54,713 nt of DNA from Chromera velia (taxonomy: Eukaryota): contig JAHBMJ010000191.1 in assembly GCA_018398765.1 (NCBI GenBank), positions 1 to 54,713 of the forward strand. The letters run 5' to 3'. Shown in pieces: positions 1 to 54,713 of the stretch; the first letter of the stretch is position 1, and every line of letters begins with the position of its first letter. The notes under the pieces are model-generated. The model was not told the DNA's origin and did no database searches. It was given only the letters and a program-made list of their open reading frames with translations. The position numbers were made by a program, and so were the translations under genes.

Positions 1-3000
1 CAAAGGCCTTCCCCTCTGCATCCAGGGCTTCAGCACGCCTCTGGATCTCACAGTAGTCGATCTGGACGATGATTACGATGTTATATTGGGGATGCCCTTC
101 TATAAAGAGTATATTCCTATCCCACATTACTGTGAGAAGGCCCTCACGATCCCTGCGTGTGAGTCACCGACCGGGAGAGACTTGCTCCTGCTTGACAGCG
201 AGGAGTACCCGGTGGAAGGGGAGGGGGACGACTTCTTTAGCCAGAGAGAGCTCCGTCGGCTGATGAAGAGACCCAGTTCCCATGTGCATCTGTTCCACCT
301 CGAAGCAGTGCGGAAGGGGGGGGTGAGTGATACGTTGGAAGTGCATTCCCTGCAGTCTGCCGGTAAGTCCGGAGACCCACCGCCCCTTTCATCTTTCCCT
401 CCTGACCATCCCATCAATTCTTCGACCTACACGGGATTCCGAAAGCACCTCTAGAGCAAAGAAGTCCCACCCAGTGTCCGACCGGTTCTCAAAAAACATT
501 TTAATCGATTCTCAGACAAGTTACCGGGTCTTCCGCCCCACCGAAAGATCGAGTGTGAGATCAAGCTCGAGGCAGGGCACTCTCCTCCTGCGAGAGCACC
601 CTACCGACTATTATACGGTCAACTTGACAAGCTGAGATGGCAGTTGGACTCATACCTCGAGAAAGGGCACATCCGCCCTTCGATAAGTCCATACGCTGCA
701 CCAGTCCTGTTTATGCAGAAGGCAGACGGGATGCAACAGATGTGCATCGATTTCATGGGACTCAACAAGATCACAGTCCGCGACAAATTCCCCATTCCTC
801 ACCCAGAGGAGCTGCTGAGTCGCCTCTATGGCGCAAAATTTTTCTCGTCTCTGGACTTACGGCAATACTTCCATCAGACAAGGATCAGGGAGGGGGACGA
901 GGAGAAGATGGCATTTATCACAAGGTACGGCAGTTTTGAATGGCTGGTGATGCCGTTTGGTTTGTGTAACGCACCTTCCATCAGCATGTGTCTCATCATG
1001 GATATGCTCAGACCACTTCTTGACAAGTGTGTTGTTGTATTTATTGATGATGTTCTTGTTTTCAGCCGCACTCTGGAGGAGCATATCGAGCACATCAACC
1101 AGATCCTTTCCCTTTTGAAGGAACGTCAACTCTATGTTAAGGTCTCTAAATGCGCATGGCTTCGGACAGAGACGAAGTTTTTGGGGTTGGTGGTTAATGA
1201 GAAGGGGGTCAGACCAAGCCATAAGAAAATGCAAGGGCTCACTGAGTTTGCACAACCCACAGACCGCACTTCCCTGCACCAGTTTCTGGGACTGGCCAAT
1301 TGGTTCCGCCGGTTTGTCCCAGGGTTCTCGTTTCTTGCGGGGCCTCTCACATTCCTCCTCCAAGGGAACGTCCCCTTCGAATGGAAGACTGCACAGTCGC
1401 GTGCGTTTGCTGAGCTGAAGAAGGCAGTATAGGAGCATGCCACCCTTGCCCTCCCCGATCCCAGCAAGCCAGTCATTCTGGTGCCCGACGCGTCGCATTC
1501 TGCAGGAGCCACTGGGGCTGTCGCCCTCCAGAAGGACTGTGCAACCGGGAGATACCGCCCCCCCGCTTTCGGCTCCCGCCGTCCGACATCTACGGAAGCC
1601 AAGTACCCCGTCCGAGAGTTGGAATTTCTAGCGATTGTGCATTTTGCAAAGGTGTAGAGACACTTCCTGTCTTTAGACTCCGAAATATGTACCGATCACC
1701 AGAGCCTCACAAATTTCAGCCACCGATCGTTCGAATTTTACTCCCTGCGAGTCCGACGCTGGATTGAATTCAATAACATACAGGAGCTCAGTATCACTCC
1801 AAAGTACATCCCAGGGAGAGCAAACATTATGGCAGACGCCCTTTCCTGAAACCCTCCTGCTGCACAGCAACTCGTGCCGTCTTCCGCCAAGGTTTCTCAC
1901 ATGGGTCGCACTCAGTGTCTGCCTGTACGTCCCAGGCCTCTGCCAGAGGCTGTCCCGGTGTCTGTCTAGCCCGTTAGGTCTTTGGGGGCAGAGTACGCTG
2001 ATCTGCCCGATTTGGTTCCTGAGATTGAGGAGAGCCAGACTCCGGTTAGGGAGGGAGATGGGCAGCAGTCTCGGGCAGGGATGGAGTTGCAGAGTTTGAT
2101 GGTCTTCACCACACAGTCACAGGCCGTCCTTGATGCCTGCAGGAGGGGATACTCAGCCGATCCCTTCTTCCACCCTGTCCTTCAGCATCTGTCACAGCAG
2201 CCCCCACCCGCCCTCACCCCTGATTCTACCCTTCGTTTGCGAGGTATGTCGATTCATGCCGGTCTCCTATATTTTGAAGGGAATCGTCTCTGTGTCCCTA
2301 GATCTCAGCAGGGAACTGTGATGGCTGGGGTGCACTCCCCTCCACACGCTGCTCACTTTGGGATGGAGAAGACCTATCGGAAGGTAGCGTCATTGTACTA
2401 CTGGCCCAAAATGTAGAGGTCAGTCGCTTCTTTTGTTCGCGCATGCGATCGGTGTCAGAGAAGCAAGGGTCCCACTGTGGCCCGCCCCGGGCTTCTGCAG
2501 CCCCTTCCTATCCCTTCACGCCCTTGGGAGTCGACTTGCATTGACCGCCTTACTGATTTGCCACCTTCCGGTGATGAAGGGTTTGATACGATTCTTGTGG
2601 TGCTTTGCCGGCTCATCAAGGCAGTTGTCTTGATTCCCACTCATAGCACAGCAGGAGCAGAGGAGACCATGCGAATCTACTGCCAGCACGTTTCGTGCAA
2701 GAAGGGCTTCCAGCGTCATATCGTCTGCGACCGTGACCCCCGTTTTATTGCCCGCTTTTGGCAGACCCTCCATGCCTCTAGCGGCTCAGAAATCGATTTC
2801 GCGACTGCATCGCACCACGACACAGCGGGTGCCGCAGAGAGAATGAATCACACCCTTGAGGAGGCTTTGCGGTGTCTGGTAGACACGAAGCACTCCCGGT
2901 GGTCTGAATTTCTGTATGATGTGGAGTTTGCATACAACTCCTCTGTCCATGAGGGGACTGGTTTTGCACCCCTCACTCTCGATGATGGAAAGTCCCCGCT

Positions 3001-3550
3001 CATCCCTTCCACTCTCAATCTCCTAGTCTCAGTCGAACCTTCTTTCGACGCAAGGGAATTTCTGGAGGAGCACAGCCAGATGATCGCTGCAGCGAGAGAT
3101 TCACTCCGCTCAGCCTAACAAGTCATGACCCGAAACGCCAATCGCCGTCGGCGTCCCGCCGAGAACATCCGAGTAGGAGATTATGTCCTGGTGCACTGCA
3201 CGTGGTGGCCACGTCCTGTGAGAAAGGGGGAGGAATATGCTAGGAAGCTTGATTCAGTTTGGTTCGGTCCGTTCGAAGTCGAGACCGTTCTGCCTCGAGA
3301 CAATCTGGAGGTTGTTTTGCCTACTGGGAGCAGGAAGCACCCTATCATTCACACATCGTTGTGTAAGCCTTACCGTCAGCCAAGTGGGGAGACTCGCCCC
3401 CCGTCTGTCCGCATGCTTGCTTGGGCCAAGGAGGAGTATGAAGTCGAGAAAATCCTTGCCGTCCGAGAGAGGGGCAAGGCCAAGCAGTATAAGGTTCTCT
3501 GGAGGGGATATCCATTGGAAGACGCATCATGGGAGCCCCTGTCGTCATTG

Positions 3551-4317
3551 ATAACATAATGAGACCTACCGGACTTTAACATCATTTCGGACTTTGAAAT
3601 ATAGGATGTTCCATAGTATTTCAACGTTGTTTATATACCTTTAAATATTATAGACATTCTTTAAAACATAATTCTTTTAAGATAAAATTAATATTAAAGA
3701 AAAAATTAAAGCTAAACATGTCAGTGTCAGGAGATTTCAATTTTTGAGTTCTTTTAGCATTCAATTATGATAATACATAATATTGTATTTACAATTTTTT
3801 TTATATAATTTCGATTACACATAAATAAACAAGAACCAATTGCAGATTTTCTTGTATTGTGGTCATTTTTGTCGCTTTAGGGCTGCCTTTCACCTCTACC
3901 TCCAGGGGAGTGGGGGACGGTTTTGCCCGAAAGGACCTAGGTAGGTCATTTATTAATTGGTCCTTCTTGGGGGAGTGGGGGAGCAAATTCAGTCGCCAGA
4001 CCTGGTTAGGTAGGGTCAAAACTAAATAGTTTCAGGGGTGATTATCTACTTTTCGGTCGCATTTATTGCATTATACATAGATATACCAATTATGCAGCTA
4101 CTATTATGGTTACTAAAATATAGCTATGATCTAACATTGATACAGCTGGCTTCAATTCTTTGTTTTACCTTTTGTTTTAAAAGAATTACGTTTTAAAGAA
4201 TGTTTATTAAATTTAAAAGCTTATAAACAACGATTAAATACAATAGAACACCCTATGTTATTCCTATATTTCAAAGTCCGAAATGATGTTAAAGTCCGGT
4301 AGGTTTCATTATGTTAT
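3551..4317. mobile_element. Non-autonomous DNA transposon (MITE) inserted in the chromodomain of element 1
   Basis: About 56-bp terminal inverted repeats ATAACATAATGA(G/A)ACCTACCGGACTTTAACATCATTTCGGACTTTGAAATATAGGA, extending imperfectly to about 140 bp. ATTG duplication at 3547-3550 and 4318-4321. Removing it restores [22 protein letters not shown]. Confidence 0.93.
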
Positions 4318-4401
4318 ATTGAAGAATGCAAAACAAGCGATTGCCAATTTTTATGCTTCGGCCTGAGTGAGGCGCACAGGCCATGGGGGGGGGAGAGGGC
4401 A

Positions 4402-4721
4402 CGTTACGTTGTGGCTTGTACGGCGACTTGATCATCCGCCAAACTTGCTAGAACTGGGACTGGGAAACTAACTTCGCAATACTAAGCCCGGCCAGCATTA
4501 ATTAAGTGCACTAAGAGAATTAAGTGACAGACTGATAATACAGAGAAAGAAATAATAGACTTGCAATACAGAAATAAATAGAAGCATGCCGTACAGTCTT
4601 CGTCCGTCTATGTTGCTTGAATGGAGTCCTTGGAAGTGAACTCTGAGTGACAGACTTAAGGAGGTAAGGTATGATGAGTCTCCAACTAGACTACGTTCTT
4701 AGTCTAGGAGGAAATCTGACG
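4402..4721 (+). repeat. Probable 3' LTR of element 1
   Basis: Begins CGTTAC immediately after the purine tract GGGGGGGGGAGAGGGCA. The 3' end at ...CTGACG is a guess because the partner LTR is not in the window. Confidence 0.65.
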
Positions 4722-6146
4722 TACATCTGATGAAATTCAGTCTGTTAGATCTGAATCTGAATTTCGAACAAATTGAATCGGGCCCCAGAAAGTCGTTAGG
4801 CGTAGAAGTGGAGTGCCGGGGCCCCTTCTCCAACATGTTGGGGGCCCCCAGCATGCATTTGAAAACTTTTTTTTTTTTAAAAAAATATATAAATCCCAAA
4901 TCGCATCCTGTGATGAAATTGCAAAATTCAAGTGTACGCGGTATAGAAGTTCAGAATCAAACGAAGTTCAACATCAAAACTTAGGCTCCCTATTTACTTT
5001 CGTAAATTCATAATTCAAATCATAATGATTTTTACTGTTGTATTACATACATGTCGGTGCATGATGTCGCTCTTCGCAATTTTTAATGAACTAGTCTTTG
5101 CAATCATTTACACATTGTTATATGAGACTGTTTTTTTTTTTAATGTTGTATCGCAATCACTTACGTGTGAGACTGCCTTTCTTGAAGCACGTCATATATC
5201 ATAATTAATCACTTACGCGTTAATCAGCTAGGCTGGCGTTTAATTGCACGCAATTACACGCAATTCTATCATTTTTTTATGATATTCAAGTTACTGGGTA
5301 TTACTGGGGCTAGGTTGGCGTTTAAAACACAATGTTGCAGCTATATAGACCATGTGATGCTTATTGATTTAGATGATTCTGAAGAATTCTGAAGAGAGTC
5401 TTTAAATTCACGGTTGCTTACTACCGTTACTATATAGCCGGGTTTGCGTTTTACTCATTCACAATTCCATTTTTTTTTTTTTTTAATATTAATACCTCTC
5501 TAAATCAGGTTAACCGTTAACGATTTACTTAGAACTGCTCATTACACATTTTTTCTATATTTTTCTATGTTTGCTTAAGCCAGATTGGCTTAGGGATTTG
5601 CATTTTCATCATCATCGATCATCACATATAATGTTAGACATACAGACCGTTTAATTTTGAAAGAAATTTAGCGAGATTAGCATTAAGTCATACATGATTT
5701 TAAGATTTTTTTATGTTTATTTAAACCAGGTAAGCGTTTTACTTACAACTACTACTGTTAATTAGATTACTAGTAGTTTTACCAATTTTTTATATATCGA
5801 CTTAAGGCAGGTTAGCGTTTGATACACTAGTTGATACATAACATATTGCAGCTACAGACCGCTTGATGAGAACACACCTCAGTCAGGCCAGCGTTTCACT
5901 TATAAGTGTTCCAATAGAATAAAAAGCATGCAACTTTTGAAGTCTCACATTGTCAGTACTACTAATATAGCTGAAGTCTTTTTTCGTTTTTGAGTGGGAA
6001 AACGTCTACTGATGTCAGTGACACAGTACTGACACTCACATTGTATGACTGTGCGTGTCTTCAAGAAAACACGCTTTATTGAAGATGTCACTGTTGCGAT
6101 TCCTCCGACATTCTTTGCGCATCCGTTAACCATAAATTCTACTTCA

Positions 6147-6505
6147 TTACCCCCAGTCGTCCCCACCCCCTCCTCCTCTGGTCCCTCTACTGCCAGCGGG
6201 CCACATGCGTGAAGAAACTCCGCCGCGAGTAGAGCTGCCCCCCCACCCAGAAGAGCCTGCAGTGATGCGCACATTCTGCTGTTGCCCTGCGACAGAGTGC
6301 TGTGAGGTGCCTCGAGAAGCTACCTCCTCTCCCTCCAGCTGCCGACTGAAAGTCAAACCATAGTCGGCGAAACAGGGAGGGACATGCGCAAACTCCACGC
6401 CTGCATACACACGCATAGTCAGACATGTACGCACCGGCATGGCAACACGCCTATTCACTCGTCGACTCGTTTCTTTCTCGATCGCTTGCTCTCTCTCTCT
6501 CTCTC

Positions 6506-6555
<50 letters not shown>

Positions 6556-6733
6556 CACAGACGACGGATGACCGATTGAGCAAACCTTCTGACAGAACAA
6601 CCGACAAACAAAAACAGCCGCCGAACCAAACCCAACCAACCAACCGGGTGCAGCTTCGAGGTATCGGAGTCTCTCCAGGGCCTTCATCTTCAAACGTTCC
6701 AGATGTTCCTTTGTGTTCAGGTTCGGGAACCTG

Positions 6734-6765
<32 letters not shown>

Positions 6766-7458
6766 CGTGCTTGGATTCATGTATGTCCCAAGGGTTATAC
6801 GCGTGAGCGCGTGCATCAACGCGAAAGTTATGCGGCATCCAGGTGGTCTGAGGACTCACATTGGGGGAAGAGGCTTCAGGTGATGCTGAGACACCATGGA
6901 CCAATCATACGGGATCCACGGGTAAAGAGAAGGGAAAACTCCGTTTGATGTCTTCTCGGATAAATTCCTCTATGCAGGTCTCGATACCTTGCTGGGAAGG
7001 GAAGGGAAAGGATTCGGGGCATGAGGGTGCCAGGCCAACTACAAAAGACGTGCACAGAGTCACAATGAAGCTCTTGCATGCATGGTCAGGTGCAACCTGA
7101 ATGCCTGACGTTTTGCTGATCGGCAGGTGGAGTTTGAATTCGGGACCATACCACTGGATAGAGTCCTGCATAGATAGATCCAGGAAAGGAGGGAGGCCGC
7201 GGGGTTGGGGGGGAGGGAAGAGCGGAGGTGAAAGAATTTCTCCTTTGTGGGAGAAACCGAGAGACCGCAATAAACCCTGACGCCTCTCTCCCTGATGACC
7301 CACTCACTCACACGCGAACGTGTCTCAAAACTTTTCGGACAAAGATAGAAGGAGATTCAGGGAGTCTACGAAACCTACATATGAAGACGGCTGTACAGAA
7401 TGAAGGCCGACCAAGAAGCATCTCATGCCCTTTTATCCACCACACTAAACCCACACCC

Positions 7459-7530
<72 letters not shown>

Positions 7531-7604
7531 AGAGAAAGAAAGAGAAAGAGGAAGAAAAAGAGAAAGAAAGAGAGAAAGAAAGAGAGAGAGAGAGAGAGAA
7601 AAAG

Positions 7605-7658
<54 letters not shown>

Positions 7659-9504
7659 AAGGAAGGAAGGAAGGAAAGAAAGAAAGAAAGAAGAAAGGAA
7701 AGAGACGGACGTGTCTGGGAATTTCCCCTGGCATTTGGTCCTCTACTCCCAGAGCAGCTGCCGTCTCGAAGGCCCAGCACCTGGCCACATTTCTGATAGT
7801 GTACCCCCCCCCTCCGAGGATCAGAAGGGGAACCCCAAAGGACCGGCAGAAGGAGAGACACTCAGCGTGACCACGGATAGACAAGTTGAAACGACCAAGG
7901 CGGTCACCTGAGAGAGGGAAAGCGTGAAGGGACTTTCCTTGAAATCAGCCACCAGAACAGGAGAGAGAATCAGAACGGATGGATTCTGGCATTCTTCCAT
8001 TTGCTCACGCATTCGTAAAATCCCACGATCACTCCAGTGCATGTGCGTGATCCTGTTCCTCTAAAGGGGTCTCCTCTGTGAGTGCATACGTTTGAGTCAT
8101 ATTCCGAGAGAGAAGAAAGACGAGAGCGAGACGTACCATCAGGGATGCGAGACGTACCATCAGGGATGGACGGAACAAATTTCCATTCCATGTAGCAAAA
8201 ATCAAACAGCAGTGGGATGCAAAGAAGGAGACGGGTACGCGCAACAGAGACGGTGGAACAACACAACACACCCTCACCTGCCAGAGAATCTGCCCCACAC
8301 TGCAAGACGATGGCTTCTGGTCGAAATTTCTCCACACTCGCCCTGACTACAGGTTTGAAGAGACCCAGAAAAGAGGCGTCGTCCATGCCGTCATTCAGAG
8401 GCAGATTCAGAGAGTAGTGCTTTCCAATCCCGTACCCCACATCCGTAAGGTCCCCTGTCCCCGGAAAGAAGTCCCCGAATTTGTGCAACGAGAGAGTCAA
8501 TACCCTGCATGCATCATGTCAGAGGGATTATAGAGAAAAAGAAAAGACGCAAACAAGAGAGAAGGCGAAAATGAAGGACTTTTGTTGAAAAGGAGACGTC
8601 ATGAGGAATCGTCTCAAAAAGGAAGTGTGGAAAGGAAGAGTGAGGGAAGTCAACGCCGCATCACTCAGCCATATAAACCGAGTCGGATGTAGTGGAAGAT
8701 TGGACGGAGCCATCCAACAGAAAAGAGGCAGGCAGATTTGGGGGCCACCCACACCACGCAGATGTTTTCGCAAATTCAGCGTCAAGACGGTTTTTCTTTC
8801 TGTCATCGCTTCTCTCCACTACTCAAGAACAACTCTTTACAGTCCGATGAGAGAAAGGAAAGGGAAAATTTCATGCACATCCACGTATCCATCCATCCAT
8901 CCCCATGCACCTGTTTGTACAGTAGAAGGCCTCCTCCACCCCGTCACCATGGTGGATGTCGATGTCGATGTACATCACCCTCTGGAAATGATTCAAGAGT
9001 TCCAAAATGCCAAGAACGATATCCTGAAGGGATAGCACAAGAGAGAGACATCACCAAGCGGAATGATATGACCCTTCACACTCATTTCAGGAAGCCAATC
9101 AGGAAACCAATCGGAAAGAATGAAGAAGGGTCGTGGAGGATCGTAAGCAGGGAAGAGAGGACGAACACAACAAATAAGAATAACAGTGGGACAGAAACAA
9201 AAAACCTACACGGCATACGGACAGACACGTTGTCTGATTGCATGCTGATTGCTTACAAGACTGCATGCTGATTGCTGACGTTCACGTAGCAGAACCCCGA
9301 GGCCTCACTCTTCCGCGCGTGGTGCAGACCCCCAGACCAGTTGATCGCAATGTCCGTCTTTCCTGCCGCCAGCAGACGGGCAGCCTGGATCGAACCGCCT
9401 GCACAGCTGGCCTGCAGATGGACGGAACAGAAGCGTTGATGCGTAATCATGTGAACACACACACACACACACACACACACGCACGCACGCACGCACGCAC
9501 GCAT

Positions 9505-9539
<35 letters not shown>

Positions 9540-10776
9540 CCGACAAATGAAGCAATTGCGGCATCGTGAACGGAGAAAAAATGGGTGTGGCCAAGGAAAG
9601 CAAGACTCTTTGGCAGAGAGTCAGTTTGGGAAATGCGCATCAGCCGTTGACACCCGCTGGGTTGGCAGACGAAGACGTGCACAGACACATGCAGCAAGCG
9701 AACAAGTTACACAACAGACAAGCAGACAAGATGCACCGACACAAAGCCAGTATGGGCAATCACAGAGAGACAGACAGACAGACAGACACACAGAAACGAA
9801 GGAAAGGAGAGTGCAGCAAGAGCAACTTGCCTGGAAGTCGAAGAGTCCCTCAAAGATCGGACAATCCGTCTGCTCCCCCACACCGAATCTTCGAGCTGCC
9901 CCCTGCCAATCGAGCTGCAAGATCAGTTTTCATTTTCATATTGATTCGTCTGCCATTTCTCAGAGTTCAGACGCTAAAGGAGAGTAGTCACGAAATGAAG
10001 AAACTGTGAGGGCAGGAAGAAACAAAAACACTCCATGGGAACAGAGAGAAAGAGACTTAGACTAGCAAGCAGAAAAAGCGGATAATACGCAGAGAAACGA
10101 CCATACTGCTCGACTGACTTTGGTCTGATCCAGCGTGATATTACTGAGGAAAGCGATGTACTCACTGCCGTGGAACCTCTCGATCTCCAATTCGTTCGCT
10201 TTGTGGTGCTGGATGACCTGGAGAGAAGGAATAAGAGAAAGCGGAAGAAAAGACTTTGACAGCTAGACAGCGGAACCACCCTCAATAGAGGGAAGACGAG
10301 TCCTTGGTTACAGTGCAGCACGGGATGCGTATGCATGGACAGTGGAAGGTTGGGACTGCGGGTGCATGGGGATCCGCCTGAGCCGGATTGCGTCCGTTTA
10401 TGCATTTACCCAGTGCAATGGGTAGTACGGAGGACTTCAGTCTGGAGCAACAGACTCAAGCCATGCAATGAGCAGGGGGGTGTGACGACGGAGACGAAAG
10501 ACGGCAAGACACGAGACGGCTGGGCCGTCTCAGTCGGAAGGCAAACAGGCGTACAGGCAGGCAAGGGGGCAAGAGTCTCACTGAAGATTGGGGCCCTCAC
10601 CCACTCACCTCCAGTTCTTTGTGGAGTCCGAATGACTTGACCAACTCGTGGGTGAGTTGCATTCTCTGGGGCTTCATCGGGTGACCAGACCCATAGTAGT
10701 ATGAGCCTATGTCGAGGTCATAGAAGTACGAGACCCTCCGTCTCTTTTCGTCCTCCTTTGGGACGAGCACTTCCAT
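6147..10776 (-). CDS. Class I (RPD3/HDAC1-3-like) histone deacetylase, about 10 exons
   Basis: Exons about 10776-10609, 10217-10119, 9914-9831, 9411-9280, 9023-8911, 8504-8278, 7907-7711, 7165-7110, 6731-6648, 6400-6147. They join in frame and give [69 protein letters not shown] and GGGGYT. Confidence 0.96.
7465..7700. repeat. Compound (CA)n/(GA)n/(GAAA)n microsatellite in an HDAC intron
   Basis: Read directly. Similar tracts at 6490-6553, 6734-6766 and 9455-9540. Confidence 0.95.
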
Positions 10777-11474
10777 CTTCTTTCTTTCTTCGTGCCTGTT
10801 GGTCTGACAGTCCTACTGAGGGTCTAAATGGACTTCAACCGCATGTTCAGAGACAGACTGAGCGACTCCGTCTCGGCCCCCTTGCGTCGACTTTCAGGAT
10901 TGAAGAAGCACACGACGTGTTCACAGAAAGACTTTCGGAGAGCCGGCGCACCCACTTCAAAAATAGCCACAACTTCAGTTCACACACTGGAGGAGGAGGT
11001 GGTAGACTGTCTGAGGTCCCTCCCTGCCGACTCAGTGCCGAGTGTCGGCTTCAAGAATGCTTCAGATGCATGGCATGCACTGCACCATATCTGCACCATG
11101 CATGCATGCATCTCTGCACCAGATCCGGATCGCGCGGCCGCGAATTTTGTGGGACGCCTTTTGCGCGTCTCCACGTTTTTCTCTTTGAGGTTCGGGTGTT
11201 CATAGCACATGCACTCCAAGTTTCCCTGTGTCGGAAGATCATTCATTAAACATCACGGCTGCCAACAGCTGCCTGCGCCAACCGGAAGTAGAAGGATCTC
11301 TGCGTACGGTGACGAAAAAGAGGCTCCTCAAGAAGCTTCTTAGTTGAGGTGAAAAAATTGCCACTACACTGTCACCCGAGACGGGTCTCATCCAGTTTGT
11401 AGTTGTCTAAAACCAGCACTCTCTCACCTCGATACATTCTCTTCGCGTGCCTCCACCAGCAGCTTTCAGCAAAT

Positions 11475-14400
11475 ATGTCGCAATCAGTTGAAAACTTCCT
11501 GAGCTCTCCTCCAGGTTTGTTGTTACCGTTTTTCTACTTTGCGAAGGCAGACGGCTTGCACTCTTTGCAGTTCTTATCGATTTGTGTGTCGATGCAGATT
11601 TTCATTTTCTTTCGGCCTCTTCTCTGCTTCGCAGATGCCGAGAACTCGCGAAGTATCAGCACTCGATCTATGCAGACGACAGACAACGTGCTCTGTTCGC
11701 TCATTGAGCACGCTCGTCCTACTGCAGAGGTGAGGCATTGTCCGTCTCCTCGTCGTGCGGGGACTGTTCGTCGACCTGAGTCCCCTGCTTGTCCTTCCTT
11801 GTTTCCTTTGGTTGCTTCGACAAAGAATACTTTGACTGCTACTCCTTGCAGGAGATATCGGAGCTTGCCTGGGACAGGAAGAGCTTCGGCTTGGCGTTGG
11901 TTCTTCTGGGGTTTATCCGAACGGTCAGTCGGAGGCGGATATCCTTTGCCCTGCTTTCGGTTTTGGTGTCCTCTCATACGAAAGTGTTCGAAGAATAACA
12001 TGAGCGATCGTGAAGAGTTTGTGCGGTATGCTTTTGAGCCCATCTGTGTGGTTGGTGTTTGCCTCTGTGCAGGGACGCTCACTTGTGCTCCTGACAAGTC
12101 TTGACCTTTCGGGTAGGTGGCGGAAGAGGTGAATCGAGTCCTCTTTTGTTTGTGTGCTTCCTTTCTCAGCGACTTCTCTCATGCAGTTCCTTGACACTTT
12201 GTCTTAGAGCTGCGTTTTGCATTTCTGTTGTCTGAAGTCAGACGTCCCGTCCCTTCTGCTGTTCTCCATTTGTCGCTTTTCTTCTTACTCGTTTGGCTTT
12301 GAAGGTCGCCTACCTTTTCAGCTGGCTCCTTTGGGCAGAAATTCGTGCATGCAAGCAAGAGATGAGTGCATACCTGTTTGCAGGCTTCTCGCTGAGTGCC
12401 CGCAAGCTGAAACTCCTTTTATCCTCCCGTCCCTCGGGGCCTGGAGCTGTGGAGACGCTCAGATGCGGTCAGCTAACGGATAGGCGACGGCAGTGCCAGG
12501 GATACCTCCGTAGATGAAAACCTTCGCGCGAGAGGGCAGCACCAGCAGTATCAGGGGAGGAGTAAAGGAGGCTTTGCCTTCCTTTCTGTCACGAGGAATA
12601 TGAAACATGCTCAATCAGTCTGTCTCTCTGACACGAACTGTTCTTTGATCACCGTCTTCCTCCCTGCAGGTCCTTCATGTCTGCAAGGACGCTTGCCTGC
12701 CTGTGCTCCTCGACTTCCTCCTGCGACTCAAGGCGGGGGTGACAGTAGGGGTGTCTTCGATCTTTCTGAAGACCCTCAACCTTGCCAGTCAGTCTTGTGC
12801 TTTGCTTGGACGGCCCGTGCATGAGACTCAGTTGTTCTTGCGTGAGAAAGTGCGGGTAACATGCTAGATGAGATCATATCTCTACCTGTGTGTCGTCATT
12901 TTGGGTGAATTCCTATCAAGTGTCTACACGAAATCCGGAAATCGGCAGACAGTGGCTGAAAAGAAGCAGAGTCTTCGCTCCCCCCCGACCCCCCCTCCCC
13001 CCCCAAATGCAGAGTGCGATCTCGATGAGGCCGCTGTTGCGCTGTTTCATCAGCTCCCTCGCTCTCTTCAGCACCTCGATCTGTGTGGTCAATCAGTCAG
13101 TCAGTCAGTCCCTCAGGGGCGTCTGAAAAATTCCCTACGTGTCTTCTGCCGAAGAAAAGCGCCACTCACTCTGGATTCCAGCGATGGGATCTGGGAGGCG
13201 CTCTATCTCATCTTTCTTGCGTTTCTGTCTGTGGTTGTTTGTTTGAGTTCGGATCCGTTGGTCTGTTTTTGTGCTTCTTTTGCGGTGACAGGGGAAAGAA
13301 GAAATGATATCGTGTCTTGGCAACCCAGCTTTCAAATTTCACTATTTAAATCGGTGAATCGGCTCGGCTAGCGAAGAGAGACGATGCGCTCCTTCCGTTC
13401 TTTTTCGGTTGGTTGGTTGGCTTTTCTGTCCCTTTTCCTCCACACAGTGTCTCTTCAATATGGATTTTTCTTCTTGTATTTGCAAGAGTCACGCACTCGG
13501 ACAGCATTCTTCTAATGCTTCGCCTTCTGTATTTTGGTTTGGGAGCGGTTGGCAATCAATGGTTCGCTTTCGTGCTACTCTCTTCTCACCTCTCTATTGT
13601 TTCTTCTAAGTCCTGGGCCTTTCATTGCATCTCCACCCCCCGTCCGAAACACTTGTCCCTCATCCCATCTGCATGCAGGTAACCGACTCCGGAGTGTGTC
13701 CATGGAAGGCCTCGGGACTGTCTTCTCCTTTGGCTGGCTCCCGTCTCTTCTGAACCTTGACTTGAGTGACAACCCGCTCGGCCCTTCAGGGCTGCGGGCG
13801 TTTGCAAGGGGCCTGTCTTCATCCCCTCAGTCACTCCCCCTACAGTCCCTCAAACTGGCCCGTACGAAGGCCAAGGCAGAGGGGGTGGAAGCATTAGCAG
13901 AAGCATTGAAAGCAAAGACTGTGCCTGACCTGAGAGTTCTGATGCTGAAAAACAACCGTCTGGCTAATTTGGCACCGGGAGAGAGGGACGACGCCCCCAT
14001 AGCCGAGCTCCTCTCCACAAGTGCGTTGAAGGAGTTGGAGGAATTACACTTAAATGAGAATTCGTTGTTCGATGAGAGGTTAGCGGGTGGAGAGGAGGGT
14101 GAGGGTGAGGGTGGGGAAGGGGGTGAGGGCGAGGTTTTTCAGGCTTCTGCTGCCGCCCTTGCAGTACCAGGTCGTTTCCCTAATCTGCGACGACTTGATC
14201 TGGGGGGGCGGTTATATTCGTCAATGCGCTCTGAGCAGTTTCTAGCCTTTGCGACTGGTTTGGGGGTGGGGGGGTTGCCGTCTCTTCAAGAGCTCGTCAT
14301 CCCCAGGTGGGCTTCTCTGGGGAATCCTAGTACTGAAGGCGTCGTTGCTCTTGCCAACGCCCTCAGTTCTGGGCAGCTGTCTCAGTTGAGGGACTTGCAG

Positions 14401-15983
14401 ATAGAAGCTCGAGACGACATGACAAGTGATGCCTTCGCGACTCTCAGTCGCAGCCTGGCAACAGGAAAGGCTCCCCTTCTGCAGAGTCTAGATCTTCAGA
14501 TGTGGAATGAAAATGCCGAGGGGGGAGTGGAGGCCCTGGCTGAGGGACTCCCGCGGGGGGGGTTGTCATCTCTGACGAGCTTCAGGCTCGATGCACGTGA
14601 CATGTTTTGCACAAAAGGGTATGCGTTGTCGACATTAGGTCTTGCCTTCGGTGGTAATGGTGGGTGTCCTGCTCTTCAGAAACTCGACCTTGAGTGGGAC
14701 GAAGAAGGGGATGAAGGGGTTGGGGGACTGGCGGAGGGTCTGGGTAGCGGGGAGTTGTCGTCTCTTCGAGATCTGTCACTCAGAGTGACATGCAATCAAG
14801 ATGGAGAGGGGGAATTGAGCGGGGAAGGATGTGTAGCTCTAGGAGAGGTTTTGAGCACCGGTAAAGTGCCTTCACTCCGGAATGTGAGCCTGGTTTGGTG
14901 GTGCAACCAGAGCTTTGTTTCTCTCTGTGAGGGTCTGTCTCGAGGGAGTGTTGACCCTCCTGTGATGGTGGACCTTGGCATAGACGTAAAATTCGGGGAA
15001 GGAGAAAACACAGATTTGGGGGTCACCAGATTTGCTGAGGTCGTTCGGGCAGGCAAGCTCTCGGGGTTGCGGAATGTCAATGTTTTGGGGTATGGGTATG
15101 AGTTGCTTAGCAGAGCTGGGGGGAGAGCATTGGGAGAGGCCCTCACACACGCAGATGCGTCTCTGAACTCTCTAGAGAAGCTTTGTATCCCTTGTCAAAC
15201 AGAGGAAGTAACTGCGGCCTTTCTTGAAGGCCTCGCGAGAGGTCCGGGACGTCTGCCGGCCCTGCACACCCTCTGGTGCCCCGGCATCCGCAGCATCAGA
15301 ACACAGGGTGCTCAGTCTCTGTCCAACCTTGTGAGGAGGGGCAAGGTCCCTTCCATCAAGGAGCTGAGAGTGAACTTGGCGGGGATTGGGCAGGAGGGGA
15401 TGCAAGCTTTTGCTGCTGCTCTGAACACTTCCCATGCCTCCGCGCTGCGACGATTGGAAATTATATTTCCTGGTGTCAGTCCTGCAGATGCAGCTGCAGA
15501 GGTGGGGTTGTTCTCAGTTGCGCTGAGCTCTACGGGCTGGAGGAACTTTGGGTTGGGGGTCTTCGGTTGATTGAGGAGGTCCGTGCGTTGTGTGGGGGGT
15601 TGGGGAGTGGTAAGTTGACTTCCCTTTTGACGCTCCGTCTTGTTGGCTGCAGATTGGGGTCTGAGGGGGGAAGGGCTCTCTCAGAGATCTTGACTGCAGA
15701 GAAGTTGCCTAGCCTGAGAACGCTAGCCGCACAGACGACGGAGCTCACAAATGAGGGAGTGAGGGCACTGATAGAGGGGTGGACGAACAGAGACCCGCCT
15801 CCTCTGCAATGTGTGGATTTGGGGTGGAATAGGCTCAGTGGCGCTGTTGTAAATCGGCTCTTGAGATGTGGATCAAAGCGATTACCTGCTCTAGAAAGCT
15901 TGGACGTCTTCGGTAATTTTGGGGCTGACCAGGCATCTAGAGATATGCTCTTCGGAGTGTTTCCAGAAATTGTAAGGCTTTGA
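11475..15983 (+). CDS. Multi-exon RNI-like leucine-rich-repeat protein with a frameshift near 15530 (possible pseudogene)
   Basis: Short GT-AG exons (MSQSVENFLSSPP; EISELAWDRK...; LTSLDLS; FLKTLNLA; SLQHLDLC), then a long exon from 13679 with many LxxLxLxxN/G repeats. The LRRs continue in a second frame from 15530 to 15983. Confidence 0.85.
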
Positions 15984-16897
15984 TGAGTATGTATCCGTAC
16001 TAAGTGCATCTAGAGATACGCTCTTCGGAGTGTTTCCAGAAATTGTCAGGCTTGGATGAGTATGTCCATCCCCTCAGACTTGAAAATGGTCTCCCAGCTA
16101 CCTTCGGCAGGCTTCCTGCTAGCCTTCCTGGCGTTTTGCCTGGTTGCAACGTTGCCTATAGTCAAATAACTGTTGTAATAATGTTGTTTGAGTGCTGCAT
16201 CTAGTGCTGCTGCACTGCTGCATGCGCACCTTTAGAGATCCTATATGAAATCGTACTATATAAATGTAGAAGAAGTTCTGAAGAACACTTTTACTAAATT
16301 AAGAACTTCCTAGAGAACTTCAAATCAGACAAATCCTAGTCTTCATATAATATAATCTATATTCTTCAATTTATGCACGTCAATTTATTATTTAAACTTG
16401 AAAGTCTAATATCCCTTTAAATTGCGTTAGTTACTAGCTAGGTTAGTTACGTACAGTAGTAATTTTATTATACCGAACATACCATAACGTACCCTAACTA
16501 TTTTATCACTCACACCTATTCTTAAACCTATTGTGAGACAATTATTTAGGATTAGGATTAGGATTTATGTCCGGAGGATTGGTCTCCCGCCCTAATGCTG
16601 AACGTCCGACGTCCAGCTTCCAAGGAAAGTGCCTAAATGCATCAGACCTCCCTGGCCGGCCCGCACAGGTCTAGCCTGTACCGTAAACGGTTTACAATTG
16701 AAGAAAAAGCACACGCGGCATCATTTTTCCTTTATCTGAATGGCTTTCTCGTTCCGATCTGAGGCCATCTGGCAGAGGGGCAAAAGGCTGCCAAAAGCAA
16801 AATGACTTTTAGTGCTGAAACAGAAGAGTGAAAAGGAGAAAAAGAATTGAGAGAAGAGATTAAGACCAAGTGAGAGAGAGAACACGTTTATTTCATA

Positions 16898-17440
16898 CTT
16901 TTCAGAGTAACCAAGAACGTTTCTTTTCCCGAGACGCACAAAGGGGAACAGTAAAGCCCTCTCTCTTCTTATGGGTTGCTTCTTGTCATTCTGTCTGACT
17001 CAGAAAGATGAAGTGACACTGTCACGGAGAGTAACAAGAAAGGAAACTTCAACCAGAGCGAGAAAAAAGAACGAAGAATTGAGATTAAGTGAGAAAAAGA
17101 GAGAAGTACTCTTCTGTTTTCTTTCACACTTTTCTGAGTAACTAAGAACATTCTTTTCCCGAGACGCACAGAGGGGAATGGAAGATCTTCTCTCTTCTTG
17201 TGGGTTGCTTCCTGTTGTTCTGTCCGACTTAAAAAGGGTGAGGTGACAGAGAGAGTTGCAGAAAAGAAACTTTCAAACAGAGAAGAAAAAGGAAAGGGAA
17301 ATCGAGAGTTCACTTCTCTTTTTTTTCACACTTTTCAGAGTCACCATGAACGTTCTTTTCCCGAGACACACAGGTGGGAATGGAAAACCCTCTCTCTTCT
17401 AAGACTTATGGGTTGCTTCTTATCGTTCTGTCTGATTAAT
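16898..17440. repeat. Three degenerate tandem copies of a 200-230-bp non-coding unit
   Basis: Core GAGTAACCAAGAACG..TCTTTTCCCGAGACGCACA...CTCTCTTCTTATGGGTTGCTTC at about 16898, 17129 and 17331. Confidence 0.85.
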
Positions 17441-18029
17441 AGAGGTGAAGTGATAGAGGGAGTGACAAAAAAGACAGGTTTCACACTCTGAGTCTGAGAA
17501 AGGGAAAAGAAAAGAAACAAGATAGAGACTGAATGAGAAAAGAAAGAAATTCACCATCGATTGATGAACAAACCGTCTAAGAAGCATGCAGAATAACTGT
17601 GATACAAAAACCTTGACCCGCGGCTTTAACCACACGCAACCACAGTGTCACCCTTCCTTCACACTGCATACCTCCAATAAAGGCGCGTTGCTTGTGCTTT
17701 CACCCTTTCCAGCATGGGGTCTTGTTCGGCAATATGGCAGAGCAGACGAAGCAAATCATCTCGGAGGCTTTCTTCGGGGTCTTTATCCAATGCATCCTCC
17801 ACCATCTGGTTGGGGAGCGTTGCGAGTGTGTCTAGTGCCCCTTTGATCAGCTGAGCAAGTCAAACGTCCCTCTGCGCATCCGTTCGATCCCTGTCTTGGC
17901 CAATCGTCTTGATGGGCCCGTCGATGCAGAGACAGCCAACCACAAAGTTCACCACTTGCTCGTTAACAAGCTCTTGCTTCCTTGCTTCAGTTGCTATCTC
18001 GACTCTCTTCAAAAAGTCCAGCGCTTCTG

Positions 18030-18985
18030 CACTATCCATCTCCTTCTTTATGCCCTTTATATATAGCGTGTCCCGCCCACTCTCTGTCGCATTTCGCTCT
18101 GTGAGTCTTCTAGTGAACCTTTTGACATGTAATACTGCAATAAGTTGCAACTTTGCACTGGCTGCACCTCTTTCCCGCACTGCTGTCTTCGTATTGCCAG
18201 CATTTTAGGGTAGCCTGCGCTGCAGAAGTGTTGCAAGATACAAAGGTCGGTTCCACGGTCAAAGAAGACGCGCTAGAAGATGTGAGGCTTGGGACGGCTG
18301 CACGTAGAACGATCGAGTCACGGTCTGCGGGTGTAGAGACGGGGACAGTCTCGCGCATAGGCGGAAAGACGAAGTCTTCATCTGGGGATGTGGAGACCGG
18401 ATGGCTCTCTGCAGTTAGAACTGTCACAACAGGGTGACTGTCTTGTTCTGCACTTGCAGGTTGACCTGAACTGGGTGTGTTGCGCAAGACCTCGCTGTGC
18501 ACAGTGATATTGCAGTTGGGGGGAGGAGAGACGTGAAGGTGGTTCACTTGGTGGGACAGTCTCGTGGAAGGCATACGCAACTGGGCATCTGCTGTGGCAT
18601 TGCTTCCAAAGCCTCTGGCCTTATCAGGAGCCTGGTAGAAGGGCCTTGGAAGATATGGATACCATGGATGAGCTGTGGCTGATAGGTCGCTGGAAGGATG
18701 CGACGAGGGGAAGGCGCTCGGAAGAACGTAACTGTTTTCGTTTCTGCCATCTCCCTCTCCTTGAAGGCTTAGCGCCAGGAGCCACTGCAATCTCGACCAG
18801 CGCTTGCCTCTTCTGGTTGACTTGCGAAAGGAAACGCTACTAGGCTTGCCCGTCTCTTGAGGGTTCGTTCCGGAGCTGCACTCTTGCAAGATTGTCTCTT
18901 CATCCCTGGAGACGGAAACACTGGAGACGGAAGAAAGTGTTCTCTGAATGTGTTGTAGAGAGCTGATGATTTCCGCGACCTGCAC
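18030..18985 (-). pseudogene. zf-MYND-containing gene remnant
   Basis: KCWQY...KRCSQCKVATYCSITCQKVH*KTHRAKC matches the MYND pattern, with TAG at the conserved Trp (18110-18112). Confidence 0.7.
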
Positions 18986-19555
18986 TGCATTTAAATTATC
19001 TCAGTGGTACCTGTCTATACCTGGGGGCCGCCGCGTAACTAGCCGTAACGGTATTGTGCCATCTCTAGTTTATCATATAATTTAAATTACAGTCACTACA
19101 GTGTATACTATAGTTTCAGTGTAACGAGGCCTAGAACGAGACGTAAAGCAGTTTAGCATATATATGATAGTTCAATATATGAAATAGTAAATCTAGAAGA
19201 TTCATACCCAGATTTCAAACTGACTTATACACTAACAAGCATTCATACAGTTATATGCTTGGTTACATAAAAATTACTTATCCTTTAGTAGTATTTATCC
19301 AGTACTATATGATCTAATAATTATTTATTTATTGAGCTACTCAGTGATAGCAGTAGCCTGTAGGTTCAATCCACCTGTTTAATACATGCCTTGTGTATAG
19401 GTATCTATCAGTGCAAAAGCGTCTTACTGTTATACTGAGTAGAGACCAAAGCAAAAAGCACTGGCATTCTTTACTCTAGTCCTTACTATACATCTGATAT
19501 TGCAATAGGATCGCAGCTAGGACCACTGGCACAGAAAAAGCCTGCTCGGATCTTT

Positions 19556-20295
19556 CTGACTCACTCAGCTGCCGCTTTAATTTATCTGTATGATTGAGTG
19601 AGAAAAAGGTAGAGAAAGAGAGAAAGAGGGCGGGGGGGGGGGCGGACAAAACAAACGAGGGATGTTGCGATGTTTACAGTTCGCGGGAACTCAAAGATTA
19701 GTGCAGACGTGTCGTTGAATATTGTGGGCCCGCTTCCTCGAATGAATGTCAACCCATTGTTCTTGAGTCGTATGGGCCGCTCTTTGGCAGTATCCAGAGC
19801 ACTCTGAGACGGAGGAGAAAATCGGGGGGGTGTTTGACTCCAGTGGGATACTTGAATGATAAATATGGAGGTGGAGGGAAAAATTGAATGCGAAGGAGTG
19901 GATTTGTATGATTGGATCAGGCGAAAGGAGAAAAGCGAAAGGCGCTAAAGGTGTCTAGACGCAAGAGTGCTAAAAGCTCTTCTCCAAGCATTCACTGCCT
20001 TGCTTGTTCACTCAATGACCAATTGACTCTTCTTTGGAGGTCTTGCGTCAAACAGGTAAAGGAGATTATGCCGGAAGGGAAAGGACGAAAATGGAAGCAA
20101 AGGAGGGAAGGCAGTTCCGAGTGATTAAACTGCAAACCCTCCCTCTCTTCCTGAACAGCTCTCGACAAAGATAAAATAAGAGCCACCCCACCCCTCAAGC
20201 CCTCCGCTCCTCTTCCCCTCAAAATTATTCCTCGCCCTCCCCCCACAAAGACTCGTGCGTGGGTCGTTTCGTTACTGTCACATCATCATGTCACT
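19556..20295. repeat. Dispersed repeat copy A (direct repeat of 27209-27964)
   Basis: Near-identical over 19660-19985. Looser homology extends left to about 19397. Confidence 0.92.
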
Positions 20296-20315
20296 TCCTC
20301 CCTCCCTCCCTCCCT

Positions 20316-20350
<35 letters not shown>

Positions 20351-20755
20351 CGTGTGTGTGTGTGCTTTTCACTTATTGTCAATAGTCAGACTGGATCTCT
20401 CGGTGTCTCACTCTTTTTGGCTCGCACGTATCGTGACAACAGTATTTGGGCCAATGGACAATGTGCGCACAGAACAAGAAAACAAGCTCAACATCAGGCA
20501 ATCATAGAACATCATGCAGGCGCATATTTTGACGTACAGTATGGAGACCAGCTGTACGCTTTCATGTGATGCATCTGTGACAAATCTATCATTGACACAT
20601 GCACTCCCGTCATGCACCAACGCACATCAATCCCCAAATATCAAACAGCATCGATCCCAGACTCAGGCTCCGACGCGTTGAACTTCGCGAAGTACTCCCG
20701 TGTCAGAGCTTTTTGCTGCAGACTCTCACAGTGCGTCCCCCGAGGTCTCATTGGT

Positions 20756-21844
20756 CTATTCAACAGGTCCTCCTACAGGCGCCCTGTTACGTTCTGTCTC
20801 TGTTGCAGCTGGACCTGGAGCCACCCCATTCTTCAGTGCGGGTCCACTTATCCGGGTGTGCGTCTGTTCCCCCATCTGTTGACGAACTTCTACTGCGGCA
20901 GAGTCCGGATTGCAGCCCAAGTCCCTGGCTGGACTCATCGCCTGTATAGAGGGAACAGTAGGCATCTGTCCCGCCTCAACAGCTTTTGCTGTTTCATTCC
21001 CACCGAAGTCCGCCAAACAAACTGTCATGATCACTATCTCTCGTCTATTGTCAGACGTGCGAGATGTGACAAACCCTCGCAGACTGTCAGATTCGATTCC
21101 CTGCCTCACAGCGAGAACCACTCGCTCATGAAGCTCACTTATCTCTCCGCAGGAAGCATCACAGAGCAGGACGCCAGTCTTGTAATACACCCATGCATTC
21201 AGTGCATAGAGAGCCCTGGCTTCGCAAAGTCCTCCAACAAACTCACGGCAACACGTTGTACATCCTGTACAGCTCGCAGACCAATAGTTGTCGAAGTTAG
21301 TCAGTATTGCTTTTCGTTGGTTCCCATCAATGGTTCTCTTCAGTAATGCAAGGATCCGATTCGCACCGCGACGATCTCGAGACCAGTGAAGCCAAAACGC
21401 CAGGACGTAACAGACAAGGACAGACAAAGCAACTACCACCAGTACCCAACTCAAGACCACTAACCCCCCCAACAACAGAAACCCCAAAATCACACCAACG
21501 AAGATGCAGGAACTCCGCACGACCCACACGTATGGGACGTTCTTCATCCCTTTGACACCAAACCTTCATGCAAGACAGTTGTACGCTGGCAGCAGACTCA
21601 ACCAAAACGGAATTTGAGGAACGTCGCCCAGCCAAACAGAGCCAAGGCCCTCAGGGGAGAAGAAAAGGTAATACCCCCAAATGGCAATCACGCTTGAGAC
21701 ACGCCCAGCTGGCTGGTCCATCCTGGGCTGAGTAGAAGACAGGTTGCGCTGAAAGGAGGTTGTCCCGTCTACGGCCTCGATTCGTACTGTTGTTTGACTC
21801 AGACTGATCTGCAAGTTGAAGAGCGTCTGCTTCTGCACTTTCAA
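20756..21844 (-). pseudogene. Probable membrane-protein pseudogene
   Basis: ORFs 21566-21844 and 20756-21547 are in the same frame, separated by one TGA. Two long hydrophobic segments and a Cys cluster (CTGCTTCC) are present. No family recognised. Confidence 0.45.
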
Positions 21845-22473
21845 GACGTTATATATATAAGAGTTCAGGTGCTAGAAGCTCAGAAGGAGACTCGGCAGTA
21901 TGATTCAGTACCTAATATATATGAGGATCAATGCGTCGTCGGGCATGTGTGATCGACAGCGTGCATGTTGTGAAGAAATTAGAGGGCGTGCATTTTATAA
22001 CTTTACTTCACTGTTTAACGGTAGCATTATGTGCTACCGAGCTTTATACCGCGCGCCGTTTCTTGTTGACGATTCGACGACGAACAACAGTTGTACGTTG
22101 CATGGGTTCAAAAAAATGCAACACAATTAAGCGCTGCCGCCGCTGCGCGCGCGCGCAGCTCGCCATGCATGCATGCACAAGTACGCAACGTTGGCAACTG
22201 CATGAGTTGGCTCGGCACGCATGCGTGCGCATGAGTCATGCATGCAGTCTGTCGAATCATGTCAGATCCAGGCTTCGATCTCGAGTCTCGACAGACTCTG
22301 CATGACAATCTCTGCCTGCATATCCCTTCCGAAGAGACAATTCCGCAAACTCCCGGCCTGCATGACAGCCGCCACACCTCTTTCTGATCTCAGACGCTCG
22401 TGAGGACAGAAGGGAACTTTGCTGTTTGAAGATCGAATCTCAGGTATCTTGTGGAAAGTTTTAGTGAAGCACT

Positions 22474-24094
22474 ATGGCGGTGGCTGGCTTTCAGGTGACC
22501 CAAATTGGTCTGGAGAAGGCCACCAATGTTGATATTCGCTTGAGGGAGTGCCTCCTCCAGCGATTGGTTTACAGTCTTCGTTGCTTCAGCGGTCTGAATG
22601 GCAAAACCCCGGCAATCCTTGCAAACCTTCCGACATGCAAAGACTGTTCCGGTGATGCCACGAGGGCCATTCTGTATCTTGCCAATTCGCCTCTGATGAG
22701 GGTGCGTATCAACAACTTCGTTGTGGTGGTCAACGCTCAAGACCCGCGCCTTGAAGGCCGCAACAACGTGTTCCACAATTTGACCGTCACAGAGCTACAG
22801 GCTGCTGGACTGAATATCCCGGCACAGCTCGACGTCATGGCTTCGGAGCACACGGAGACGGAGGTCGAGTTGATGTTCTGCTCCCCTTTCTGGCTGCAGA
22901 AGTTTTACACCAACCCACTGCGGATTCTCAACCCGCGTAATCCATCTCGGTTTCTCTGCGAGGAATGCAGTGGTGACGATGCATTTTGCTGTTTCGGACA
23001 ATCGGCAAAACCACAGACTTGTGCCTACCTCCGTCATGTCCCTGTAGATCCCGGTTCTGCTCTTGAGATCAAATTGAAGCACAAGACCAGATCTGCACTC
23101 ACAGCTGCAGGAAACCCCTCACCTGCACCGGCTGCCTCCAGGCTTGAGACAGCCCGGGCTCTTTTGGAACAACCCGCTGACGTGGCGCGTCTCAGCAGGT
23201 GTGTCGAGATCGCTGAGTCTGCTCCACAGGGCCCGGACAGGACGCAGATTCTGACTGAAGCCTACACACAGCTTGCGGGGACAGCGTTGGACCAGCGAAA
23301 CCCCCGACTGGCCCTGACTATGCTGGAGAGAAAGCAGAGAATGGTCAGGAGAACAACGGCAGAGGACTGCTGGCTGATGGGAAGGGCGAATCAGGTACGT
23401 GAGTCAGCGAGCAGTCAATTTGAAAGCAGTATGACGGCATGCCGGCTTTTTTTGTGTTTTTGTTCCCATGCTGACTTCCGTGCTGAAGGAAATTGTGGGG
23501 GAGCCAGAATGGGCGTCCACGTGTGAGAATCTCGAGATTTCTGCAAAGGAATTAAGTTGTGTTGTTTGAAGTGGATTTTTTCTCTATTTTGATGTCATCT
23601 ATTCACACTTTAATATCATGCAGGAGCTGGGACAAGTGCAGAAGGCGCGTGATTGTTTCGAGGCGGGGACTCAACTGCGAACATCTGCGCACCAGTTCAT
23701 ATGTGCTCGGGAGCTGGGCGACATGTGTGCCAGAGGAATGCTAGAGGCTGCAGAGGCACGGAATGCGTACAAGCGCGCAGGGAGCCTCTTTACGCAAAAC
23801 TGGCCGGAAGCGACGGCACAGGGAGCGTTGGTCTTCAACAACTACGCCGATCTTCTCTGCGACAAATTTGGTCACTTGGATGATGCGGAGCGTCTTGCAA
23901 AGAGGGCGATTGAGCTCGACGACCAGAACGCTTACTGCCACGCAACCCTTGCAGAGATTCTGGCGAAGAAGGGGGGGAACCGGAACCTCCTCAGGGCGTG
24001 GGACAGCCGCAGAAAGGCCGAGAATCTGGGTGGAGAGGATATTCGCCAAAACTTTCAGCAGAATAAGTGGCGGGCCCTCTTTCAGGCAGCGTGA
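22474..24094 (+). CDS. Two-exon protein of about 463 aa: unrecognised Cys-containing N-terminal domain plus C-terminal TPR repeats
   Basis: Exons 22474-23394 and 23624-24094 (GT-AG, phase 0). TPR-like motifs WLMGRANQELGQVQKARDCFEAG and FNNYADLL..FGHLDDAERLAKRAIELD..NAYCHATLAEIL. Confidence 0.8.
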
Positions 24095-24206
24095 GGAAAC
24101 CTCCAGTTCTTGGTCCAAGCAAGCAAGCCAGTTTCCACTCTTCTAGCTGTGCATGATTTCTCTGCGTTTTCCCATCGACATTCCTTCCTCCTTTAGCTTT
24201 CCTCTT

Positions 24207-24770
24207 CTTCTTCCAAGAATCGGGGAGCAGTCAAACAAATGGGCCGTTCGCTGCAAAAGAAAGTGGCGGCTCACTTAGTTTCCTCTCCCTGATTTTGTTT
24301 CCTCATTCCACTCGGCCCTCGCTCCTTCCTTTTCTTTTTTCAACCAACCCGACGCAGCATGCAGCGTTGAGAGAGCGCCGTTAGTTTCGTTCGTGAGCAT
24401 GCATGCTGAACTTTATGGATGACTTGTGCCGTACCGCGCGCAGCTGCATCAGATGCGTGGGTGTGTGAGAAGAGATCGCTACCTCCTCAGGCTGCTGGTC
24501 GTGCATAGTTCTCATGCATGCATGTGTTAAGAGAGTTCGTCTGTTGAACGGAATTAAGTCTGAAACTTGCCCCTTATTTCCTCAGCTGATTGATTGGGGA
24601 TCTGACCTTCGGTTCTGCCGGGGCTCTCTGGAAGACGTGCGCGGGTTGAAGTTGGTACAGAAATTTGTGTGCACAAACAAACAGGTCGAGCCCCCTTACG
24701 AAACCCTTCTTGATGGATGGAAGAAGAATCTGAGTGCGGATCAATGCCTGCGTATATGTGCATGTGCATG

Positions 24771-24815
<45 letters not shown>

Positions 24816-25380
24816 NCTTCTTCCAAGAATCGGGGAGCAGTCAAACAAATGGGCCGTTCGCTGCAAAAGAAAGTGGCGGCTCACTTAGTTTCCTCTCCCT
24901 GATTTTGTTTCCTCATTCCACTCGGCCCTCGCTCCTTCCTTTTCTTTTTTCAACCAACCCGACGCAGCATGCAGCGTTGAGAGAGCGCCGTTAGTTTCGT
25001 TCGTGAGCATGCATGCTGAACTTTATGGATGACTTGTGCCGTACCGCGCGCAGCTGCATCAGATGCGTGGGTGTGTGAGAAGAGATCGCTACCTCCTCAG
25101 GCTGCTGGTCGTGCATAGTTCTCATGCATGCATGTGTTAAGAGAGTTCGTCTGTTGAACGGAATTAAGTCTGAAACTTGCCCCTTATTTCCTCAGCTGAT
25201 TGATTGGGGATCTGACCTTCGGTTCTGCCGGGGCTCTCTGGAAGACGTGCGCGGGTTGAAGTTGGTACAGAAATTTGTGTGCACAAACAAACAGGTCGAG
25301 CCCCCTTACGAAACCCTTCTTGATGGATGGAAGAAGAATCTGAGTGCGGATCAATGCCTGCGTATATGTGCATGTGCATG

Positions 25381-25427
<47 letters not shown>
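24207..25427. repeat. Identical 610-bp tandem duplication across an N gap (probable assembly artefact)
   Basis: Units 24207-24815 and 24817-25427 look identical, and each ends in (CT)n followed by N. Confidence 0.85.
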
Positions 25428-25435
25428 NNNNNNNN

Positions 25436-25492
<57 letters not shown>

Positions 25493-27208
25493 AGGTGTAT
25501 GTGTGTCTTTCGGTGTTCGTGATGCATATGAATGTTTCACTTTATTCAGTGTGTGTTCGTTTTTCTGCCCTGCTGTCTTTATATGTGCTGTCGGTGTCTC
25601 TGCATGTGCTTATCTTTCTTGAAAGTCCTTGAAAAACGAAAAAGGGGAAAAGAAAGACGCTGTAGCGCGCTGGACAACCAACCTAGTGCACGACTAGGTG
25701 CACGATCGCCACGACGTACTAGACCTTCAATGTACGTGGGATGATTCCCGGCTGACTGAACATCGAGGAAGGGGCTCCTGCTAGGGCTCCTCTCCCTCTT
25801 TGTGATTGCCCATGCGAATGCGGACTACTTTCTTGTACAGAAGCTCTTGTTCGTCGCCGAATCGTCGGTGATGATCTCAGGCTCTGCTTTGAATCACTGC
25901 ATGACTAAGACTCAGAGTGTTTTATAGTGCCTTGTGCGCTGTTTTGTGGTTACTACAGGCTTGGACTCGGTATAGACTTTCACCTGCAGAGACAGAGATG
26001 GGGAGACAAGAAGTATAACGGTTATTAACCATGCACGGACGCACGGGAACGGCCCCAAAAAGTCTTTGAACGTGGTCTAGAAAAGAGCTAAATTACGGTA
26101 ACTTGACTCCTCTAACAGGCCAAAAAAAGCCGTCGGTAACCAGTAAAAAGTTACATAATTCTAGTATTGATTGATTGATTGATAGGTTCCGCACTATAAC
26201 CTAAGTTTTTCAAAGTTTACAAAAGTCTTTTAGTAACTCTTAAGGTCCAAGTGTAATTAATTTATATAAGCAATTACTTTTTTTTTTTTTTTCTGTATAG
26301 AGAGCCTAGGGCACTTAAAACCGGTGGGCATACCACTTAAGCTTTTGTTAACTGCAGGGTATCATGACATATAACGTTTGTTCTAGCGTTTGTTAATTTG
26401 CGATCAAAACGTGTAGAAAGTGGGAAGCCCAGATTGAGAGAGAAGTACAATCTAGAGCACAATTGGAAGCACTAACTCAGAAGAGTCAGAACAATTGGAT
26501 ATCCTCCAAAACTCATTGTCTGACAATCAGACTATCTGGCTTGGCTGGCCTCAGATAAAATAAAACAAAAAAAATATATAAAAAATCTGCGGAGACGCAT
26601 AAAGAGACTTCATGAAGACAATGCTGAGAGATAAATGCTCTGCATATATGCACATACCACAATATCATTTATATATATGTTGAATTCAATCTGCATGAAG
26701 GACTTAGAAGCTAAGAGAGTAAGGGAAAGGATGATGGATGAGAGGAGAAACGAGGAGAAACAGGGTTGGTGACAGATAGTCACTATTTGTATAAATGCTC
26801 GCGATGACGATCTAACTTATATATATAATGAGTTTTCTATAAAAGAATGAGAAATTAAAAAGTTTTTTGGCACCTAGAAAGGCTAAGGAAGCCGAAGAAG
26901 GAAAAAGATTTTTGCTCCGGCCGTCTGGTAGCTAAATCAAATTGGTGTTCCTTACCATACTATATTATATTATATTAATATTATTACTGTACTGTGTAAT
27001 ACCTCAGCCTATGACGGCCCTAGTATGTAATACAGTGACCTAGACAGTGACCTAGACAGTGACTGAGTGACAGTATATAGGCGTCAATCAGTGCAAAAGT
27101 GTTCTACTGTTAGTGACCAAAGTAATAAGCACTGACATTCCTATACATCTAAAATTGTAATAGGAGCGCAGGTAGGATCGTAGAAGAACTGAGTCACTCA
27201 CTCACCTG

Positions 27209-27964
27209 CTGACTCACTCAGCTGCCGCTTTAATTTATCTGTACGATTGAGTGAGAAAAAGGTAGAAAAAGAGAGAAAGAGGGAGGGGGGGGGGGGGGAC
27301 AAAACAAACGAGGGATGTTGTGATGTTTACAGTTCGCGGGAACTCAAAGATTAGTGCAGACGTGTCGTTGAATATTGTGGGCCTGCTTCCTCGAATGAAT
27401 GTCAACCCATTGTTCTTGAGTCGTATGGGCCGCTCTTTGGCAGTATCCAGAGCACTCTGAGACGGAGGAGAAAATCGGGGGGGTGTTTGACTCCAGTGGG
27501 ATACTTGAATGATAAATATGGAGGTGGAGGGAAAAATTGAATGCGAAGGAGTGGATTTGTATGATTGGATCAGGCGAAAGGAGAAAAGCGAAAGGCGCTA
27601 AAGGTGTCTAGACGCAAGAGTGCTAAAAGCTCTTCTCTAAGCATTCACTCCCTTGCTTGTTGACTCAATGACCAACTGAGTCTTTTTTGGAGTTCTTGCG
27701 TCAAACAGGTAAAGGAGATCATGCCGGAAGGGAAAGAACGAAAATGGAAGCAAAGGAGGGAAGGCAGTTCCGAGTGATTGACCTGCAAACCCTCCCTTTC
27801 TTCCTGAACAGCTCTCGACAAAGAATAAATAAGAGCCACCCACTTACCCTACTCCCCCACCCCTCAAGCCCTCCCCTTCGCTTCCCATAAAAGTTATTCC
27901 TCGCCCACCCCCCACAAAGACTCGTGCGTGGATGGTTTCATTACCTTCACATCATCATGTCACT
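27209..27964. repeat. Dispersed repeat copy B
   Basis: Direct repeat of 19556-20295. Confidence 0.92.
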
Positions 27965-28166
27965 CTGCCTCTCTCTTGCAAGAGACGATCCCTCCCTCCC
28001 TCCCTGCTCATGCATGCAAATCCCTCCCTGCTAAAGTTTAATTAATTAATTGTCTACACACGCCCGCCGGCATTTCCTCGGCACCGACTCTCATATTCAC
28101 ACATCCGACTCGCATACACGCATGCGTGCATCCATCCACACAGACACATCCATGCAAATGACATGA

Positions 28167-31100
28167 CTAGTCCACTTGTCGATTTCTAGGACCTTTTCTT
28201 AAGCTTTCGGCCCTTTTGAGAATTTGGGACGCTGTCGGGGCACACGTCAACGTGCTGTGGCGCTTTGCCGACTTGGAGGTTGGGGAAGGAAGGGAAAGCA
28301 GATTGGCGGCAGACATGAGAGAGGAACGCCGAGACCTCAGACTACCTGTCGTCCTCGCCCCGTCCGATCCTCCCTGCCGTTGGTTCTGCAGTCACTCACA
28401 CTCACACAGGCGGATAGAGAGATAAACACACAGACAAGAAGATAGAAAGATAAACACACAGACATACAAACAGGCAGACAGAGAGATACACACAGACACA
28501 CAAACAGGCAGAAAGAAAGATAAACACACAGACACACAAACAGGCAGACAGAGAGGTAAACACACAGACACACAAACAGGCAGAAAGAAAGATAAACACA
28601 CAGACACACAAACAGGCAGAAAGAAAGATAAACATGCAGACACACAAACAGGCAGAAAGAAGATAAACACACAGACACACAAACAGGCAGAAAAGAAGAT
28701 AAACACACAGACACACAAACAGGCAGAAAGAAAGATAAACACACAGACACACAAACAGGTAAACAGGCAGAAAGTCACACACACAGGCACACGAGCAGGC
28801 AGAAGGATAGATGTACAGATGAAGAGGAAGGCGTAAAGAAATTCGGACAAATGAACAGACAGATAGAAAAACTGACAGTCAGAGAGAGTGAAACGGAAGT
28901 GATGCACGCGGAGTACGTCTATCACACACTGCGTATGTATCTACATGCCTCATGAGACGACGCAAAAGGAAACACAGTCATCTCGGATGGATGGCAGGAA
29001 CGACTCTCACACGGTACCCCCCCTCCCCGGCCTTACAGATGAATTACGATGTCCGAACCCACGGTGATGCTTCTGGTTGTCTAATGTCTACGTGCAACAT
29101 CCAGATGCCCTCAGTTGCTGTACTAGCAGAATCACTACAGCACTGACCGTTCCATCCTCATCCTCTGCTCCCATCTGGTGTTTTAGATGGTACTGCTGCC
29201 AGAACACCGGCAGCACCGGCACCTTCTGCGTCCCTGCCTTCATCTGCGCCTCCGCTGCTGCCTCGTTCTCTGCCCAGAAATCTCTGTTGCCCTTCATGTA
29301 GGTCGTGCAGACCTTCATGGCTGGGAGGACCTCTTCCATGGCCGTCAGGAGGGGAACGACGATGACGTCAATGAACCCCACCTGCCCCCTCGCTATGTTC
29401 GTGCTGGCTCTGTCCATCAGCATGGAGATCGGAAGGCCGTTCTCCCTCTCCCTGTCCCCCTGAGAGAAAAACTCCGTCATGACGAGCTCGGTCCATTTGC
29501 GGTATGCAGGAAGCGGCCTGCAGGTATTTGATTTGATTTGTGTGTCCAATGAGGGAGAAAAAAAAAAAAAGAAGAAAAAAAAAGAGGTATTTGATTTGTG
29601 TGTCCAATGAGGGAGCGAGGAGCACGTCAAAGCCACAGAACAGGGACAGGGGGACCATGTTTGTGCAGATGACGCAAACGGTCTTCTTTGCTGTCACATT
29701 GATGTGCGTGTGTGGTGGTGGGGGCTGAGAAGAGGAAACAATGAAAAAGCATAGACAATCATGTCTCTCGTATCCTCTGTATGCGTTTGAACGGAAAATG
29801 CGCAGAAAAAGTCAGTGAAGAGAGAACAAACAGCATTGTATCATAGTCTTTTAGCCACTCTCACATAGAGAAAAGACAGAGTGACAGACTGACCTACCGA
29901 GCAGGGTTGCTGATGTCACACGCATGGACTGCGACCGAGAAGAGGAGCATTTTGTCCTCGTTGGTCATTTTCGGGTTCTCTATCCAGGACTTGGAGGCCG
30001 CGCTTTTGGCCTTGAAAGCCCCTAACTTGGAGAAGTGGAGGGTCATGTCTGTGGACAGGACGATGGTGATGAGAATCTCCCGAATCACCGCGATGGTCTC
30101 TGTGGGCAGGTGGGACAGGAAGGAGGCGTCCTCCCTCACCAAGAGGGACCACACAGCGGAAATGTGGTGGTTCTCCAGAACGGAGCGGTCGTTGTAACGA
30201 ATCGCCAACGGGTCTCCCGTCTGCGTCATGTGCACAGAGTAGAAGTGCACAAAAATGCATCGGTCGGTGAACGCACATACACATACATGCACATATGCAC
30301 ACCGACACAAAGGGAAACGGGGAGGGAGACAGAGTTCGGGACTCGGAGCGCCCACACCAGAATCGAATACACACAAAACTTTCTGTCCATTGAGCTGGCT
30401 GGTCGTCACAGGAGAAAAGCGCGTCGGATTTCTGGAAACAACCTTTGTCTTTCAGAGACCGGAGCTGCTCTGATGCTGAACAAGTTTTCTAACCCCTCCC
30501 TCTACAGCAAATGAGAAAGGTTGCACACAAAGGGCGCCCGGTGCCCTTTTCTTTTTCTTCCCCTTTTTGTCGCTTCTTGCGGTGATGAAGCGATCCAACC
30601 TCTGTTTTTTTCCCTTCATGTTAGAAAATCTAAACGTTCACATGCATCTGTCAGAGAAAGCGTCCCCCTGACCTTCATGAGAAAAGCGTTGTTGACTCCT
30701 GGATGGTCGTAGTCGTGGGCAGCAGCCGCCAGCACGACGGAAAAGAAATCAACCACCGAGAAATCCGCCATATTCTCCGACAGGCCCCCCTCTGCAAAGA
30801 AAGCGGGGGAACACAACACGAAAGATAATATCAAAAATGCTGTTCTCGAAACACTTGTATGGTTGTATTTACTTTCTCTCACTGATCTGGAGCTATGCTC
30901 TTGGTTTGCATTTCCAAACTCAAGACAAAAAATGATGCTGAAAACTCGCCATTCTCGAGCTGCACTTCAGACATACCACAGAAAAGGAAGACCGCTAGAG
31001 ACATAAGAAAGAAAAGTTTCGATAGACAGCAAACGAGGCACATAGACAAATCTGACAGACAGGCGGACAGACGCACACACTATGTGTTTCTTCTTCTCTC

Positions 31101-33711
31101 TTCTTTTCTTCATGTACATAACAGTCCGAGAGGCAGACAGACAGGCAGACAGTCAGACAGACGAAGGCGTGAAAGGAAGAAAAATTGGACTCCTCACGTA
31201 CCTGTGCACACAAAGTAGGCTGCCTGGGTGACGTCGGCAGCATGCAGAGCCTTGTGGTACGCGTTCTCTGCGCAGTACCCCCTCTCGAGTCTCCTCACGA
31301 ATCTGTGCCACTTGTCTGAGGGGATCTGGAGGTCATCCAGCAGAGAGTGACGCAGCGTGATGTGGTTCAACAGGGCCGCCAGAGAGTGCTCGGCAGACGT
31401 TTCCTGCGATTATTACAACCACCCACAAGAACACAAATTGACTGTCTATATTCCTGCGATTGTTACAACCACAAGAACACAAATTGACTGTCTATATTCC
31501 TGCGATTATTACAACCACAAGAACACAAATTTGACTGTCGATGTTCTTTATTCTGACCACGTATGATGATGTAGCTACGGCTAACCGCTCCGCAATCTGG
31601 TGGGCCGTTTTCGTTCACAACAAGGAGGAAGAACAGCAAAACGGTTTCTCTCTTCTGCCCATGCACGCACCTCCAAACGGAATACATCGAATTCCCATGT
31701 CTCCGCCTTCTCGAGGAGGGTCACCAGCTCCGCCTCCACAGAATCCGAGAGTTCGATGTTCAACACTCGCCCCAAAGATCCCTCGCCCTGCATGCATCGT
31801 TTGGACAGAACAGAAATTTTCAGAGCAGAAAAAATCTGCTCTGCATCGTATGGACAAAAATCTCAAATCAAGAAAAGAGGTCGACAGGAAGAAAAACATC
31901 CCTTCCAAAAAAGCCAGGACGTTACTGAGAGGAGGAGGGCGCAGGCAGAACCACAGAGCAGGAACGCACAAAAGCAACGCAACATCGACATCATCATGCA
32001 TGCATACAGGCATTGAATACTGCTGCATAGAACGTCAGGACCTTGACAGAGACAACAAGAAACAAGGACGGAAGCAGGCTAAAGAAAGAGCGTAGGGAGA
32101 GGCAGCGAGGGTCGGAGGGAAGCAAAAATGTAGAGAAGGCCTGAAGCGGCGGGGGGCATCACACGCACACTCACGCAGCCAATTCTTTTTTTGTTTACCG
32201 ACCTCCGAATCGGTTTTGTGAAGTCCCGCCAGAGCCTCTGCCGGAATGTTTTCGCTGGCCCTCGCCAACATTTCCGCAGGGCTCTCTTCCACTGCCATCT
32301 CTGGACTTGATTCGCTTCCCTTTGAAACAACCCTCTCGGGCCCACTTCCAGTACCACTGGACCTAGTGTCGTCCCCTATTTTGAAACTAGTGTAGGTGGG
32401 GACCTGGTCTATTGTGGAGAGATGCCGCCTGTGTTTGGTAGTCAGGTCTTTTCTCTGAAAGTACACCGACGCCTTCTCCCGATCTGGAATGTACAGCTTC
32501 CCCCTCTTTCCTGTTTTGAACCACCAAGTGGCTTCCTGTTTGAAGCTGTGGGCTCCAGGGGACACCCCACAGTCAAAGACTTCCCCTGGTTCTAAAAGGT
32601 CTCCAGAACTGAGGAGGGCAATCACTTCGGCAATCTCTGCACTGTCCATGTCATTCTGCGCTCTTTTGAGAAGGAAGAGACACCTGTGGAGAGGTGACAT
32701 CAACCCGACAGAAACTGTGTCGCCAAGTCTTCGGAAGACCAAGCCCGAAAGTTTCCACTTACGAAGAAGTAGAACAACTCTGAATGCATCTGCTGGGCCT
32801 ATGAGCATCTTCTGCTTGCTAGGAAAGTGTAGCAACGCCCCCGTGAGACACAGAGACAGTCCAATGAGGCCCAGGTCAAAAAGATCCCATCTCTCGAGGA
32901 CCTTGGGAGCAGCGGATCGGACTGATTTGTACAGAGATTCTACCAGAAAGAGGACCAGAAGAAGACCCTCGAGACTCAAAAGAGTCTTGTCAACCCGCCT
33001 CCCCGAGGTCCGGTGGGAGTGGGAGAGACAGAGAACCATCACCAGGCAGAAGTAGGCGCACACGACTGTTGCAGCAAAAAGGTCGAGTAATGCCGTCTTG
33101 TAGGCCAGCCTCTTCCCTGATTTGGAATCTGGATGCGCAAAGAGAGACAAATCGGACAATTGTTTTCAAGCATGCAGGACCAAAGGGGTACTAAAGCATT
33201 TCAACCGTGCATGCATGCACGGATTGGAAGGTTCGCTTCTGCACACATACGCACACTGGTTGACTCTCAAGAAAGTACAAGATGGAGCCACCCAGACAGT
33301 CAGTCATGCACCACGTCATCAGCGATTGAGTGAGGTCTTAAAGACCCGCAAAACCACAGACAAGTCAACGTAGCGCGGTCAGTCAGTCTGCGGTGTATGC
33401 CCCTTGCACTATACGCATCCTGTGAGCTCGTCCGTGAGCAATGATTCAGGCAACCAATTGATGAAACACAATGCCATCCGCCAAATGAGGAGCACATATA
33501 CGCATGAGACCCTTGCAGGTCTGTGTAGACACGTAGGCATGCACCTGTACGTTCATGAGGCCTCCCTAGCTCCCGTCTATGTATACATACAGACATGTAT
33601 GGATGCACAGCAACAAGACTCACCTCTCCTCTTAGACTTCTCCATGTCCTCCTCTCCAGACATTGACATGGATCGGGAGCCTTCAGGAGGATCCACCGTT
33701 ACAGGGCTCAT
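28167..33711 (-). CDS. Class I 3',5'-cyclic nucleotide phosphodiesterase with an N-terminal 4-TM voltage-sensor-like domain
   Basis: Phase-compatible exons 33711-33624, 33128-32203, 31787-31671, 31403-31202, 30791-30673, 30220-29898, 29517-29148, then less certain 29087-29037 and 28385-28167. PDEase_I motifs WEFDVF, YHKALHAADVTQ, HDYDHPGVNN, LENHH, TDM, HACDISNPAR, EFFSQGDRE and QVGFID. Confidence 0.92.
28420..28775. repeat. 36-bp minisatellite (about 9 copies) in the last PDE intron
   Basis: Unit GATAAACACACAGACACACAAACAGGCAGAAAGAAA. Confidence 0.92.
31401..31540. repeat. Three tandem 46-50-bp repeats overlapping a PDE splice acceptor
   Basis: Unit TTCCTGCGATTATTACAACCACAAGAACACAAATTGACTGTCTATA. 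Confidence 0.9.
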
Positions 33712-34362
33712 TCTTTCCGAGTTTGTTCGAATCTTCTTGCCATGCAAGGTTTCAACCACAAGTCAGGTCAGTCCCAGGGGACATGACGAGAACATCGCCT
33801 CAAATCGCGTGCGTGCGGGGCGCGAAGAGGAAATTTCTGCACAGACAGTTTCTTTGCGGTCTTTCTTCTACTGCACAAAAAGCAAGATGGGAAGAAGAAG
33901 GATCCGTTTTCGGTAGCTTAACTCCATTTTTGTGACTCACCTGCATTGCATGTGAAAGTGATTTCAGATATATATATATATATCGACTGCGGAATTTCAA
34001 GGAGGCGCGCGGTTTAAGTTGCGCGCGCAAATTGTTGCATGCAGCTGTATAGGGGTCAAAGTTTTTTGTCAATTATCTATTCGCGCGGCTATATAGACCA
34101 AACTATTCATGCATATAACTAGCCTGGGGCATCCTGGGGCTAAATTCCGTAAGGCGTCTCCATGCATGGCGTCTCCATGGCAGGAATAATTTTGGGGCTC
34201 AATTCCGTAAGGAGCCTGGAAGGAAAAGAGAGGGAATCCTTTGTCCTGGTGAGAGTACAGCTATATCCAGAGGTTCCCAGTGATTTCTTGACTTCACAAG
34301 ACCTTGCGCGCGAAGCAAGGTGCGTGCTTGTTTTCGTTCCGACTCTTTCGAAAGTTCTCAAA

Positions 34363-35539
34363 ATGTCGGACGAAATCAGGCGCCTTTTCCTTGATGCCTC
34401 CTTCGCTGCTCCTGGAAACAAAAGCCATGCGGAGAACGCTCTTTGCCCGATCTGCAAGGACTACATAGAAGATGCAAAAGAGGTGAACTGCAAAGCAAGG
34501 CACGTCTTCTGTGGTCCTTGCATCACAAAAGAGTACGAGAGACGCCAGACTGAAGGTCTCGCCCAGAAGTGCCCAACCTGCCGGGGACCCTTTTCCACGT
34601 TGGAAACGTCCCCGCCCCAGCTGCGGAATTTCATTGAAGAGGTCGAGTGGAAGTGCCTGAATCACGAGGATGGTTGTGGGTTTACAGGGACGAAGAAGAA
34701 ATTGGAGAAGCACCTTGATGAGGAATGTCCTGAGCAGGAGACGAAGTGTCCCTTCCAAGGTTGCACACAGAAAATGAAGAGAGGGCCCCTTGCCGCTCAC
34801 AAAGTGGACTGCAAGTTTCGCCTCATCCCCTGTGAGTTGTGTGAGCAGCCAGTGCGCTTTGGCACCAAGACCGCCCACTCGAAAGCCTGCAAAAAGGTTC
34901 GCGTCTCCTGCCCCAACAGGTGCGGGCAAAAGTGTCTAAGGGGGGAAATCGCTGAACACAAGAAGACCGACTGTAAAGAGCAGCTTGTGAACTGTCCTGT
35001 TGCTGGTTGTGGGGACAGAGTGAAGAGGAAGAAGCTGGACGAGCACGATGACGCCAGCGTGAAGAAGCACTTCAAGCTCCTCCAGCGCGAAGTAGAGATC
35101 ATGAAGTCTCCTGGTCGGTTTTCTCCTCCCCAACGCTCCTCTGCTGATCCAGTATTGGTGTGCATCTGTGCATGCAGATGCTGTCCCTTCTTTCCTGTCC
35201 CCCTTGCCTCCTCACTTCTTCTGCAGACACAGTGGAGGGAACCGTGAGACTTCCGAACTTCAAGGCGAAGGCTCCGCGGCTCGGGAAGAACGATCGGCTC
35301 CAGTGTGCAACCTTCTCTCTGAAGGTCCGACCGACTTTTGTCTCACATACAAAAGCTGTTTTCATTTATGTCCTCCCTCATCGTCTTTGACCCCGCATCT
35401 CTGTCTGTCTCTGTCGAGCATCTTTTATTCCCTCTTCCCTCTCAGTTCCGTTTTCTCTTTCTTCTTCCTTCCCTCCTTCCCCGTTCTTTTCCCTCCCTCC
35501 CTCCCTCCCTCCCTCCTTTCTGTTTTTCTTTTTTTCTTC

Positions 35540-35590
<51 letters not shown>

Positions 35591-36735
35591 TTCTTTCTTT
35601 CTTTCTTTCTTTCTTTCTTTTCTTTCTTTTCTTTCTTTTCTTTCTTTTCTTTCTTTTCTTTTCTTTCTTTTCTTTCTTTTCTTTCTTTTCCTTCTTTTCC
35701 TTCTTTTCCTTCTTTTCCTTCTTTTCTTCTTTCTTTTCTTTCTTTTCTTCTTTCTTTTCTTTCTTTTCTCTCTTTTCTTTCTTTTCTTCTTTCTTTTCTT
35801 TCTTTTTTTTCTTTTTGTTCGTTCGTTCGTTTCTTCCTTCCTTCCTTCTTTCCTTCCTTCCTTCTCTCCTTCCTTTCTTCCTTCCTTCCTTCCTTCCTTC
35901 CTTCCTTCCTTCTTTCCTTGCTTCTTTCCTTCTTTCCTTCCTTCTCTCCTTCCTTCCTTCCTTCCTCTCTTTCTTTTGTGAGTAGGTGTTTCCAGACTTT
36001 TTTCGCTCTTTCTTTTGCTTCCTTTTTTTTATTGGTCTTTTTTTTTCGTTTTTGCCTTTGTGCATATGCTACCCTTTTTTTTTGTCTGTTGGCCCGTCGA
36101 TCCCCTCTCCTTGGAGATTTTGATTCTTGTTTTTCTCTGCTGTTCAAAAACCCTTTTTCTGCACCTCTCTCTCGTCTGCTCCTGGACCTCTCTTCTTCTC
36201 CAGCCTTCTCATCTGCCCGTTGTTTTCTTTCCGGAATACTAGCTTGGGAGCGCGCTCGTATCCAGCGCTCTGCAATCATTGCTTAGTGTATGCGTTCTGT
36301 CTCCAATGACTGATGCATGCATGGGGTCTACCATCGAAGAATTGATGTGTGTTGCATCTCTGCCTAATTTCTGTATGCATGATGCAGGGGCACCGTTTCT
36401 GCTTGGAAGTGTACCCGGGAGGTTACGGCACAAGTGAATCGGGAAAGGCCGGGTTGTTTGTGAGGAATTTGGATGACTTCAAGGGGGTGGTCATATACAG
36501 TGTACGTGTGTTAAACGGAAACGGTATTCCTGAGATGCAGCTCATGAAGGATTTCTCGGGCGTTCGTGACTGGGGATTTTCAAGCTTCTGTCCTGCATCG
36601 AAACTTCTTGATGCTGCGGCAGCGACCGAGGGAGGGGCGTTGGAGTTCCATGTGTCTCTCACCGCAGAGAAGACGCACAAGGAGACTTTCGCGCTTTCTG
36701 GCTACCGTCAGGTTCCTCCTGCTTGGAATGGGTGA
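34363..36735 (+). CDS. TRAF-like protein: RING + TRAF zinc fingers + MATH domain (putative E3 ligase)
   Basis: Exons 34363-35113, 35227-35324 and 36388-36735. CPIC...C..HVFC..C...CPTCR RING, repeated H...C..C zinc fingers, and GHRFCLEVYPGG...DWGFSSF MATH. Confidence 0.9.
35455..35980. repeat. Pyrimidine-rich (CTTT/CCTT)n microsatellite in the TRAF intron
   Basis: Read directly. It explains the spurious Lys/Glu and Phe/Ser ORFs. Confidence 0.95.
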
Positions 36736-38401
36736 GAGATCAAATCGGAGTATTCTTCTGATTGACTCCTAGACCGTCAAGTGAAAGACAGACAGAGTCC
36801 CAGAGATTTTCATGACAGACATCGATCGTTGATGCACGTGAGTGGTGCTGCTGCCGAGAAAAGGTGCGAAGCTTGCTTTTCTTGTCTGTGTTTTGTTCAG
36901 GATGCTCGCATCCATCTTGTACCGCTACCATGGAAGCCCCGATGAGCGTGCTTCAAAGCAATTGTGTAGGTGTTTGAGCGGACCGGACGACCAGAAATTT
37001 GAAGAACTGAGAGGGGAGGGGGGGAGAAGGATGAGAAAAGCAAGAGGGGTTCAATTTTTCTGTGAGGCTCTTGCAGGGGAGACAACTGCCGCTCCTTGCC
37101 AGGAAAAGGCAGAAGGGATACCCAGCTTGCTCCGTTTGATACGGACAGAGTTACGGCTTCCCACACCTCCTGCAGAGTTCCGTTTGTTCATTAGCGTTGC
37201 ATGATTGATCGTTGTTTATGCGGACAGTGTGACAAAAGCAGAGAGGAAGTGGGACATTTGGACAGTATGAAATGCATGGTTGCGTGCGTCAGTTGGACAG
37301 AGAACAATGCATCTCAGAGAGTGTCAAGTCCAGGCAGCCTGTCGGGACCTAATTTTGGTCAGGGGATTTAAGGGATTTATTGGTGCCCGCATGCAAGCAC
37401 TAGCGCCGTTTCATCTCTAGTCGCCTTAAGCAAACAGCAGAGAAAGTATGAAATCTCTGTGTTCTGCGTGACCAGTCCTAGGACCAGTCTTATGCACGGC
37501 ACAATTGTGGGAAAGTTGGGACGGTGCTGGAGCCTCTGCAGGGGAGAGGTGGTGGCTCCGATCGATGCGGTCTTTGGGGGGGGGGTATTTTCGATATGTT
37601 CTTGCGTGTTCATGTTGAGGTGCTGCCACATGCAGTCAGCTGGCATGTGTCACAATCTGTGTATATGTTTTTTTTGGCGCATGTTTAATCTAATGACTTT
37701 GAGGCATGGATTCAAGAGCTGCATGGTGACTCAGCTTCTAGCTCAGCTTACCTGTGATTGCCGGTGAAAGAGACTGTGTGACATTACGGAGTTTGGTATA
37801 CAGAGTCAGAGTTAAACCTTCCGAGTAGCCTCTTTAACTCGTAATAGAAGTACTATATCCTAGACTATATCATATAGATATAATTTTAAATTAGGACTTA
37901 AAATTTTATTTTAATTGCCGCTTTTATACTGATCACCAAAATTATTAGCTAAATTATTAGAGTAGTAGTTATAGCTAGAGTTATAATAGATGTATACAAG
38001 GTATATTAAACGGATTCGATATAATTCGATAATTTTGATTCAAACGTATAGCGTCAAAGCTTTGTTATAGCTAGTAGAGTTGTTAAATATCATATAGGTA
38101 CATATCAGTGTCGACACTTGAGCTTAGAATCATGATGACACTAACTGTCAATAACATTTATATTTTAGTACAGTGTCGACACTTACTTTTTTTCATTTAT
38201 TATCACTTTATGTTTAATTGAACTTTTGAGGCAATAATGAGATAAAAAGTTTGCCAAGTGAAATTAACCTCCTACCACTTCATCTATGGGTCGGCTGTGT
38301 GACGTGAATGCTTGTAGCCGCGCCACCACTAAGCGTTAACACTTGGCCCCACAAGGCAGATCACACGTTCTCTCAACACCACCGACCAGCCCACGCCAAC
38401 G

Positions 38402-41400
38402 GGGGGTTCATTCGTCCTTCGACGTCCCCCTTCGGTGCGCCGGCATTCTTTGTGAAGAAGAAGGATGGCACCTTCCGCATGGTGATCGACTACAGACCTC
38501 CCAACAAGGTGACGGTGAAGGACACCTTCCCACTCCCGCATGCAGAGGAGCTGATGGAGACCTTCTTTGGAAAGAGATGGTTCACGAAGCTAGACTTGCG
38601 TCAGTTTTTCCACCAGCTCCGCATTACAATGGGAGACAGCTACAAGACTGCTTTCATCACCAGGTAGGAAACATCTGAGTGGTTAGTAATGCCCTTCGGT
38701 GTCTCGAATGCACCGCCCGCAAGCATACGACTGATTACGCTTGCGATACGACCTGCACTAGGCCGGTGTGTCATCGTCTTCATCAACGACATCCTTGTGT
38801 ACAGCCGGACACTGGCATAGCATATGAAGGACATTAAGTGGGTACTGGATCTCTTGAGAGTGAGCAATCTCTATGTCAAGATCAAGAAGTGCGAGTTCTT
38901 GACCAACAGCACCCACTTCCTGGGGTTTGTCATCGACGCGAAGGGCATCATGCCCGAACGCCTGAAACTCGAGCTCATTCGAGACTGGCCGGATCTAAAA
39001 GACCTACACGAGCTGCGAATCTTTCTCGGGGCAGCCAATTAGGTTTGGAAGTTTATGAGAGGTTTTGTGTCGATCGCGCAGCCCCTGACGAAGGCATTGA
39101 AGAAGGGAGTGAAGTTCACGTGGATCGAGGAGATGAAGACAGCCTTCTGCTCACTAAAGGAAGCGATCATCAACATCACCTCGCTGTACATCCCCGATCC
39201 TGAACATCCATTTAAGATCTTCGGGGACGTGTCTGAACAGAGGAATGCACTCGGAGGTGCATTGATGCAGCAGGACCCATGTGTTGGTTGGCTCCGTCCG
39301 GTGGCCTTCGCATTGAGAACACTGATGAAAGAGGAGAGGAACTACCCAATCAGAGAGAAGGAGTTGCTTGCTGCCATCTTTCTCCTCAAACACTGGTACC
39401 CGTACGTCAGTGAGACGACGACAGTGTGGACAGACTATGAGAGCCTCAAGACACTCGACTTGACAGCTGCATCTTATGCAGAAGCTCGAGGACGTGTGAG
39501 GAGATGGATGTCTTTCCTGCAGGAGCTGGGGGTGAAGCTGAAGTACCTCCCAGGTACGAAGAACACTCTCGCCAACGCCTTGTCTCAGCATCCTCTTTCA
39601 GAAAGAGCATACGCAGCAATGGGTTATGAGATTTGTTTGCAGACGAGCAGCAGCCTCCTTCTAGATAAAGACTTTCTCCAGAAAGTCAGAGATGGCTATC
39701 GGAAAGACAAATTCTTTCACGATGCCCTGTTCTTTCTGTCTCCACGTGCTAAGGGACAGAAGCGAGAGGAGCCGCCGCCTTTCTTGCGCTTTCAACTGTC
39801 ACATATGGAGATGAGAGACGGACTCTTCTACTATAAGAACAGGCTGGTCATCCCCATGAAGAAATTGCAGAGAAATCTGATCTTTGAGTGTCACGACGTC
39901 CCAGGCGCGGGGCATTTGGCGATTGAGAAAACCTACCTACGACTGATTGAAGACTTTTACTGGCCAAACATGTTCTCTTCAGTCGCTGCCTATATTCCTC
40001 GCTGTGACGCGTGCCTCCAGAACAAGCAAGCGAATCAGAAGCCTTTCGGACTTTTGCAACCCCTGCCTATTCCTGCTCGGCCTTACGATTCGGTCTCGAT
40101 AGATTTTATCTATGCCCTCCCACGTGTACACTTTCAAGGTGAGTGGGTGGACTCAGTTCTGACTGTGGTTGATCGTTTGTCCAAGCGGTCTCACTAGATT
40201 CCGTGTGTGATGACGATCACTGCAGAAGGAGCAGCGCGCCTCTTTTATGATCACATTGTCTGCTCCCACGGTCTCCTGTTGGAGATTATCATTGTGTCAG
40301 ATCGAGACCCAAGGTGGATGGCGGAGTTCTGGAGAAGACTGTACAAACTGGCAGGGACCCGCCTGATGATGTTATCATCCGGGCACCCTCAGACAGACAG
40401 GCAGAGTGAGATCTTTAACCGAACGCTGGAGATAATATTGCAATGTTTTTGTGGAGATCATCAGTCTGAGTGGCCCAAGTTTCTGTCATCGCTTGAGTTT
40501 GCGTGCATCTCAAGTACGTACTCAGGTTTGAAGGCAATACCACATGCAGTTCTTTACGGCTTGGAGGCAAGGACTTTCCCGTCTCTACTGGTTGTAGGAC
40601 GCACAGCGACAGTAGCAAAAGACTTTCATCTGCGCTGTCAGGCCCTCTTTAAAGAGATGAAGGAGCGACTTGAGAGAGCGAATGAAGAAGCAAAGAGGAA
40701 GGCCGACCAGAAGAGAAGGGAAGCGACTTTCGTTCCAGAAGACTGGGCGCTAGTGCACTAGAAATTTTTTGAGAGTGAGCGCCTTCCTTCCGAACGGAAA
40801 GCTAAGCTAAGCCACATTTGGTATGTGCTGTTCGAGATTGATAAGAAGGTCGGGGGGGTGAGTTATGAACTCATGTTCCCCACTGGAGTCAAGAAGTATC
40901 CAGTTGTCCACGTCTCTTACATGAAGGCGTACCCTGTCTCCCCCGAAGACCCTCCACCCCGTGTGCTCTTGCCAAGATTCAAGGAGGTAGAGTGGGAGGT
41001 CGATAGGGTCGTTGACATACGAGGGAAAGGGAGGACGCTGGAGTATCATGTGGTTTGGAAGGGATATTCGAAGACTGAAGCGACTTGGAAACCGCCCGAA
41101 AACCTAAAGAACGCAAAGGACGCTATCAAAGCCTTCAGAGAGCTTCGAAGACTTTGTTGACAAAGAGGGAAATGGGGAAGGAAACAAGGGATTCATGGGA
41201 ATATTCAGGTATGTCTCTTTCTCTTTGTGTTACTCTTATTATCTGCTTTGCTCTCGTTAATCTATTCTCCCTCACTCTTTTCCTTGACTTTCTTGTGCCT
41301 TGCTGATTAGAAACAGAATGAAAGAAAGAAAGAAAGAAAGGAAAGAAGGAATGAAGGAAATTTTTTGAGAGTGAGCGCCTTCCTTCCGAACGGAAAGCCA

Positions 41401-41917
41401 AGCTGAGCCACATTTGGTATGCGCCGTTCAAGATTGATACGAAGGTGGGGGGGGTGAGTTATGAACTCATGTTCCCCGCTGGAGTCAAGAAGTATCCAGT
41501 TGTCCATATCTCTTATATAAAGGCATACCCTGTCTCCCCCGAAGACCCTCCACCCCGTGTGCTCTTGCCAAGATTCAAGGAGGTGGAGTGGGAGGTCGAT
41601 AGGGTCGTTGACATGCGAGGGAAAGGGAGGACGCTGGAGTATCGTGTGGTTTGGAAGGGATATTCGAAGACTGAAGCGATGTGAAAACCGCCCAAGAACT
41701 TGAAAAACGCAAAGGACGCGATCAGAGCCTTCAGGAAGCTTCGAAGACTTCGTTGACAAAGAGGGAAATAGGGAAGGAAACAAAGGATTCATGGAAACAT
41801 TCAGGTATGTCTCTTTTTCTTTGTGTTACTCTTATTATCTGCTTTGCTCTCGTCAATCTATTCTCCCTCACTCTTTTCCTTGACTTTCTTGTGCCTTGCT
41901 GATTAGAAATAGAATGA

Positions 41918-41957
<40 letters not shown>

Positions 41958-41977
41958 AAAAAAGAAAGAAAGAAGAA

Positions 41978-42009
<32 letters not shown>

Positions 42010-42437
42010 AGAAAAGAAAGAAAGAAAGAAAGAAAGAAAAAAAGGAAAGAAGGAATGAAGGAAGGAAGAGAATGAAGAGTAGAAGGAGAAGAAATGAAAG
42101 CAAATAAAAGCTGGAACAAGAAGGAATGAAAATAGAGGAAAGGTGGAAAGAAAAAGAAGGAAAAGAACTTACACACTGAAATATAGACAACAGCTCAAGA
42201 AGTTGCTAACGTACTTCTTTCGTGAGGAGGGAGAGGTGTGTACATTGATTGACGTACTGATACACTGATTGACGCACTGACACACTGACATTAAATGGAA
42301 TGACTCGAGATCACTTTCTGTCTTACTTTTCTATTTTCCCCAATTCTTCTGTCAAGTTTTCCTGTAAGGATCCTTTCGGTGCAGTACCATGCACATTTTC
42401 TCCCCTGCGTCTTAATCCCTATCTTTTTATGCATATC
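38402..42437 (+). mobile_element. 5'-truncated Ty3/gypsy chromovirus-type element 3 (pol, duplicated chromodomain end, start of 3' LTR)
   Basis: RT ([29 protein letters not shown]), RNase H, integrase (HD...GHL..EKT, PARPYD, SDRD), chromodomain EWEVDRVVD...Y.V.WKGY...TW ending 41160. Purine tract 42224-42236 followed by TG-starting LTR-like sequence. Many in-frame TAGs. Confidence 0.92.
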
Positions 42438-42781
42438 CGTAAGGAGGTAGCTCCTCTTCTCCTAAGTGATCGCACTTAGTTCAGTTAGATCTCTACTACG
42501 GAAAGTCTGTTAATTCAAGGTTCACTTCCAAACTGCTTCTAGAAGCTTTGCAAGCAACTATTGTTTACTCAATCCAGGTTATACGCAGCTAATTGAGTTA
42601 ATTGCATTTTATTTCTATTTTATTTAATTTTTTTCTAATACAGACTGGCATAGCGGCGCCTCCATGAGCCTGCGTGCATGTGTTGGTCTCTGAGTTGCGG
42701 GCGTCCCGTGCGGCGGCAGTGCGCGTTAGTTCGGCTCACCTCGGGATTGGCCGGTCCCGTGGCTCGCCTCACTATGTTACG
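42438..42781 (-). repeat. 3' LTR of element 2
   Basis: Matches 48005-48348 with 16 substitutions by manual count. Confidence 0.97.
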
Positions 42782-42952
42782 TGCCCCTCCCCCTTGGAGC
42801 ATGTGTCCCACACGCTCTGTCCTTCTTCTCAGCTTTTCTGCGGTTAACTGCCAACCAAAATTGACCGTACAATTCCTGTCTATTCACTTTGATCGTCGTT
42901 TGAATTCTTCGATTTTCTCCTTCGCATTTCGGAGGTGGGAGACTGGCTCTCA

Positions 42953-43348
<396 letters not shown>

Positions 43349-44320
43349 TCAGATTTGACTGGACTGGGCTGCTTCGAGAGAGGCGCGGGCAGACTCAATG
43401 GCTTCTCTGTGTTCCTTCAAAAAGTCAGAGGCCTTGGGGGAAGGCTGGACAGAAGGGGAAAGAGAAAGAGTAGGGAGCATGAAGGGTTCTCTTCCTTGTT
43501 CAAGCTAAAAAGGAGAGCGACCTGTCCCAACATGGACAGATGTGTTGTATGCAAACTCAAGGGACGGGGTGAATTCTGCCCATCGGTGATGCTGGGTCTC
43601 AACGAGACAACGGAGGGCCTTCTTGATTGTTCGATTCATGCGTTCTGCTGACCCTGGTGTGTCGTGGTGTGCCGTCGTGGAGAACGACAGGTGCGTGCCT
43701 GAGAGGGTGTGTAGGGTCTGCCAGAATCGAGATAGAAAACGGGGGTCTCTGTCACTGAGGATCGTACGCTGCCACCCCTTCTTTACTGTGACGTTTTCAT
43801 AATATAGCCGGCCTGCCTGCTCTGCTGTTACTGTTGTGTGGGTCCGGATTAGGCATACCCCTTTTGACAGAGAGTCAGTGACAACCATAAGATAGTCAAA
43901 CTGTTCATCCCCAGAGGTGGGCAGTCTAATGAGGAAATCAATTTGAGTGACTTCCCATGGGTAGTTGGGAACAGGGAGCGGTCGGAGGAGACCGGGTGGC
44001 GCTCGGCTGGGAGCTTTGCTTCTCTGGCAGGGATCACAAGCATAAACGAATCTGCGTACATCTCTCTACATCTGAGGCCAGAAGTACCTCTCTGCCATTC
44101 GACTGTAGGTTTTCCCAACGGTCACCCCAAAGTGTGCACTCTCTGGAGATGAGTGGCTCTCCTGAATAAGAGCCGTGCGCTGTGAGCGAGGGACACAAAG
44201 GCGGTCCCCCCGGAACAACAAACCCTCTCTCAGAGAGAGACCTTTCAAACGGGGCACCAGATAAGGGGGGGGAAGTTTGTTTGGAGAATTCTTCAGGTGA
44301 GCATGCACTGGGGCAAACTA

Positions 44321-44785
<465 letters not shown>

Positions 44786-47700
44786 TCAAACTTTCGCAAA
44801 ATGGACAATCGCCAACAGCTCTAACTCCCTCACTGGGTAGCGTGCCTTAGTGGGGGTCAGGCGGCGGGAGCCGAAGGCAAGCGGACGGTATGCCCCTGTC
44901 TTCTGACAGCGCTGAATGGCAACTGCTCCGATGGCTTGATGCAACTGTGAGGCGTCGTGTGCAATGTAGACAGGCTGACTGGGGTCAGGCAGTGCAAGGG
45001 TGGCAAGCTCAAAGACGGCTTTCTTTAGAGCAACGAATGCCTGATCATGCACAGGCTCCTACACAAAGGGGATTGAGGTGCGGAGAAGAGAGAGAAGGGG
45101 AGAAGCAACCTGGCTGTACCCCCTAACAAACTTCCGAAACTAATTCCCTAACCCCAAAAACTGACGCAGTGAAGTGCGGTCGGTCGGCTTGGGGAAGTCC
45201 TGGAGTCCCTGCACCTTCTCAGGCGCAGGCCTGAATCCACCCTCACTGATAACCAGCCCCAGGAACTTGGCTTCCGTCCGGAACCAATCATACTTCGACA
45301 GTTTGACATAGAGAGACTCGTCGGCGAGGAGCTGGAGGACGGCCTTCACATCTCTCTCGTGTTCCTTAGGAGTGCGGCAGAAAATCAAGAGATCATCAAT
45401 AAAAACAATTATACACATGTCTAATAAAGGGCGCAATGTCTTACTGATCATACGCATGCTGATACCAGGCGCATTGCAGTAACCAAACGGCATGACCAGC
45501 CACTCAAACGTACCATACCTTGTTACGATAGCAGTCTTCTCCTCGTCGCCCTCAGCCACCCGGATCTGATGGAAGTACTGTCTCAAGTCGAGAGACGAGA
45601 AGTACTTAGCCCCGTGCAGGCGGGAAATCAAGTCATACGGATGCGGCAGGGGATATCTGTCCCTCCCACAGATCTTGTTCAGCTGCGTGTAATCAATACA
45701 CATACGTTGAGTGCCGTCAGCCCTCGTGACAAAAAGGACAGGGGCAGCAAACGGGGAGTTGGAAGGGCGGATCTGACCCTTGGCCAAGTACGACTCCAAC
45801 TGTTTTCGGAGCTCATCAAGCTGCCCGTAGGTGAGCCTATATGGAGCTTGAGCAGGTGGGTGGTGACCTAGCTCGAGTTTGATGTGACACTCGACTTCCC
45901 TCTTGGGCGGGAGGGTGGGAATCTCATTCAGGAAGATGCTGAAATGCTTCTCCAGAACCTTCCTCATCCCCGGCCTCATTCCTTCCTCCTGCACTTCCCT
46001 GCAGAAATCTGTATAATCATCCGAATTGACCGGGTGATCGGGTGGGAATGACAAGAGAGGCGGGGGCTTCAGAGGATCTGTGTCGTGGCTCCTTAGATTC
46101 GGTTGACCTCCAGGGGGGAGGAAATGGAGGAAAGAGGGCAGACTTCAAGACGGTAGCACCGGAAGGTGGTAGATTCCTTCTTGGAAACCTACGGATCTCT
46201 TTGCAGGTCAGGGGCTCAGGCTCGGCCCCCGGAATGTGGTAGATTTTCGAGTCATACAGTGTGAACTACGACCCGGAGGGAGAACGATCTGCAGCGATGA
46301 AGAGACACTTCGCTTCGAAATCGGGAAGGGGTTTAAAGGTCTCACAGAAGGGCATCCCCGGGACCACATCATAATCCTCGTCCAGATCGAGTACAGTCAT
46401 GGTCAGAGGGGCTGCGAAGTCCTGAATTCTCAGATCGATGTCGGGCGCCTCCCATTGGACAGTAGTCAAAGGAGCCTGCACACCATCGAGACGGATGCCC
46501 CCTTTGCATGTGGAAGGCTCCAAGGCAGACAAACGGAACTCCTCGGCCTCAACGACTCTCTTGCTCACATAAATGGAGTCCGCCCCTGGATCCTAAAGGG
46601 CACGGATTGGGATACTATTCGCTGTGCCGTAGAAGGTGATCAATTTCCCCCTCCTGCCTGTCCTGCCCCCAGTCGTGGAGTACATCCCTCTCGGGGGTGC
46701 ATTCTGCTGCTGGCGCTGTGACCACTGGGGAGGGTTCCCCTGGAACTGCGGTGGTGGACACAGTTCAGAGGGAGGCGTAAGCCCCTGTGGGATGACTGGA
46801 TTCCCCCACTGTCCCTGCATCGAACCACCGTAGTGCTGCTGCACCCCACTCTGTAGGTTGTGCATGCGTCCTTGACCTCCATAGAAATTTCTCTGACCCC
46901 CGTGACCCCTAGGACCCTGTTGTTGCTGTTGCTGCTTGCGGTTCCTACACTGGCGTGCAGAGTGTCCCACCGCGTGACAATTGAAGCACCTATTCTCTTG
47001 AATGTGCCTCTTGATCTCATCTCGGGAAAGGGAATAAATTCGGGAGATTCGGTTGAGATCTATCGGGACGGGCCCATCGTTTGATTGGGACTGAGGTTGC
47101 AAAGGCGGGTGCGAATCACTTCGCCCGTCTCTGCCCTGACCCCCGTAGTCTTTCTTTCTCCCCCCACTCAACAGTTGCTCGGCCTCCTCTGCATCCTTCA
47201 TCGCAGCATCGAGACTGTCAGGCTTTTTCCTCCTCACTTCCTTCCTCACCTTATCCGAAAGGCCCCGAATGTAGTCGTATATCAAATCGATCTCACTTAC
47301 ATCAACGATTCCTTCTGCAATATCGTTGAATCGGACAGAGTACTTGTGAACCCCCTCATTGCCCTGACAACGGACGTTCCGGACTTCCCCTCTCAAGTCT
47401 GTCTGCTTGTTTGGATCGGGGAAACGCTCGGACAGACGGGTGAAGAGATCTTCTACGTTGACAAAAGGAGAGGCGGACCTCTGCGTCTTGTCATACCATT
47501 GCTTGAGGAATCGGGAGAAGTACTGACGCACAGACCCCAACTGCTTCGACACCTGAATATCGGAGAGCTGTATGTATTCCCTCATATCCGCAACCCAACC
47601 TTCGAGCAACTTTCGGTCCCCATGAAACACCGGCGGCTCTTTCGCCTTGAAGTTCGACCGCTGGGGAGGTGGAGAAGTCGGCTATTGATTCATCCGCTGC

Positions 47701-47989
47701 TGCTGCTGCTGTTCTGGTGTCTGCTGCTGCTGTTGATGGATTGGGCCCCCGTCGGTGGCTGTTTGTTACTACTGTGCTTCTAGAGCGTCCATCTGTTGTT
47801 GCTGAAGTTGTTACGTCTGCTGTACCTGGATCATCTGCTGCTGCATGAATTGCTGCCCCTCCAGCAATTGCTGCAGAACCTGCTCCATCGAGAGAGAGTC
47901 GTGGGAGAAGAAAAGAATTTACTTGCCAAGAAAGAAGATGACTGTTACAGGATTAGACCAAGCAACAGAAGTCCTGGAGAGATCAACCA

Positions 47990-48004
47990 GGCTCTGTGCT
48001 ACCA
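47990..48004 (-). other. Primer-binding site of element 2 (probably tRNA-iMet type)
   Basis: TGGTAGCACAGAGCC abuts the 5' LTR. TGG pairs with the tRNA CCA end. Confidence 0.75.
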
Positions 48005-48348
48005 CGTAAGGAGGTAACTCCTCTTCTCCTAAGTGATCGCACTTAGTTTAGTTAGATCTCTACTACGGAAAGTCTGTCAGTTCAAAGTTCACTTCCAAAC
48101 TGCTTCTAGAAGCTTTGCAAGCAACTGTTGTTTACTCAATCCAGGTTATACGGAGCTAATTAAGTTAATTGCATTTTATTTCTATTTTATTTAATTCTCT
48201 TCTAATACAGACTGGCATGGCGGCGCCTCCATGAGCCTGCGTGCGTGTGTTGGTCTCTGAGCTGCGGGCGTCCCGTGCGGCGGCGGTGCACGTTAGTTCG
48301 GCTCACCCCGGGATTGGCCGGTCCCGTGGCTCGCCTCACTATGTTACG
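48005..48348 (-). repeat. 5' LTR of element 2
   Basis: Direct repeat of 42438-42781. Confidence 0.97.
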
Positions 48349-50129
48349 ATATCTCTTTTTTCCACTCTCTGATTCATGATGAATCTCTCTTCACGTCACT
48401 CCTGTTTTGAGAGGTATGCTCCTTTCTTTTATCTCTACTTCTTTCTTCTTCCCGAATCGAATCGATCGAACCTAAAAACGCCCTGCATGAGTGCAAGGCT
48501 CAGACAAGATTGTGTGAAGAATGTGTTTTAGTTCTGATCATGTGTGCGTAGAGGCCAATTAATTTTGAAGGCAGAACTTGCTTGGTAAAGAGCGTATAAA
48601 TGCACGTGCATGGGCATGAGTCTGTTCGTTATGGTGTGAGATAAGTCTGAAGCCACCAGTCATGGTCGGTCATTGCATATCGATTTCACGAGTAACTCGA
48701 TTTTATGTGGTGTTGATGTTTGATCGAGGGATCAGGTTTTAAGGGCATAAAAAGGAAGAGAGCGAGGAAACGGAAGTTTGTATATTATAGGTCGATCCTT
48801 AGCCTCTGTGTGGCAATTGAAATCGATTGAGATCTGAGTGCAGACTCTGAGAGCGTGTGTGGACACACGCCTTGGGAGGATGGGCATGTGTGACGTGAAT
48901 GCTTGTAGCCGCGTTACCACTAAGCGTTGGCGTGGGCCGGTTGGTGGCGTTGAGAGAACGCGTGATCTGCCTTGCAGGGCCAAGTGTCAACGCATACGCC
49001 CATAGCCACACCTATCAATACAGCTCCAGGACGGCTTTTGTTTATGGCATCCAGATTGACTATTAGGAGAACCGAACTTTGAAGTAAGACTTCTAGGGAA
49101 CGCTTCTAGGAACAGACCTTCTAATCTGTTATCTGAGCCTCGTGCTAGCTACAGTTCTGTCACAGGCTGACAGTGTGAATAGTATACTATTCAAACTATT
49201 TCTAGACAGGAAATTAGAGCACTACACTATTTATGAATAGTAAACTATTCATAGTATAAAGAATTTAAAACGTCAAAGAATATTCGAGATCAAGAATAAT
49301 ATTGAATAGTATACTATTCTGGAATAGTTACTATTCTGACAGCTAAAAAAAGAAGCCGACCCATAGATGTTAAACCTTCAAACTATAATCATTCATTGTT
49401 TTTTAAACATGGCAAGCAAAAATTGAAACTGATAAAACGTTTTATAAATGAAATTTAATGGTTTTTAAAGGGATTTTTTAGTGACCAGATTTGATTTGAT
49501 ATGATTTGATATGATTTGATTTGATTTGAGCTTCAAGCTCAAATCTGACCAGCCTTTGAGATTTGAGATAGATTTGAGGTTGAAGTCTAGAGGTCATTCT
49601 CAACAGCACTGAAGACGACATGACACAGTCGACACCACTAGCAAATCCTAGAAAGTGAAAGCCCTTAGCCCCAAACTTGAAGCTAGCCCTAGAGACAAGA
49701 AAAACACTAAAAACTAGACTAAAAGCTGAATTAAGACTCTCAAAATTAATGAGGCTTAAATGAGCTATTGTCAAACCTAAGAGCTTACTACATAAGTTTT
49801 TATCTTAGAGTCTGGATGACGGATTGCGCTCGAAGATTTGAGGTTAAAAGGTTAAATTTGACGTAGATTTAATAGGATTTGATAGACCCTATCATACTAA
49901 AGTTTCTTAGGCCTAAGATTTGATTTAAGGTTAAGCCTTGCTTCAATTTTTATAGATATATGCGTTTCTGAGCTTCTACAAAGCTCCTGCAGCTACAGCG
50001 GCAACCAGTTTGCCAGTGAATTCTCAGTGATCGTTTTTTCGTATTCAGGAGTGAACTGTGGGCGGAGTTCTTGTTATTTGACTTCTTTCGTCTCCGTCTC
50101 TTCTTCTCGAACTCTTTCCTCCTGCAGGG

Positions 50130-51712
50130 ATGGCAGATCTACAGGGAAGTGGAAGTGCCTAAGAGGTCCAGCAGGAAGCCGGAGATCAGAGCAAGCCCGG
50201 GGGGGAGGACGGGCGCGGGGCAGGGCACGCGGATGCGTCTGATGATGCCGAGGTTATGCTGAAAGATATTTTCCGGTCTCAACAAAGAATGGAAAAGAAA
50301 ATGGATGAGAGAGAGAGAAAGTCGAAGGAAAATTATGATAAGTTAAACAATGAAGTCTAAGGGCAGGGCAAGAAAATTCAGAGAGCGGAGACGAGGATCT
50401 CTAAACTTGAGAAGAGAGAGACGGGTCGTATGATTCATGATGAGTTCAAGGCAAGAGAAAGAAAGATCGGTGATCTCGTCATTCGTGGTTTCGACTTCTC
50501 CCGATGTACTGCGGTCACGGTCGCCTCTATCACAGATTATGAGAATGAAAGGAAGAAAGAAGTGCTTGACGGAAATGGAAGATGGGTGAAGCAGGTCGCT
50601 TTCCCTCAACAGAGGAAGGACTTCTCGTCCTTTGCCCCCGTTCGTCTGTTTTTCTCCAATCTGGCCGAGGCCGCTGGAAAGAAGAACCCCTCCCAGGTCT
50701 CCCAGCAACTCCAGATCCGTCACTTCAGGTACTGGACAGAGAGAGACGGGGGACACAAGGCCGAGATCACTCTGGATTCCGGTGATCGGGGGGACTGGAT
50801 GGATATAGTGGATTCGGTGAAGGAGAGGGAGGGAGTGAATAGGGATGGGTCGATCTTCTGGCCCCCCACAGACTCCAGTTCCCTCTCAACGGACGAGAGG
50901 GCATCCATGGGGAAGGTCTTCATCCATCGGGGTACCACTCCTCTGTTTTGTCTCTTCGTGCGGGTGCAAAAAGCCCTCGATGCGGAGGCGGAGGGGGAGG
51001 CCTCCTTCGCCCAACAAGCCCTCATCTCCAAGTATGCCCAGGTCTACCAGGATTGGAATGCTGCAACCAAGGGGCTTAAGGGGGAGAGAGTCGTCATCCG
51101 TCGTCTCTACGAGTTTCTGCAGGAGTGGCAGACCGGTTTGCCAGACAGGGAAGAGAGGGATGGGAATGATGAAAGAGAGGATAGGGGTAGGGACTCCGTT
51201 CTCAAGGGCAGTTGGAGGTTCTCAAGGGCAGTTGGAGGTCCGAAGACAGTCTATTCCCAGAGCCCGTCAGGGCGGACAAACCGGGTGCGCCAAAACGTGG
51301 GGCAAGGGGGTTCGGGGGGAATCCGGGCATGGTTGAGAAAGACCAACGTGCTCGGTCGAAGTTCGGGGGTGAGTGCATCCCGATGAGAGGTGGCTTCGGG
51401 GAGGTGTCTAGGGGGGCCTCTCGCTCTAGGTTGTTGGGGGCTGACGGGTGGGAAAGGGGGCCCACAGCTGAAGAGGATGAGATAAAGAACACACACTCCA
51501 GAGCAGAGGGGTGCGCGATGGGGCAAGTCACGTTCTTCCCGAGATCATTAGCACAGCAGCGCTCTCAGGCCTCCCCACCCACCGATGTATCTATGGGAAC
51601 GGGTCTATCGGGAACAGATGCCTCTGTTGTGCAGAGCCTTATGCACATCAATGGACTGAAGGGGGGGGAATCGGGGGAAGGGGACGGGGGGGTGCGGCCC
51701 CTCCAGTATTGA
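50130..51712 (+). pseudogene. Non-LTR retrotransposon ORF1-like relic (coiled coil plus RRM-like region)
   Basis: One ancestral frame from ATG 50130 with two TAA stops, a charged coiled coil, ERKIGDLVIRGF and KVFIHRGTTP (resembling LINE ORF1 motifs). A 20-bp tandem duplication at 51198-51237 accounts exactly for the shift into ORF 51212-51712. Confidence 0.6.
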
Positions 51713-54507
51713 ACTACCCTCAGGGGAGGAAGGGCGGCACGACCTTTTCTCTCTGCAGATCATCTCATCCTATGACGCGGCAGTCTCGGGGGCTCCTGCC
51801 AATCAAAGAGCCCCTACCCCACCTAAACTAATTTCTCCCTCCTGACCTAGCTCCTGCCGACGACTCGTTACCCCTGTCCCTCTGCCCATCCCCCCAGCGC
51901 GGCCCATCTATTTGGGAATTTTTGGTACCAGAACTTTAAGACCCCTGCCAAATTTTCCCTTTTTTGCCCCCCCCTTGCCAAACTTTCCCACAAAGGCTCA
52001 AATAAGGCAAAAAACACTGCTGAAATCAAAACATCTGACCCATCGAAGGCTGATTTTCTCTAGTCTTCAATACCAAATATTCCTGAGCTGAAGACCCCTT
52101 ACCAATTTTTCCAGAATGGATGGGCCGCGTCCCCCCAGCCTGCCGACGACTCGTTACCCTAGTCCCTCTGCCCATTTCTACAGCCTGCCGATGACACGAG
52201 GGGCCACCCCCTCCATGAGAGAAGCGTGTTGCCTGTCTGCCTGCCTGCCTCGGCTTTGCTTCCCCAGCAGCCCCCCTCCAAACCCGGTCCCCTCAATTTG
52301 AACGAGTTGCAACTGGCTCGGGACCGGAAACCAAGAGAGGGCAAAGCTTCTCCCTGCGAACTATGCCGCGCACATCAACCAGAGATTGGGAAGGAGCGGG
52401 CCCGGTGGGTCGATTCTCCTGTGCTTTTGTCAACCGTTTCCGACAGTCAGACAGAAAGGGAAACAGACACAGACAGCCAAGTAGGTGGCGGCATAGATAG
52501 CCTGATACAAGGACACTTTTTGGCATGCGGAGAAATGAATCGACAGAAAGGAAATAATCTTTCCTCCGCCCTTACACCCCTCACAAAAAGAAGACTTAGT
52601 CAGCCAGATACGCAGACGGAGTCAATCTTATCGCTGAGAAAAAGGTTGGATGGAAAGGTAGAGAGGCAGCCCGCTCTGTTATATGAACTCATTCCGGCCC
52701 GCTCTCTCTCCTTCCCTCTCTGTGCAGGGAAAGAAAAACATGCCGAAAATGACCCTCGAGGGGATACGGATTTCCCCCCCCTTTGCTCGATGCCCCCCCC
52801 TCCTGGATTTTGCCCCAGGTGGGACGGGTTGCCTTGTGCTGACCAGGCCTTTGCAGGAATTCCTGAGCCGGAGGTATGGAGAACTGTGCAGAAAGGAAAG
52901 GGGAGGCTTCGTTCTTGGAAGGCAGAAAGGCATGCAGTTAGACAGATGATGAGCACCAACAGATGGAGCGCACTTCAGGTAGAAACAGATGAGTTCGCAG
53001 AAAAGCTTTGTACAGATACATTAGGCAGACGGCCCTCTCAGTGTCTTTCTTTTTTCCCTCACTCTCGAGGGGAAACTTTACGGAAGAAGAGGCAGACACA
53101 GAGGAAAAAGATGAGAAAAAGGTCTAATAAGAGCAGAGGAAGGGCACGGACAAGGAAGAATCTAGATAGGCAGCAACGAATTAACTATACATGTTTACTG
53201 TATGATGCATCCTTTCCATATACATGTCTTTCTCCATGCCTCTCTCTCCCTGTTGCCTCTCAGTTTGTTTTTGGTCGGTCCTCATCTATTATCCTCCCCC
53301 CTTCTTTTGTATCCATGGATTCTTGTCATGGTTCTGTTCAACCCTCCGCCCTAACCCTCTGCTCGCCTCCATTGCTTTCCCCTTCCCCATCTCATTTTCT
53401 TCCCCCCCCGCCACCTCCCCCTCTGCCTCCTTCCCCGGAGGCTCCTCGTCCCCCTCCTGAACCTCCTCCTCCTCCTCCTCACTTTGCTGTTCCTGCTCCT
53501 TCTCCACCTGTCTCACTTCCATTTCCCCTCACTCCACCTCCAGTGGCACCCCCTCCTTTTTGCTCCTCTCTGTCCTCTCTGCCTGTTGTTTAAGCGGCCT
53601 GCGGACCGAGTTACGGTGTTCCTCATGGTGCTTCTTTCTTTTCCTCAGCTTCCTCTCTCCCTCTCCCTCCGCTCATCCGTTCTCGTTCTGCTTTTTCCTT
53701 CCTACCCCCCCCGCAGTCTGAGAGAGAATGTGAACAAAGGGAGCAGCAGTCATACAGACAGGCCTCAGGTAGCAAATTTGGGGACGGAGAGAAAAGTAAA
53801 GAGAGGGAGAGATATGATGCAAAGGAGAGAAATGAAAAGAGAGAGAATAGCAGGGAAAAGCCTGACAAGCAGGGCCGTAACAGATGAGGGGGGAACCATA
53901 AAGGGAAATGTTGTAACTGCAAGGCTTCAGCAGGCGGATGTCATCTATCATCCAGATGTTCATGCGCTAGAGGGTCGGAATCTCTCCCAGCTAGACCCTG
54001 CGTCGATTGCGACTGTCTCGAAAAAGGGTGCTGCAATAACCCCCTAAATGGAAAGAATCTCATATCCGCCCCTCGACAAGAGCTGTATGAGGACAGACAA
54101 CAAGAAAGAGAACGCCATAGGAGGAGACATGAGCGTGATTTTCTGTCTTCGCCTTCCCCCTCTTCCTCTTCTTCTGTCTCTGATTCTTCCTTCTCTTTTT
54201 CTAGATCTTCTGATGACAGGGATGAGGAGGACCGAGCCCTCATACATGGAGGCTCACGCTCTTCTGCAAGAATTCGTGCAGTGAGGGGCGGAAAGGGAAA
54301 GAGAAGAAAATATGATTTTTGGAGGAGGGGTGCTTCCGACTTCGCATGGATAAGCGTAGATCAACTAAAGAAAGACGAGAAGCGTCTGGTGTGTGCCTTC
54401 TGGGCCGGTCGCAGGGAAGCATGCAGACTCAGAAAGTTTGAAGTTTCAGACCGACAAAAGCGTCATGCAGGTTCTTTTTCCGACCTTCCCCCCCCTCCGG
54501 TTGCAGT

Positions 54508-54705
54508 GTCGTCGTCGTCCTCCTCCTCCTCCTCCTCTTCTTCTCCTTCTTCCTCATCCTCCTCTTCTTCTTCTTCTTCTTCTTTTTCTTCTTCTTCTTC
54601 CTCAGAGTCTTCTTCTTCTTCTTCTTCTTCTTCTTCTTCTTTTGCTTCTGTTTCTTTTTCTTCTTCCTCTTCTGCTTCGGCTTCTGCATATGCTTCTGCT
54701 TCTGC
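54508..54705. repeat. (CTT/CCT/GTC)n trinucleotide low-complexity tract
   Basis: Read directly. Confidence 0.9.
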
Positions 54706-54713
54706 CCCACCGG

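Follow-up and report, generated by a model that had tools for sequence, protein, structure and literature searches.

A pore-less S1–S4 sensor domain joined to a class I phosphodiesterase in Chromera velia

A gene of Chromera velia encodes a class I phosphodiesterase (PDE) that is preceded by a pore-less S1–S4 domain, assigned by homology to the voltage sensors. The reading that we hold, with somewhat better than even confidence, is that of a transcribed, membrane-anchored enzyme, likely active and cAMP-preferring, the sensor of which has been shorn of most of its gating charge and is likely to respond to voltage weakly or not at all. A first-pass annotation of the locus had described a pore-less S1–S4 sensor joined to an intact class I PDE, and transcript contigs, profile score, hydropathy and Pfam all agree with that description.

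Gene structure and transcripts

The window, meaning the whole stretch of DNA analysed, comprises 54,713 nt of Chromera velia contig JAHBMJ010000191.1, and the gene occupies positions 28,167–33,711 on its minus strand. Chromera velia is an alga related to malaria parasites, and transfection of Chromera has been reported (PMC12407925). A GT–AG gene model with the following eight exons gives a protein of 787 amino acids that is identical to UniRef A0A0G4F7T7 (Chromera velia).

33624..33711, minus strand: exon 1, coding part; amino acids (aa) 1–29, start codon at 33711; transcript contigs extend to ~33865
32203..33128, minus strand: exon 2; aa 30–338, entire sensor domain, helical linker and disordered spacer
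31671..31787, minus strand: exon 3; aa 339–377, catalytic domain begins
31202..31403, minus strand: exon 4; aa 378–444, carries H427 and H431
30673..30791, minus strand: exon 5; aa 445–484, HD metal pair H470-D471, plus H474
29898..30220, minus strand: exon 6; aa 485–591, carries E500, H503, D586 and N589
29148..29517, minus strand: exon 7; aa 592–715, nucleotide pocket Y597, Q637 and F640
28167..28385, minus strand: exon 8, coding part; aa 716–787 and stop, Ser/Arg-rich tail of low model confidence

Transcript evidence comes from public contigs of four runs of a single study, which we presume to be RNA (their status is a guess). All seven introns are joined out in runs X2 and X3, and six of the seven in X1 and X4. 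Confirmation of a single transcript, which the first-pass annotation had proposed, is provided in two of these four presumed RNA runs by single contigs from which all seven introns have been removed. Both joints of exon 2 (33128/33624 and 31787/32203) are present in all four runs, and run coverage shows zero depth in four intron or intergenic bins. One spliced message joins the sensor exon to the catalytic exons, and the fusion is real. The open reading frame (ORF) previously taken as the transmembrane unit (32035–33159) does contain exon 2, although the exon itself spans 33128–32203 and the head and tail of the frame are intronic. Eight coding differences between runs and window are listed (four silent, four not), too few for a selection test; of the three read differences in exon 2, the two listed both lie outside the sensor.

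A sensor domain without a pore

The domain occupies residues 43–155 (protein numbering, which is the first-pass numbering plus 19) and comprises four helices.

33016..33090, minus strand: S1, aa 43–67; D45 where the helix starts on the cytoplasmic side (an acid in 51/60 relatives), Y55 mid-helix (Tyr in 49/64)
32917..33000, minus strand: S2, aa 73–100; E83, F90 and E93, charge-transfer centre and countercharges
32827..32892, minus strand: S3, aa 109–130; W110 and D114
32701..32823, minus strand: S4 plus a cytoplasmic extension predicted to be unbroken, aa 132–172; G140, D143, R146, L149 and R152/K153

By homology, the domain belongs to the S1–S4 voltage-sensor superfamily. A sensor profile made from 71 sensor-plus-PDE relatives, from which the Chromera protein was excluded, scores 26.8 bits on the whole protein and 31.5 bits on the excised region, a score reached by 0 of 2000 shuffles (maximum 19.4). 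Scored against this profile, 47 of 48 other membrane PDEs stay at or below 5.6 bits, and the remaining one (19.1) is a member of the family. Pfam Ion_trans (PF00520) exceeds its cut-off in 46 of the 57 relatives scanned, as a partial match ahead of PF00233; on the Chromera protein it reaches 11 bits (E = 0.25; cut-off, 25), and the sensor ORF alone gives no Ion_trans match. Searches with single sequences return little: phmmer finds no match to the region in the PDB at E up to 10, and a word-indexed protein search returns the Chromera protein itself as its only match. No block of the sensor alignment is conserved enough for scanning, and the 267 pattern matches of a metagenome scan included no close relative.

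The sensor model (pLDDT 86.6) has the sensor of Ci-VSP, a voltage-sensing phosphatase, as its best Foldseek match (E = 0.033, probability 1.00, TM 0.61 by target), in a comparison of the kind suggested in the first-pass annotation for the transmembrane region. Structural re-alignment was rejected as evidence of a sensor, as sensors and designed four-helix bundles tie at Z 11–12 (top 12.6 for SLC9C1; 11.9 for a designed protein), and structure searches alone would make a weak case for sensor identity. Language-model features lead to Ion_trans clusters at only 0.77, and the Atlas's own model yields no sensor match above its bar.

A six-transmembrane channel, with S5–pore–S6 after S4, was considered and rejected on two observations. 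Between S4 and the catalytic domain there is no hydrophobic segment (highest 19-residue mean, 0.99), and in the 66 of 72 family rows that were measured no 19-residue mean above 1.22 follows S4. Furthermore, the Ion_trans matches end at profile position 104–132 of 241 in all 47 hits from the 57 relatives scanned.

Loss of gating charge in S4

The residues listed in the first-pass annotation are all present: E83, F90 and E93 in S2, W110 and D114 in S3, and D143, R146, L149, R152, W154 and K155 in S4. Its assignment of the charge-transfer residues holds across the family alignment, in which the E83 column is acidic in 61/70 relatives, the F90 column Phe in 53/71, the E93 column acidic in 68/71 and the D114 column Asp in 67/71; all four are kept in 44 of 72 rows, including the Chromera protein.

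The same annotation presented S4 as a good gating helix, a view that comparison with relatives does not support. Position 143 is Asp in the Chromera copy and Arg in 62 of 71 relatives, and Asp is unique here among the 72 rows; its codon cannot become Arg by one further single change. The outer Arg has also gone (G140), leaving R146 as the only gating-type Arg kept. Of three gating positions in the family, the Chromera copy has lost two, with a reversal of charge at one. All three outer positions are basic in 47 of 71 relatives and the inner two in 63. In the membrane part of the Chromera S4, the every-third-residue series (G140, D143, R146, L149) holds fewer than three basic residues. R152–K155 fall at the cytoplasmic end of S4, where RKWK had been likened to the Hv1 motif; we rejected this likeness, as W154 follows the last S4 Arg and Trp occurs at that column in 2 of 71 relatives.

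Identity of the sensor to its ten nearest relatives is 18%, compared with 25–40% among those relatives; for the catalytic domain the values are 40% and 40–44%. By this comparison of sequences, divergence in the sensor is twice that in the enzyme, and the sensor evolves faster.

The linker and the enzyme

About 200 residues separate S4 from the catalytic domain, including a helical hairpin and a disordered spacer.

32608..32694, minus strand: helical hairpin, aa 175–203; pre-catalytic module with family-level likeness to many class I PDEs, including PDE8
32506..32550, minus strand: third linker helix, aa 223–237, Trp-bearing; the full-length family profile aligns it with residues 20–33 of a short-form PDE4D chain

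The earlier suggestion that the helical segment after S4 resembles the pre-catalytic region of PDE8-type enzymes is borne out at the family level (E = 2e-5 to 0.04, three PDE8 proteins), the hairpin matching the segment that follows the PAS domain in PDE8; the Chromera hairpin itself has diverged (4.2 bits). The PDE4D segment aligned with the third helix is presumably the UCR2 control helix. The full-length family profile runs into the N-terminal parts of PDE4D and PDE4B chains, which hints that the linker may derive from a PDE4 UCR module; the linker-only profile, which finds no PDE4 in the PDB or Pfam, does not confirm this. In PDE4 and PDE8 the regulatory input is UCR1/UCR2 phosphorylation or a REC/PAS module, whereas in the Chromera protein it would be a membrane sensor domain. 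The distance from the conserved S4 Arg to the hairpin Pro is 21–34 residues in 58 of 59 relatives and 29 in the Chromera protein. Residues 132–172 are predicted as one helix in both structure models, which were built on family alignments; the pLDDT of the full-length model is ~57 at the junction.

PDEase_I (PF00233; 261 bits, cut-off 24.8) is the sole Pfam domain found in the Chromera protein; Pfam detects no class III cyclase domain, and no PTEN-like phosphatase or C2 domain after S4. The catalytic residues H427, H431, H470, D471, H474, E500, H503, D586, N589, Q637 and F640 are kept, with all metal ligands intact and the invariant pocket Gln and Phe (Q637, F640) present. The best PDB matches are PDE4 enzymes (E = 1.6e-63), with the pocket Asn, Tyr, Thr, Gln and Phe aligned. 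These features suggest that the enzyme is likely active and that cAMP is its likely preferred substrate; pocket residues are an unreliable predictor of substrate in this PDE group (PMC10865986). Position 428 is Lys, a residue found there in 0 of 59 relatives, which could affect activity. In the catalytic-domain tree, the Chromera protein falls within a clade of 14 rows that all bear the sensor (support 96/97), placing its descent, by this phylogeny, among sensor-bearing PDEs.

Family distribution and known systems

At least 71 proteins pair a pore-less sensor with a PDE, in oomycetes, a dinoflagellate, Platyproteum and many protists, mostly with an intact S4. The relative from the free-living Oxyrrhis marina, for example, has three arginines in S4. 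A search for such architectures had been proposed for alveolates, and the relatives extend beyond them to the oomycetes. Protein database and metagenome searches found no closer chromerid orthologue. In the tree labels of the supplement to PMC10865986, genes of Chromera, Vitrella, Perkinsus and ciliates sit beside TgPDE4 and TgPDE16 of Toxoplasma gondii, and four Chromera genes adjoin the two in label order. These ‘clade B’ alveolate PDEs have the same pairing of an ion-transport-type domain with a PDE. The papers that describe them read the domain as ion transport, and the word ‘voltage’ is absent from their main texts; TgPDE4 has many catalytic substitutions, whereas the Chromera protein has none at its metal ligands. 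The first-pass annotation was unsure whether the architecture had been published: the domain pairing is in print for Toxoplasma PDE4 and PDE16, but only as an ‘ion-transport domain’. Our literature search found no paper that names the sensor–PDE architecture a voltage sensor or tests that role.

Hv1 has an S4 that continues as a cytoplasmic coiled coil, an Asp in mid-S1 that confers selectivity and an RxWRxxR motif in S4. Hv1 chains give the top single-domain scores for the family sensor profile in the PDB (3wkv, 76 bits; 5oqk, 70.7), followed by Ci-VSP (66.5 and 65.1 bits; E = 2e-17), with single Nav/Cav repeats at 57.9 bits or less among those shown. The models likewise run the Chromera S4 on into a cytoplasmic helix. 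The Chromera protein differs in bearing an enzyme and in having no mid-S1 Asp (only D45, at the cytoplasmic start; the Y55 column is Asp in 3 of 64 relatives), and its family has no conserved S4 Trp. Ci-VSP similarly has a stand-alone S1–S4 sensor followed by a cytoplasmic enzyme without a pore, although that enzyme is a PTEN-like lipid phosphatase rather than a class I PDE, and the Chromera protein differs further in the ~200 residues between S4 and enzyme and in an S4 without most gating charges. Voltage control has been demonstrated for the phosphatase, whereas for the Chromera protein it is a hypothesis.

The ion-channel-like cyclases of alveolates and stramenopiles (Paramecium, Plasmodium adenylyl cyclase), from the same lineages, carry an Ion_trans/S4 module fused with a cyclic-nucleotide enzyme. 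These cyclases make the messenger that the Chromera PDE is predicted to destroy. Phytophthora PPTG_13136 and PPTG_13761, of the adenylyl/guanylyl cyclase type, have no pore homology, and one is on the flagellum (PMC12223298). The ciliate and Plasmodium cyclases are described with a K+ pore, and for the recombinant proteins control by voltage is described as not established.

Possible roles of the sensor

Across the family, S4 appears to form one helix that enters the hairpin at a near-fixed distance, and movement of S4 would therefore push or release the pre-catalytic helices. Such a displacement would change PDE activity, as the Ci-VSP sensor drives its phosphatase. In the Chromera copy, D143 would cancel R146 and the outer Arg is absent, leaving little net charge to cross the field; the domain would thus mainly anchor and position the enzyme, and voltage would have little part in setting its activity. 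Even a sensor with few charges can move, however.

The Chromera copy could instead be a working voltage-sensing PDE in which R146, R152 and K153/K155 would pass F90 and switch the enzyme, with D143 only shifting the voltage range. Retention of the S2 and S3 acids, the Phe and R146, unexpected in a fully idle sensor, and of the S4-to-hairpin spacing argues for this and against a weak sensor. The Ci-VSP Foldseek match and the language-model clusters, the latter at only 0.77, also favour a working sensor. We nevertheless consider it rather unlikely, given the lost and charge-reversed gating positions, the location of R152–K155 at the cytoplasmic end and the faster evolution of the sensor.

An improbable alternative is retuning to protons or ions, in which D143, E83 and H130 would form a titratable outer cluster, or the break in the S4 charges would let a small gating-pore current flow, with pH in place of voltage setting PDE activity. 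D143 is unique and, by profile, Hv1 comes closest to the family sensor, but mid-S1 has no acid (Y55) and S4 no Hv1-type motif. According to PMC10651576, gating-pore currents are reported only for sensors with a broken S4 charge series, a precondition that the gap in the Chromera S4 fits; the same review adds that loss of a charge does not by itself give rise to a current.

Poorer still is the prospect of a modifier subunit, in which the hairpin would pair with an intact-sensor Chromera paralogue and damp or shift the partner's voltage response. Pre-catalytic helices of PDEs often mediate dimers, and four candidate genes are available in the tree labels cited above (PMC10865986 supplement), but the Chromera catalytic site is intact and would therefore need no partner. 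Finally, an ordinary PDE3-like or apicomplexan anchor with chance sensor likeness, or a model that merges two genes, would fit the sub-threshold Ion_trans score, the blank phmmer search, the tie with designed bundles and the silent Atlas model, but is largely refuted, and barely credible, given exons joined in single contigs, a profile score far above shuffles and 47 other membrane PDEs, and an enzyme domain that by itself clusters with sensor-bearing PDEs.

Voltage and cyclic nucleotides

In ciliates and other swimming protists, the way in which membrane potential sets cAMP has been an open question since 1992, and only cyclases have been examined for an answer. As far as is known, voltage-sensing phosphatases are the sole enzyme class for which control by a built-in voltage sensor is firmly established (PMC10651576). 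A pore-less sensor on a degrading enzyme, in at least 71 proteins, makes the question directly testable, and family members with an intact S4 are, from their sequences, good candidates for voltage-controlled PDEs. We tentatively suggest, as possible rather than probable, that alveolates and stramenopiles share an unrecognised voltage-controlled PDE family, with a stand-alone Hv1/VSP-like sensor, the S4 of which would work a PDE8/PDE4-like control module, and that this family acts as an off-switch to complement the voltage-sensor cyclases in the same flagellated and ciliated cells; the charge-reversed S4 of Chromera would then retune the switch rather than kill it. If true, voltage control would account for the uncharacterised domain in Toxoplasma PDE4 and PDE16, and a sensor–PDE could provide a voltage-to-cAMP tool. 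The Chromera gene would be a poor first test object and a good natural control.

A sensor fused to a phosphodiesterase

The fusion of an S1–S4 sensor domain to a class I phosphodiesterase (PDE) is a real, widespread and barely described architecture. Its significance is carried by the family (71 sensor-plus-PDE relatives gathered here) rather than by the Chromera copy, which is among the most worn members. The first-pass annotation's observation is confirmed, and its interpretation is supported in part; direct action of membrane potential or pH on cyclic nucleotide hydrolysis is its proposed element.

28167–33711, minus strand: PDE gene, eight exons, GT-AG introns, 787 residues, no internal stop

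The product is identical to UniRef A0A0G4F7T7 (named Phosphodiesterase, Chromera velia CCMP2878). Transcript evidence came from four public runs of one study (X1–X4), presumed to be RNA. All seven predicted introns are seen as joints in X2 and X3 and six of seven in X1 and X4, with ends CT..AC; single contigs of 2765 bases (X2) and 2755 bases (X3) carry the full seven-joint chain, and zero read depth falls in four bins, intronic or intergenic. Because the predicted introns are present as contig joints, the membrane exon is spliced to the catalytic exons; sensor and PDE share one transcript, as proposed, and the objection that the exons might be unspliced falls. The reading frame used for that proposal (32035–33159), whose residue numbers are the protein's minus 19, overruns exon 2 (33128–32203) at both ends. 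Within intron 3 (31404–31500, minus strand), a short repeat creates three acceptor-like AG sites (ending 31500, 31454 and 31404), and the contigs splice only at the last, ending 31404.

Evidence for the sensor domain

By itself, the Chromera sensor region is too diverged for Pfam or PDB sequence searches: Ion_trans matches at E = 0.25 (residues 47–152 against profile positions 4–104), and the region as query returned no PDB match by sequence search. Relatives are more informative. Ion_trans and PDEase_I occur together in seven of the 120 whole-protein relatives listed, and many more such proteins stood among the best 150 matches when 1.84 billion representatives were searched with a profile. 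An iterative profile within a set of 290 proteins identified 71 with a sensor-like domain. Built without the Chromera protein, the 71-relative profile gives it 26.8 bits over residues 42–155; once excised, the region reaches 31.5 bits, compared with −4.7 for the reversed sequence and 19.4 for the top of 2000 shuffles. Among 48 other PDEs with at least three membrane segments, 47 score at most 5.6 bits; the other belongs to the family.

Against the PDB, a profile of 17 sensor sequences, the Chromera protein among them, gave as best single domains 3wkv (76 bits; labelled 'Ion channel' and presumably an Hv1 chimera), human Hv1 (70.7 bits) and Ci-VSP (66.5 and 65.1 bits); across the five alignments displayed, no Nav or Cav repeat taken singly scored above 57.9 bits. 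Foldseek with a predicted model of residues 30–210 (pLDDT 86.6) returned the Ci-VSP sensor in its top two rows (E = 0.033 and 0.041, probability 1.00). Because these E-values are weak, the model rests on the family alignment and structural re-alignment ties sensors with designed bundles, it is the sequence evidence that carries the claim that the sensor domain is real.

The absence of S5-pore-S6 after S4 extends to the relatives examined. Ion_trans matched in 47 of 57 relatives scanned (46 above cut-off), every match stopping at profile position 104–132 of 241, and in the 66 of 72 rows that were measurable, hydropathy averaged over 19 residues stays at or below 1.22 from the end of S4 to the catalytic domain; in Chromera its maximum is 0.99.

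Wear of S4

Counted from its conserved arginine (position 0; Arg146 in Chromera), the family S4 has basic residues at −7/−6, Arg at −3 (62/71) and 0 (65/71), a hydrophobic residue at +3 and basic residues at +6/+7, positions that coincide with successive S4 arginines in an alignment to Nav1.8 repeat IV. The Chromera protein has Ile/Gly, Asp143, Arg146, Leu149 and Arg152/Lys153. All three outer positions are kept in 47 of 71 relatives and the inner two in 63, whereas Asp at −3 occurs in none (0/71); judged from these residues, the Chromera S4 is worn. The complete set of S2 and S3 acids and the S2 Phe, singled out at first pass, is retained. Against its ten nearest relatives the Chromera protein averages 18% identity in the sensor (25–40% among those ten) versus 40% in the catalytic domain (40–44% among them), so fast change affected the sensor and spared the enzyme. 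The second S4 arginine is also gone in relatives P0002, P0160, P0183, P0191, P0212, P0219, P0260, P0264 and P0290; these losses sit on separate branches, so sensor wear arose more than once in the family.

An RKWK motif, previously likened to the RxWR of Hv1, was rejected as an Hv1-type S4 motif: it lies at the cytoplasmic end of S4, where Trp occurs in 2/71 relatives. In Hv1, Trp lies between the first two S4 arginines. Hv1 also requires a mid-S1 Asp, whereas the family mostly has Tyr at that position.

Enzyme and linker

The catalytic domain (PDEase_I, 261 bits in Pfam) looks intact from its sequence. H427, H431, H470, D471, H474, E500, H503, T541, D586, N589, Q637 and F640 agree with the family. 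The top PDB matches are PDE4, and Asn589, Tyr597, Thr601 and Gln637 align with identical PDE4 residues, a pocket set that favours cAMP. The review PMC10865986 cautions against firm substrate assignments in this group. At residue 428 (31251–31253, minus strand), YHK replaces the YHN/YHT opening of the catalytic motif; Lys occurs there in 0/59 relatives, all of which carry Asn, Thr or Ser.

Both predicted models continue S4 as an unbroken helix through residue 172, followed by a two-helix hairpin (175–203), a third helix (223–237), a disordered spacer and the catalytic domain. The hairpin Pro follows the conserved S4 Arg at a distance of 21–34 residues in 58 of 59 relatives (29 in Chromera), as would be expected for a mechanical link. 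Among 240 proteins, the profile of the family linker picks up many class I PDEs that lack the sensor; it also matches three PDE8 proteins directly after the PAS domain (E = 2e-5, 1e-3 and 0.04), which backs the suggested resemblance to the PDE8 pre-catalytic region. The Chromera linker itself scores only 4.2 bits against this profile, yet aligns colinearly. The sensor would occupy the place of PAS in PDE8 and may work the same helical control module. A full-length profile aligns the third helix with the helix at the N-terminus of short-form PDE4D, which we take to be the UCR2 helix capping the active site; a linker-only profile did not recover PDE4 in PDB or Pfam, so this likeness is a lead only.

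Phylogeny and published record

In a tree of catalytic domains only (51 selected rows of 253), the Chromera PDE falls inside a clade of 14 rows (support 96/97), every one with the sensor (one truncated and weak), and is closest to Platyproteum vivax and Oxyrrhis marina. Sensor-bearing PDEs overall do not form one clade in this tree; three changes are needed. Five of the 71 relatives (P0187, P0190, P0206, P0229 and P0238) have 2–4 additional hydrophobic segments N-terminal to the sensor, and the four of these in the tree belong to one well-supported sub-clade.

PMC10865986 assigns TgPDE4 and TgPDE16 (Toxoplasma gondii PDEs with a published 'ion-transport domain') to clade B, together with free-living alveolates, and its supplement tree labels put four Chromera genes beside them; its domain-layout figure may draw this domain for Chromera. 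The word 'voltage' is absent from three main texts on PDEs of this type, PMC10865986 included. Cyclases of Phytophthora with S4 and without a pore are described in PMC12223298, and PMC10651576 catalogues sensor-bearing proteins without the term 'phosphodiesterase'. A literature search, with most subscription journals outside its reach, found no paper on a voltage-sensing or voltage-dependent PDE. The fusion is already visible in annotations, but its recognition or testing as a voltage sensor was not found in the literature searched.

Genomic neighbourhood

34153–35247, plus strand: RING plus TRAF-type zinc-finger gene
455–1429, plus strand; 39043–40194, plus strand; 43508–47681, minus strand: Ty3/gypsy-type retrotransposon pieces
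13516–15980, plus strand; 18113–19000, minus strand; 23570–24091, plus strand: leucine-rich-repeat, MYND-finger and TPR coding stretches

The retrotransposon pieces were identified by reverse transcriptase, RNase H, integrase and gag matches. The RING/TRAF gene lies head to head with the PDE gene, and their transcript contig ends are ~370 bases apart (34239 and 33865, respectively).
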